Below, piece by piece: positions 1 through 34,175 of a stretch of DNA of 34,175 bases. The notes beneath the pieces were generated by a model. The model was given only the letters and a program-made list of their open reading frames with translations. It was not told the origin of the DNA and ran no database searches. The DNA comes from Kangiellaceae bacterium (GTDB taxonomy: Bacteria; Pseudomonadota; Gammaproteobacteria; Enterobacterales; Kangiellaceae). Within the stretch, counting starts at the first letter, position 1, and the number at the start of each line of letters is the position of its first letter. The position numbers and the translations under genes were made by a program. Location: the NCBI GenBank assembly GCA_030590405.1, contig JAUUYO010000001.1, positions 1 to 34,175 of the forward strand, in the 5' to 3' direction.

Positions 1-856
1 CGGGATCGGTTGCAATAAAAAATGCGCCTATCATGGTTGCGCCAGTAAATAAGTGGAGCCAGCCGGGCAGAAATAGCTCGTTATCAATTAGATGAAAGAA
101 TGAGGCGCAGACAAACAGACTAACCAGCATTGAAGCGGGAATTTGCCAATGGATCAAACGGTTAAAGATCAGGTAAAGTCCACCGAGTAAGAAAAAAGTA
201 TTTAACCAGATCCAGCTTGCCAGATTGGGCGAAAACCTTGGGTCCTGAGTGATCTCGGTGGTCATCAAACCCAGCGAAAAAGCGGTTTTACTTTCATCCA
301 GCGTAGTTGCCATCGTGTAGCCATCGGCCAGCAGTCGAAAATCTTGTAAACGGAGTCCATTACTGGTTATTCCTAAAAAATTGAGCTGTAGGCTCTGCAA
401 CAGATCAGGTTTTAGTTGAGTGAGTTCACTAGCTGGTAACCAGGCTGTCATTTCTACTGGAAATGAAATCAGTAGTAAAACATAACCAACCATCGCAGGA
501 TTAAATGGGTTAAAACCTAAACCACCATAGAGTTGCTTGGCAAAAATAATCGCAAACCACACCCCAACTAAACTCATCCACCAAGGTAAAATAGGGGGGA
601 TTGCGAGTGCAATTAAAATACCGGTCAGCAACGCAGAATTATCGGATAAAGTTTGTTTGATCGGGCGTTTGCGTAACTTCAATACAAATGCTTCCGCTGA
701 AAGTGCATAGATGCTGCAAAGTAACAGATTGATAATTACCCCCCAGCCCAGAAAATAAATTTCTGCCAATATGCCCGGTAGCAGCGCAAAAATGACCAGC
801 CGCATAATGTGGCTGGTAGGTCTGGCATTGTGAATAAATGGCGAAGAATTTATCAA
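1..856 (-). CDS. rnfD: Rnf electron-transport complex subunit D (RnfD/RsxD), 5' part only; C-terminus lies beyond window start
   Basis: Open-ended minus-strand frame, missing from the ORF track because it has no stop in the window. My translation from 856 downward reads (M)INSSPFIHNARPTSHIMRLVIFALLPGILAEIYFLGWG..., the conserved RnfD N-terminus, followed by polytopic hydrophobic sequence. The only in-frame start after the upstream stop (872-874) is TTG at 854-856, overlapping the rnfC stop (TTGA). Position follows rnfA-B-C operon order. Confidence 0.85.
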   Translation of the reverse strand, partial: MINSSPFIHNARPTSHIMRLVIFALLPGILAEIYFLGWGVIINLLLCSIYALSAEAFVLKLRKRPIKQTLSDNSALLTGILIALAIPPILPWWMSLVGVWFAIIFAKQLYGGLGFNPFNPAMVGYVLLLISFPVEMTAWLPASELTQLKPDLLQSLQLNFLGITSNGLRLQDFRLLADGYTMATTLDESKTAFSLGLMTTEITQDPRFSPNLASWIWLNTFFLLGGLYLIFNRLIHWQIPASMLVSLFVCASFFHLIDNELFLPGWLHLFTGATMIGAFFIATDP

Positions 857-2475
857 GTCTGTTCTTCCTTTTTATTTTTTACCCGTAGCAGAGCGGCTTC
901 TATAGCGGACTGTTTGCCATCGGGATCTTTGTTTTGATTACTGGCTGCCAGCTTTCTTGCCTCGGCTGTTTTTTTTCGTTTGGCTTCTCGCTCGGCTTTG
1001 AGCCGTTTGATTCGCTTTTCTCGATTTTCAATTCTTAGCTTGGCTATTTCTGATTTTTTTTGTTTGCTTTTTAAATGCTTGATTTCTGATTTTGAAAATC
1101 GGTAGTAATTGACTAACGGAATTTCACTCGGGCAAACGTAACTACAGGCGCCACATTCAATGCAATCAAATAGATTTTGTTGCTCTAGTTTTTCCCACTG
1201 TTCACTTTGTGCGAACCAATATAGCTGTTGGGGCAATAAAGATGCGGGACAAACTTTTTCACATTCACCGCAACGAATACAAGGCTCGTGAAAGTTGTTG
1301 GGGCTGACGGTTAATCGATCGGCTTTTTCAGAATTAAAAATGATGCAGTTGGTCGATTTTTGGGTTGGAATGTTTAGATCGGATATCGCTTGCCCCATGA
1401 GCGGACCGCCTAAGATGATTTTTGAAAGCTGTTTTGCGTCGATTTGTAATTCAGAAACAATATGGGTTAGAGGTGTGCCAAATGCTACCCAATAATTACC
1501 GGGCTTATTGACTAGATCGCCAGTGACAGTCACAACTCGATGGGTAAGAGTCTGGCCATTGCACACGGCATCATTAATGGCAAACAGGGTTGCAATATTT
1601 TGTACCAGCAGTCCGAGTGCGGCGGGGTATTGATTTTGCGGTACTTGTAACCCGGTGAGCAGTTGGATCAACTGTTTCTCTCCACCGCTCGGATATTTTG
1701 TTTTGGCGACAATAATCTGAATCTTCGGCGATGGTATGTTGCTATCAATATTTTGTTGTAAATACCTGTCGACTTGTTGAGTGAGCACCTCAATCGCTTC
1801 AGGCTTATTGTCTTCTATACCAAACAATATTTGTTTTGCATCGACGATTTTTGCGGTTATTAATGCGCCTTGAAATATCTCCCAGGAATGCTCTCTCAAT
1901 AAGCGATCGTCACAAGTAATGTAAGGTTCGCATTCCATTCCATTGACGATCAATGTTTCTATTGATTTCGCACTTTTTTTTAGTTTTATATGGGTTGGAA
2001 AAGCCGCGCCGCCCATGCCGACGATCCCGGCTTCATGTATCCTGTCGATCAAATCAGCAGGCTCTGCTTGCCACCATTTATCAACCGGCTGGAGTGGTGA
2101 CAGGTATTTATTTGAGGTCGGTTTTATATTAATGGTTGGCATCAATAAACCAGAAGCATGACCAAGATTTTTGTCAGCGACTGCTAATACCTCTCCATCA
2201 TAAGGGCTGTGGGTGTTCGTTGCTATTTGACTGATTGCAGTGTCAAAGAGTTTTTGTCCCGCCGATACATTTTCTCCAACATCGACTAACCGTTGTCCTT
2301 CGATGCCATGCTGCTTTGATATAGGCAAAATTAATTCTTTGGCTGGCGCTAAGTAAGCAATCTTACTTTGGTTCGATATTGACTTATGTTCTGGCGGATG
2401 GATCCCGCCGGGGATTTCAAACCTGGTATGAGAGATAACATTGGCTGGATTTATAATGTCAGTTTGTTTGTTCAC
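853..2475 (-). CDS. rnfC: Rnf complex subunit C (RnfC/RsxC), 540 aa, GTG start
   Basis: Two 4Fe-4S ferredoxin motifs (CIRCGECEKVCP, CIECGACSYVCP). GMGGAAFPTHIKL NADH/FMN-binding-type segment. Lys/Arg-rich C-terminal tail typical of RnfC. AAGGGG Shine-Dalgarno upstream. Operon context. Confidence 0.95.
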   Translation of the reverse strand: MNKQTDIINPANVISHTRFEIPGGIHPPEHKSISNQSKIAYLAPAKELILPISKQHGIEGQRLVDVGENVSAGQKLFDTAISQIATNTHSPYDGEVLAVADKNLGHASGLLMPTINIKPTSNKYLSPLQPVDKWWQAEPADLIDRIHEAGIVGMGGAAFPTHIKLKKSAKSIETLIVNGMECEPYITCDDRLLREHSWEIFQGALITAKIVDAKQILFGIEDNKPEAIEVLTQQVDRYLQQNIDSNIPSPKIQIIVAKTKYPSGGEKQLIQLLTGLQVPQNQYPAALGLLVQNIATLFAINDAVCNGQTLTHRVVTVTGDLVNKPGNYWVAFGTPLTHIVSELQIDAKQLSKIILGGPLMGQAISDLNIPTQKSTNCIIFNSEKADRLTVSPNNFHEPCIRCGECEKVCPASLLPQQLYWFAQSEQWEKLEQQNLFDCIECGACSYVCPSEIPLVNYYRFSKSEIKHLKSKQKKSEIAKLRIENREKRIKRLKAEREAKRKKTAEARKLAASNQNKDPDGKQSAIEAALLRVKNKKEEQT

Positions 2476-2485
2476 GCAATGCCCC

Positions 2486-3055
2486 TTATGAAACCTGTTT
2501 GACCGGGATCAATGTCCCAGATGTCTTTGGGCTGGACCATCGCCAATTATCAGTGGTAATCGCGACAAAGGGCATATCAATACAATCAACCGGGCAAGGT
2601 GGTACACAAAGATCGCAGCCGGTACATTCCGATTCGATGACTGTGTGCATTAATTTAGGCGCGCCGACAATCGCGTCAACAGGGCAAACCTGAATACATT
2701 TAGTACAACCAATACATTCGTCCTCGCGGATCACCGCGACTCGTTCTCTGGTTTCTTCACCGCAAGATTCATCTAGTTCGATCACTTCTAATTCCAGTAA
2801 CTCGGCGAGTGCTTTTATACCCGCTTCACCACCAGGCGGACAACGGTTGATCGCTTCACCATTAGCAATGGCTTCGGCATAAGGTTTACAGCCAGGATGG
2901 CCACATTGGCCGCACTGAGTTTGTGGTAAGAGGTCATTAATTTGCTCGACGATTGGATTACCTTCGGTGCGAAACTTAACTGAAGCAAAACCTAGCAAAG
3001 CGCCACAAATAGACGCGAGCAAGGTAATGATCAGAGTTGCCGTTAATATTTCCAT
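2486..3055 (-). CDS. rnfB: Rnf complex subunit B (RnfB/RsxB), 189 aa
   Basis: N-terminal membrane anchor, [12 protein letters not shown] cluster motif and two 4Fe-4S motifs ([24 protein letters not shown]). Lies between rnfA and rnfC. Confidence 0.95.
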
Positions 3056-3057
3056 AT

Positions 3058-3639
3058 TTATAGTTTTACCAAACCAGTAAAGCCCATAAATGCGAGCGAC
3101 ATTAAACCGGCGGTAATCAAACTAATTGCCGCGCCTTGAAAAGGTTGTGGTACATCGGCGACGGCTATTCGCTCTCTAATCGCGGCAAATAAAATCAACA
3201 CTAAAGAAAAACCAAGCGCTGCTCCAAATCCATAAATCACCGACTCAATAAAATTATGCCCTTTATTGACGTTAAGCAAAGCTACCCCCAATACCGCGCA
3301 ATTTGTAGTAATTAAAGGAAGAAAAATACCCAGCAAGCGATACAACATTGGGCTGGTTTTTTGAATAACCATTTCGGTAAATTGAACGACGACTGCAATT
3401 GCCAAAATAAAAGACAGGACTTGTAAATATTCCAGATTAAAAGGCTCAAGAATAAAGTGATTAATCAGATAACTCGCCAGCGATGCCATGGTGAGTACAA
3501 AGGTGGTTGCCGCCGCCATACCGGTTGCAGTTTCCACTCGACTGGATACGCCCATAAAAGGGCACAGGCCTAAAAACTTTGCCAGAACAAAGTTATTAAC
3601 TAGCACGGTACTGACTAAAAGTAGCAGGATATCTGTCAT
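3058..3639 (-). CDS. rnfA: Rnf complex subunit A (RnfA/RsxA), 193 aa
   Basis: Polytopic membrane protein with the conserved RnfA N-terminus ([21 protein letters not shown]). First gene of the rnfABCD order. Confidence 0.95.
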
Positions 3640-3670
3640 AATTGAGTCCGATTAAACCGTGGATTAACGT

Positions 3671-4015
3671 TTAACTTTCTGCTTTTTGTTTTTTACGTGT
3701 TTGCCAAAAGTGTCTAAGGGACAGTGCAGAGAAAAATACAATGCCCCAAATGATGGTTAATTTTATCAAACCATTAATGATGGCGCTGGACCCTTCGACT
3801 TCAGCTTTTAGCATTGCCGAAATAACCAAAGGTGCATAAGTTTGGGCGTTGGCCACCATGTCTGGAGTAAAAGCGCCAACCGCAATAAAACTGATCAGGC
3901 CAAATTTTAGATGCCATGACAGGTCTTTAACCTTGTAAGTAATTAAGGCTAACAAAAGTATGCCTAAGCCCAAATAAGCTGCCCAGGCGGCGCTGTATAA
4001 TTCAAATGTTTGCAT
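3671..4015 (-). CDS. Small hypothetical membrane protein (114 aa) upstream of rnfA
   Basis: ATG start with GAGGA about 12 nt upstream. Three hydrophobic helix-length segments and a basic C-terminal tail. Co-oriented 31 nt upstream of rnfA. No family recognised. Confidence 0.5.
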   Translation of the reverse strand: MQTFELYSAAWAAYLGLGILLLALITYKVKDLSWHLKFGLISFIAVGAFTPDMVANAQTYAPLVISAMLKAEVEGSSAIINGLIKLTIIWGIVFFSALSLRHFWQTRKKQKAES

Positions 4016-4098
4016 TTTAAGGTTGGATCCTCATAAATATCCCTTACCCCTTTTCACAAAGAGGGGGGGGGCTGATAGGGGACTAGCTGAAAACTTCT

Positions 4099-6168
4099 CT
4101 ATTTCACCCGCATGCCTGGCTGTGCGCCATCATCGGGACTTAATAGCCACAAATCTTTTTTGCCGGGGCCTGCTGCCAGCACCATCCCTTCGGATAGTCC
4201 AAAGCGCATTTTTCTTGGCGCTAAATTGGCGACCATAACAGTTAATTTGCCTACTAAATCTTCAGGAGCGTAAGCTGATTTTATTCCTGCAAAAACTTGC
4301 TTCTCGCCTTCACCAATATCCAGTTTTAATTGCAGTAATTTATCTGCGCCCTCGACATGTTCGGCGGAAATTATTTTTGCTAATCGTAAGTCAATCTTGT
4401 CAAAATCTTCAAATTGAATTTCTGGTTTAATTGATTCTATTTTGGTTGATTTTTCTGCATTGTTTTTCTTCGTTGTCTTACTTATTTGAGCAGCGGCTTC
4501 TACCGAAGAGGCAACCATCGCTTCAACCTGTTTGATGTCGACTCGTTTCATCAGTGGAATAAATTTATTTAATTGATGGGAAAGCAATGGCGACTGAATG
4601 TCTGACCATGTTAAAGGCGAAGCATTTAAAAAGTTTTCTACATTAGTCACCAGTGATGGCAAAACAGGCTTAAGATAGATGCTTAATATTCTAAACAGGT
4701 TGATCCCCATCGAACAAACTTTAAGTGCTTCATCAGCCGTTGCTTCATCTTTTGCTAACTTCCAGGGCGCTTTTTCATCGATATAAGTATTGGCTTTATC
4801 GGCCAGTGACATAATTAATTTAGACGCTTTGCCATAGTCTCTGTTTTCATAATGCGTTTCAACTTGTTTGGCCTCGTTTTGAAATTCTTTAAGCAGCGAT
4901 GGATGATCAATTTCTGCATGCATTACGCCACCTGATTTTTGCACTAACTTGGCACAGCGGCTGGCGATATTGACATATTTATTCACCAGGTCAGAATTAA
5001 CCCGTTGCACAAAATCTTCCAGGTTTAGATCAAAATCGTCAATTTTACTGGATAGTTTAGCGGCAAAATAATAGCGCAAATATTCCGGGTTAAGATATTC
5101 AAGGTAAGTTGCCGCTTTAATGAAGGTGCCTTTTGATTTTGACATTTTGGTGCCGTTAACCGTTAAAAAACCGTGGGCAAAAACTTTGCTAGGCGTACGA
5201 TAATTGGCTGCCGTTAAACAAGCTGGCCAAAACAGGCAATGGAAGTTAATAATATCTTTGCCGATAAAATGATAAAGCTCTGCTTTGCTATCTTTATTCC
5301 AAAAATCATCAAATTCCAGTCCGGCAGTTTTGTCGCATAAATTTTTAAAGCTCGCCATATATCCGATCGGCGCATCCAGCCAGACATAGAAAAACTTATT
5401 CGGTTCGTTTGGAATTTGATAGCCAAAATAGGGCGCATCTCTGGAGATATCCCATTCTTGCAAACCAACGTCTAACCATTCATTCAGTTTGTTAGCCATT
5501 TGTTGACTCACGCCAGTTTTGAGCCATTGTTTTAGCATGGCTTCAAAATCTTGCAGTTTAACAAAGAAATGCTCGGAATCTTTGAGCACCGGAGTGGCAC
5601 CAGAAACTGCGGATTTTGGATTTTTTAACTCAACAGGACTGTAAGTCGCGCTACATACATCACAATTATCGCCGTATTGATCCGCCGAACCGCATTTGGG
5701 ACATTCGCCTTTAACAAAACGATCAGGCAGAAACATTTGTTTTTCAGGATCAAATAACTGGTTAATGGTACGACGAGCGATATGACCATTTTCCAGTAAT
5801 CGATTGTAGATTGTTTCGGTATAAAATTTGTTTTCTTCACTGTGAGTCGAGTGGAAATTATCAAAAGCAATCCCAAAGGCACCAAAATCCTTTTGGTGAT
5901 CGATATGACTTTTTGCAATAAGTTCTTCGGACGTGATGTTTTGCTTTTGCGCGCTCAGCATGATGGGGGTGCCATGGGTATCATCGGCACACACATAATA
6001 GCATTCGTTACCCACCAGTTTTTGAAACCGCGACCAGATATCGGTTTGCACATATTCCAGCATATGACCAATGTGAATAGGCCCATTGGCATAAGGCAGT
6101 GCGCTGGTGATAAGGATCCGGCGATTTCCGTTTGATGCTAATAAATCTTGTGTCGTCTGCTCAGGCAT
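4099..6168 (-). CDS. metG: Methionyl-tRNA synthetase, long form with C-terminal tRNA-binding domain (689 aa)
   Basis: HIGH motif ([10 protein letters not shown]), KMSKS motif (TKMSKSKG), zinc knuckle CPKCGS...CDVC, and a C-terminal EMAP/Trbp111-like domain ([31 protein letters not shown]). Confidence 0.97.
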
Positions 6169-6329
6169 TTGGGCTCTTTAGTCGTCTATTCGTTTGGGAT
6201 TATAGTAGCCGCAACTATACCGATTTTTTCGCTTTTTTTCATCATTAATTAACCACAAACTGGGTGGGTATTCGGATTAATTATTAGGGTATAATCTCGC
6301 CGTCTTATACTTTGCCTGGATTTAACCTA

Positions 6330-7427
6330 ATGTTGGAACAACAAACACTGCTGGAGCTTATCGGTTCAAGGTCTTTTGCCAGTTTTCCCGCCAATTTGAA
6401 ATTAGTCGACTTTATTACCCAAACGGATATAAAAGGTGGCTCGGTTGAAGTCGATATTCGATTGCCTTTTCCCTGTGAAGGGCTCATCGGCTCATTAAAA
6501 GAAGAGTTAAATGCCTGTCTATCGGAAAAATGGCCGGGAGCAAACTTTAATATCGTTATTAAACAGCATTTGGTGGCTTACGAGACTAAGGCTGGAGTCG
6601 CGCCTTTAAGTCAGGTGAAAAATATTATTGCGGTTGCCAGTGGTAAAGGCGGGGTGGGCAAGTCCACCACCAGTGTTAATTTAGCTTTGGCACTACAAAA
6701 AGAAGGCGCTAAAGTCGGTATTTTAGATGCCGACATTTATGGGCCAAGTATCCCCATTATGTTAGGTATTCCTGAAGCCAGACCAACCTCTAACGACAAA
6801 AAGACCATTTTGCCATTGAATGCTCATGGAATTGAAGCGATGTCGATAGGTTTTTTGGTCGACGAAAAACAAGCCATGGTCTGGCGAGGCCCAATGGCTT
6901 CTTCGGCTTTGCAACAAATAGTCAGAGATACGCAATGGGGGGAGTTGGATTATCTGATAATCGATTTACCCCCAGGAACGGGCGATATCCAACTCACCAT
7001 GGCGCAAAAAATTCCGGTCACCGCAGCGGTAATTGTTACCACGCCACAAGATCTGGCATTAGCGGATGCAAAGAAAGCGATTACCATGTTTGAAAAGGTC
7101 TCTATTCCAGTGATGGGGGTAGTCGAGAATATGGCGACCCATATTTGCAATCAATGTGGTCATCAGGAAGCGATATTCGGTGAAGGCGGTGGTCAGTATC
7201 TTTCCGAGGATTATGACATTCCTTTATTGGGCCAGTTGCCATTGAGTATGTCAATTCGTGAACTATTGGATGCGGGTACGCCAACGGTTGCAGATGATCC
7301 TGACAGTGAGATTAGTCATATCTATCGAGAAATTGCCAGAAATCTGACCGCTAATCTATCGGTATTGGGCAAGGACTTTTCAAAAGGGGCTCAAGGGATT
7401 GATATTTCAACCTGGAAACCTGCTTAG
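6330..7427 (+). CDS. apbC: Fe-S cluster carrier ATPase ApbC/Mrp
   Basis: Deviant Walker A (SGKGGVGKST) and the CxxC carrier motif (HICNQCGH). Divergent from metG, as in enterobacterial synteny. The track starts at TTG 6312; I prefer the in-frame ATG at 6330 (MLEQQTLLEL...). The start is uncertain by 18 nt. Confidence 0.9.
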   Translation: MLEQQTLLELIGSRSFASFPANLKLVDFITQTDIKGGSVEVDIRLPFPCEGLIGSLKEELNACLSEKWPGANFNIVIKQHLVAYETKAGVAPLSQVKNIIAVASGKGGVGKSTTSVNLALALQKEGAKVGILDADIYGPSIPIMLGIPEARPTSNDKKTILPLNAHGIEAMSIGFLVDEKQAMVWRGPMASSALQQIVRDTQWGELDYLIIDLPPGTGDIQLTMAQKIPVTAAVIVTTPQDLALADAKKAITMFEKVSIPVMGVVENMATHICNQCGHQEAIFGEGGGQYLSEDYDIPLLGQLPLSMSIRELLDAGTPTVADDPDSEISHIYREIARNLTANLSVLGKDFSKGAQGIDISTWKPA

Positions 7428-7460
7428 AGCCTTTTGGCAACAATAAAGCCACAACCTCTA

Positions 7461-7541
7461 AAAAACATGAAAAACATGAAAAACATGAAAAACATGAAAA
7501 ACATGAAAAACATGAAAAACATGAAAAACATGAAAGGCATG
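7461..7541. repeat. Tandem repeat, 9-bp unit AAAAACATG x8 perfect plus one variant unit (AAAGGCATG)
   Basis: Counted directly. Perfect units start at 7461, 7470, 7479, 7488, 7497, 7506, 7515 and 7524; the variant unit is 7533-7541. Intergenic, between the apbC stop (7427) and the dcd start (7624). Confidence 0.97.
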
Positions 7542-7623
7542 AAAAAAGATGATCTGTTCGTGCTTTTTACACCTTTCGTGGTAAAATTTCCTTCAGTAAC
7601 CTACATAAATCTAGCGAGCAACA

Positions 7624-8187
7624 ATGAGCATTAAGTCAGACAAGTGGATGAGACGTATGGCCAAAGAAGGCATGATTGAGCCTTTTGAAGCTGGTCAGGT
7701 AAGAGAGAAAGATGGAAATCGGATTATTTCTTATGGCACATCCAGCTATGGATATGACGTGAGATGTTCCAACGAATTCAAAATTTTCACCAATGTTCAT
7801 TCAACGACTGTTGACCCTAAAAATTTTGATGATAAGAGCTTTGTCAATATTACTTCAGATATATGTATTATTCCGCCCAATTCTTTTGCCCTGGCTCGCA
7901 CGGTTGAATTTTTTCGCATTCCGAGAAATATCCTGACTGTTTGTTTAGGTAAATCCACTTATGCTCGTTGTGGGATTATCGTGAATGTCACTCCTTTAGA
8001 GCCAGAATGGGAAGGCCATGTGACGTTGGAATTTTCAAATACCACACCATTACCGGCAAAAATTTACGCTAATGAAGGCGTTGCTCAAATGTTGTTTTTT
8101 GAGTCAGATGAAGTGTGTGAGACCTCTTATGCTGATCGTGGTGGCAAGTATCAAGGGCAGACTGGGGTGACTTTGCCTAAGGCGTAA
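7624..8187 (+). CDS. dcd: dCTP deaminase (187 aa)
   Basis: N-terminus [21 protein letters not shown] and the SSYGYDVR and [10 protein letters not shown]...[19 protein letters not shown] motifs are characteristic of Dcd. Confidence 0.95.
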
Positions 8188-8297
8188 TTCCAAAGCTATT
8201 GGCGGTTATCTGAGATTTCAGTAGGGTAAGCCAACAATTGAAGGCTTATAGATGACATTTAAAATGCTTGTTCTACCTAGGCTAAATAGACATTAGT

Positions 8298-9276
8298 TTT
8301 CATGCCTCTGCATTTAACTCAGAATTACGCTATACTACTTATGTAAGTAGCCATAAAAAGGGTTAAATGTATGAAAGTAGCAGAAATAAGCTTTTTTGAT
8401 TGGAAAGATCGCTTTAACGATGAAGAGTCCTGTCGCCGTTATTTAAAAGAATTGAAATGGCAAAATGGGTTTATTTGTCCTCGTTGTGGTCATGATCATT
8501 CCCACTATATTACGACTCGTCAACTCTATCAGTGCAGTGGTTGCCAACACGAAACTTCGGTCACTGCTGGAACCCTTTTCCACCGAAGTCATTTATCTTT
8601 ACAAAAGTGGTTTTGGGCGGTGTATTTTGTTGGCTCAGATAAAGGAAGTATCTCTGCCGTCCGGCTGAGTAAATTGATCGATGTACATTGGCGTACCGCT
8701 CGACTCGTGTTAAAAAAGCTCCGTAAAGCCATGGGAAACAAGGATAGTCTATACACTTTACATGGTATTGTTGAGGTTGATGATGCGCTTGTGGGCGGTA
8801 AACGTAGCGGTAAAAGAGGTCGTGGCGCAGAAGGTAAAACACCCATCATCATCGCTTGCGAAAGCAATGATAAAAGTGCGGGGTTTATTGCGATGAAAGC
8901 AGTTGAAAGCATCAATCATAAAACAGTCAAAAGCTTTATTGAAAAAAACATATCGAAAGATCAAATTGTCCATAGCGATGCATTATCCGCTCTTAATATT
9001 ATTAGTGAAATTCAACAGCATGAAGCAAGAGTTACGCCTGCAAATAAAGTGGATGGTTGGTTACCTTGGGTGCATATTGCCATAGGCAACTTAAAAACAT
9101 TTTTGTTGGGTACTTTTCATGGTGTTTCTGGAAAATACTTGCAAGAATACCTGGATGAATTCTGTTATCGCTTTAATCGACGGTTTTTTGAAAAAGAAAT
9201 TCCTAACCGTTTGTTAAACTTGGCGATTATTCATTCACCCTTACAATCGTTATGAGTTAAATGCAGAGGCATGAAA
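8298..9276 (+). mobile_element. IS1595-family (ISXO2-like) insertion sequence, 979 bp, apparently intact
   Basis: Perfect terminal inverted repeats. 8298-8320 TTTCATGCCTCTGCATTTAACTC is the exact reverse complement of 9254-9276 (24 bp if 8321/9253 are included). They enclose a single transposase ORF. I found no direct target-site duplication at either candidate boundary. Confidence 0.85.
8371..9255 (+). CDS. IS1595-family transposase (294 aa)
   Basis: N-terminal transposase zinc ribbon (CPRCGHDHSHY...CSGCQHETSVTAGTLFHRS). The ISXO2-like DDE region follows (VEVDDALVGG..., HSDALSA..., GVSGKYLQEYLDEFCYRFNRR). The stop codon lies inside the right IR. Confidence 0.9.
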   Translation: MKVAEISFFDWKDRFNDEESCRRYLKELKWQNGFICPRCGHDHSHYITTRQLYQCSGCQHETSVTAGTLFHRSHLSLQKWFWAVYFVGSDKGSISAVRLSKLIDVHWRTARLVLKKLRKAMGNKDSLYTLHGIVEVDDALVGGKRSGKRGRGAEGKTPIIIACESNDKSAGFIAMKAVESINHKTVKSFIEKNISKDQIVHSDALSALNIISEIQQHEARVTPANKVDGWLPWVHIAIGNLKTFLLGTFHGVSGKYLQEYLDEFCYRFNRRFFEKEIPNRLLNLAIIHSPLQSL

Positions 9277-9621
9277 GCGAATGTAAAAGCATTGATAGAG
9301 TTTATTGCTTATGGTATGCGCTATGTCTTCCCTGCTAAGCCAGCAGAGATAACCAGAGGCATTACAACTTCCATTGCTGCGCCAGTGCTTCAAGGGCAAC
9401 TAATGACTTCTGGCGACTTACCACCGATTTGGCCAGACGCAAAAGGTAATACCAAAGGCGTAGCCATAGAACCACTCCACAAAAATATCAGGTTAGCGGT
9501 AAATAATGACGCCGTGTTATATGCCATGTTAGCCCTTACCGACGCTATTCGTATTGGACAGCCAAGAGAGCGAAATTTGGCATTAGATAAACTCAACCTG
9601 TTAATTAAGGAATTACAATGA
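9271..9621 (+). CDS. Hypothetical protein (116 aa), upstream partner of the nucleotidyltransferase; possibly N-terminally truncated
   Basis: ORF ends 25 nt before the NTase gene. Its ATG (9271-9273) lies inside the right IR of the IS, so the start codon is supplied by the element. No family recognised and no HTH visible. Confidence 0.45.
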   Translation: MKANVKALIEFIAYGMRYVFPAKPAEITRGITTSIAAPVLQGQLMTSGDLPPIWPDAKGNTKGVAIEPLHKNIRLAVNNDAVLYAMLALTDAIRIGQPRERNLALDKLNLLIKELQ

Positions 9622-9646
9622 GCGGCAGAATTGATGAGTCAGTTAA

Positions 9647-10342
9647 ATGATGAATAACATTAATTTGCAACGTCAGATGGTTGAAACTGTCGCTCGTGCT
9701 CTTGGCGATGACTTGTTAGAACAGGTAGTCTTTGTTGGCGGTTGCACAACCGGTTTGTTAGTGACGGATGACTTTACCAAGGAGCAGATCCGCTATACCG
9801 AAGATGTCGACCTGATAGTTCATGTGATTGGCAAAGGTGAATGGTATCAACTGCAACAGAAATTGAGAGACAAGGGATTTAGTGAGGATATGGAGTCTTC
9901 TAACAATGTGATCTGCAGAATGTTGTTAGACGAATTGAAGGTAGACTTTATGCCTGATGACCCAGAGATTTTGAGCTTTAGTAATCGCTGGTATCCCAGA
10001 GTACTGGAAACGGCAAATCTATATCAAATTACCGATGAGCTAACAATTAGATTGATAAGACCCGAATATTTCATCACTACAAAAATTGAGGCATATAAAA
10101 ATTATGGAAATAATGATGTCCTGTCTAGTCACGATATAGAAGACTTGCTTAACCTATTTGATGGACGCGTTGAACTTGTCGATGAAATTAAGGCGGCTAA
10201 TAAAGAAGTACAAATATTTATTAGTGAAGAGCTGGCGAAGTTAGTTTCAGATGATAACTTTGAATATGCAGTGCAGAGCTCCTCAAATAGTGACACAGAT
10301 AGAGAAAATTTAATATTCGAACGATTAGAGTTGTGTATTTAG
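9647..10342 (+). CDS. Pol-beta-superfamily nucleotidyltransferase, AbiEii/MNT-like (231 aa)
   Basis: Minimal NTase signature hGG-x(n)-DhDh: VFVGGCTTGLLVTDD...RYTEDVDLIVHV. Size and two-gene arrangement resemble AbiE-type toxin-antitoxin modules. The family assignment is from motif memory only. Confidence 0.6.
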   Translation: MMNNINLQRQMVETVARALGDDLLEQVVFVGGCTTGLLVTDDFTKEQIRYTEDVDLIVHVIGKGEWYQLQQKLRDKGFSEDMESSNNVICRMLLDELKVDFMPDDPEILSFSNRWYPRVLETANLYQITDELTIRLIRPEYFITTKIEAYKNYGNNDVLSSHDIEDLLNLFDGRVELVDEIKAANKEVQIFISEELAKLVSDDNFEYAVQSSSNSDTDRENLIFERLELCI

Positions 10343-10493
10343 ACCATTGCCTTGGAAAATAAGGTAGTGAATCAGCAAATTAAATAATGGACCAAAGGGA
10401 GCCGTTCATTATCTTACCTCCTTGATTATAGCTTGCACCAAAACACAAGAGCCATTAACCTCAAGCTATCTATTAATTTAATGCTTATATCCT

Positions 10494-11489
10494 ATGTTCC
10501 CATTATCTGTTCTTGACCTGGTCCCCGTAAAAATTGATAAAACACCAACAGAGGCATTAACTGAATCTCTGGAATTAGCGCAACACGCTGATGCACTAGG
10601 CTACTTGCGGTATTGGGTAGCAGAACATCATAATATGGTTGGTATAGCCAGTGCAGCAACTTCTGTTGTTATTGGTTATTTAGCGGCCGGGACTAAAAAC
10701 ATCAGAATTGGAGCGGGCGGCGTCATGCTTCCTAACCATTCGCCTTTAATCATTGCTGAGCAGTTTGGTACTTTAGAGTCACTATATCCTAATAGAATAG
10801 ACCTTGGTTTAGGCAGAGCGCCCGGAACCGATCAATTGACATGGCGAGCTCTTCGTAGAGATCCAAGATCTTCCGAGCAATTTCCACAAGATGTTCAAGA
10901 ACTACAATACTATTTTGCTCCCGTAAAAGAAGGTCAGGCCGTTCAAGCTGTGCCGGGTGGCAACTTAAATGTACCCCTTTGGATGTTAGGTTCCAGTTTA
11001 TTTGGTGCGCAATTGGCGGCTCAACTGGGCTTACCTTATGCCTTTGCTTCACATTTTGCTCCGGCATCCCTTGGTCAAGCTTTTGAACAATACCGCCATC
11101 TATTTAAGCCATCCAGTCAATTGAAAAAACCTTATGCTATGCCATGTATCTCCGTGATTGTGGCAGATACCGACGAGGGGGCTGAACATTTATTCACGAG
11201 TATGCAGCAGCGTTTTTTAGCTATGATTAGAAATCAACGCGGCAAATTATTACCCCCCATTGATGATATTGAAAACTGCTGGAATCCAATGGAAAAAGCA
11301 CAGGTTGAAAGCATGCTAAGTTGTGCTTTTATAGGGAGTCCGACAACCGTGAAAGAGAAACTTCAACACTTTATTAATAGAACTCAAGCCGATGAATTAA
11401 TAGTGAGCGCTGGCATTTTTGATCAAAGCGCCAGATTGTATTCTTACGAATTATTAGCGGACATTGGTAGGCAATTGGTACATGCATAA
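10494..11489 (+). CDS. LLM-class (luciferase-like) flavin-dependent oxidoreductase, YhbW/MsnO8-type (331 aa)
   Basis: Characteristic N-terminus (LSVLDLVPV...[75 protein letters not shown]). Confidence 0.85.
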
Positions 11490-11546
11490 AATTCTTAATA
11501 AGGTTAAGTTTTTCCATGGCTACTAAATTATTGCTCATGCTGAAAA

Positions 11547-13502
11547 TTATTTTTTAGTTTTCTTCTTGTTGTACTTTTTCTTTTTGAATGTCTTTCTTTC
11601 ACCTTCGCCTTTTAGAGCTGAAAACTCACCAGAATCCACCAGTGGTATCAATTCATTTAATCGCCCTAACAATCCACTCATAAAATCTTGATAACTCATC
11701 TGGCTCTGACTGATTGCCGATAATTGTGATTCCCATTGCGCGGTCATATCAGGAAGTGTTGCTGTCTCTGGCAAGCTACTAATCAATTTTCGCCCGATTA
11801 GAGTTGATACGATTTGTTTACCCTGACGTTTTAAGTATTGACGATTAAAAAGTAATTCGATAATACCAGCCCGTGTGGCTTCGGTTCCCAGACCATCGGT
11901 TTCTCTTAATATTTTCCTGATTTCTGGTTTTTTCACATAGCGACCAATACCTGTCATTGCTGCGAGTAGTGTCGCATCAGTAAAGTATTTTGGGGGTGTT
12001 GTTTGTTTATCTAAGAGGCTAGCGTCTTCGCACGTTAATACATCGCCTTTACTGAGTGAAGGCAGTGACTTTTGTAATTCAGAGTCCTGTAATTCTAAAT
12101 TTCCATCTGAATTAAGGTTGTTTTTTTTGCTATCTGACTTTTTCTCAAAGAGTTTTTTCCATCCTGGTTCTAATGGTTGTTTGGCTTTGGCGATGAAATG
12201 ACCGCCCGCTATTTCGAGAGTAATTTGTTTTTCTTCAAATTGGTAGGCGGGATAGAATTGGATTAAGTATTGACGGGCAATCAATTCGTAAATATTCGCT
12301 TCAAAAGGGTTAAGTCGAGTGGCATCGAGTTTTCTAGCGGTTGGAATAATCGCATGGTGCGCTTCAATTTTTTTGTCATTCCAGGTTTTGCTGACAAGTG
12401 ACAGATCCGCTTCGGAAACCGACGTGGATAACTTATTGCAAACAAACGAGATAGCCGAGGTTACGGCATTTGCTTGTTTTAGATGTTCAGTCGGTAAAAA
12501 TCGACAATCTGATCGAGGATAAGTAATTAGCTTATGTTTTTCATAAAGGCTCTGACAAGTATCCAACACTTGTTTAGCGCTCATTGTAAATCGTTTCGCC
12601 GCATCTATTTGCAGCGATGATAGATTATAGGGTAAAGGCGCTGGCTGCTGCTTTCGTTTTTGAAGGCAACTTAAAACAGTTGCAGGTTGACCTTTTATAC
12701 GACGTGCAACATTTTCAGCTAAGGAGCGAGACAACACTCGTCCTTCGTCATCTTGATAGGGAAGGCATGTCTCACTCGGTAGCCACTTGGCTTTAAAAGT
12801 TTCATTTTGAGAAGTCGTTAGATGTGCCCAAACCTGATAATAATCCTTACTAATAAAGTTTTCTATTTCTAAATCTCGTGTTACCACCAATCCTAACAAC
12901 GGCGTTTGTACGCGTCCCACCGATAAAACACCGTTGTAACCCGCTTTGGAACCTTGAATAGTACAAAGTCTTGTCATATTCATACCATAAAGCCAATCCG
13001 CCCGTGAACGCGCTAAGGCTGATGTCGACAAAGGAATAAACTCTTTATTACTTCGCAAAGTATTAAGCGCGCGTGTAACTGCAGGTAAGTTTAAATCATT
13101 TATCAAACAGCGCTGCACCGTCTTTTTTTTTCGGGCAGATACTTTGAAATAGTTTATTACTTCATCCACGAGCAATTGCCCTTCTCGATCAGGATCGCCA
13201 ACATGAACGATTTGTGTCGACTCTTTAACTAATTTACGTAAAACAGTTAATTGCTTGCGGGTTTGAGTTTTAGGAATTAGTTTCCAAACATCCGGGGTAA
13301 TCGGTAAGTGTTCAAGCCGCCACTTCTTATAAGCGTCATCGTAAGCATCTGGTTCGGCTTGTTCAAGCAAGTGACCAATACACCAACTCACTACATCACC
13401 ATTAGCTAAGTGAATACAACCATCTTGCTTTTTGTGAGGTTTCGGTAGTGCCTCAGCAAGCGCACGACCAAGGCTAGGTTTTTCGGCGATGTAGAGAATC
13501 AT
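11547..13502 (-). CDS. topB: DNA topoisomerase III (651 aa)
   Basis: TOPRIM N-terminus (MILYIAEKPSLGRALAEAL...GHLLEQAEPD), DPDREGQ motif, the active-site region ITYPRSDCRFLP, and a Lys-rich C-terminal tail. Confidence 0.93.
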   Translation of the reverse strand: MILYIAEKPSLGRALAEALPKPHKKQDGCIHLANGDVVSWCIGHLLEQAEPDAYDDAYKKWRLEHLPITPDVWKLIPKTQTRKQLTVLRKLVKESTQIVHVGDPDREGQLLVDEVINYFKVSARKKKTVQRCLINDLNLPAVTRALNTLRSNKEFIPLSTSALARSRADWLYGMNMTRLCTIQGSKAGYNGVLSVGRVQTPLLGLVVTRDLEIENFISKDYYQVWAHLTTSQNETFKAKWLPSETCLPYQDDEGRVLSRSLAENVARRIKGQPATVLSCLQKRKQQPAPLPYNLSSLQIDAAKRFTMSAKQVLDTCQSLYEKHKLITYPRSDCRFLPTEHLKQANAVTSAISFVCNKLSTSVSEADLSLVSKTWNDKKIEAHHAIIPTARKLDATRLNPFEANIYELIARQYLIQFYPAYQFEEKQITLEIAGGHFIAKAKQPLEPGWKKLFEKKSDSKKNNLNSDGNLELQDSELQKSLPSLSKGDVLTCEDASLLDKQTTPPKYFTDATLLAAMTGIGRYVKKPEIRKILRETDGLGTEATRAGIIELLFNRQYLKRQGKQIVSTLIGRKLISSLPETATLPDMTAQWESQLSAISQSQMSYQDFMSGLLGRLNELIPLVDSGEFSALKGEGERKTFKKKKYNKKKTKK

Positions 13503-13854
13503 TAGGGAGAATAGTTACCTGTTGTAGTTATTGTGGTCATAAAATAAACACTACTTATGCAAGTAGCTTATGTTAACAGTGATCCTTTATGAAATACAGG
13601 TTAATTTATGTTTTTTGAAGCAAATACTAAAGAGAAACCATGGGGGTCACCCATTAGATTTTTTAACTGATTCAAAAGTTAATGAAATACGATGTGTGAT
13701 TAATCGAAATTGGGTGTTAAGGGATGATGTATTTAAGTTAATGCTCGAGAAAGAAAGTGGGATGGATATCATCTTGAATAATCGGGGAGGTTTTCGGTCG
13801 GCTGAGTAAGTGATCTGATCCTCTTAGTTCGACCCTCTTGGTTCTCTTGGTTGA

Positions 13855-13891
13855 AAAATAGTCATGAGGAAAGTGTCGTCATGACTATTTT
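13855..13891. terminator. Strong hairpin, likely bidirectional Rho-independent terminator
   Basis: Perfect 13-bp stem AAAATAGTCATGA (13855-13867) / TCATGACTATTTT (13879-13891) with an 11-nt loop. The arms themselves carry A/T runs, which gives a U-tract in both orientations. Sits 11 nt downstream of the minus-strand OMP-relic stop. Confidence 0.6.
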
Positions 13892-13901
13892 AATTTAAAA
13901 C

Positions 13902-14132
13902 CTATGGACGATAAACGACATTGAATTGAAGTGAATCGATAGTATCGCGAACGACATACTCTAAGCGAAGATCAAATTCCTTATTGACTTTGTAACCAAT
14001 ACCACCACCAATCATTAGGCCATCATCATCACCTAAATCTAAACCAAGGCGAGCGACTAACAACAGGCAGGCTAAACATGTATGCAATTGTTGGGGGCAG
14101 GTCCTGACGGAACCCCACGAATAAATATTCAA
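13902..14132 (-). pseudogene. Relic of an outer-membrane beta-barrel protein gene (C-terminal strands only)
   Basis: Only the last about 45 codons (LGLDLGDDDGLMIGGGIGYKVNKEFDLRLEYVVRDTIDSLQFNVVYRP) look like alternating-hydrophobic OMP beta-strands with a terminal aromatic-rich strand. The N-terminal about 30 codons are nonsense-like. There is no signal peptide and no upstream barrel. Confidence 0.4.
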
Positions 14133-14258
14133 TATTAAAAATCAAGGGGGCAGATCAACTTGCAGTTAAAGCAAGTGTTGATACAAAAACTATCGTTGTT
14201 AATTTACGATAAAAACCTGATTAATATTAAAGAATTATAAGTCTAATGATCATAAATT

Positions 14259-15347
14259 TTATTTGTTATAAGAAATACGGTAAATGGCATTGGCATAATC
14301 ATCAGAGACTAACAGGCTGCCATCCTTTAATTCCACGATAGCAACAGGTCTGCCATAGGTTATTTCATTTTGCATAAACCCGGTCATAAAGGGTTCGTAT
14401 TTAATTATTTCAGAGCCTTTTAACGTCACCAAGCCGATTTTATATCCCGATTTTTTACTACGATTCCATGAACCATGTTCAGCAATAAAAAGTTGTTTTT
14501 TGTAGGATGCTGGAAACATTGTTCCCTGATAAAAATGTAGTCCAAGATTGGCAACATGTGCGCCAGTCTTTAAAACAGGAGCTACATAATCTTGTTCTTT
14601 TTTATTTTTAGCAAATGTAGGATCTTTGATGTTACCAGCATGATAAAAAGGAAAGCCATAATGTGAACCAATTTTGGTCACTCGATTTAATTCATCTGAT
14701 GGAATATCATCTCCCATCATGTCTCGGCCATTATCAGTAAACCAAAGTTCTCCAGTGTCTGGATGAAAATCAAATCCGACTGAATTACGAACGCCTTCTG
14801 CCATGACAGTAAGCGCTTTTGTTTTCATGTTGAGTGAAAATATTCTTGCATGCATATCCGTTTTTATTTCACACACGTTACAAGGAGCGCCGATAGGGAA
14901 AATAAGCTCACCTGTCGGGGAAAATCGCAAAAATTTCCATCCGTGGTGGCTCTCTTTGGGAAGTCCAGATAAAAACACCTCGGATATTGGCTTATCCAGA
15001 TTTTTATCAATGTTGGAGAACTTTAAAATACGACTCACTTCTGCTACATAGAGATCGCCATCTTTCCAGGCAATGCCAGACGGCATTTCTAATCCTTTAG
15101 CAACGAGCCAACGTTTATCAGATTTGCCGTCTCCATTTTCATCGAGCAGTGCATAAATATTGCCCGCTTTTCTTGAACCCACATAAACAATGCCTGAGTC
15201 TGATAGTGCCAATTGTCGAGCATTTTTAACATTCTTAGCAAAATAATCTACTTTGAATCCAGCTGGGAGCTTGAGTTGGTTAAGTTTAACTTCTGCTTGC
15301 ACATGATTTGTCAAAAATACCATTGCAATAATTAAGATTATTTTCAT
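14259..15347 (-). CDS. PQQ-dependent sugar / sorbosone dehydrogenase family protein, secreted
   Basis: Beta-propeller dehydrogenase-like sequence (FTDNGRDMMGDDIPSDELN, HYGFPFYH, AEHGSWNRS). I prefer the ATG at 15347, which gives the signal peptide MKIILIIAMVFLTNHVQA/EV, over the track's TTG at 15392. Confidence 0.78.
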   Translation of the reverse strand: MKIILIIAMVFLTNHVQAEVKLNQLKLPAGFKVDYFAKNVKNARQLALSDSGIVYVGSRKAGNIYALLDENGDGKSDKRWLVAKGLEMPSGIAWKDGDLYVAEVSRILKFSNIDKNLDKPISEVFLSGLPKESHHGWKFLRFSPTGELIFPIGAPCNVCEIKTDMHARIFSLNMKTKALTVMAEGVRNSVGFDFHPDTGELWFTDNGRDMMGDDIPSDELNRVTKIGSHYGFPFYHAGNIKDPTFAKNKKEQDYVAPVLKTGAHVANLGLHFYQGTMFPASYKKQLFIAEHGSWNRSKKSGYKIGLVTLKGSEIIKYEPFMTGFMQNEITYGRPVAIVELKDGSLLVSDDYANAIYRISYNK

Positions 15348-15482
15348 ATCGATTCTCAAATATTGATGAAATGAATCATTTGACCCTAACAAATATCCAC
15401 CTTTCTAGCAATGATGGTTTTTTTATTAATATTAAGGATATGTTACAGTTGTTCTAAATAATAAACAGATAGGCACTTATCT

Positions 15483-16637
15483 ATGCGTTTAACAAAACTA
15501 ATTTTTAGCATGTCTTTATTTTTACTAATAAACCAGGCTGCTGCAAATGATTATTTTCCTGAAAAAGGGCATTGGGAATCTAAATCAACAAAAAAACTCG
15601 GTTTTAACAAGACAAAGTTACAAAAAGCCGTACAGTTTGCTCAGGATAATGAATATTCGGGTTCGCGCGATTTAAGAATTGCTATTTTAAAAGGATTTAA
15701 GGCGGAGCCATTTCATCAGATCCTGGGGCCTACCAAAAAACGTGGAGGCCCTGCGGGTTTAATTATAAAAGATGGTTATATCGCTGCACAATGGGGTGAT
15801 GTTGAGCGTGTCGATATGACTTTCAGCGTAACAAAAAGTTATTTATCCACATTAGCGGGATTGGCTATCGATGAAAAATTGATTAAAAATACCCAAGATA
15901 AACTCGTTGATTATGTTTGGGATGGTACTTTTCAAGGTAAACATAATAATAAGGTGAGTTGGCATACTTTGCTAAATCAATCATCTGACTGGTCTGGAGA
16001 GCTTTTTGGAATTAAAGATTGGGCTGATCGCCCGCCAAAAAACGGTGGGTTGGATGAATGGAAACAACGTCAATTTAATGAGCCAGGCACTAAAATGGAA
16101 TATAACGATGTTCGGGTGAATGTACTGGCATATTCTTTACTCAATGTTTGGAGAAAACCTCTACCACAAATTCTTAAGCAGAAAATAATGGATCCTATAG
16201 GTGCATCAACAACCTGGCGCTGGTTTGGATATAAGGATGCCTGGACAACGATTGACGGATTGAAAATGAAATCAGTAACTGGAGGAGGGCACTCCGGTGG
16301 TGGCGTATTTGTATCGACATTAGATCAGGCTCGTTTTGGTCTGTTATTTTTAAATGAAGGTAAATGGAACGATAAACAATTAATCTCAAACACCTGGGTT
16401 GAGCAAGTTCAAAAACCTTCTGAGGGTAACTCAAGTTATGGTTATATGTGGTGGTTAAACCAGGGGAAGCGCAAGTGGAAGCAGGTTAATGATGAATCTA
16501 TTTATTATGCGGCAGGGTTTGGTGGAAACTATATTGTGGTTGATAAAACGCATAATTTATTAGTAATAACGCGTTGGCTTGAACCAAATAAAATGGGTGA
16601 GATGATGAGTTTTGTTTTAAAAAGCCTTGAAAATTAA
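15483..16637 (+). CDS. Serine hydrolase of the beta-lactamase (class C-like) fold, secreted (384 aa)
   Basis: Signal peptide (MRLTKLIFSMSLFLLINQAAA), SxxK nucleophile motif (SVTKS), YxN (YND) and an HxG box (GHSGG) in the canonical order. Confidence 0.78.
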   Translation: MRLTKLIFSMSLFLLINQAAANDYFPEKGHWESKSTKKLGFNKTKLQKAVQFAQDNEYSGSRDLRIAILKGFKAEPFHQILGPTKKRGGPAGLIIKDGYIAAQWGDVERVDMTFSVTKSYLSTLAGLAIDEKLIKNTQDKLVDYVWDGTFQGKHNNKVSWHTLLNQSSDWSGELFGIKDWADRPPKNGGLDEWKQRQFNEPGTKMEYNDVRVNVLAYSLLNVWRKPLPQILKQKIMDPIGASTTWRWFGYKDAWTTIDGLKMKSVTGGGHSGGGVFVSTLDQARFGLLFLNEGKWNDKQLISNTWVEQVQKPSEGNSSYGYMWWLNQGKRKWKQVNDESIYYAAGFGGNYIVVDKTHNLLVITRWLEPNKMGEMMSFVLKSLEN

Positions 16638-17162
16638 ACAGCTACTCTGTGGCATGTATTTGGTTAGGTCATAGTCAAGGGGGCGTTATTATAGCAGAAG
16701 GAGTGCGTTATCTTCTTAAGAAAGCAGCTGGAGTTTCAATAAGCTAAGCTTTAATGGTGCTAATAGCAGTCAAAAAGGCAAGCTTTTGGATAAGCGTATT
16801 CTGTCCCATTGTGAACAAGAACCGTTGATTTATGTTTTTTAGAGAAAAAGCAAACTTTAATCTTCTTTTGGCAACCTTTTCACCAACTACTACGCATCGT
16901 CCAATAGTTGGCTCAGTAATATTGAGCGAAATGTCAGAATGTTTTTTTCTCCTTTATTGAGAGAGACTATTATGAGCCAAAAAGCTTTGAGTATAATCAA
17001 AAAGCGATAGCTGTATAGGTTAAGTGAAACGCCCAATGCGGTCCCGCGTACAGGATCGTGGCAGCTGGAGGGAGGAATTCATCTATTGCCTTGGTTTTCG
17101 GGCAATCCATCTAAAACATGACTATACTCATGCAAAGACCACAAAAGAATCCTACGACGTAA

Positions 17163-19799
17163 TTGGCTAATAAATTAAATGCTGAAACGGAACTTCAGGC
17201 AGAACTAACAAAGCATAAAGCAAGAGCCAAACGACTGGAACAAGTTGTCAGGTCCCTTTCTGCTACCAAAAAACAACAAAATGCACTTTTCCGAATTGTT
17301 GATCTTGCTAATTCAAGCAACAGCCTTCCAGCCTTTTATTTTGAATTACACAAGATCGTTAGCGAGCTGACTTTAGCAAAAAGTTTTTTTATTATGCTGC
17401 TTCACCCTGAAGGTGATTTTGTGAGCTTTCCTTATTATAAGGATGACGAAGATGAACAACAGAAAGGGAGAGAGCCGTTATATAACCCGACAAAAAAAAT
17501 TCCAAAGGAAAAATTGGCAGGGACTGCAACCATGAAAGTCATTGAAGAGCGCAACCTGTTACACTTAAACAGGGTTGGATTTGAAAATATGACCGTAACT
17601 GGTCGAGTGCCGGAAGACTGGATTGGAGTACCTTTGATAATAGAAGGGCAGCTATTAGGCGCTCTGATCGTACAAAGTTACGATGAAGGCTTTCGGTACG
17701 ACAAGCGGGATGAAGAGTTACTCGTTTATGTTTCACAACATATTGCTACCAGTCTAAAAAGAAAGCAAGATGCTGAATCACTTAAAGAGGCTCATAAAAA
17801 GTTACAAAATCATAATCGGGAACTGGAGGTTAGAGTTGCTGGACGTACCGAAGAACTTAAAAAAATCAATATTACTTTGGCAAACGAAGCTAAAGAGAGA
17901 AGAAAAAGTGAGAAAATCCAGAAAGCCCTTTTTAAGATTACTGATCTGGTAAGTACCGCCAGGAATTTGAACGACCTTTTTGTTGGGGTTCATCAAACTA
18001 TTTCTGAGCTGATGTATGCTAACAATGCCTTTATTGCACTCTTGTCTGAGGACAAAAGCCAGCTGGAATTTCCATATTTTGTCGATCAATACGATGAGCG
18101 ACCTGGTAATATCGAACTCGCTTTGGATGGACCACAATTTGAACAAGGATTAACAACTCAAACTCTAATTAGTGGCAAATCTCTGCTTTATAATTCTTCT
18201 GAAGGTCCTGCTCAAAATCAAGTGGGAGCTGAAGCCGTTTCCTGGCTTGGTGTTCCACTAAAGGACAAAAAGGATGTTTTTGGAGTCATTGTGATACAAA
18301 GCTATGATTTAGAACAGGTTTACGAACAACAACACTTGTCACTGTTAGAAACAGTCGCCCACCAGGTTTCGACCGCTATTTTACGTAAAAAAGATTCGGA
18401 TGCACTCATGAAGGCGCATGAGCATCTGGAACGGCGAGTCAAAGAAAGAACATCAGTGCTAGAAAAGACCATCGCTAATCGACGAAAAATTGAAAAACGA
18501 TTAGAACATGAGTCACTACATGATTCTCTCACTCTGTTGCCTAACAGACGTTACTTAAGTGAAGAACTTAATATTGTGTTAAAAGGTAAAGTAACTGGGC
18601 AATCATGTGACGTCGCATTACTTTTTCTTGATCTCGACCGTTTCAAAATTATCAATGATAGCTTGGGTCATCATATTGGCGATTTGTTTTTAATCGAAGT
18701 CGCTAAAATTCTAAAAAATTGTATGCGAGAGGATGACAAAATTGTCCGTTTAGGTGGCGATGAGTTTTGTATTTTAATGTATGATATTTACTCGGTTAAA
18801 ATCGTAGTTACTCTCGCAGAGCGGGTGTTAAACAAATTGCGCAAACCTGTTGTTGTGGGGCAACACTCTTTAATTACCAGTGCAAGCATTGGTGTCAGGT
18901 TGGCAACAATCGGCGAAGATAGTAGTGATCGAGTGATTGGAGACGCCGATTCAGCTATGTATCAGGCTAAACATGGAGGCAAAGATCGCTATTGTTTATT
19001 TGACGCCAATGTAAGAAAAATAATCACCCAAAGACTCAAAATCGAACAAGATCTGAGAGTTGCGATTGGCACCGAGCAGCTTACCCTTTACTACCAGCCA
19101 GTTATTGATTTATTTAGTCATCGGGTTGTTGGCCTGGAGGCCCTTATTCGTTGGCAACATCCTGAACTTGGTTTTATTGGTCCTGCTGAATTTATTCCTA
19201 TTGCTGAAGAGACTGGTTTAATACAAGAGTTAGGTGAATCTGTTGTTTCAATGGCCTGTGAGACGTTAAGTGAATTCTCAAAAATTATTGAACTCAAAGA
19301 GCTTTATATCAACATTAATATATCGGCGATGCAAATTCTTACCAGAACACTAGACAACTTTATTCGTAAGGAAATAGCTAAATATGGTATCGATCCAAAT
19401 AATTTGAATGCTGAAATAACTGAAAGTATTTTAGTGGAAGATTTCAACGCCGCTATTCTTTTTGTGCAAGAACTCAAATCGATCGGTATGAAAGTCTTAC
19501 TTGATGATTTTGGTACGGGTTATTCTTCTCTTAGTTATTTACATCAATTTCCTTTTGATATCATTAAATTGGATCAATCTTTTATTCAATTAACCGATGA
19601 AAATGAGAAATTAGTGGGTATGATAGAATCCATTGGTTTTCTGGTTTCTAGCCTGGGAATGGATATCGTTGTCGAAGGAATAGAAACGGAGTCTCAATTG
19701 GAACTTGCTCAAAACCTCAATTGTAGGTATGGACAAGGATATTTATTCGCAAAACCGATGCCTAAAACTGAGGTTTTGACCTTCATAAAAACATGCTAA
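17163..19799 (+). CDS. c-di-GMP turnover protein: (coiled coil-GAF) x2 - GGDEF - EAL (878 aa)
   Basis: Intact GGDEF (RLGGDEFCIL) with an upstream LPNRRY linker, and an intact EAL (LEALIRWQHPE ... DDFGTGYSSLSYL ... EGIE). Two GAF-like modules each follow a coiled-coil segment. The start is uncertain: the track uses TTG at 17163, the first in-frame ATG is about codon 77 (inside the first GAF), and I saw no clear SD. Confidence 0.9.
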   Translation: MANKLNAETELQAELTKHKARAKRLEQVVRSLSATKKQQNALFRIVDLANSSNSLPAFYFELHKIVSELTLAKSFFIMLLHPEGDFVSFPYYKDDEDEQQKGREPLYNPTKKIPKEKLAGTATMKVIEERNLLHLNRVGFENMTVTGRVPEDWIGVPLIIEGQLLGALIVQSYDEGFRYDKRDEELLVYVSQHIATSLKRKQDAESLKEAHKKLQNHNRELEVRVAGRTEELKKINITLANEAKERRKSEKIQKALFKITDLVSTARNLNDLFVGVHQTISELMYANNAFIALLSEDKSQLEFPYFVDQYDERPGNIELALDGPQFEQGLTTQTLISGKSLLYNSSEGPAQNQVGAEAVSWLGVPLKDKKDVFGVIVIQSYDLEQVYEQQHLSLLETVAHQVSTAILRKKDSDALMKAHEHLERRVKERTSVLEKTIANRRKIEKRLEHESLHDSLTLLPNRRYLSEELNIVLKGKVTGQSCDVALLFLDLDRFKIINDSLGHHIGDLFLIEVAKILKNCMREDDKIVRLGGDEFCILMYDIYSVKIVVTLAERVLNKLRKPVVVGQHSLITSASIGVRLATIGEDSSDRVIGDADSAMYQAKHGGKDRYCLFDANVRKIITQRLKIEQDLRVAIGTEQLTLYYQPVIDLFSHRVVGLEALIRWQHPELGFIGPAEFIPIAEETGLIQELGESVVSMACETLSEFSKIIELKELYININISAMQILTRTLDNFIRKEIAKYGIDPNNLNAEITESILVEDFNAAILFVQELKSIGMKVLLDDFGTGYSSLSYLHQFPFDIIKLDQSFIQLTDENEKLVGMIESIGFLVSSLGMDIVVEGIETESQLELAQNLNCRYGQGYLFAKPMPKTEVLTFIKTC

Positions 19800-19834
19800 A
19801 TATTAAACACATCTTGAGCACAGGAGACTGGAGA

Positions 19835-19873
19835 CTAGGCTATTGATCTTTCATCGTTCAACAGCCCCTGGTA
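19835..19873. repeat. REP-like palindromic element, copy A (core 19841-19871)
   Basis: Core TATTGATCTTTCATCGTTCAACAGCCCCTGG matches copy C at 29 of 31 positions. Lies between the convergent GGDEF-EAL and globin genes, so it may act as a bidirectional terminator. Confidence 0.75.
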
Positions 19874-19880
19874 CAACTCA

Positions 19881-20318
19881 CTAATAATTATTTGGCTTAG
19901 GAAAATCCAGAATTTTATCTGTCTTATAGCGTTTCTCACACTGCTCCGGCGCATGTTTAACAATTCGATTAAAAAAAGCATCATCGATTCTTTGCCATTT
20001 TTCAATCAATAATTCACTGGCATTGGCTTCCTTGAATGATTCGTCCAATAACACCTGTCGAGCTTCAAATAACGCGTGGGTGATGTACATATGTTTGTGT
20101 GCGGCAGGCGGTGTTTGCCCGCAGTAGAGGTTTTCACCGCCTAAAGCGGCTTGCATAAAGGCGACTTGTTGTCTTTCGATATGCTCTTGAGGAACATCCT
20201 GAAAATAAAGTTTTAGCCAGGGATCTTCATAAATTTTGTCGTAAAATATTTTACTGATTTTTTCAAGCATGGCTGTGCCGCCCATTGCTTTAAAACCTTG
20301 TCTTTTGGTTGATGTCAT
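19881..20318 (-). CDS. Truncated (2-on-2) hemoglobin family protein
   Basis: Size and pattern (IFYDKIYEDPWLKLYF...HIERQQVAFMQAALGG...Y.G....AHKHMYIT...F) resemble group I/II truncated globins, with a candidate proximal His in AHKHM. The true start may be an internal Met (MGGTAMLEK...). Confidence 0.6.
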   Translation of the reverse strand: MTSTKRQGFKAMGGTAMLEKISKIFYDKIYEDPWLKLYFQDVPQEHIERQQVAFMQAALGGENLYCGQTPPAAHKHMYITHALFEARQVLLDESFKEANASELLIEKWQRIDDAFFNRIVKHAPEQCEKRYKTDKILDFPKPNNY

Positions 20319-20530
20319 TATTACTCTCTAAAATATCCCGCTTTTTAATATTCAGTGTAGACAACAATTGGATATTTCTCGAATTTTAGCTAATTCAGCA
20401 GTAATAAGGGCAAGCAACAGGCTAAATCTGTTCAAAAACAGGGCTAAATATGGCAAATTGTGTAAATTCGAGCGAGTCCTGTTCTTTGCTAGATCGTTTA
20501 ATGATAAAGTTCAATTAATTGATTGGGTCG

Positions 20531-20561
20531 CTGGGGGCTGTTGAATGATGAAAGATCAACA
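20531..20561. repeat. REP-like palindromic element, copy B (inverted orientation)
   Basis: The reverse complement TGTTGATCTTTCATCATTCAACAGCCCCCAG matches copy C at 27 of 31 positions. Lies in the divergent globin/murQ intergenic region. Confidence 0.75.
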
Positions 20562-20728
20562 GACTCTACCGGTGACGATTGGGTGGCAGAAGGTAATACG
20601 ATTGTGGACAGGATTTATCATATCGTTCGGGGTTATGATGGCATTGAATAAAAGTTACTTGCGCTGGGCGCAAAAGTGAGTCGCATTGCGGTTTAGTTTG
20701 AACCCTTAGGACAAATAAGAGAGTAATA

Positions 20729-21673
20729 ATGGAAAATTCAGAGCTTATTTTTGAACTCAATAAATTGGTATCAGAAGAGCAAAACCCAGACACTTTGGAT
20801 ATTGATCTTTTAGATACCCTGGATGTGGTTAAAAAATTAAATCATCAAGATGATTTAGTCGCTAAAGCCGTGAGTCAAATATTACCCGAGATAGCTGAAG
20901 CGGTTGATCTTATTGTTAACTGTTTTAAACAGGACGGTCGGCTTATTTATCTTGGCGCTGGAACCAGCGGTCGGTTGGGTGTTTTAGACGCGGTTGAATG
21001 TGTACCGACTTTTGGTGTTACCGCAGATAAGGTTATTGGATTGATCGCTGGTGGTGAATCGGCGATGTTTAAAGCGGTTGAAGGCAGTGAAGACGATAAA
21101 TTATCAGCGGTTAAAGCGCTTAAGGCGATTAATTTTTCTGAAAAAGATGTGTTAGTCGGGATCGCGGCTAGTGGTAGAACACCCTATGTTCTTAGCGGAT
21201 TAGAGTACGCAAGTACGCTGGGGGCCGCCAGTATTTCACTTAGTTGCAATCCAAAGTCTGAAATATCAAAGTATGCTGATATTTCTTTAATCGTCATGGT
21301 AGGACCTGAAGCGCTTACCGGGTCGACTCGAATGAAGTCGGGAACTGGCCAAAAGATGGTACTTAATATCTTATCAACAGCGGCGATGATCCGTTGTGGT
21401 AAAAGTTATAAAAATCTAATGATTGACGTAAAGGCGACTAATCAAAAGCTGTATGCAAGAGCGACCAGAATGGTGATGCAAATTACCGGCGTTAATCAGA
21501 CATTAGCAGAGAAAACCCTTGAATTAGCAGATAGGCAGGTTAAGCTTGCGGTATTAATGTTACTGGCGGAGATCGACTGTGGCACCGCAAAGGAATTGCT
21601 TAAACGTGCCGATGGATTTTTGAGAAGGGCATTGCAAATAAATAACGATACAGATCTGTCATCAATCGATTAA
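20729..21673 (+). CDS. murQ: N-acetylmuramic acid 6-phosphate etherase
   Basis: SIS-domain protein with the MurQ-typical N-terminus ([16 protein letters not shown]), [22 protein letters not shown] and [17 protein letters not shown] motifs. Confidence 0.9.
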
Positions 21674-21698
21674 AAAAATAAAATAACAGGAATCAAAA

Positions 21699-23117
21699 AT
21701 GGAATGGCTTAAAATATTACCGCCTCTGGTTGCGGTTGTAATTGTGCTTTGGAAAAAAGAAGTTATTCTCGCGCTCATAATGTCTATTTTTGTATCCGAA
21801 TGGTTGCTGTTAACTGCGCAGTCTTTTATGGGGCCAGTGACAGGTGGCATAAATACTCTGGAACGGGTCACTGCCGTATTTGCAGATGCCGGTAATACTC
21901 GTATTTTGATTTTTAGCATGATGGTGGGCGCTTTGCTTGCTTACATGCGAAAGTCCGGCGGTGTGACCGGGCTGGTCAAAGCCTTGATCTCTAAAGGGTT
22001 GGCAAAATCGCCCAGGCAGGTTTCATTAATGGCGAGCATCACCGGCGTGGTGGTTTTTGTTGAATCTAATTTGAGTGTTTTGACCGCAGGCATTCTATCC
22101 AGAGGATTGTTTGATAAATTTGGTTTAAGTCGCGCTAAGTTGGCTTACATCATTGATAGTACTTCCGCACCGATTTGTATTTTGATTTTGCTCAATGCAT
22201 GGGGCGCTTATGTATTAGCGTTGCTTAGTAGTTATGAGCTTGAGGCTAGCTCTGCAGAAATTTTATGGGGTTCAGTCCCTTTTAATTTTTATGCCTTGAT
22301 TACTTTGGCAATTGTCTTTTACTCTGCCTTTTCGGGTAATTATTACGGACCACTCGCCAATAGTTCGGTACATATTCGCGATGCTGAAGAGGATGGGGAC
22401 AAGCAAAATGAGTCCCAGACTAGCCAGACAGGTTCTACGCTCGATGAGGGTGAGGTCGGACACGCCAGTTTTATGCTGATCCCTATTTTAGTCATGGTGG
22501 GCGGAATGGTTGGATTTATGTTCTGGACAGGCGATGGCGTTCTATCTGCGGGTAGTGGATCGAAATCTGTTTTTTACGCAACCAGCCTGGCGTGCCTGGT
22601 GGCCTATTTTATGATGTTGGCAAGTGGTCGATTTAAACACCAGCAATTGGTCAAGATTGGTTTTACCGGTATGTCGGAACTTTTGCCATTAGTTGCTATT
22701 GTGCTGTTATCGCTTGCTTTGGGAGCCAGCCTTAAAGAACTGGGAACTGGTATTTATATCTCTCAAATCGTGGGTAATTTTTTGCCGATTTATCTGGTCG
22801 CACCGATGATTTTTATTGTTGGCGGAGTGATGTCTTTTTCAACCGGAACTTCCTGGGGAACATTTGCAATTTTAATTCCTATTGGGGTTCCGATCATTCA
22901 AACCATGGGGCTGCCGCCATCACTTATTATTGGAGCGATCCTGGGCGGCGGTGTGTTTGGTGATCACTGTTCGCCGATATCGGATACAACCGCCGTTTCA
23001 GCAATAGCTTCTGGTTGTGATTTACTTGAACATGTCAAAACACAATTGCCTTATGCGTTAGTTGCTGGCGGCGCATCAGTTATTTTATATCTGGTTGTTG
23101 GGTTAGTGATATTATAG
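21699..23117 (+). CDS. NhaC-family Na+/H+ antiporter-type transporter (472 aa)
   Basis: Polytopic membrane protein. The N-terminal LPPLVAVVIVLWKKEV and C-terminal GGGVFGDHCSPISDTT motifs are typical of the NhaC (Na_H_antiporter) family. Substrate unknown. Confidence 0.7.
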   Translation: MEWLKILPPLVAVVIVLWKKEVILALIMSIFVSEWLLLTAQSFMGPVTGGINTLERVTAVFADAGNTRILIFSMMVGALLAYMRKSGGVTGLVKALISKGLAKSPRQVSLMASITGVVVFVESNLSVLTAGILSRGLFDKFGLSRAKLAYIIDSTSAPICILILLNAWGAYVLALLSSYELEASSAEILWGSVPFNFYALITLAIVFYSAFSGNYYGPLANSSVHIRDAEEDGDKQNESQTSQTGSTLDEGEVGHASFMLIPILVMVGGMVGFMFWTGDGVLSAGSGSKSVFYATSLACLVAYFMMLASGRFKHQQLVKIGFTGMSELLPLVAIVLLSLALGASLKELGTGIYISQIVGNFLPIYLVAPMIFIVGGVMSFSTGTSWGTFAILIPIGVPIIQTMGLPPSLIIGAILGGGVFGDHCSPISDTTAVSAIASGCDLLEHVKTQLPYALVAGGASVILYLVVGLVIL

Positions 23118-23196
23118 GGTTACCCTGAATTCAAGTATTATTGATTTAGGGTTGTTATCGATTAGGCCGAAGCGTTATTTTTTCAGAAATTAAAAT

Positions 23197-24288
23197 ATGT
23201 CAAGAAACACACAAGCGATTATCAGTTTAGACAATATCCGTTCCAATTTTTTATTGGCGAATCAATGGGCGCCACAATCAAAAAATATGGCAGTTATTAA
23301 AGCGGATGCCTATGGGCATGGTTTGCTAGCTGTGGCAGAGGCTTTGCAGTCTTTAGTGCCCGCTTTTGCGGTGGCGATATTTGATGAAGCGGTGGCATTA
23401 AGGAACGGTGGCATTACAAAAAATATTCTTATTCTGCAAGGGGTTAACTGCGCTACCGAACTAACTTATGCCAGTGAAAATGATTGTTGGATAACACTTC
23501 ACAACAAACAACAAATTGATTTATTGTTGGCCACGAAATTAAAACAACCGCTTAAAGTGTGGTTAAAATTAGATACCGGAATGCACCGACTCGGTCTCGA
23601 TCAAAAGCAATTTGATAAAAGCTTACAACTTATAAAACAATGTCGTTGGATTGCAGATGACTTTGTTGTTTCATCCCATTTTTCTTGTGCCAGTGAATTA
23701 GCCAATGGCGAGTCTAAAAAGCAATTCAACAAATTCAATGAAATGATTACTGAGGCCAAATTGCCATCAAACATTGAATTAAGTCTGTCTAATTCACCTG
23801 CCATCGCACACTTACCGGAATCTAACTTGAACTGGAATCGGCCAGGGATCATGCTTTATGGTTTGCCGTTATTTGACGGGCCTCATAGTAGTGACCAACA
23901 ACTTAAAGCGGCTATGAGTTTTGAATCAGAAGTTGTGGCTATTCGAGAAGTGGAAACGGGCGAGTATGTTGGTTACTCTAATAAATGGCAAGCGACACGG
24001 CCCTCAAAAATAGCGACAGTTTCTGTTGGGTATGCTGACGGTTATCCGCGTCAGGCGAAAAATGGAACGCCGGTATTGGTTAAGGGAGAAAGAGCCAGCT
24101 TGGCCGGGGTGGTGTCAATGGATTTGATTGGTGTCGATGTGACAGACCTGTCAAATGTTTCAATCGGCGATCCAGTTGAGCTTTGGGGGGAACATTTATC
24201 TGCCAATGAAGTAGCAAGTTACGCCAACACTATCGGTTATGATTTAATATCAGGTGTTAGTCGACGAGTGCCTCGTGTTTATAAATAA
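23197..24288 (+). CDS. alr: Alanine racemase (363 aa)
   Basis: PLP-lysine motif AVIKADAYGHG, the VSVGYADGYPR segment, and the C-terminal IGYDLISGVSRRVPRVY. Confidence 0.92.
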   Translation: MSRNTQAIISLDNIRSNFLLANQWAPQSKNMAVIKADAYGHGLLAVAEALQSLVPAFAVAIFDEAVALRNGGITKNILILQGVNCATELTYASENDCWITLHNKQQIDLLLATKLKQPLKVWLKLDTGMHRLGLDQKQFDKSLQLIKQCRWIADDFVVSSHFSCASELANGESKKQFNKFNEMITEAKLPSNIELSLSNSPAIAHLPESNLNWNRPGIMLYGLPLFDGPHSSDQQLKAAMSFESEVVAIREVETGEYVGYSNKWQATRPSKIATVSVGYADGYPRQAKNGTPVLVKGERASLAGVVSMDLIGVDVTDLSNVSIGDPVELWGEHLSANEVASYANTIGYDLISGVSRRVPRVYK

Positions 24289-24345
24289 TATTGCTCCTGT
24301 TTTATTTTGGTTCACTCATTTCTACAGTCATTGGAGGATGCTGAA

Positions 24346-25461
24346 CTACTCAATTGCCACAAAATCGTCAAAATGTTCGATTTTGACTTTATGGTTGGCC
24401 GCTAATTGACCGACTCTATCGAGCGTTTGGATATGCGCAATATTATCCATTTGCCAAAGGTCTTTCGGCTGGACATCGGTTACGCCAATTGCTTGCAGGC
24501 CTTTTTGAGTGAGGTTAGTGTTGTAACGCATATAAGTGAATAGTTTTTCGGCTGTGGGGCCTTTAGTATTAATTAAATCGCCAATTTCCATATCGATCTC
24601 ATCACCACACAAACACTTTCCAAATGACCGGCAAAGAAGATCTTGCTCAACACTTGCTGCAGACATAAGCGCCTGGGGAGTTTGGGTAGCGGTGTAGCCC
24701 AAATGCATATCTTTTGTTGTTATCTCCTTTTTAACTTCTGGTACGTTACCGGTCCCGACCGACACCAGTAACATCTTGTTTTCCCCCGTTGGCCATTGCA
24801 ATTTATAAGGTTCAAGGGTGGCCATTAAAAAAGTCTGAAAAGAGGGGTTGTTGTAGGGGGTGACGCCGCCATCGACAAACAGAAACTTAGTATCGCCAAG
24901 AGTAATGCTTTCTGGCTCAAAAAAGGTAGGTGCTGCGGTACTCGCTCGGACCAGCTGCCAAAGGGGCAGGTTAAGATTACAGTCAGGTAAATTTTTGTCA
25001 TTAAATAGTGCGTTGGGATTATTACTCATCAACCAGGGTGAGCCGGTGGAGGCGTTTCGCATCACTATCATTAACAAGGTTTTGATGGTATTGCTGCCCA
25101 AAGTCTCTGATCTGCCAAACGTATCTTTTAATATTCGAGTGATGGCTTCTGATTGGTATTTAAAATAAAGACGCTTTGAAATGGAGGCTTTTTTGAATAT
25201 CTCCTGACTGCATTCCAGATAAAAGGGACGAATTTCTGCGGTACTCATGCCGGTCGCCAGTGCTGTCGCAAGAATAGCGCCGGTACTTGTGCCTGAAATA
25301 TAGTCAAAGTAATCAGACAGTAATAAATCGGGGTTAGCTGTTGCCTGGCGTAACTGTTGTTCGATTTGCTCTAACATGCCCAGCGCTAACAGGCCTCGGA
25401 TACCGCCGCCATCAATCGTGAGTATTTTTTTCTGTTGCTTGTTTTGCTGTTTAGAAGTCAT
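24346..25461 (-). CDS. Patatin-like phospholipase (371 aa), catalytic motifs intact
   Basis: Oxyanion-hole motif DGGGIRG, nucleophile elbow GTSTG (GxSxG) and catalytic Asp in FVDGGV. GGAG SD about 8 nt upstream of the ATG. Divergent from the TIR operon. Confidence 0.88.
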   Translation of the reverse strand: MTSKQQNKQQKKILTIDGGGIRGLLALGMLEQIEQQLRQATANPDLLLSDYFDYISGTSTGAILATALATGMSTAEIRPFYLECSQEIFKKASISKRLYFKYQSEAITRILKDTFGRSETLGSNTIKTLLMIVMRNASTGSPWLMSNNPNALFNDKNLPDCNLNLPLWQLVRASTAAPTFFEPESITLGDTKFLFVDGGVTPYNNPSFQTFLMATLEPYKLQWPTGENKMLLVSVGTGNVPEVKKEITTKDMHLGYTATQTPQALMSAASVEQDLLCRSFGKCLCGDEIDMEIGDLINTKGPTAEKLFTYMRYNTNLTQKGLQAIGVTDVQPKDLWQMDNIAHIQTLDRVGQLAANHKVKIEHFDDFVAIE

Positions 25462-25636
25462 TGATATTGCTCCAATTATTGTTTCATATCATAGATATTC
25501 GCTGGCTGAAAGGCAAGTTGAGTGTCATCTTTTAGAGCATGTAATAGACTATTTGTCTGTCGCATGAATCTCGAATATGAGCTAAATCTTACTATTCCTT
25601 TCCAATTTGTGTTTTTTCTGATAAAACTAGACCTTA

Positions 25637-25691
25637 GGAGCCTGTCTGAAAATAGGAAACCTACTACGGTCTCTATTCTCAGACAGGCTCC
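25637..25691. promoter_or_regulatory. Long imperfect inverted repeat (19-bp stem with 1 mismatch, 17-nt loop) in the patatin/TIR-operon intergenic region
   Basis: GGAGCCTGTCTGAAAATAG (25637-25655) pairs with CTATTCTCAGACAGGCTCC (25673-25691) at 18 of 19 positions. It directly abuts REP-like copy C. Function unknown. Confidence 0.6.
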
Positions 25692-25728
25692 AGGGGCTGT
25701 TGATCTTTCATAGTTCAACAGCCCCTGG
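25690..25728. repeat. REP-like palindromic element, copy C (complete palindrome)
   Basis: Perfect 14-bp stem CCAGGGGCTGTTGA (25690-25703) / TCAACAGCCCCTGG (25715-25728) with an 11-nt loop TCTTTCATAGT. It shares a 31-nt core with copies A and B. Confidence 0.85.
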
Positions 25729-25785
25729 TATCTAGCGGAATATAATTTCCCTGTTATTTTTACCCTATTGGTAAGGACGATAATA

Positions 25786-27438
25786 ATGATAAATGGCCAG
25801 CTGTTTTCCACCCAGTTCAAACAAAGACTTATGCTCGTTATCTGCTGTATTCTGTTGAGCGCCTGTAGTGGTCATCAAATCAGGCAAGATAAGCTACTAA
25901 AAGCCCATCAGACATTCTATGATGATTATGAACCCAATTTGCAAAAATTTAACCGTGAGATCAATCAGTCATTAACCTTACGCAAGCGTTCAGTGAGTTT
26001 TTACACTCAGGAAATGCTGGAAAGTAAGGCTCAATATTTTGATGCCAAAGATATCGCACAAATTCAATCAACGGTTTCAGAGTATAAACGTAACCGCGAT
26101 GTGCTGCTCAATGATATTGCTTTTCGATACCGCAAACTGATTGAAGATGTTGAGTTGAGGTTTGGTCTAACCGAGCCATCGGGATTGGTGAATTATCCGT
26201 CATTCTTTGCCATTGGTGGAAAAAACATACTGCATGTTAACCCCATGGATAAAAAAGGCAGGCAGTACATCAATGTCTTCAAGTTGGGGTTAGCTGCAAC
26301 TTTGACTTTATACGACAACTTTATCATTGCGATTATGCCGTATCAGGAAAATGGCCATTTCCGGCGAAAAATCAATTACGACAATATTGATAATCAAAAA
26401 ATTATCGAAGATATTTCAGGCAACTTCCGTCGATTAGATAATTATAAAGATACCCTGCGAGTGGTTGAATTTAATGATAACGTCAGAAAATGGGAAAAAC
26501 AAAACATCACCCATGCGATGATTTTAGATAAAGATAACGATTATTTTAATGTCCTCATCGATGGAAGTTATACCAATAAACGGATTAAAGATATTTCCTT
26601 ACTTGATCGGTTGGCCTTCCGCACGGTCAGGTTTAGACGTATTTTGCGAGACACCATGTTTGATTTTGGTAATGAGAGCATGAATTTCGTCAGTAAAATA
26701 TTTGGTAATAGCATGGGACTGATTTCTTCAAGAGAAGGCTATCTTAAAAATATTCCCCGCAGTCATAAAGACAAAATTGAAAGTGAATTAATGCCAGGGG
26801 ATATCTTGCTGGAAAAGACTCCCTTTCGTTTGACTGATCGATTTATCCCAGGCCACTGGGGGCATGTGGCGATTTGGACCGGTTCAGAAAAACAGTTAAA
26901 AGAGCTTGGTATTTGGAATGAGTTGCCCGCTCTCTACAAAAAAGCCCAAACAAGACTAGGTTATCAAGGCCCTTCCTTTCAGCAGCAGATTCGCTCGGGG
27001 CATAAAATTATCGAAGCGCTTCGACCCGGCGTACAGATCAATAGTTTAGAGCATTTTTTAGACATTGATGATATGGCGGTTTTACGTGATAAAAAGGTTA
27101 AGCAAGCGGCAATGAAACGGTATTTAACCAGAGCTTTTGAACAGGTTGGCAAGGAGTACGATTTTAATTTTGATGTTGAAACCGATAAAAAAATTGTTTG
27201 CTCCGAGTTGGCATTTGTTGCTTATGACGATTACCAATGGCCAGTGGCTAAAACCGCAGGTCGTTATACGATTTCCCCCGATCATGTCGGTGAAAAAGCT
27301 AATGGTGAAGGGCCTTTTGAACCGGTAATGTTGTATCATGATGGAAAAATAATAGAGAGTAATATTCAAATTAATTTTAACCATTTGATGAAGGCTGAGT
27401 ATCAACAAGTGTCAGCCGATCTTGTGCCTATTCTATAA
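25786..27438 (+). CDS. Lipoprotein with C-terminal permuted papain-fold (YiiX/YaeF, NlpC/P60-superfamily) domain
   Basis: From the ATG at 25786 (AAGGA about 8 nt upstream) the N-terminus is MINGQLFSTQFKQRLMLVICCILLSAC/SG, i.e. a basic n-region, a hydrophobic core and the lipobox L-S-A-C. The C-terminal third has the His-then-Cys permuted order (GDILLEK...IPGHWGHVAIWTG ... IIEALRPGV ... KIVCSELAFVAYDD). About 300 residues in between are unassigned. The track's TTG at 25768 is less likely. Confidence 0.72.
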   Translation: MINGQLFSTQFKQRLMLVICCILLSACSGHQIRQDKLLKAHQTFYDDYEPNLQKFNREINQSLTLRKRSVSFYTQEMLESKAQYFDAKDIAQIQSTVSEYKRNRDVLLNDIAFRYRKLIEDVELRFGLTEPSGLVNYPSFFAIGGKNILHVNPMDKKGRQYINVFKLGLAATLTLYDNFIIAIMPYQENGHFRRKINYDNIDNQKIIEDISGNFRRLDNYKDTLRVVEFNDNVRKWEKQNITHAMILDKDNDYFNVLIDGSYTNKRIKDISLLDRLAFRTVRFRRILRDTMFDFGNESMNFVSKIFGNSMGLISSREGYLKNIPRSHKDKIESELMPGDILLEKTPFRLTDRFIPGHWGHVAIWTGSEKQLKELGIWNELPALYKKAQTRLGYQGPSFQQQIRSGHKIIEALRPGVQINSLEHFLDIDDMAVLRDKKVKQAAMKRYLTRAFEQVGKEYDFNFDVETDKKIVCSELAFVAYDDYQWPVAKTAGRYTISPDHVGEKANGEGPFEPVMLYHDGKIIESNIQINFNHLMKAEYQQVSADLVPIL

Positions 27439-27458
27439 AAATTAAAATTGGTAAGATT

Positions 27459-29873
27459 ATGTCAGGACAAATTAAAACTTCATCAAATCATCATAAGTAC
27501 CATGCGTTTATTTCTTATCGCCATGCTGACAATAAAGAGCAGGGCAGGCAATGGGCGAGCTGGTTACATCAATCGATAGAAACTTACCAGATCCCGTCAG
27601 ATTTAGTCGGTAGAGTCAATGAACGCGGTGATGTGATCGGGGCGAGAATTTTTCCTGTTTTTAGAGATGAAGAAGAGTTACCCGCCCATGCCGACCTTGG
27701 TAATGCGATTGTTAAAGCACTCGACTCGACTCGTCTGCTAATCATTTTATGTTCGCCCAATGCTGTTGCATCGACTTACGTGGCAGATGAAATCGATTAT
27801 TTTAAAAGTTGTGGTCATTCCGACCGGATCATTGCTGTGATGATCGACGGGGAGCCGAATACCAGTTGGGACAGAAGTAAACTGGCGTCAGGTTTTACCG
27901 TAGAAGATGAGTGTTTCCCCATTCCATTACAGTTTGAATATGACGATAAAGGTCAACGAACTGAAAAACACGCCGAACCGATCGCCGCTGATTTTAGAAT
28001 TAACGACAAGGGTAGAACCAAACAAGGTTGGACAACCTCAAACGCCTATAAAAAACACCTAAAAGAATCAAGCAAATATTCGACTAAAGAAATTAATCAA
28101 TTAGTTGAAAAATATCACCAACAACAGCACTTAATGTTGTTAAAAATAATTGCGGGAATATTAGGTGTTCCATTGAGAGAACTGACTCAAAGGGACAAAG
28201 AATATCAACTTGAATTAGCCCGACAAAAAGCAAAAAAATTAAGGCGCTGGTTAGTTGCCGTTGGTTTATTAGCGATTGTAGCGATCACCGCTGGGATTTT
28301 TGCCTATATTCAAATGAAGCAAGCGGCTAAACAGCGGGATAAAGCAGAAGCGGTTTTATTAGAAGTCAAAAATAATTTAAACTTTATGAATTTTGATTTA
28401 CGTGTCGCTCTGGAAACCTATACGCCGTTATCAGTGCAATTAAAGTTAGATAAACAGATCGACACTGTGCTTGGTACTTTGAATACTTATGGGGATGTTT
28501 CCAGTCAATCAATGGAAGATTCCGCAGCAGTTCTGATCCATAAAGCCAATGTTTTGATTAATGATGGAATGGTTGAATTATCCGAAGTTTTAAAGTTAGG
28601 TTTGGAAGCACAAGCAACCTTTGAAAAACTCATAGTTGATGATCCTGATGGCCAATTTCATCAACGCAATTTAGCGGCTGCAAAAGTTTTAATTAATCGT
28701 GTTTATCAACGCCAGGGAAAAAATAATAAAGCGTTGGAATATTGTATTTCGGCCGAACAGATTATTGAAATACTATTGCAGTCAGATCCTGAAAATATCG
28801 AGTTATTATCCGATTTAGCTGATATTCAAAGTGCCATAGGGGATAACTATTCCAATATGGCTGAGCTGGAAGAAGCTTTAATGTTTTTTCAGCGGGCGCT
28901 GGATAGTCGTTTAAATCTGGCTCAAAGAGAAACAGATAACCTGATCCATCAAGACGCGATTGCTTCTTCCTATTCAGATATTGCCACAGTTTATTTGAGC
29001 CTGAGTGAATATCAATCGGCTGAGAAAAATTACTTATCAGCATTAGAGGTTAGAAAAGATCTTAACAATCAATATCCCAATAATAATAAATGGCTTCATA
29101 ATTTATCAGTAGTGAAAAATAACCTGGCAACAACCTATCTCAGAAAGGGAGATTATGATTTAGCTCTGGTCCACTATACCGCATCTTCTGAAATCGATAA
29201 GCGGATGATTCAAGTTGATCCAGATAATATCTCCTGGGGTAAGAGTTATGTGTCCGGGTTATCTAATCTGGGCGATGTTTACCAAAATGTTGAAAATATT
29301 GAAAAAGCTTTTGAGGCTTATCAGAAAGCATTAAATTATGGCGTCACCATAAAATATCAAGAAAATGATTTTTACTGGCAAACCTTTTTACTCGAGTTGC
29401 AAAACAAAATAGCGCCGATTTTTTTACAAAGCAATTGGGTCCAGGAGGCGATTGAGATATATAAAAAGGCGATTACGCGAAATCAATTATTGATCAATAT
29501 GGTTCCTGATGATTCTGATCTGGTTACCGAATTACTTATTTTGCATTATGAGCTGTCTAAAATATATATTTCAAACGAAGAGTTAGAGCGAGCCTATGAG
29601 ACTCGCACCAGTGCGTTGAAAACTATAGAAAATAGCTTATTAAAATTTCCCGGAAATTCAGAGTTAAAACGAAGCAATATGGTGGTTCATTTTCAACTTT
29701 ACCAAATTAAAAATCAAATGCAGAATTTTCAGGGCGCGCTGGATAGCGCCAGGCAAGCACTCGATATCTTGCTACAATTGAAAAGTGATCATCAATTGTC
29801 AGACAGTGATGCTGGTTTGATCGAGCATATTAACAACGTCATAACTAAACTTAATAACTTATTAGAAGGTTGA
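27459..29873 (+). CDS. TIR domain - single TM helix - TPR-repeat protein (804 aa)
   Basis: N-terminal TIR_2-type motifs: YHAFISYRHADN, FPVFRDEEELP, LLIILCSPNAVASTYVADEI (candidate catalytic Glu111, codon 27789-27791) and AVMIDGEPN. A hydrophobic helix WLVAVGLLAIVAITAGIFAYI (about aa 264-284) is preceded by KAKKLRR. The C-terminal about 500 aa are TPR-like repeats (e.g. LSDLADIQSAIGDNYSNMAELEEALMFFQRALDSR; LHNLSVVKNNLATTYLRKGDYDLALVHY). No Walker A seen. Starts 20 nt after the lipoprotein gene. Confidence 0.88.
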   Translation: MSGQIKTSSNHHKYHAFISYRHADNKEQGRQWASWLHQSIETYQIPSDLVGRVNERGDVIGARIFPVFRDEEELPAHADLGNAIVKALDSTRLLIILCSPNAVASTYVADEIDYFKSCGHSDRIIAVMIDGEPNTSWDRSKLASGFTVEDECFPIPLQFEYDDKGQRTEKHAEPIAADFRINDKGRTKQGWTTSNAYKKHLKESSKYSTKEINQLVEKYHQQQHLMLLKIIAGILGVPLRELTQRDKEYQLELARQKAKKLRRWLVAVGLLAIVAITAGIFAYIQMKQAAKQRDKAEAVLLEVKNNLNFMNFDLRVALETYTPLSVQLKLDKQIDTVLGTLNTYGDVSSQSMEDSAAVLIHKANVLINDGMVELSEVLKLGLEAQATFEKLIVDDPDGQFHQRNLAAAKVLINRVYQRQGKNNKALEYCISAEQIIEILLQSDPENIELLSDLADIQSAIGDNYSNMAELEEALMFFQRALDSRLNLAQRETDNLIHQDAIASSYSDIATVYLSLSEYQSAEKNYLSALEVRKDLNNQYPNNNKWLHNLSVVKNNLATTYLRKGDYDLALVHYTASSEIDKRMIQVDPDNISWGKSYVSGLSNLGDVYQNVENIEKAFEAYQKALNYGVTIKYQENDFYWQTFLLELQNKIAPIFLQSNWVQEAIEIYKKAITRNQLLINMVPDDSDLVTELLILHYELSKIYISNEELERAYETRTSALKTIENSLLKFPGNSELKRSNMVVHFQLYQIKNQMQNFQGALDSARQALDILLQLKSDHQLSDSDAGLIEHINNVITKLNNLLEG

Positions 29874-29910
29874 GCAGGTCAATTTCTTGTAATGGAAAAA
29901 ATCAAAGAGC

Positions 29911-32900
29911 ATGACTGATAGTCAAAAATATAAATACAAAGCATTCATCAGTTACAGTCATCAGGACAGTAAGTGGGGCGATTGGCTACATAAAGCGCTA
30001 GAGTCTTACACCGTCCCGAAAACAATTCGTGGAAAGCCCAATCGAGACGGCAAAGTCCCTGATAAGTTATTTCCTGTGTTTAGAGACCGGGAAGAGCTTC
30101 CTACCGCCACTGATTTAGGGGCGGTGATCTCAAACGCCATACAAAGCTCTGCTTATCTAATTGTTATTTGCTCGCCTCGCTCGGCAAAGTCGATGTGGGT
30201 GAATCAGGAGATCATCAACTTTAAAGCTCTGGGCCGAGAAAATCGGGTGCTGGCAATTATTGTCGATGGTGAGCCGAACGGTGCTGACAAACCGGGAATG
30301 GAAGATATTGAATGTTTTCCTGAGGCATTAAAGTTTATAGTGGGTGATGACGGAAAGCAGACTAGCGAAAGAACCGAGCCCATCGCAGCTGATGCACGCG
30401 AGGGAAAAGACGGTAAGAAAAACGCACTGATTAAGTTACTTTCTGGCCTGCTTGGGGTTAATTATGATGATTTAAAGCAACGTGAAAAAACACGTCAGCG
30501 TCATCGCCGAATGACTTATTTTGTCGCGGCGACTTTATTTGCCGCCGTTGGGATTGGTTATTGGCAGTACGCACAAAAAATTGAGAACCAGCGGTTAATT
30601 GAGGAAAGCCAATCACTCGCCATTCAATCACAAGAAGCTCTAAAACAAGGTGATAGTAAAAGGGCGATATCTCTAGCGCTTAAAGCATTGCCTGAGGATC
30701 TGGACGATGCTGACAGACCTTGGGTAGAGTCAGCCGAAAATGCCCTGTCAAGGGCGATGTATCAACACAAGGAGCAATATTCGTTTAAGGCTCATCAAGG
30801 CAAAGCCACTCATGTGATATCCAGTCCAGATGGTCGTTATTTATTCACTGCTGGTGACGATAGAAAAATAAAAAAGTGGAATGTAAGCCGTCAACAACTG
30901 ATTGAGCAATTTGACAATCATCATGCGCCGTTACTGATTCTCTCCCATCATCCAATATTGCCAATACTGCTTAGCTGGGATGTTGATAGCCATGTGATTA
31001 TTCGCGACTTGGACAGCCATCAAGTTTTGGCAAAATTTGATCACTATGGTACCGATTATAATAAAAATGTTCGTTGGAGCGATGATGGCCAATTGGTTTT
31101 TATTAATCAAACGGCATGGAGCCTGAAAAATAAAACGGAAGTTTCATTAGATTTTTCTAGCACAGCGAGCCAATATGAAAATACCGTTTATCTTCCCATA
31201 CAAGGAGCGACTGACACGGCGATTGTTGATAGCGGCAATATTACCCTGGTTGATTTGGAAAACCGTAAAGAAATTGGCCATTTATCAATCGCTGAATCAG
31301 TTGATAAGCATCCTGGTGATATTGCCTTGATAGCATTGATCGATCAGAAAAAATATTATTTAGCCATCTATCAGGGGGGTGGTGCTTATTTATTTGATGC
31401 TAAAACCTATCAGTTGATCAAAAAATTATCCCACAAGATTGCAATTTTACTCGATTCGGATTGGGAAGATGGTAAGTTACTCCATTTTACCGATTATGAA
31501 TTTCGTCTTTGGGATCCTCAAACGGGTGTCGATCGGCTTTTGCACCCGGAAGCAGAAAGGATCATCATCAGCAAAGGCGTTAGTCTGGTTCAGGGGCGTG
31601 AACATCTCGCCATGATCAAATACAGTGATAAAATTCAGTTATTTGATTTAAAATTGGGACAAGTGACCAAAACTTTTACTAGTGGAAAAAAGCAGGATAG
31701 TTCCTCTTCCATTTATAACCAGATTGAACTGATCCAGGCGGCGAGTTTTAATCCTGACAATGGATTGTTAAATATAGCACTTATTGATGGTCGTATTCGT
31801 GCTTTTTTATTGGCAGATTTAGATAAAAGCTTATCGATTAATTTAAACTCGCCGATCAAAGAACTGATCCATTCTAAAGATCAGCGATTTTATGCCGCCT
31901 ATCTGACCAGCGGTGAGCTAAAACTGATTGATATAGAAAACAAAAAAATATTATCGGTTGCCGAAAATATCTCTTTAAGTGCTTTTACTTTTGCCAATGG
32001 TGGGAATCATCTGGCAATAATATCGGACAATCGAGTGAGCCTTTATGATACCAGTCAGCTGGTTGACTCTACAAAGCCAGTTACTCCGAAAGTCATGTTG
32101 CCCTTTGCGATAGAGGTGTCGCTGAAAGCTAAAATTATTCTTTCAAAAAGTGGTCAAAAAATAGGCTTAGTCAGTAATTATGATCAGCTAGCGATCTATG
32201 ACTTTAAACTCAAACAGTGGTTATCAATGCCAACCAGTAGCGGCTTGCAGGCTATTAATGCTGTGGCTGATCGTTGGCTGGTTAATTCGACGGATTTAAA
32301 ATTAACCAGGTTGGATAATGAGCTTATTCAACAGCATGAATCAGTCCTGCAAGATAAGCAGCTTTATCCTTTTTATCCTGATATTTATAAGTTTGATCAA
32401 ACAATGAATCATTCAATCTGGCTGGACAAAAACGGTCAGGTCGAATATCGAAATTTGAAAAAAAATAAATTGATAGCCAGTGTTGCTTTGGGACTAGGCA
32501 ATTCTTTATTCACCGATCTGAGTGCTAACGGTGAACTGGCACTTATAGGTAATTATCAGGAAATTTTACTGGTCAAAGAAAATGCAGTTAACAGCTCTGT
32601 TAGATTCACTCCCCGATTTAGCGATAACACTTCTTTTTTGTTTGCATCTCTTAATCCGCAAGGGAGCCAATTGACACTGGTAGAAAGTCTGTACAATAAC
32701 GGAGACAATCAACAAATCGTTATTTATCAACTGGATCTGTTTGATGAAAAAAAACCGACGATAGTATGGCAGTCTAAAATACTTGATGGACAGTTTACTG
32801 TTTTGCATCACACAAGTGAGGCGATAGTTTTAAAAAGCGATAAAAAACTGGTACTTTTCAATCGGGCAGAGAGAAGTATAAAACAAGCATCTAAACAGTT

Positions 32901-34175
32901 AGAAAATCTGATTTCTTCGATTGTTCAAGTAGGTCCCAAGGGCAGGCAATATGTGATTTATAAAGATGGTTTCTTATCGTTATATAAATTTAATTCCAAC
33001 CAACCCGTTTGGCGAAAAGAAATATATTCGCAGAACATTCTGTTCTTTAATCAAGATGGTCGCTATTTAACTAATGTGGTTAATCACTCTAATGGCGGAA
33101 AAATTGAGATATTAAATAGTCAAACCGGCGATGCCATCGCTACAAATCAGTTACACACAGGGATCGTTTATGGTTTTGATAGCAACGACAAAATCATTTC
33201 CTGGCAACAAAATATAGCGTTATGCTTGTGGGACTGGCAATCAAATCCTTCGATTGATTATGGTGACCGTTTTGATAAAAAAGCAGAATGCAAACAACAT
33301 TATAATAACAACGGGCAGGTGTTTTCAGTTGGCGATCAGCACTTGGTGATTAACGCTATCAGCCAACATCAATATATTGATCAAGACAAAAGTGAAAAGC
33401 TTGGAAAACTAAGTTGCGATACATCTTTCCTTGTTTACCCTTTAAAAACGAATAGCGAATCGGCGACTTGTATTAAACAGACCGATGGTTTTCAATTTTT
33501 TGACATAAACAAGGGCAGAGTCCATTGGCCATTTTTAAGTGAAGATAAAGTGGTTAGTTTTATCCAAAGCCAAAATGGTCGATATTTACTTAGTCTGGAT
33601 AAAACGGGCACTATTCATTTTGTTGATATTAAAAATCCAGTTCAACCGGGTCAGGCAGGCACAATACTCAATAGCAAAAATATTGCTCGATATCAGATTG
33701 ATGACTCCGGACAATATATGTCTTTAATTAAAAAGGACTGGTTGATTGAACTTTGGGATTTAAAGAACAAAAAGAAGCTGCATAGTACACAACTACCAAG
33801 AAATGAACTAAATTATTTAGGGCCGATGGAACTACTTATCAGTGAAACACAGCAATCTGTATTGATGTTTCAAAGTGGCGATATTTATGTATGGAACCCT
33901 GGTAACAAAATTTCCAACTTCAAAGTGGGGCCGATCAGAGCTGGTTCACCAGTAAGAATCAATTTAGACAACAAACGACTGGTGCAAGTTAATTACGATG
34001 GAATTCATTTATGGGATTGGTTTACCGGAAAAAAACTGATCACCCATCCACTACAAGGATATGCTAAAGGGGCCGATACAATTGATTTTCACCCATCACT
34101 TCATTTGTTTTCGATAACCGCCGATGAGCTAACCTTTTTCAATTTTGATGATGGCGCTCAATCTCACATGATAGC
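29911..34175 (+). CDS. TIR domain - single TM helix - WD40/beta-propeller repeat protein, more than 1421 aa, 3' end beyond the window
   Basis: Not in the ORF track because it has no stop in the window. I translated frame 1 from the ATG at 29911 and saw no stop through 34173. Sequence: MTDSQKYKYKAFISYSHQDSKWGDWLHKAL...FPVFRDREELP...YLIVICSPRSAKSMWVNQEI (candidate catalytic Glu100)...IIVDGEPNG...EPIAADAR...LLSGLLGVNYDDLKQREKTRQRHRR. A TM helix follows (MTYFVAATLFAAVGIGYW, about aa 201-218). Then comes one canonical WD40 unit (AHQGKATHVISSPDGRYLFTAGDDRKIKKWNV) and more than 1000 aa of degenerate beta-propeller-like repeats (e.g. SQNGRYLLSLDKTGTIHFVDIKN; LIELWDLKN; GIHLWDWFTGK). Starts 37 nt after the TIR-TPR gene. 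The first in-frame ATG follows a TAA at 29890-29892. Confidence 0.85.
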   Translation, partial: MTDSQKYKYKAFISYSHQDSKWGDWLHKALESYTVPKTIRGKPNRDGKVPDKLFPVFRDREELPTATDLGAVISNAIQSSAYLIVICSPRSAKSMWVNQEIINFKALGRENRVLAIIVDGEPNGADKPGMEDIECFPEALKFIVGDDGKQTSERTEPIAADAREGKDGKKNALIKLLSGLLGVNYDDLKQREKTRQRHRRMTYFVAATLFAAVGIGYWQYAQKIENQRLIEESQSLAIQSQEALKQGDSKRAISLALKALPEDLDDADRPWVESAENALSRAMYQHKEQYSFKAHQGKATHVISSPDGRYLFTAGDDRKIKKWNVSRQQLIEQFDNHHAPLLILSHHPILPILLSWDVDSHVIIRDLDSHQVLAKFDHYGTDYNKNVRWSDDGQLVFINQTAWSLKNKTEVSLDFSSTASQYENTVYLPIQGATDTAIVDSGNITLVDLENRKEIGHLSIAESVDKHPGDIALIALIDQKKYYLAIYQGGGAYLFDAKTYQLIKKLSHKIAILLDSDWEDGKLLHFTDYEFRLWDPQTGVDRLLHPEAERIIISKGVSLVQGREHLAMIKYSDKIQLFDLKLGQVTKTFTSGKKQDSSSSIYNQIELIQAASFNPDNGLLNIALIDGRIRAFLLADLDKSLSINLNSPIKELIHSKDQRFYAAYLTSGELKLIDIENKKILSVAENISLSAFTFANGGNHLAIISDNRVSLYDTSQLVDSTKPVTPKVMLPFAIEVSLKAKIILSKSGQKIGLVSNYDQLAIYDFKLKQWLSMPTSSGLQAINAVADRWLVNSTDLKLTRLDNELIQQHESVLQDKQLYPFYPDIYKFDQTMNHSIWLDKNGQVEYRNLKKNKLIASVALGLGNSLFTDLSANGELALIGNYQEILLVKENAVNSSVRFTPRFSDNTSFLFASLNPQGSQLTLVESLYNNGDNQQIVIYQLDLFDEKKPTIVWQSKILDGQFTVLHHTSEAIVLKSDKKLVLFNRAERSIKQASKQLENLISSIVQVGPKGRQYVIYKDGFLSLYKFNSNQPVWRKEIYSQNILFFNQDGRYLTNVVNHSNGGKIEILNSQTGDAIATNQLHTGIVYGFDSNDKIISWQQNIALCLWDWQSNPSIDYGDRFDKKAECKQHYNNNGQVFSVGDQHLVINAISQHQYIDQDKSEKLGKLSCDTSFLVYPLKTNSESATCIKQTDGFQFFDINKGRVHWPFLSEDKVVSFIQSQNGRYLLSLDKTGTIHFVDIKNPVQPGQAGTILNSKNIARYQIDDSGQYMSLIKKDWLIELWDLKNKKKLHSTQLPRNELNYLGPMELLISETQQSVLMFQSGDIYVWNPGNKISNFKVGPIRAGSPVRINLDNKRLVQVNYDGIHLWDWFTGKKLITHPLQGYAKGADTIDFHPSLHLFSITADELTFFNFDDGAQSHMI

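What the first reader, a model, noticed from the sequence alone, without database searches (positions are those of the whole stretch)
24346..34175. Candidate uncharacterised envelope-sensing TIR system: lipoprotein permuted-papain + TIR-TM-TPR + TIR-TM-WD40 operon, divergent from a patatin phospholipase
Seen in sequence: three co-oriented genes have 20-nt and 37-nt gaps (25786-27438, 27459-29873, 29911 to beyond 34175). They are read divergently from a patatin-like phospholipase whose start lies 324 nt away. Both large proteins begin with TIR modules that keep the conserved Glu motif (VADEI / VNQEI). Neither contains a STAND/NB-ARC/NACHT P-loop between TIR and the TPR/WD40 repeats; a single transmembrane helix occupies that position instead. 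Established knowledge: bacterial TIR domains with this Glu are NAD+-cleaving or signal-generating enzymes in anti-phage systems (Thoeris ThsB, TIR-STING, TIR-containing Avs/STAND proteins). Patatin phospholipases are membrane-destroying effectors (CapV in CBASS). TPR and WD40 arrays are the usual sensor modules of conflict systems. The YiiX/YaeF permuted NlpC/P60 fold is a thiol hydrolase/acyltransferase fold. Inference: the combination looks like a conflict or abortive-infection system in which sensing occurs outside the cytoplasm and the output is cytoplasmic TIR chemistry, possibly coupled to lipid-targeting enzymes. I do not recognise this combination as a named defence system.
Basis: partly seen in the sequence, partly recalled or inferred. 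Interest (0 to 1): 0.85.

Follow-up and report, generated by a model that had tools for sequence, protein, structure and literature searches.

The report
Membrane-anchored TIR sensors plus patatin lipase
Two inner-membrane proteins carry an NAD-cleaving TIR enzyme inside the cell and variable repeat "antennae" outside it, and they sit beside a membrane-degrading lipase; this layout recurs across bacterial phyla and looks like an uncharacterised, Toll-receptor-like branch of TIR-based (Thoeris-like) immunity.

Summary

The two large proteins belong to a large, unnamed family (about 3,800 clusters at 50% identity). Its conserved N-terminal module is TIR + helical linker + TM. The extracytoplasmic tails are hypervariable (WD40, TPR, ankyrin, FGE-sulfatase).

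In about 38% of 79 loci these genes lie beside predicted nucleotide-signal effectors or sensors: SLOG-SLATT, TrkA_N-RyR, TPR-S or this patatin family. The patatin/TIR-TM pairing recurs in Gamma- and Alphaproteobacteria (a Rhizobium plasmid), Verrucomicrobia and Planctomycetes.

In a close relative the patatin is 90% identical, yet both TIR-TM genes have been replaced. That fits a constant effector with swappable sensors.

The lipoprotein is not a general partner. No TIR-TM gene was found in 80 metagenome loci sampled for its homologues.

Best reading (confidence about 0.5): a Thoeris-like TIR signalling system whose sensors face the periplasm. It is a new variant of a known kind. Function is inferred, not shown.

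The parts
24346..25461 (-). Patatin-like phospholipase (371 aa). It is CapV-like, with an intact oxyanion hole (DGGGIRG) and Ser59/Asp197 dyad. Proposed signal-activated effector.
   Evidence: Pfam Patatin 1.5e-23. PADLOC CBASS 'Effector Phospholipase' PDLC00758 1.5e-48. NCBIfam CBASS_lipase 123.7 bits, below the cut-off of 200. PDB hits: patatin 1oxw and CapV 8zr9, about 1e-23. Motifs. Family alignment A4 shows 53-56% identity across phyla.
25462..25785 (.). Divergent intergenic region (324 nt) between the patatin and the lipoprotein gene. It holds two strong hairpins at 25637-25691 and 25690-25728 that look like a REP-type repeat.
   Evidence: Inverted repeats of 19 and 17 bp. One arm recurs at 19858 and 20531. 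The repeat is absent from the equivalent region of relative L085.
25786..27438 (+). Lipoprotein (550 aa from the ATG). It has a signal peptide plus lipobox LLSAC, a helical N-terminal domain of about 330 aa with no recognised family, and a C-terminal permuted NlpC/P60 (C92, YiiX/YaeF) thiol hydrolase domain (nt about 26788-27345).
   Evidence: Pfam PF05708 2.5e-25. Invariant His and Cys across phyla (A2). AF2 model matches YiiX 2if6 only. Co-oriented with the next gene, 20 nt upstream of it.
27459..29873 (+). TIR-TM-TPR protein (804 aa, 'type A' module). TIR domain at about residues 14-190 (nt 27498-28028) with catalytic Glu111 (nt 27789-27791); helical linker; TM at residues 264-286 (nt 28248-28316); extracytoplasmic TPR array to the C-terminus.
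   Evidence: The N-module is 60-73% identical to homologues in many genera. The tail is about 25% identical or replaced.
29911..34175 (+). TIR-TM-WD40 protein ('type B' module, over 1421 aa, cut by the window end). TIR at about residues 9-165 with Glu100 (nt 30208-30210); TM at residues 201-222 (nt 30511-30576); extracytoplasmic beta-propeller/WD40 region from about residue 283.
   Evidence: Type B modules are the ones found beside patatin plus SLOG-SLATT in other phyla.

Best explanation
The locus encodes a Thoeris-like, TIR-based conflict (most likely anti-phage, abortive-infection) module with a receptor-type sensor. Two bitopic inner-membrane proteins place variable TPR or WD40 arrays in the periplasm and a conserved TIR domain in the cytoplasm.

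Inferred mechanism. Binding of an extracytoplasmic cue clusters the receptors. The cue could be a phage or envelope-derived ligand, or envelope damage. The juxtamembrane helices bring the TIR domains together and complete the composite TIR active site (Glu111/Glu100). NAD+ is then cleaved into a cADPR-type signal, and NAD+ may also be depleted. The signal activates dedicated effectors encoded nearby. Here the candidate effector is the CapV-like patatin phospholipase, which would degrade the membrane. In other genomes the candidates are SLOG-SLATT pores, TrkA_N-RyR proteins or TPR-S modules.

The two TIR-TM genes act as interchangeable sensors with different specificities, like multiple thsB genes beside one effector. 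The C92 lipoprotein is co-transcribed here but is probably an accessory or bystander envelope enzyme, not a core part.

Shown: domain architecture, topology signals, conservation of the catalytic Glu, family size, gene-neighbourhood associations, and sensor turnover. Inferred: NADase or signal chemistry, the trigger, patatin activation, and the immune role.
For: (1) The TIR fold and catalytic Glu are conserved in 87 of 88 modules. ThsB_TIR Pfam hits are above cut-off.
(2) Single TM with the positive-inside rule gives cytoplasmic TIR and periplasmic repeats. The same layout is seen in homologues from other phyla.
(3) The family is large. A1 profile hits 3,824 representatives at E<=1e-30, always at the N-terminus.
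(4) The enzymatic module is conserved and the sensor tail is hypervariable. N-module median identity is 66%. The tail is alignable in only 39 of 120 homologues, at 25%. Tails are WD40, TPR, ankyrin, FGE-sulfatase or unknown. Tandem paralogues are common.
(5) In 30 of 79 loci, nucleotide-signal sensor or effector families lie within 4 genes: SLOG-SLATT 15, TrkA_N-RyR 8, patatin 6, TPR-S 5. TIR + SLATT is the experimentally verified type VII Thoeris.
(6) The patatin/TIR-TM association recurs in independent lineages: L085 (Gammaproteobacteria), L253 (R. leguminosarum conjugative plasmid carrying SLATT, muramidase, patatin at 51% identity, TPR-S, TIR-TM-TPR, TIR-TM and a split TIR + TM-WD40), L058/L062 (Verrucomicrobia), L067, and L078 (Planctomycetes, same divergent arrangement). 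The patatin goes with type B modules. The same patatin family lies among three TIR genes plus TPR-S in L252.
(7) In relative L085 the core genes are 87-92% identical and the patatin 90%. Both TIR-TM genes are replaced, and only the TIR modules align, at 25-39%.
(8) No CD-NTase is encoded adjacent to the patatin. Its neighbours are alr and the C92 gene, and the other window ORFs annotated (16 of 20 at or above 100 aa between 1 and 24288) are housekeeping. The patatin is therefore not a CBASS effector here.
Against: There is no experimental evidence for any member. The patatin has no recognised nucleotide-binding add-on domain. It evolves at the rate of flanking core genes and sits in conserved synteny next to alr, which is atypical for mobile defence islands. 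In 49 of 79 TIR-TM loci no recognised partner is nearby. Immediate neighbours rarely match known defence models. The most consistent neighbour of this patatin family in sampled loci is TPR-S rather than TIR-TM. The patatin might therefore answer to a different signal source. A 'SLOG Patatin' candidate Thoeris gave no protection in E. coli. The window ends inside the second TIR gene, so the full system cannot be seen.
Confidence: 0.5

Rival explanations
1. Self-contained sensor-effector. Each TIR-TM-repeat protein is a one-protein abortive-infection device. Ligand binding outside triggers TIR oligomerisation, and NAD+ depletion itself is the lethal output, as in TIR-STAND/Avs, TIR-SAVED or SPARTA. 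The patatin is functionally unrelated or belongs to a separate TPR-S-based module.
For: Most TIR-TM loci (49 of 79) have no recognisable effector partner within 4 genes, and many sit among housekeeping genes. In other loci the patatin's steadiest partner is TPR-S and not TIR-TM. The structural matches include NAD+-depleting TIRs such as AbTir, SARM1 and SPARTA.
Against: SLOG-SLATT, TrkA_N-RyR, TPR-S and patatin recur directly beside TIR-TM genes in several phyla. This is hard to explain if no diffusible signal is made. One conserved patatin beside swappable TIR-TM genes mirrors effector/ThsB logic.
Confidence: 0.22
2. Non-immune envelope signalling or housekeeping. The TIR-TM proteins are receptors for environmental, cell-cell or cell-envelope cues, for example in particle-attached or multicellular marine bacteria. 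The patatin and C92 lipoprotein are lipid or envelope-maintenance enzymes that happen to be neighbours.
For: The locus sits in conserved core synteny (globin-murQ-nhaC-alr). The patatin and C92 are strongly conserved, at 53-56% and 36-47% identity across phyla. Few known defence genes are nearby. No homologue was found in 50,697 phage records.
Against: TIR-TM genes are completely replaced between close relatives. Sensor tails are shuffled. The recurrent partners (SLATT, SLOG, TPR-S, trypsin, extra TIRs) are typical of conflict systems. The cluster is present on a conjugative plasmid. Distribution is patchy, with multiple copies per genome.
Confidence: 0.15
3. The C92 lipoprotein is an obligatory periplasmic component (co-sensor or envelope-degrading effector) acting with the two TIR-TM proteins and the patatin.
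For: The gap to the TIR-TM-TPR gene is 20 nt. The same order C92->TIR-TM is seen in L085 (40-nt gap) and in L083/L084, which lie in a different chromosomal context. The patatin and C92 lie next to each other, divergently arranged, in four fetched loci (L085, L087, L089, L095) and, judging by matching contig lengths, share a contig in about five further cases. Other cell-wall hydrolases occupy a similar position in rhizobial clusters: a muramidase in L253 and GH108 in L254.
Against: None of 82 TIR-TM loci outside the close lineage has a C92 gene. None of 80 metagenome C92 loci has a TIR-TM gene. C92 neighbourhoods are otherwise unrelated, for example LPS core genes in L086. Close relatives L089 and L095 have patatin<->C92 without TIR-TM. 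In L083 the gap is 538 nt.
Confidence: 0.1

Closest known systems
Thoeris defence systems, especially type VII (ThsB TIR + SLATT effector ThsH, cADPR signal) and the predicted but unverified 'SLOG Patatin' type (Yirmiya et al., bioRxiv 10.64898/2025.12.03.692087)
   Same: A TIR protein with the catalytic Glu lies next to a membrane-attacking effector (SLATT pore or patatin). Several different TIR genes can sit beside one effector. ThsB_TIR Pfam matches.
   Different: Known ThsB proteins are small and soluble, and sense cytoplasmic cues. Here the TIR is the N-terminal module of an 800 to over 1400 aa bitopic membrane protein with periplasmic WD40 or TPR arrays. The patatin lacks a fused SLOG domain. 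No PADLOC or NCBIfam Thoeris model hits. That study discarded stand-alone TIR proteins, and its text mentions no WD40-bearing or membrane-anchored ThsB.
CBASS phospholipase effector CapV
   Same: Patatin fold of similar size with the same catalytic motifs. The best PADLOC hit is the CBASS phospholipase effector, and the PDB hits include CapV.
   Different: No CD-NTase cyclase is encoded beside the patatin (neighbours alr and C92), and none among the window ORFs annotated. The score is below the NCBIfam CBASS_lipase cut-off (123.7 against 200). This is a separate, highly conserved patatin family of about 370 aa whose neighbours are TIR and TPR-S genes.
BcTir/Tpr anti-phage operon and the 'Patatin-Tpr assemblies' noted with it (bioRxiv 10.1101/2023.05.26.542521); TPR-S sensor domain (Pfam PF20308)
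   Same: This patatin family is next to TPR-S proteins in L085, L088, L089, L090, L095, L252 and L253, often together with TIR genes.
   Different: No TPR-S gene is visible inside the window, which ends too early. The TPR array of the window protein consists of ordinary TPR_1/2/12 repeats placed outside the membrane, not TPR-S.
Animal Toll-like receptors (analogy only)
   Same: A single-pass membrane receptor with an extracellular solenoid or repeat ectodomain and a cytoplasmic TIR domain. Signalling presumably works by induced proximity of the TIR domains.
   Different: The orientation is reversed (TIR at the N-terminus). The ectodomains are WD40 or TPR rather than LRR. The TIR keeps the NADase Glu, so the output is probably enzymatic rather than scaffolding. 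No evidence for common descent of the whole architecture.
TIR-STAND/Avs and the multicellular-bacteria conflict systems of Kaur et al. 2020 (PMC7159879)
   Same: An N-terminal TIR effector with C-terminal WD40, TPR or FGS sensor repeats. Strain-level variability. Co-occurrence with SLATT, trypsin and TPR-S components.
   Different: There is no NTPase switch (no Walker A motif and no NACHT or NB-ARC hit). A transmembrane helix takes its place, so the sensor is in another compartment.
Envelope-sensing defence systems (Kiwa, Zorya, SNIPE)
   Same: The concept of a membrane-embedded sensor that detects phage entry at the envelope and activates a cytoplasmic effector.
   Different: The proteins are unrelated, and none of those systems uses TIR chemistry.

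Membership tests
Thoeris (TIR-signalling defence) | A TIR-domain protein (ThsB) with the conserved catalytic Glu | tested here: met
   TIR_2 and ThsB_TIR hits are above cut-off in both proteins. The TIR fold was confirmed. The Glu is conserved in 87 of 88 modules.
Thoeris (TIR-signalling defence) | An adjacent effector gene carrying a signal-binding domain (SLOG, Macro, SLATT and others) | tested here: inconclusive
   The neighbour is a CapV-like patatin without a recognisable sensor domain. In homologous loci, SLOG-SLATT, TPR-S and TrkA_N-RyR genes are adjacent.
Thoeris (TIR-signalling defence) | Match to curated Thoeris models (PADLOC 2.0, NCBIfam) | tested here: not met
   There was no Thoeris model hit. 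The only hit was a marginal SAVED_TIR match at E about 1e-3.
Thoeris (TIR-signalling defence) | Infection-dependent production of an NAD+-derived signal and phage protection | not testable with these tools
   This needs biochemistry and phage assays.
CBASS | A CD-NTase cyclase encoded with the effector | tested here: not met
   The patatin's neighbours are alr and the C92 gene. The remaining window genes annotated (16 of 20 ORFs at or above 100 aa between 1 and 24288) are housekeeping.
CBASS | A CapV equivalog (NCBIfam NF041079 at or above 200 bits) | tested here: not met
   The score is 123.7 bits. The PADLOC effector HMM does match at 1.5e-48.
TIR-STAND / Avs / NLR-like | A central STAND NTPase (NACHT, NB-ARC or nSTAND) with a P-loop | tested here: not met
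   No such Pfam hit and no Walker A motif. A TM helix occupies that position.
TIR-TM-repeat family (defined here) | An N-terminal TIR, a helical linker, a single TM, and a variable C-terminal extracytoplasmic domain | tested here: met
   Alignment A1, the structural model, TM analysis, and 3,824 representatives at E<=1e-30 with the module always N-terminal.
Peptidase C92 (YiiX/YaeF permuted NlpC/P60) | A permuted catalytic core with the His before the Cys, and a match to PF05708 | tested here: met
   PF05708 at 89.9 bits against a cut-off of 27. Invariant GHWGH and VCSE motifs. The fold matches YiiX 2if6.
Patatin-like phospholipase | Oxyanion hole GGGxRG, nucleophile GxSxG, and the Asp of DGG | tested here: met
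   DGGGIRG at 17, GTSTG at 57 and DGG at 197. All are invariant in A4.

The most novel reading that the evidence does not exclude
Bacteria possess a large family of genuine 'Toll-like' transmembrane receptors. These are single-pass proteins that read extracytoplasmic ligands with rapidly diversifying WD40, TPR, ankyrin or FGS ectodomains. The ligands could be phage particles or ejection proteins, competitor toxins, or envelope damage. The receptors transmit across the membrane by induced TIR proximity and convert NAD+ into a second messenger. That messenger switches on modular killers: a patatin lipase, SLATT pores, TPR-S modules and possibly wall hydrolases. This would be the first TIR/Thoeris-type pathway triggered from outside the cytoplasm, before or at genome entry.
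Probability: 0.3. Interest if true: 0.85.

Novelty: new variant of a known kind. Interest (0 to 1): 0.66.

Why it matters
All characterised bacterial TIR systems sense infection inside the cytoplasm. A receptor-type TIR protein with its sensor in the periplasm would add a new input layer to TIR immunity, namely surveillance at the envelope. It would be the closest functional analogue so far of animal Toll-like receptors in bacteria. It would also give a tractable model of how TIR enzymes are switched on across a membrane without an NTPase.

The family is large: thousands of clusters in marine Gammaproteobacteria, including Vibrio cholerae and Pseudoalteromonas, as well as rhizobial plasmids, Verrucomicrobia and Planctomycetes. 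Current defence-finding pipelines largely miss it, because many members are stand-alone genes outside classical defence islands.

The analysis also links a highly conserved orphan patatin family and TPR-S modules to TIR signalling. This suggests new effector-signal pairs to test.

Tried and rejected
(1) C92 lipoprotein as a core partner: rejected. There was no C92 homologue in 82 TIR-TM loci, no TIR-TM gene in 80 metagenome C92 loci, and no conserved C92 neighbourhood. The structure model added nothing beyond similarity to YiiX.

(2) CBASS: rejected. No cyclase is encoded beside the patatin or among the window ORFs annotated, and the score is below the NCBIfam cut-off.

(3) The proteins upstream of TIR genes in L001 (536 aa) and L002 (328 aa) as C92 analogues: no similarity.

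(4) Viral contigs and phage genomes: the patatin hits in IMG/VR are distant patatins at 35% identity or less (apart from one 81-residue fragment at 48%) and were not analysed further. The TIR-TM module is absent from 50,697 phage records.

(5) Rfam scan of the window: no hits. The intergenic hairpins are a REP-like repeat, not a known RNA.

(6) PDB sequence searches for the TPR-S proteins and the full-length TIR-TM-TPR protein gave only generic TPR hits. The best TIR sequence hit, 9m0n ('Tetratricopeptide repeat protein'), could not be traced in the literature.

(7) Two papers most likely to mention this architecture could not be read because they are not held: Burroughs et al. 2015 (NAR) and Burroughs & Aravind 2020 (J Bacteriol). 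Prior description there cannot be excluded.

(8) The source organism was not identified. The nearest named relatives are Kangiellaceae and Cocleimonas MAG proteins at 76-79% identity.

Full report
OBSERVATION. The ORF listing and translation give four genes:
- a 371-aa ORF on the minus strand (24346-25461);
- a lipoprotein gene (ATG at 25786, ending 27438; lipobox LLSAC);
- an 804-aa ORF (27459-29873);
- an ORF from 29911 that is still open at the window end (1421 codons).

The gaps are 20, 37 and 324 nt.

Pfam identifies Patatin (1.5e-23) and Peptidase_C92 (2.5e-25). It finds TIR_2/ThsB_TIR plus many TPR families in the third protein, and TIR_2/ThsB_TIR plus WD40/beta-propeller families in the fourth.

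The Glu motifs YVADEI (E111) and WVNQEI (E100) are in the position of the SARM1/plant-TIR catalytic Glu (established knowledge). Their codons were verified. No protein has a Walker A motif or a STAND hit.

Each TIR protein has a single hydrophobic helix with 6-7 Lys/Arg on its N-terminal flank. The TIR domain must therefore be cytoplasmic and the repeats extracytoplasmic.

An AlphaFold model of residues 1-300 (pLDDT 85.5) shows a TIR fold, two short helices and one continuous helix of about 60 residues. Its PDB matches are plant TIRs, AbTir, ThsB, SARM1 and SPARTA TIRs.

The rest of the window is ordinary core chromosome: Rnf, MetG, Mrp, Dcd, TopB, a GGDEF-EAL protein, a globin, MurQ, NhaC and Alr. 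GC content is unremarkable.

THE TIR-TM-REPEAT FAMILY. A search with the TIR-TM-TPR protein showed that its first 280 residues or so are 60-73% identical to many proteins. These come from Pseudoalteromonas, Glaciecola, Marinobacter, Vibrio cholerae, Marinicella and Kangiellaceae, and from Burkholderiales and Desulfuromonas MAGs. The C-terminal parts differ: WD40, TPR, ankyrin, FGE-sulfatase, or nothing recognisable.

Quantitatively, the N-module has a median identity of 66% among the 120 best hits. Only 39 have an alignable TPR tail, at 25% identity.

An alignment of the module (A1) used as a profile finds 3,824 representatives of 50%-identity clusters at E<=1e-30. The module is always at the N-terminus of proteins of 340-1950 aa.

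A scan of one genome per species returned 77 loci. They come from Alteromonadales, Kangiellaceae, Marinobacter, Alphaproteobacteria, Verrucomicrobia and Planctomycetes, often with several loci per genome.

Two module subtypes exist. Type A is represented by the window's TPR protein (54 genes) and type B by its WD40 protein (28 genes). The catalytic Glu column is Glu in 87 of 88 modules.

No homologue was found in phage genomes. No PADLOC or NCBIfam defence model recognises these proteins.

NEIGHBOURS. I called ORFs in all loci and clustered them. I annotated the recurrent clusters and the 112 immediate neighbours. Several families recur directly beside TIR-TM genes:
- SLOG-SLATT fusions and other SLATT/DUF4231 proteins;
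- proteins of 630-757 aa with TrkA_N (an NAD-binding Rossmann domain) and RyR domains;
- TPR-S proteins, often in a triad with proteins of about 510 aa and about 290 aa;
- homologues of the window's patatin.

At least one of these lies within four genes in 30 of 79 loci. Otherwise the neighbours are heterogeneous, and known defence genes are rare.

SLOG, SLATT and TPR-S are the domains that sense or respond to TIR-made nucleotides in Thoeris-type systems. TIR + SLATT is the experimentally verified type VII Thoeris, which uses cADPR. 'SLOG Patatin' is one of the predicted effector types.

THE PATATIN LINK. Patatin homologues lie beside TIR-TM genes in L058 and L062 (Verrucomicrobia), L067, and L078 (Phycisphaerales). 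L078 has the same divergent arrangement as the window. In each case a SLOG-SLATT gene is also present.

Independent protein searches of the plasmid collection gave the same record as the best hit for both the patatin (51% identity) and the TIR-TM module (45%). It is a conjugative R. leguminosarum plasmid. About 18 kb of that plasmid encode a SLATT protein, a muramidase with a PG-binding domain, the patatin, a TPR-S protein, a TIR-TM-TPR protein, a second TIR-TM protein, and a small TIR followed by a TM-WD40-TPR protein. This kit resembles the window's closely.

The patatin itself belongs to a strongly conserved family of about 370 aa, at 53-56% identity across phyla (A4). In an unrelated 4.1-Mb genome it sits between TIR-FGE-sulfatase and PCTIR on one side and TPR-S, another TIR and an nSTAND1-WD40 protein on the other.

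Patatin-associated TIR-TM genes are almost all type B, like the window's WD40 protein.

In the window's own lineage the patatin is also found beside the TPR-S triad without TIR-TM genes (L088, L089, L090, L095). 'Patatin-Tpr assemblies' were noted earlier in a preprint on an anti-phage TIR/TPR operon. TPR-S is therefore the patatin's steadiest neighbour, and TIR-TM genes are one of several TIR-type partners.

TURNOVER. The best comparator is L085. It shares the globin-murQ-nhaC-alr synteny, and its core proteins are 87-92% identical to the window's. Its patatin is 90% and its C92 protein 77% identical. The two genes after C92 are again TIR-TM proteins, but different ones. Only the TIR modules align, at 25-39% identity. 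A convergent TPR-S triad follows them.

A conserved effector gene next to a slot in which sensor genes are exchanged between close relatives is what is seen for ThsA/ThsB. It argues for a conflict function.

THE LIPOPROTEIN. The C92 protein belongs to a very well conserved full-length family with 2,389 hits. The catalytic His and Cys are invariant from Gammaproteobacteria to Marinimicrobia and Halobacteriovorax.

It precedes TIR-TM genes only in three places: the window, L085, and L083/L084. The last is in a different chromosomal context, with a 538-nt gap and no patatin. It stands without them in L086 (LPS core genes), L089 and L095. None of 80 metagenome loci has a TIR-TM gene, and there is no conserved neighbourhood. 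None of the 82 TIR-TM loci fetched independently has a C92 gene.

Within the close lineage it lies next to the patatin, divergently arranged, in four fetched loci (L085, L087, L089, L095). About five further contig-length matches suggest the pair shares a contig more widely. I therefore treat it as co-transcribed here but not as a defining component.

A speculative alternative is that wall hydrolases are optional effectors. It rests only on a muramidase in L253 and a GH108 enzyme in L254 occupying comparable positions.

MECHANISM AND RIVALS. The best-supported reading is a Thoeris-like signalling module with receptor-type sensors:
1. The periplasmic TPR or WD40 arrays bind a cue.
2. The receptors cluster.
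3. The cytoplasmic TIR domains assemble their composite active site.
4. NAD+ is converted to a cADPR-type messenger, and NAD+ may also be depleted.
5. The messenger activates the patatin, or SLATT or TPR-S modules in other genomes.

The architecture, topology signals, conservation, associations and turnover are shown. The chemistry, the trigger and the outcome are inferred. I give this reading 0.5.

The main rival (0.22) is a self-contained NAD+-depleting receptor. It is favoured by the many solitary family members. A non-immune envelope-signalling role (0.15) is favoured by the core-like synteny and the paucity of known defence neighbours.

COMPARISON AND NOVELTY. The locus works like Thoeris but fails curated Thoeris models. 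It also differs in that the TIR protein is a large bitopic membrane receptor.

It is not CBASS: there is no cyclase and the score is below the CapV cut-off. It is not a TIR-STAND protein: there is no NTPase. Its topology parallels animal Toll-like receptors only by analogy.

The literature I could search describes envelope-sensing systems (Kiwa, Zorya, SNIPE) and many new Thoeris types. It describes no TIR protein with a periplasmic sensor. Two Aravind-lab papers that might mention the architecture were not available.

I rate it a new variant of a known kind, with interest 0.66. The family is large, widespread and untested. If the model holds, it would put the input of TIR immunity outside the cytoplasm.

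Noticed in passing
window 25637-25728; also 19858-19871 and 20531-20544: Two adjacent strong hairpins (19-bp and 17-bp stems) lie in the patatin/C92 divergent intergenic region. One arm (CCAGGGGCTGTTGA) recurs on both sides of the globin gene (19881-20318). This looks like a REP-type extragenic palindrome. It is absent from the same intergenic region in relative L085, and there is no Rfam match.
   Followed up: partly
window 8371-9255: An IS1595-family transposase (DDE_Tnp_IS1595 plus a zinc ribbon) is embedded among housekeeping genes (dcd upstream, topB downstream). It is the only mobile-element gene seen in the window.
   Followed up: no
L085 18366-21653; L088 11129-14727; L089 2726-6465; L090 3368-6999; L095 12202-15959; L005 11340-14911: A conserved three-gene 'TPR-S triad' (about 510 aa with a weak CorA-like C-terminus, about 290 aa with no family, and TPR-S/MAP3K_TRAF_bd). 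It often has a divergent SLATT-like protein of 640-673 aa and trypsin-like proteases. It accompanies this patatin family and sometimes TIR-TM genes. None of its parts has a PADLOC model.
   Followed up: partly
L009, L017, L027, L029, L031, L041, L055 (for example L027 13534-15429): Proteins of 630-757 aa combining a TrkA_N NAD-binding Rossmann domain and a RyR domain lie directly next to TIR-TM genes in about 8-12 loci. They are candidate sensors or effectors for an NAD-derived signal and are not represented in PADLOC.
   Followed up: partly
L253 (CP050566.1 35.9-53.6 kb) 8800-9651; L254 14505-15125: Peptidoglycan hydrolases sit inside or near TIR-TM/patatin clusters on rhizobial plasmids: a muramidase with PG_binding, and a GH108 enzyme. 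The position is comparable to that of the NlpC/P60-type lipoprotein in the window. This may be a holin/endolysin-like effector logic with SLATT. It is speculative.
   Followed up: no
L253 22897-25640: A 127-aa TIR-only ORF is followed 35 nt later by a TM-WD40-TPR protein of 774 aa. This looks like a split or frameshifted TIR-TM-WD40 gene.
   Followed up: no
L003/L004 (Vibrio cholerae contigs): The V. cholerae TIR-TM-TPR homologue (1045 aa) ends a long co-oriented gene string (Lcl_C-domain proteins, an AAA ATPase, HD_4 and Sel1/TPR proteins). The string lies next to a T6SS auxiliary cluster (Hcp, VgrG, DUF4123, VasX). This context differs from the window's.
   Followed up: no
L002 (Marinicella sp. 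W31) 615-12940: A dense TIR island: SEFIR/TIR, a small ThsB_TIR protein, a TPR-S-trypsin fusion, TIR-TM-WD40 (1389 aa), a 328-aa unknown protein and TIR-TM (979 aa), followed by a transposase. It is a good second model locus.
   Followed up: no
L018-L020, L022 (for example L018 13175-15127): In Pseudidiomarina and Shewanella the partner downstream of the TIR-TM gene is a SLATT_1 domain fused to a C-terminal alpha/beta-hydrolase (lipase- or thioesterase-like). This is another membrane- or lipid-directed effector variant.
   Followed up: no

Follow-up and report, generated by a model that had tools for sequence, protein, structure and literature searches.

Two adjacent genes of a Kangiellaceae bacterium, designated P1 and P2, are read here, with a probability of roughly 0.55, as encoding single-pass inner-membrane receptors in which an outside sensor would govern a TIR domain that makes an NAD+-derived signal, with a patatin-like phospholipase as the favoured target and NAD+ depletion as the fallback. 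The window, i.e. the whole stretch of DNA analysed, comprises 34,175 nt (assembly GCA_030590405.1, contig JAUUYO010000001.1, positions 1-34,175, forward strand) and holds the following features:

24346..25461, minus strand: patatin-like phospholipase, CapV-related (Pfam Patatin, PADLOC, PDB CapV)
25768..27438, plus strand: predicted lipoprotein, lipobox LLSAC, C-terminal Peptidase_C92 domain (YiiX/YaeF permuted papain; Pfam E 2.5e-25)
27459..29873, plus strand: P1, complete gene, 804 aa, TIR, transmembrane helix and TPR solenoid, 'long' head subtype (ORF, Pfam, AlphaFold)
27459..28163, plus strand: P1 residues 1-235, TIR domain (AlphaFold pLDDT 93, Foldseek PDB matches)
28164..28244, plus strand: P1 residues 236-262, juxtamembrane helix with R245-D246-K and KAKKLRR (family column frequencies, model)
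28245..28310, plus strand: P1 residues 263-284, predicted transmembrane helix, small-residue face L..LA..A..AG..A (hydrophobicity, conservation)
28311..29870, plus strand: P1 residues 285-804, predicted extracytoplasmic all-helical solenoid of ~12 TPR-like hairpins (Pfam, model, Foldseek)
29911..34175, plus strand: P2, cut by the window end, >1421 aa, TIR, transmembrane helix and WD40-type propellers, 'short' subtype (ORF, Pfam, orthologue)
29911..30471, plus strand: P2 residues 1-187, TIR domain with Glu100, EPIAAD and LIKLLSGLLGV, without the 38-residue insert (TIR_2 48.3 bits, alignment)
30472..30573, plus strand: P2 residues 188-221, juxtamembrane LKQREKTRQRHRR and weak predicted transmembrane helix YFVAATLFAAVGIGYWQYA (K+R counts, hydropathy, homologous position)
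30574..34175, plus strand: P2 residues 222 onward, predicted extracytoplasmic, several WD40-type propellers, frame open without a stop to the window end (Pfam, ORF analysis, comparison with the closest relative's locus, L080)

The N-terminal regions of P1 and P2 were 36% identical over 280 columns (51% positives, BLASTP E = 8e-53), a similarity far beyond chance that extends from the TIR head through a basic juxtamembrane stretch into a hydrophobic helix. A sequence-only reading of this DNA had held the two heads to be related; all the motifs that it listed are present, and position 30570, where it ended, is the end of the P2 hydrophobic helix. Both proteins passed the Pfam cut-offs for ThsB_TIR and TIR_2 (38.9 bits for P1 and 48.3 bits for P2; TIR_2 cut-off 28). 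The P1 head was modelled by AlphaFold with a pLDDT of 93, and its best PDB matches in Foldseek were the TIR domains of TLR15, TLR10, RPS4, SPARTA, SARM1 and AbTir. The model places a beta-hairpin plus helix insert at about 135-225 within the TIR domain, EPIAAD as a strand (about 173-178) and LLKIIAGILGV within helix 209-235 (LMLLKIIAGILGV). Judged by their order in the model, EPIAAD most likely forms the final strand of the TIR fold and LLK..AG.LGV its final helix, which narrows the juxtamembrane motif that had been proposed for both proteins to R-D-K and the basic cluster. P1 E111 was invariant in the family alignment, with Glu100 as its P2 counterpart, and aligned to the Glu of the plant TIRs L6 and AtTIR, which we take to be catalytic. 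Since this Glu is kept, the P1/P2 TIR is probably an active enzyme and not an adaptor scaffold. No NTPase domain was found by Pfam in P1 or P2, and neither carries an N-terminal signal peptide, in agreement with the contrast to soluble STAND-type TIR proteins drawn earlier. PADLOC recognised neither protein, apart from a weak SAVED_TIR match, and its Thoeris models gave no match.

In the AlphaFold head model of P1 the juxtamembrane and transmembrane segments form one continuous helix. The juxtamembrane columns are conserved in the family (R 99%, D 98%, K/R 80-98% at four positions), and basic clusters stand before both hydrophobic helices. P1 residues 266-284 are clearly transmembrane by hydropathy (Kyte-Doolittle mean, KD, 2.48), and the summed Hessa scale of the segment is -1.5. 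The earlier claim of a hydrophobic helix in both proteins thus stands for P1 but is weak for P2 taken alone, where the best 19-residue window (201-219) had a KD of only 1.17; the P2 stretch contains a 13-residue core, FVAATLFAAVGIG (KD about 2.15), between aromatic residues, and is charge-free over 20 residues. The P2 helix, marginal by itself, lies in register with a strong helix in all homologues, and its counterparts in two short-subtype proteins had a KD of 2.06 (L016) and 2.57 (L046). Over the 15 residues on either side of the helix, Lys plus Arg numbered 5 before vs 4 after in P1 and 7 vs 2 in P2.

The helix and its flanking charges were surveyed in 218 relatives (86 from 79 genome loci plus 132 further representatives). 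One hydrophobic helix was found at the same alignment position in all 86 locus proteins (mean KD 2.31); among the 132 representatives the mean KD was 2.3 and one protein had no hydrophobic window there. A second hydrophobic stretch was rare (3/86 and 2/132). No charged residue occurred inside the helix in 215 aligned sequences, in which L265 (92%), A269 (89%), G273 (84%) and A276 (96%, P1 numbering) were conserved, and conserved small residues recur along it at i, i+3, i+7 and i+10. In 212 of the 218 proteins (84/86 and 128/132), Lys and Arg were more numerous on the TIR side, with means of 5.8 vs 2.7 on the far side (n=86) and 5.6 vs 2.7 (n=132). Membrane insertion is the expected behaviour of a segment this hydrophobic that follows a basic cluster. 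Given a charge-free single helix and a roughly twofold excess of Lys/Arg towards the TIR domain, these sequence features support a cytoplasmic TIR domain, one N-in/C-out anchor and TPR or WD40 repeats outside, more so at the family level than from P1 and P2 alone. The type II anchor predicted earlier is borne out as a prediction by the helix position, the charge bias and the missing signal peptide. All named source organisms of the family are diderm.

The full-length P1 model (AlphaFold pLDDT 86.9) contains a solenoid of 24 helices, mostly with pLDDT >90, that matched LGN/Pins, OGT and consensus TPR superhelices in Foldseek; Pfam recognised TPR_1, TPR_12, TPR_2 and TPR_10 at about 430-630, and no similarity of the solenoid to TPR-S was found. 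In P2, WD40 or beta-propeller families were recognised by Pfam at about 283-683 and about 1175-1300, only about half of the >1200 residues after the helix, and the earlier proposal that all of them form beta-propeller is plausible. Canonical WD40 and TPR_12-type repeats are usually cytoplasmic in bacteria, which counts against an outside placement of the repeats; the ectodomain types are not diagnostic of cellular location.

A search of 1.84 billion representatives of 50%-identity clusters with the head-plus-helix module returned 20,392 matches, 6,301 of them at E<=1e-30. The best 150 of the 20,392 all match it from the beginning up to and including the hydrophobic helix, most being 600-1900 aa long. 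By these alignments the head plus helix is a conserved module defining a very large family, for which no description was found in the literature searched; no phage carrying the module was found. Ectodomains of the 132 representatives were WD40 (81), TPR (22) or other (29, including FGE-sulfatase, ankyrin and PDZ, and some of unknown type), and genomes carry several family paralogues. The P1 head is 71-75% identical to heads of Pseudoalteromonas, Glaciecola and other marine Gammaproteobacteria, and these closest heads bear WD40 domains, while TPR-bearing relatives share only 21-29% identity with the P1 ectodomain. Ectodomains are interchangeable across the family, and the earlier notion of 'same head, different sensor' applies family-wide. 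Its other half, a recent tandem duplication, was rejected: P1, with its 38-residue insert, belongs to the 'long' subtype and P2, 89% identical to its orthologue in L080, to the 'short' one; their heads are only 36-39% alike, and the L080 locus has P2 without P1. Sequence comparison makes them old paralogues of two subtypes. The P2 orthologue in L080 (1777 aa, residues 4-1455 aligning to P2 5-1417) is about 90% identical in the head vs 30-50% in the ectodomain, and nucleotide similarity ends at about 30806. With neighbouring genes at 87% (alr), 88% (patatin) and 79% (C92) identity, the P2 ectodomain is hyper-divergent relative to both its head and its neighbours.

The C92 lipoprotein gene ends 20 nt upstream of P1 on the same strand, so the two probably form one operon. 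Its orthologues in L080-L082 are 76-79% identical, and C92 followed by TIR-TM-WD40 is also the gene order in L080, where patatin precedes the pair as in the window. The patatin gene diverges from the C92, P1 and P2 genes. Its product matched the PADLOC phospholipase effector model (E 1.5e-48), PDB CapV (E 1e-22) and, below the cut-off of 200, NCBIfam CBASS_lipase (123.7 bits); it is related to the CBASS effector CapV and is a candidate effector. Its link to P1/P2 is circumstantial, since the gene lies on the opposite strand one gene away from P1, in L082 patatin and C92 stay paired with no TIR gene nearby, and no TPR-S or SLATT gene lies within the window. Genes directly adjoining family members elsewhere encode SLATT (7 loci), a TM+TrkA_N+RyR membrane protein (11 loci, the commonest partner, which we read as channel-like), the patatin clade (5 loci), and fusions of TPR-S with either a cyclase or a domain that is homologous to SLATT-cluster neighbours. 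Look-ups from the patatin yielded TIR(-TM), TPR-S, patatin operons in three unrelated lineages (L084, L088, L089), and in two of the three a transmembrane helix is present in the TIR protein as well. This gene context supports a signalling role.

In the mechanism that we favour, the N-terminal TIR would lie in the cytoplasm with its catalytic-type Glu, and the basic juxtamembrane helix would run directly into a single transmembrane helix with a small-residue face. The variable C-terminal repeats (TPR solenoid in P1, WD40 propellers in P2) would lie outside the cytoplasmic membrane and bind an extracytoplasmic ligand, perhaps with the periplasmic C92 lipoprotein as an accessory. TIR enzymes require self-association for activity; ligand binding would bring the transmembrane helices together and cluster the TIR domains, which would then cleave NAD+. 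On the model of Thoeris and TIR/TPR-S systems, the resulting nucleotide would then activate the CapV-like patatin encoded next to this locus, with simple NAD+ depletion as the fallback output.

This design has partial counterparts. Known ThsB proteins are small, soluble sensors of infection that act in the cytoplasm. P1 and P2 resemble them in their Pfam matches and catalytic-type Glu, and their relatives adjoin SLATT, TPR-S, phospholipase and channel-like genes, the Thoeris effector classes; they differ in that the TIR is tethered through a conserved transmembrane helix to a predicted outside domain of 500 to >1500 residues, and that a canonical effector gene is missing from their operon in the window. 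Experimental validation of Thoeris types VII, VIII and X, which pair TIR with SLATT, with a TPR-containing hydrolase (ThsI) and with an ion channel, respectively, is described in a preprint (10.64898/2025.12.03.692087). With animal Toll-like and IL-1 receptors P1 and P2 share a single pass, a repeat ectodomain outside, TIR inside, and a set of paralogues in which the signalling head is conserved while the ectodomains diverge. However, they are inverted (type II, N-terminal TIR, no signal peptide), have WD40 or TPR rather than LRR or Ig ectodomains and keep the catalytic Glu; the resemblance is one of design and does not imply common descent of the architecture. Bacterial eukaryote-like Ser/Thr kinases such as PknB (PASTA) and PknD (beta-propeller) likewise join an N-terminal cytoplasmic enzyme through a juxtamembrane segment and one helix to an outside repeat or propeller sensor, and are activated by ligand-induced dimerisation; in P1/P2, the output would come from the NAD+ chemistry of a TIR instead of a kinase. 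TIR / TPR-S / effector systems were reportedly predicted by Burroughs and Aravind in J Bacteriol in 2020; the window's patatin clade occurs in such operons, but the window has no TPR-S domain and the P1 TPR is not TPR-S. [quoted passage not shown]

Such soluble TIR-TPR and TIR-NLR proteins would be the model if the hydrophobic segment did not span the membrane and the repeats were cytoplasmic sensors. The low KD of P2, low pLDDT of the P1 helix in the full-length AlphaFold model and a TIR-FGE-sulfatase fusion without any hydrophobic helix (L088) fit that idea, which we consider very improbable given the uncharged helix of ~20 residues (mean KD 2.3) throughout the family and the positive-inside bias. 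With the same topology, the TIR could be a terminal effector that, once a ligand binds outside, depletes NAD+ and causes growth arrest or cell death, with no second messenger and no link to patatin or C92. We hold this possible, if clearly less probable than the signalling route: about three quarters of the 79 loci (about 60) have no recurrent partner gene, the Thoeris survey treats stand-alone TIR proteins as NAD+-depleting effectors, and the patatin/C92 pair of L082 lacks a TIR gene, but SLATT, TPR-S, TrkA-RyR and patatin adjacency recurs in several phyla, and validated Thoeris SLATT and TPR-containing effectors answer TIR-made nucleotides.

A non-immune role, in transmembrane signalling generally or envelope scaffolding (sensing, for instance, envelope state or cell-cell cues), with TIR as a second-messenger cyclase or protein-interaction domain, seems unlikely. 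The family lies outside classical defence islands: few of 129 near neighbours matched PADLOC defence models at E<=1e-8, most of these being helicase-type models, which are regarded as generic. The flanking genes in the window are ordinary chromosomal or housekeeping genes, and the phage result and the channel-like commonest partner point the same way. Against this role, head and neighbouring genes evolve far more slowly than the ectodomain, ectodomains are swapped, and genomes carry several paralogues; fast ectodomain divergence, domain swapping and multiple paralogues are regarded as typical of conflict systems. The SLATT and CapV-like patatin partners, moreover, are known cell-killing effectors.

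On the receptor reading, ectodomains that diverge quickly and can be swapped, together with several paralogues per genome, suggest a repertoire of recognition specificities. If the predicted topology is true, sensing and output would take place in different compartments, unlike in soluble TIR-repeat proteins.

The genes that bear on the analysis lie in the window as follows:

14259-15392, minus strand: protein with a weak, below-cut-off match to a PVC-type haem-binding CxxCH family
17163-19799, plus strand: large GGDEF-EAL protein
24346-25461, minus strand: patatin, a CapV-like phospholipase, between alr and the C92 lipoprotein gene
25768-27438, plus strand: C92 lipoprotein, lipobox LLSAC with Ser at +2, predicted outer-membrane type
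27459-29873, plus strand: P1, ORF of 804 aa, TPR families after the TIR domain (Pfam)
from 29911, plus strand: P2, open to the window's last base, >1421 aa, WD40 and beta-propeller families (Pfam)

P1 and P2 are arranged head to tail, with the P2 start 37 nt past the P1 stop codon, and the C92 gene ends 20 nt before P1. A scan for promoter and terminator signals over 24000-30200 did not rise above shuffled expectation, so that the 20-nt and 37-nt gaps are the sole basis for an operon structure. A search at DNA level found no tandem repeats in the stretches coding for TPR or WD40, and the G+C profile had no sharp island boundary. The WD40/beta-propeller Pfam matches of P2 fall at residues 283-683 and again near 1175-1300.

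Both proteins begin with a TIR module. They matched Pfam TIR_2 (38.9 bits for P1, 48.3 bits for P2; cut-off 28) as well as ThsB_TIR (31.6 and 34.4 bits; cut-off 21.2). Modelled by AlphaFold, residues 1-300 of P1 (pLDDT 93) have a flavodoxin-like TIR fold, for which the top Foldseek PDB matches were the TIRs of TLR15, TLR10, RPS4, SPARTA, SARM1 and AbTir (probability 1.00). A glutamate, E111 in P1 and E100 in P2, is invariant in alignments A1, A3 and A4 and aligns, within a motif S..V..E, with the glutamate of the plant TIRs L6 and AtTIR, which we take to be their catalytic residue. The similarity of the two N-terminal regions that the sequence-only reading had noted by eye is confirmed by BLASTP (36% identity over 280 columns, E = 8e-53), and every motif it listed is present; the interval it gave extends from the P1 start to where the hydrophobic helix of P2 ends. 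It had further described a shared juxtamembrane motif. In the P1 model, EPIAAD forms strand 175-178 and LMLLKIIAGILGV lies within helix 209-235; judged from their order, these would close the TIR fold as its final strand and helix, so that most of that motif would be the end of the TIR domain itself. The near-invariant R-D-K and the basic cluster keep their juxtamembrane place, on a single unbroken helix (239-299) that also bears the membrane segment.

A recent tandem duplication was considered for the pair and rejected on subtype and identity data. The head of P1 (its N-terminal TIR module) is of a 'long' subtype with a 38-residue insert and that of P2 of a 'short' subtype. Because these subtypes are old, and because long and short genes recur as tandem pairs elsewhere (L016, L046 and L058 among the numbered genome loci of relatives), P1 and P2 are not recent duplicates. 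The recurring pairs could be heteromeric. Tandem arrays of two to four family genes were seen at L011, L016, L023, L035, L046 and L058, and several copies per genome on separate contigs in Alteromonas arenosi (L014/L062/L063) and Glaciecola (L002/L005 and L007/L019).

The head defines a very large family. Searching with residues 1-300 of P1 gave 230 relatives, and all of those long enough show a hydrophobic helix about 85-90 residues past EPIAAD. The profile of alignment A1 (32 heads) was searched against 1.84 billion cluster representatives (clusters at 50% identity) and matched 20,392 proteins, 6,301 of them at E<=1e-30; in each of the best 150 the match starts where the module does and takes in the hydrophobic helix, and these proteins mostly measure 600-1900 aa. 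Scanning one genome per species yielded 79 loci, from Pseudoalteromonas, Glaciecola, Colwellia, Kangiellaceae, Alteromonas, Marinobacter, Advenella, many Verrucomicrobiota and Planctomycetota, Myxococcota, Bacteroidota and others; members occur likewise in Vibrio cholerae, V. vulnificus, Shewanella and Marinicella. All named source organisms are diderm. Existing names are confined to 'TIR domain-containing', 'tetratricopeptide repeat protein', 'WD40 repeat protein' and 'hypothetical', and there is no dedicated NCBIfam model. The best PDB sequence match of the head profile (E 0.0014) was 9m0n / 9umd, an 824-aa protein named 'tetratricopeptide repeat protein' that has the TIR at its N terminus; it lacks a hydrophobic stretch where P1 has its helix and is therefore a soluble counterpart of P1.

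The hydrophobic segment of P1 (266-284) has a mean Kyte-Doolittle (KD) value of 2.48. For P2 the best 19-residue window (201-219) gives only 1.17, and aromatics flank a core of 13 residues at about 2.15; taken alone, the P2 helix is marginal. One hydrophobic helix occupies a fixed alignment position in all 86 family proteins encoded at the loci (mean KD 2.31, minimum 1.59), and a further hydrophobic window downstream was found in only three. Lys plus Arg average 5.8 per 15 residues on the TIR side vs 2.7 on the far side, with an excess on the TIR side in 84/86 and a lower count in none. Another 132 representatives gave similar values (mean KD 2.32; K+R 5.64 vs 2.73; TIR-side excess in 128/132). 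Neither P1 nor P2 has an N-terminal signal peptide. Because of this and of the positive-inside rule, the TIR domain is placed inside and the repeats outside, and the sequence-only prediction of cytoplasmic TIR and extracytoplasmic TPR/WD40 sensors thus stands, still as a prediction. Sequence analysis could hardly make it firmer for P1 and the family, and for P2 it is slightly less firm: we give the N-in/C-out topology of P1 a probability of roughly 0.85 and regard that of P2 as likely.

The helix sequence is itself conserved. Across 215 aligned sequences, no K, R, D or E occurs at positions 258-277, and W258, L265 (92%), A269 (89%), G273 (84%) and A276 (96%) stand out, with a small-residue face along the helix at i, i+3, i+7 and i+10. 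In P1 258-277 (window 28230-28289) and its homologues the small residues are A266, A269, A272/G273 and A276, with aromatics at both ends. Such a face suggests a helix-helix packing surface, and so a specific contact over a passive anchor.

What follows the helix varies. The full-length P1 model (pLDDT 86.9) has 24 helices past the membrane segment in a continuous TPR-like solenoid resembling LGN/Pins, OGT and designed TPR superhelices, a predicted generic peptide-binding scaffold. The possibility that the P1 repeats are a nucleotide-sensing TPR-S domain, which would favour a cytoplasmic site, was rejected on the absence of any Pfam match or BLAST similarity; TPR-S (PF20308) had no match in P1 or in the window's neighbouring genes. 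Of 64 complete ectodomains (the parts predicted outside) encoded at the loci, 33 group with WD40 propellers and 19 with TPR, and 1 is FGE-sulfatase; for the remainder Pfam gave nothing significant, or only weak matches of propeller type. The 132 representatives divide into 81 WD40, 22 TPR and 29 others, the last including ankyrin, PDZ, FGE-sulfatase and divergent propellers. The FGE-sulfatase ectodomain was discarded as a marker of outside location, since a TIR-FGE-sulfatase fusion without the helix exists (L088). The P1 head is 71-75% identical to heads bearing WD40 domains; its nearest TPR-bearing relatives have heads 60-68% identical and ectodomains only 21-29% identical. The notion of one head carrying different sensors is thus well supported: the same head is joined to WD40, TPR and other ectodomains, and the P1 head is closest to heads that carry WD40.

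The closest relative's locus (L080, patatin 88% identical) was used as a stand-in for the missing end of P2, about 320-350 C-terminal residues, and the genes downstream. It holds alr, an FAD oxidase gene and patatin, and on the opposite strand the C92 gene and one TIR-TM-WD40 gene (a TIR head with its transmembrane helix, then WD40) of 1777 aa, which is the P2 orthologue; P1 is absent. P2 and this orthologue are about 90% identical over residues 1-200 vs 30-50% across the collinear ectodomain, and nucleotide similarity stops at window position ~30806. Since the head and the neighbouring genes (alr 87, patatin 88, C92 79%) remain at ~79-90%, the P2 sensor evolves far faster than the surrounding genome, or recombination replaced it. 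The spot after alr (window ~24300-30000) is variable among the related genomes L080, L081, L082 and L083: two TIR-TM genes occupy it in the window, and one, together with an inserted FAD-oxidase gene, in L080. Near its patatin/C92 pair, L082 has no TIR-TM gene and instead a TPR-S-containing cassette and an acyltransferase, and in L083, where alr lies ~7 kb from patatin, the same cassette adjoins patatin and the C92 gene is absent.

Patatin is the sole effector candidate in the window, on the opposite strand from P1 with the C92 gene between them. Its clade comprises 7,997 matches at E<=1e-20, and was once seen beside Macro, NUDIX and SIR2_2 genes (L086). The divergent C92/patatin pair is conserved in L080, L081 and L082. 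The C92 lipoprotein has a Peptidase_C92 (YiiX/YaeF permuted papain) domain and an unannotated N-terminal ~330 aa; it may serve as an accessory in the periplasm or as a second effector directed at lipid or wall. The remaining window genes are housekeeping (topoisomerase III, the GGDEF-EAL protein, MurQ, an antiporter, alanine racemase); those at 14259-15392 and 17163-19799 are ordinary chromosomal genes unrelated to the TIR-TM pair.

Directly adjacent to family genes, the commonest partner is a 450-760-aa membrane protein that combines TrkA_N (NAD-binding Rossmann) and RyR domains (11/79 loci: L002, L015, L020, L023, L026, L039, L052, L053, L070, L074 and L078); the window has no such gene. Such a protein is a curious echo of animal cADPR/ryanodine-receptor signalling. 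SLATT genes, some with an alpha/beta-hydrolase, adjoin in 7/79 loci and homologues of the window patatin in 5/79. Four further neighbours adjoin a TIR-TM gene:

L055, 8032-9951: TPR-S fused to an adenylate/guanylate cyclase
L076, 5958-7889: TPR-S fused to an adenylate/guanylate cyclase
L011, 11343-13391: TPR-S fused to a domain homologous to SLATT-cluster neighbours
L049, 14081-15559: cyclase-domain neighbour without a TPR-S match

These neighbours suggest that the TIR product is relayed to a second signal, a cyclic nucleotide, or to a pore. Looking up loci by patatin, we found TIR-TM-WD40, TPR-S and patatin in succession in a Binatia genome, a TIR-TM gene (325 aa), TPR-S and patatin in a deltaproteobacterium, and, in a further genome, patatin with TPR-S amid three TIR genes. 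Two relatives of the window organism have patatin beside a cassette that ends in a TPR-S gene and whose middle gene is homologous to SLATT-cluster neighbours. TIR+SLATT (cADPR), TIR+TPR-containing hydrolase and TIR+ion-channel are validated Thoeris types VII, VIII and X, and phospholipases are listed among predicted effectors (2025 preprint 10.64898/2025.12.03.692087). The recurrent partner classes, together with these validated pairs, suggest a nucleotide signal as the output of at least some family members.

With regard to Thoeris, ThsB_TIR scores above the Pfam cut-off in P1 and P2, and PADLOC gave only a weak SAVED_TIR match and no ThsB model; SLATT, TPR-S and patatin directly adjoin family genes in other genomes, whereas the window patatin is divergent and one gene off. 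A CBASS assignment would call for a CapV equivalog score and an adjacent CD-NTase, whereas the window patatin scored 123.7 bits against NCBIfam CBASS_lipase (cut-off 200) and is flanked by alr and the C92 gene with no CD-NTase gene next to it. TIR/TPR-S/patatin triads have a TPR-S protein between or beside the TIR and patatin genes (L084, L088, L089), and the window has none. STAND/NLR-like proteins (Avs, bNACHT, TIR-NB-ARC) carry a central P-loop NTPase (NACHT, NB-ARC, nSTAND), none of which was found in P1 or P2 (Pfam, E<=0.01). Toll-like and IL-1 receptors share with P1 and P2 a single span, predicted in the latter, between ectodomain and cytoplasmic TIR, but they are type I proteins with LRR/Ig ectodomains, a signal peptide and a C-terminal TIR, whereas P1 and P2 have an N-terminal TIR, no signal peptide and TPR or WD40 ectodomains. 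Several observations speak against an immune role: about three quarters of the 79 loci have no recurrent partner gene; PADLOC matches are few among 129 near neighbours and mostly to helicase-type models, which we consider generic; the head module had no tblastn match in 50,697 phage records; the window is otherwise housekeeping; and the patatin/C92 pair is retained in relatives with no TIR gene beside it (L082).

P1 and P2 are best described as a known combination, TIR plus repeat sensor, whose two parts a conserved helix appears to place on opposite sides of the membrane. An extracytoplasmic ligand would cluster the receptors, the clustered cytoplasmic TIR domains would cleave NAD+, and the product would, at the window locus, most likely activate patatin; we favour this model as a whole by a small degree. 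A broader proposal, which we hold tentatively and consider rather unlikely, is an unrecognised class of bacterial transmembrane receptors, in which a WD40, TPR or other ectodomain acts through a conserved dimerising helix on TIR and an NAD+-derived, cADPR-like messenger gates patatin lipase, SLATT pore, TPR-S-cyclase and TrkA/RyR-domain membrane-protein outputs. No description of a bacterial TIR-TM-repeat architecture was found in the searchable literature, the two most relevant comparative-genomics papers lying outside that scope. Because the family is large, lacks dedicated annotation and occurs in culturable Vibrio, Pseudoalteromonas, Marinobacter, Alteromonas and Glaciecola, the topology prediction is directly testable.

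To our knowledge, the bacterial TIR systems studied so far sense infection inside the cell. If true, the proposed class, in a family that spans many diderm phyla and numbers no fewer than 6,301 clusters (50% identity, E<=1e-30), would give prokaryotes a counterpart, in design, of the Toll-like receptors, in striking convergence with the animal proteins, and would be the first bacterial TIR signalling triggered outside the cytoplasm. Were it confirmed, the Thoeris and TIR signalling field would gain a new input route. If the recognition domain is truly periplasmic, bacteria would be able to recognise a threat or partner as it enters the envelope or earlier, and to turn that recognition into NAD+-derived signalling or cell suicide.

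Follow-up and report, generated by a model that had tools for sequence, protein, structure and literature searches.

A truncated giant gene of a Kangiellaceae bacterium encodes a predicted TIR-transmembrane-multi-beta-propeller protein of an abundant TIR-TM-repeat family

Two antiphage systems that combine TIR and TPR are among the closest to the protein described here, namely E. coli TIR-II, a single-chain TIR and TPR protein whose antiphage activity has been shown experimentally (PMC11350192), and BcTir/Tpr, a two-gene system (bioRxiv 10.1101/2023.05.26.542521). We analysed a whole contig of 34,175 bp from a Kangiellaceae bacterium (the window), the end of which is occupied by a giant gene. 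As in TIR-II and BcTir/Tpr, the predicted product joins an N-terminal TIR domain with a putative catalytic glutamate to C-terminal sensor repeats that form a superstructure, without an obligatory partner, and a paralogue encoded upstream of it is itself a TIR and TPR protein, as is TIR-II. However, TIR-II and BcTir/Tpr are described as soluble, whereas the giant protein has a conserved transmembrane (TM) helix between the TIR domain and the repeats. Its sensor is probably made of ~32 propeller blades rather than TPR, in a protein two to three times larger (TIR-II was compared by its description). Such an architecture appears to be undescribed in the literature that we searched.

The predicted plan also recalls Toll-like receptors and IL-1R, with a single pass, an ectodomain of solenoid or repeat type outside and a TIR domain inside, and the TIR domains of TLR1 and TLR15 are among the best structural matches. 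Membership of the Toll-like receptors was nevertheless rejected: the TIR domain is N-terminal (type II) and not C-terminal (type I), the ectodomain is a beta-propeller array (TPR also occurs in the family) and not LRR or Ig, and no LRR match was found. We read the resemblance as analogy, not orthology. STAND/NLR proteins (the plant TNLs Roq1 and RPP1, and bacterial nSTAND/Avs-like proteins) similarly join a TIR effector to a C-terminal variable WD40 or TPR sensor and are activated by oligomerisation; an nSTAND1-WD40 protein at locus L097 is an example of the bacterial type. Membership of this class was also rejected, as the giant protein gave no Pfam match to a P-loop NTPase (NB-ARC, NACHT, nSTAND) and its residues 185-290 are modelled as TM helix and stalk. 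In contrast to the ATP-dependent switch of STAND/NLR proteins, oligomerisation of the giant protein would have to be brought about within the membrane plane.

M. tuberculosis PknD is a kinase-TM-NHL propeller protein, and Bacteroides hybrid two-component systems carry periplasmic tandem propellers. These share with the predicted giant protein a cytoplasmic catalytic output, one TM helix and a propeller sensor outside, but the giant protein has a TIR domain where these have a kinase or histidine kinase, and its propeller array greatly exceeds theirs in length. SARM1, AbTir, ThsB and SPARTA TIR-APAZ have the same TIR fold and a catalytic Glu in W-x-x-x-E on alphaC; none of them, however, is membrane-spanning with an ectodomain, and they are 13-19% identical to the giant-protein TIR. 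Thoeris was rejected, as a Pfam match to ThsB_TIR (34.4 bits) overlaps that to TIR_2, no ThsA-like gene (SIR2 or Macro/SLOG) was found among the window ORFs and PADLOC gave no Ths match.

The giant gene is incomplete in the window:

29911..34175, + strand: partial CDS of the TIR-TM-multi-beta-propeller protein, 1421 codons, 3' end beyond the contig

As claimed in the initial annotation, this frame runs off the end of the window, with zero stops on translation compared to 77-158 stops in each of the remaining five frames across the same interval. Codon-position GC is 49%, 33% and 36%. The ORF track used at that time listed only 32566-32811 (-) and 33539-33727 (+) here, which we reproduced exactly; the absence of the giant ORF from it is real but a trivial artefact, since the track leaves out any ORF without both ends inside the sequence. 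The start ATG at 29911 agrees with the N-termini of homologues (giant protein, MTDSQKYKYKAFISYSH; P0001, MSDSPFKYKAFISYSH; P0002, MSPQQYKYKAFISYSH). Residues 1-1415 align to residues 1-1425 of P0001 (1759 aa) colinearly and without a frameshift, as does the frame with P0002, P0003 and P0004; these four long-form homologues (1691-1777 aa) are intact and come from different contigs and taxa. An overlooked in-frame stop or a frameshift, either of which might have pointed to a pseudogene, was sought in the 1421 codons and not found. Given this colinearity, the gene is, judged from sequence, intact but truncated within the reach of the window, not a pseudogene, and its 3' end is unassembled, the window being the entire contig. 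By comparison with the four full-length homologues ~334 residues are lacking, in agreement with the earlier view that the protein is incomplete here; the complete protein is probably ~1750 aa, the first ~80% of which lies in the window.

The N-terminal part carries the putative catalytic site:

29935..30453, + strand: TIR domain, residues 9-181 (betaA to alphaE), from Pfam TIR_2, AF2 and Foldseek
30196..30210, + strand: WxxxE motif W96-V-N-Q-E100, with the putative catalytic glutamate on helix alphaC, from homologue alignments

Pfam TIR_2 (PF13676) scored 48.3 bits over residues 12-121, where the cutoff is 28 (E 1.7e-12). The N-terminal AF2 model (pLDDT 91.2) has the flavodoxin-like alpha/beta TIR fold, and every significant Foldseek match in the PDB was a TIR domain (TMt up to 0.70), including SPARTA TIR-APAZ, TLR1, TLR15, SARM1, AbTir, ThsB and RUN1, supporting the original TIR assignment. 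The WxxxE motif is present in 120/121 homologues; E100 never varies in either of two alignments made independently (30/30 and 53/53 sequences), and it aligns with WCLEEL of Roq1. Because this enzymatic glutamate is kept, the TIR domain is probably of the NAD-cleaving type and not an adaptor-recruiting scaffold.

The TIR domain is followed by a predicted membrane anchor:

30481..30564, + strand: basic juxtamembrane stretch (residues 191-200, REKTRQRHRR), then a single TM helix (201-218), from conserved hydrophobicity, charge and the model
30565..30780, + strand: helical stalk, residues 219-290, from the membrane to the first propeller, from structure models
33223..33471, + strand: ectodomain cysteine cluster C1105, C1127, C1169 and C1187, candidate disulfides, from invariance

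One hydrophobic segment near residue 200 is kept in 97.5% of 121 family members, without a second one, which supports the TM helix proposed initially. Its median Kyte-Doolittle value across the family is 2.3; in the window protein it is moderate (1.56 over 17 residues) and lies under the 1.6 threshold in a 19-residue scan. Family members have on average 6.2 K+R in the 12 residues preceding the segment and 2.0 after it (net charge +5.0 vs +0.4), and in the N-terminal AF2 model a continuous 61-residue helix (185-245) runs through it. The ectodomain holds four Cys only, all invariant at 22-47% identity. Cys content is 0.19-0.44% in ectodomains vs 1.4-1.5% in the TIR part, and even Cys counts predominate in a WD40-rich set (73:45, p = 0.006), a bias that was absent from a TPR-rich sample. 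By the positive-inside rule and the four invariant cysteines, the propellers probably lie outside the cytoplasm and face the periplasm (N-in/C-out).

The rest of the protein is a propeller array:

30772..30882, + strand: sole canonical WD40 repeat, residues 288-324 (PF00400, 32.2 bits vs cutoff 27)
30805..34175, + strand: array of ~24.75 degenerate four-stranded blades, residues 299-1421, from AF2 and fold matches
32011..33420, + strand: clade-specific orphan part of the ectodomain, residues ~701-1170, from profile search and coverage profile

The AF2 model of this region (pLDDT 75) is all-beta, with 99 strands and ~45 aa per blade, and the C-terminal model matched tandem WD40 propellers (E ~1e-21), as expected from the initial annotation. 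Only the first repeat had been called a textbook WD40 unit, and indeed PF00400 matches nowhere else and the xW[D/N/Q/E] signature is kept in only 7 of the ~25 predicted blades. The estimate of 'two or more propellers' was right as to multiple propellers but too low, as the window alone holds ~3.5 propellers' worth of blades. Extrapolating from the strand count, the complete protein probably has ~32 blades in 4-5 propellers. No tandem repeats were found at the DNA level across the array, and when 1.84 billion representatives were searched exhaustively with a profile, residues ~701-1170 had no relatives beyond the four long-form homologues.

Residues 1-~350 are common to all 120 best homologues. 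We defined a TIR-TM-repeat family by this shared N-terminal module (TIR, EPIAAD..R linker, basic stretch and single TM, then a repeat array), and the giant protein belongs to it. The TIR-linker-TM module defines, at the sequence level, a very abundant family, mostly with TPR or WD40 arrays: 551/600 metagenome candidates were confirmed as members, and among 53 independently sampled members all have TIR_2, 34 have TPR and 16 have WD40. Among 57 complete proteins sampled independently, the median size is 743 aa and the largest has 1404 aa; of the 120 best matches, 8 are longer than 1500 aa. The protein is thus unusually large within the family, as first noted, and the giant form has four relatives only (P0001-P0004). 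Members of the family are extremely numerous in metagenomes from soil and sediment, rare on plasmids and absent from phages, and the family matched no NCBIfam model. Searched against PADLOC-DB v2, the giant protein matched no known antiphage system, only SAVED_TIR (E 3e-4, no qualifying stretch). P0001, the closest homologue, is one of many members that lie amid housekeeping genes and not in defence islands. These neighbours, the absence from phages, the rarity on plasmids and the weak PADLOC TIR matches count against a role in defence.

Upstream of the giant gene lie three genes of note:

27459..29873, + strand: TIR-TM-TPR paralogue, 804 aa, TM 261-287, sharing the TIR-linker-TM module
25786..27438, + strand: predicted lipoprotein with a C-terminal permuted papain-like domain (Peptidase_C92, YaeF/YiiX)
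24346..25461, - strand: CapV-like patatin phospholipase, divergently transcribed, from PADLOC and NCBIfam

The window therefore holds one TPR and one WD40 form of the TIR-TM module in tandem. Like CBASS CapV, the patatin has a patatin fold and its best PADLOC and NCBIfam matches are CBASS phospholipase models (1.5e-48 to the PADLOC phospholipase effector models). Unlike CapV, it scores 123.7 bits against NCBIfam CBASS_lipase, under the equivalog cutoff of 200, its conserved partner is TPR-S, and no CD-NTase cyclase was found in the window, which does not qualify as CBASS.

Patatin, C92 and giant genes are syntenic at locus L006, where the TIR-TPR paralogue is absent and the C92 gene is directly upstream of the giant gene. 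Identity to L006 is 87% for Alr, 88% for the patatin, 79% for C92 and 91% for TIR plus linker, but only ~39% for the ectodomain; dN is 0.06-0.14 for the conserved parts vs 0.54-0.58 for the ectodomain. Since dS is saturated, the fast divergence of the ectodomain need not mean diversifying selection; constraint on a repeat scaffold that tolerates change may have been relaxed instead. That more of the system may lie downstream, as first suggested, finds weak support, as multihaem cytochrome genes follow the L006 giant gene immediately, with a TPR-S cassette 6.4 kb further on.

We propose, with about as much doubt as conviction, that the giant protein is a single-pass N-in/C-out receptor with an enzymatic cytoplasmic TIR domain and a periplasmic propeller sensor, a NADase activated by clustering and probably serving defence. 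The putatively enzyme-competent TIR domain would sit in the cytoplasm and the continuous helix would cross the inner membrane, while the ~32-blade degenerate propeller chain would extend into the periplasm and serve as a quickly evolving sensor that binds ligands. On meeting a ligand outside the cytoplasm (a component of a phage or competitor, or a cue of envelope damage), the ectodomains would gather into clusters and thereby bring the cytoplasmic TIR domains into an oligomeric arrangement. To our knowledge, all characterised TIR NADases need such an arrangement (self-association) for activity. The active TIR would then cleave NAD+, leading to depletion (growth arrest or abortive infection) or to an ADP-ribose-derived signal. 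Most likely the giant protein works on its own, as genes of the family usually have no conserved partner genes; within the same variable immune locus, the CapV-like patatin and the TIR-TM-TPR paralogue would be dispensable extras. Of this reading, the open frame, the domain architecture, the family membership, the conserved catalytic motif, the asymmetric charge around the TM and the pattern of divergence are observed; the topology, the NADase activity, activation by clustering and a defence role are proposed.

Several other readings were weighed against this receptor. That the gene is decaying and non-functional, or an assembly artefact, is scarcely credible: the contig stops before the gene does, the repeats have lost most of their consensus and the orphan part has no relatives outside a tiny clade, but the stop-free frame, the position-dependent codon GC, the colinearity with four intact homologues, dozens of invariant residues (the four Cys among them) and a confidently folded predicted structure argue otherwise. 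It is also very unlikely that the hydrophobic segment is not a membrane-spanning anchor, or that the topology differs, such that the propellers are cytoplasmic and merely tethered, as in TIR-WD40 proteins of the STAND/NLR type. Canonical WD40 and TPR_10/12 arrays are indeed best known from cytoplasmic STAND proteins, and the moderate hydrophobicity in the window protein and the missing even-Cys bias in the TPR-rich sample would suit such an arrangement. However, a single-pass helix cannot keep both flanking domains on the same side. The hydrophobicity of the family, its strong positive-inside signature on the TIR side and the continuous modelled helix point to a true anchor, and the invariant ectodomain cysteines, with the general Cys depletion, fit an oxidising compartment.

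Alternatively, the giant protein could be the sensor and signal generator of a multi-gene system, in which an NAD+-derived nucleotide made by the TIR activates the patatin, and possibly a TPR-S/SLATT-like cassette, to kill through membrane damage. We consider this unlikely, despite the patatin's matches to effector models and its synteny with the C92 and giant genes in L006. Its subfamily (43-56% identity) adjoins TIR-TM-WD40 genes in L012/13, L055 and L096, giving four independent lineages with window/L006, recurs beside TIR proteins and TPR-S cassettes, and is accompanied by SLATT-type proteins. In four sampled contexts, however, the constant partner was TPR-S (4/4), with a TIR gene in just 2/4; a patatin of this subfamily occurs at only 1/80 TIR-TM metagenome loci and was not found near P0001, P0003, P0006 or P0017. 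The window patatin is, moreover, divergently transcribed, lacks a recognisable nucleotide-sensor domain and falls short of the CBASS_lipase cutoff. A non-immune membrane protein (a scaffold of the envelope or cell surface, a protein that recognises kin or cell contact, or an envelope-stress sensor), with TIR as an interaction or regulatory module and not a suicide NADase, is likewise improbable. The near-invariant catalytic Glu and WxxxE argue for enzymatic use, a conserved effector with hypervariable repeats and paralogue presence/absence is a pattern typical of immune receptors, and patatin, SLATT, TIR and integrase genes, which are of the conflict type, recur as neighbours (DUF4062 is also found near family genes). 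In favour of a non-immune protein stand the housekeeping surroundings of members such as P0001 and P0017, the position of the gene beside alanine racemase and MurNAc-recycling genes (MurQ-like SIS, NamZ) in three lineages, the lack of a match to known defence systems (PADLOC) and the extreme abundance in soil and sediment metagenomes.

Extending the receptor reading to the whole family, we suggest tentatively, and with more doubt than for the giant protein itself, that proteins with the TIR-linker-TM module make up a very large, uncharacterised family of prokaryotic transmembrane immune receptors in the style of Toll-like receptors. Their quickly evolving repeat ectodomains (TPR, WD40 or giant chains of many propellers) would monitor the periplasm or cell surface and pass the signal through the membrane by clustering an enzymatic TIR domain in the cytoplasm. 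If this is true, bacteria could sense attack by phages or competitors outside the cytoplasm, ahead of genome entry, and the ~32-blade protein of this Kangiellaceae bacterium would be the most elaborate known sensor of the TIR-TM receptor family.

Translation of 29911-34175 (+) gave 1421 codons with zero stops, the remaining five frames held 77-158 stops over the same interval, and GC content by codon position in this giant ORF was 49%, 33% and 36%. The initial annotation had proposed a single continuous stop-free frame to the window end, open to refutation by an in-frame stop or a frameshift; neither was found, the former on translation and the latter on colinear alignment with four full-length homologues. 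It had also pointed to a gap in the ORF track, in which only two short ORFs, 32566-32811 (-) and 33539-33727 (+), are listed. That listing is accurate, but the gap itself is an artefact, since the lister leaves out any ORF running past the end of the sequence. Because the window is the complete contig, the 3' end of the giant gene is unassembled.

The ATG at 29911 agrees with the N-termini of homologues. The four full-length long forms are P0001 (1759 aa, 47% identity to the query), P0002 (1777 aa, 47%), P0003 (1715 aa, 33%) and P0004 from Shewanella sp. SP1S2-4 (1691 aa, 32%). Local BLAST aligned all four colinearly with the query without a frameshift, residues 1-1415 corresponding to P0001 1-1425. 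Compared with these homologues, ~334 residues are absent from the window and the full protein is therefore probably ~1750 aa long. Its stop would be expected ~1.0 kb past position 34175, close to a conserved C-terminal motif, PLxPxGQxLIDxA. A word-indexed homologue search using residues 560-1421 alone returned no matches, although the 32-47% identical full-length homologues are in the same database. As local BLAST aligns P0001-P0004 end to end, this blank is an artefact and not absence, and negatives of the word-indexed search for divergent repeat regions are therefore unreliable.

The N-terminal domain is a TIR domain, with a Pfam TIR_2 match over residues 12-121 that scores 48.3 bits (cutoff 28). 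Residues 1-290 were modelled with AlphaFold2 from a 30-sequence alignment (pLDDT 91.2, pTM 0.71); in the model the TIR core runs from betaA (9-14) to alphaE (168-181), and a single unbroken helix (185-245) comes after it. Significant Foldseek matches to this model in the PDB were TIR domains without exception (TMt up to 0.70), among them SPARTA TIR-APAZ, TLR1, TLR15, RPP1, SARM1, AbTir, ThsB, RUN1 and MyD88. On alphaC lies the motif W96-V-N-Q-E100, whose counterpart in an alignment with Roq1 is WCLEEL. Of 121 members of the TIR-TM family, the proteins sharing the N-terminal TIR-linker-TM module, 120 have a W-x-x-x-E motif, and in two independent alignments (30 and 53 sequences) E100 does not vary. 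Work on SARM1, plant TIRs and AbTir has established the glutamate at this position as catalytic in TIR NADases. The TIR domain of the giant protein is thus apparently catalytic, a putative NADase.

Residues 201-218 (MTYFVAATLFAAVGIGYW) form a hydrophobic segment that is moderate in the window protein (1.56 over 17 residues), just under an initial 19-residue hydrophobicity threshold. Across 121 family sequences the segment exceeds 1.5 in 97.5%, with a median of 2.3, and none of them has a second one; it is also found in 97% of an independent metagenome sample. The 12 residues ahead of it carry a mean of 6.2 Lys+Arg (net +5.0), against 2.0 (net +0.4) after it. Under the positive-inside rule this charge, together with an N-terminal TIR domain lacking a signal peptide, argues for an N-in/C-out orientation, and it is likely that the TIR domain is cytoplasmic and the repeats lie outside the inner membrane.

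The cysteines of the ectodomain, the repeat part beyond the membrane helix, were also considered. In the ~1200-1550-residue ectodomains of the five long forms there are only four, C1105, C1127, C1169 and C1187, all invariant at 22-47% identity. Their number would suit two structural disulfides, in partial support of the predicted topology. The four are clustered within 83 residues (1105-1187, window 33223-33471), and the AF2 loops around them are of low confidence (model residues 893-912 and 934-937); this hints at an insertion stapled by disulfides. Family ectodomains are Cys-poor, at 0.19-0.44% against 1.4-1.5% in the TIR part. A bias towards even Cys counts was seen in a WD40-rich set (73:45, p = 0.006) and not in a TPR-rich set, and so lends weak support to export.

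The AF2 model of residues 225-1421 (mean pLDDT 75) has a pTM of 0.39, as would be expected for beads-on-a-string domains. In it, a ~65-residue helical stalk precedes 99 short strands, which at four strands and 45.3 residues per blade make 24.75 blades; extrapolated to full length, the model would give ~32 blades in 4-5 propellers. The earlier estimate of two or more propellers was therefore right in predicting a multi-propeller chain but understated its extent. The top PDB matches (E ~1e-21) were tandem or multi-propeller WD40 proteins, and matches included the Utp21/Pwp2 tandem WD domains, the cyanobacterial 'highly repetitive propeller' 2ymu, Apaf-1, three-propeller Trm734 and the ROS1 ectodomain. 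Only residues 288-324 reached the Pfam WD40 threshold and only 7 blades keep the xW[D/N/Q/E] signature, in agreement with the initial view that the first repeat alone is a textbook WD40 unit and the rest are degenerate. No DNA tandem repeats were found in the ectodomain region, so the blades are ancient and degenerate; recent amplification or shuffling, as in WD40 arrays of high internal conservation, was rejected.

The N-terminal ~350 residues are common to all of the best 120 of 1952 matches, and residues 750-1421 are covered by only four of these 120. In an exhaustive search of 1.84 billion representatives, a profile of residue 701 to the end recovered P0003 as the sole full-length representative, along with two short C-terminal fragments. 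The remaining matches were generic WD40 and confined to the last ~550 profile positions; residues ~701-1170 are therefore clade-specific. Among species-representative genomes, a long-form relative was present in only one, the Kangiellaceae MAG carrying P0001. The TIR-TM module itself is abundant, with at least 551 of 600 candidate metagenome stretches confirmed. Among the metagenome matches listed, 57 proteins are complete; their median length is 743 aa and the longest has 1404 aa, so a probable ~1750 aa bears out the description of the giant protein as unusually large. Of 53 members scanned, all carry TIR_2, 34 TPR and 16 WD40. Some family members (P0006, P0010, P0079, P0097, P0115) have ~850-residue ectodomains without a Pfam match, or PDZ and TPR together (P0115), so the range of sensors extends beyond TPR and WD40. 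The module occurs in no phage record and in 10 of 72,556 plasmid records, and carriage by phages or plasmids was rejected. Annotated examples are named only 'TIR domain-containing protein'. We rate the giant protein as a rare giant member of an abundant, uncharacterised TIR-TM-repeat family.

Features of the window relevant to the locus are as follows.
8371-9255, + strand, IS1595-family transposase, followed by ORFs 9271-9621 and 9647-10342 without a Pfam match
24346-25461, - strand, CapV-like patatin, divergent, matching a PADLOC phospholipase effector model (1.5e-48)
25786-27438, + strand, predicted lipoprotein with a C-terminal Peptidase_C92 domain (YaeF/YiiX) and lipobox LLSAC
27459-29873, + strand, TIR-TM-TPR protein of 804 aa with a TM at 261-287, directly upstream of the giant gene
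29911-34175, + strand, giant TIR-TM-propeller gene, partial

The N-terminal modules of the TIR-TM-TPR and giant proteins are paralogous (34% identity, E = 2e-46), and a ~330-residue N-terminal region of the lipoprotein has no Pfam match. The three (+) genes are separated by gaps of 20 and 37 nt. No terminator-like site was found between them, in a promoter/terminator scan whose counts lay at or under shuffled expectation and which was not significant either way; operon structure is therefore inferred solely from the two gaps. The remaining window is ordinary chromosome (rnfABC, metG, mrp, dcd, topoisomerase III, GAF-GGDEF-EAL, a MurQ-like SIS gene, nhaC and alr), tRNA and Rfam scans of it gave no matches, and the two ORFs behind the transposase may be cargo or passenger genes. 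Alanine racemase and MurNAc/peptidoglycan-recycling genes (MurQ-like SIS etherase, NamZ, M14 or AmpD-like amidases) lie beside the locus in three lineages (window 20729-24288, L007 15491-21672 and L095 2227-8310); this neighbourhood could reflect chromosomal position only or be a hint of a cell-wall link.

The contig carrying P0002 (L006) is syntenic with the window through alr, patatin (-), C92 and the giant gene. The TIR-TPR gene is missing between C92 and the giant gene in L006, and receptor content therefore varies at the locus. Amino acid identity between the two contigs is 87% for Alr, 88% for the patatin, 79% for C92 and 47% for the giant protein, in which it falls from 91% (residues 1-200) through 66% (201-285) to 38-40% throughout the ectodomain. 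Nei-Gojobori dN was 0.07 for alr, 0.08 for the patatin, 0.14 for C92 and 0.06 for the TIR domain, against 0.28 for the TM and stalk and 0.54-0.58 for the ectodomain. The sensor has thus diverged ~10x faster than the effector domain; dS is saturated, so omega is not estimable and diversifying selection and relaxed constraint are inseparable. P0001, in an unrelated housekeeping context, has the same identity profile (87%, 68% and ~39%). A conserved effector, a hypervariable sensor and presence or absence of a paralogue would look like an immune-receptor locus, and relaxed constraint on a tolerant scaffold is a possible alternative source of the ectodomain divergence. The window ORFs include no reverse transcriptase, and on this ground a diversity-generating retroelement was rejected as the cause of variability within this contig.

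No neighbour was universal among 80 metagenome TIR-TM loci, which held the patatin subfamily once (L055, 46% identity, divergent and adjacent), SLATT once, TPR-S-like genes five times and tandem TIR modules twice. C92 occurred in 0 of 80 and was rejected as a family-wide partner. The same patatin subfamily (43-56% identical) adjoins TIR-TM-WD40 genes in four independent lineages (window/L006, L012/13, L055 and L096). It is a large subfamily, with 7995 matches at E < 1e-40, 54-58% identity across phyla and members noted in the window, L006, L012/L013, L055 and L094-L097. Reciprocal sampling of its contexts found TPR-S (PF20308) in 4 of 4 and TIR proteins of various architectures in 2 of 4. TPR-S is usually accompanied by two proteins, one of ~520 aa with a TM at its C-terminus and one of ~290 aa that weakly resembles SLATT and is fused to TPR-S in L096 and L097. 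This set of patatin, TPR-S, SLATT-like and ~520-aa proteins, often near TIR proteins, has the look of a conflict cassette that is as yet uncharacterised; PADLOC does not include it, and no description was found in the literature searched. Of this set, the TPR-S, SLATT-like and ~520-aa genes are absent from the window, and in L006 they lie 6.4 kb past the stop of the giant gene.

Other loci were compared as well. The divergent patatin/C92 pair is kept in L006 and also in L094, which has no TIR gene. At L012/L013 1-11840, a 1051-aa TIR-TM-WD40 gene overlaps the end of a MlaD-like gene by 4 nt, with a MlaE-like gene before the latter; a 1353-aa DUF4062 (TIR-like) protein lies upstream and a patatin and SLATT_1 downstream, so that candidate effectors directed at NAD and at membranes are densely clustered there. 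The island at L097 5175-17122 contains a TIR-FGE-sulfatase fusion, a CAP12/PCTIR-type TIR protein, a patatin, a TPR-S fusion, another TIR protein and an nSTAND1-WD40 protein of >1800 aa.

We propose that binding of an extracytoplasmic ligand would cluster the receptor, that the clustered cytoplasmic TIR domains would assemble into an active NADase, and that NAD+ would then be depleted or converted into a signal. TIR assembly is required for activity in SARM1, plant TNLs, AbTir, TIR-STING and SPARTA. Four rival explanations were considered. Were the propeller array instead a cytoplasmic sensor, the TIR domain and repeats would share one compartment, an arrangement against which the charge asymmetry around the helix argues. 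Decay of the gene, a reading that the degenerate blades might invite, is opposed by the uninterrupted frame and its colinearity with full-length homologues.

The protein could also belong to a multi-gene system with the patatin as effector. Adjacency in four lineages speaks for this; as an obligatory partner, however, the patatin was rejected, being present at 1 of 80 loci and absent near P0001, P0003, P0006 and P0017. A non-immune envelope function is a further rival, with which a cell-wall link would accord. Preferring the receptor reading, we note that a defence role of the giant protein is suggested by the evolutionary pattern, by conflict-type neighbours and, by analogy, by a soluble single-chain TIR-TPR protein in E. 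coli with demonstrated antiphage activity (PMC11350192).

The giant protein belongs to the TIR and WD40/beta-propeller superfamilies and stands apart from the established systems. It has no NTPase, unlike STAND/NLR proteins; there is no ThsA, unlike in Thoeris; and it differs from CBASS in that no cyclase is present and the patatin, at 123.7 bits, is under the NCBIfam CBASS_lipase cutoff of 200. Its layout is like that of TLRs, from which it differs in having no LRR and a reversed orientation, and also like that of bacterial kinase-TM-propeller sensors such as PknD. To our knowledge, characterised bacterial TIR defence (Thoeris, TIR-STING, SPARTA, TIR-SAVED and E. coli TIR-I to TIR-IX) senses intracellular events. 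The literature searched describes TIR-NBD-WD40/TPR and soluble TIR-TPR proteins, and a bacterial TIR-TM-repeat family was not found in it. According to a 2024 survey, bacterial TIR systems seemed to lack TLR-like features, transmembrane domains among them (PMC11350192).

The interest of the locus rests on the transmembrane-receptor reading of the family and not on the 'missing ORF', which is an artefact; even if the receptor inference fails, a 5-kb gene missed by the ORF track is a useful annotation correction. Within this abundant family, a conserved inside-positive membrane helix parts an apparently catalytic TIR domain from a repeat sensor, and in the giant form a ~1500-residue ectodomain might span much of the periplasm. 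Should the predicted topology and NADase output both hold, the TIR-TM family would be a tractable system for the switching of TIR enzymes across a membrane, and bacteria would possess pattern-recognition receptors that sense outside the cytoplasm and have a TIR output, functionally analogous to TLRs but made from different parts.
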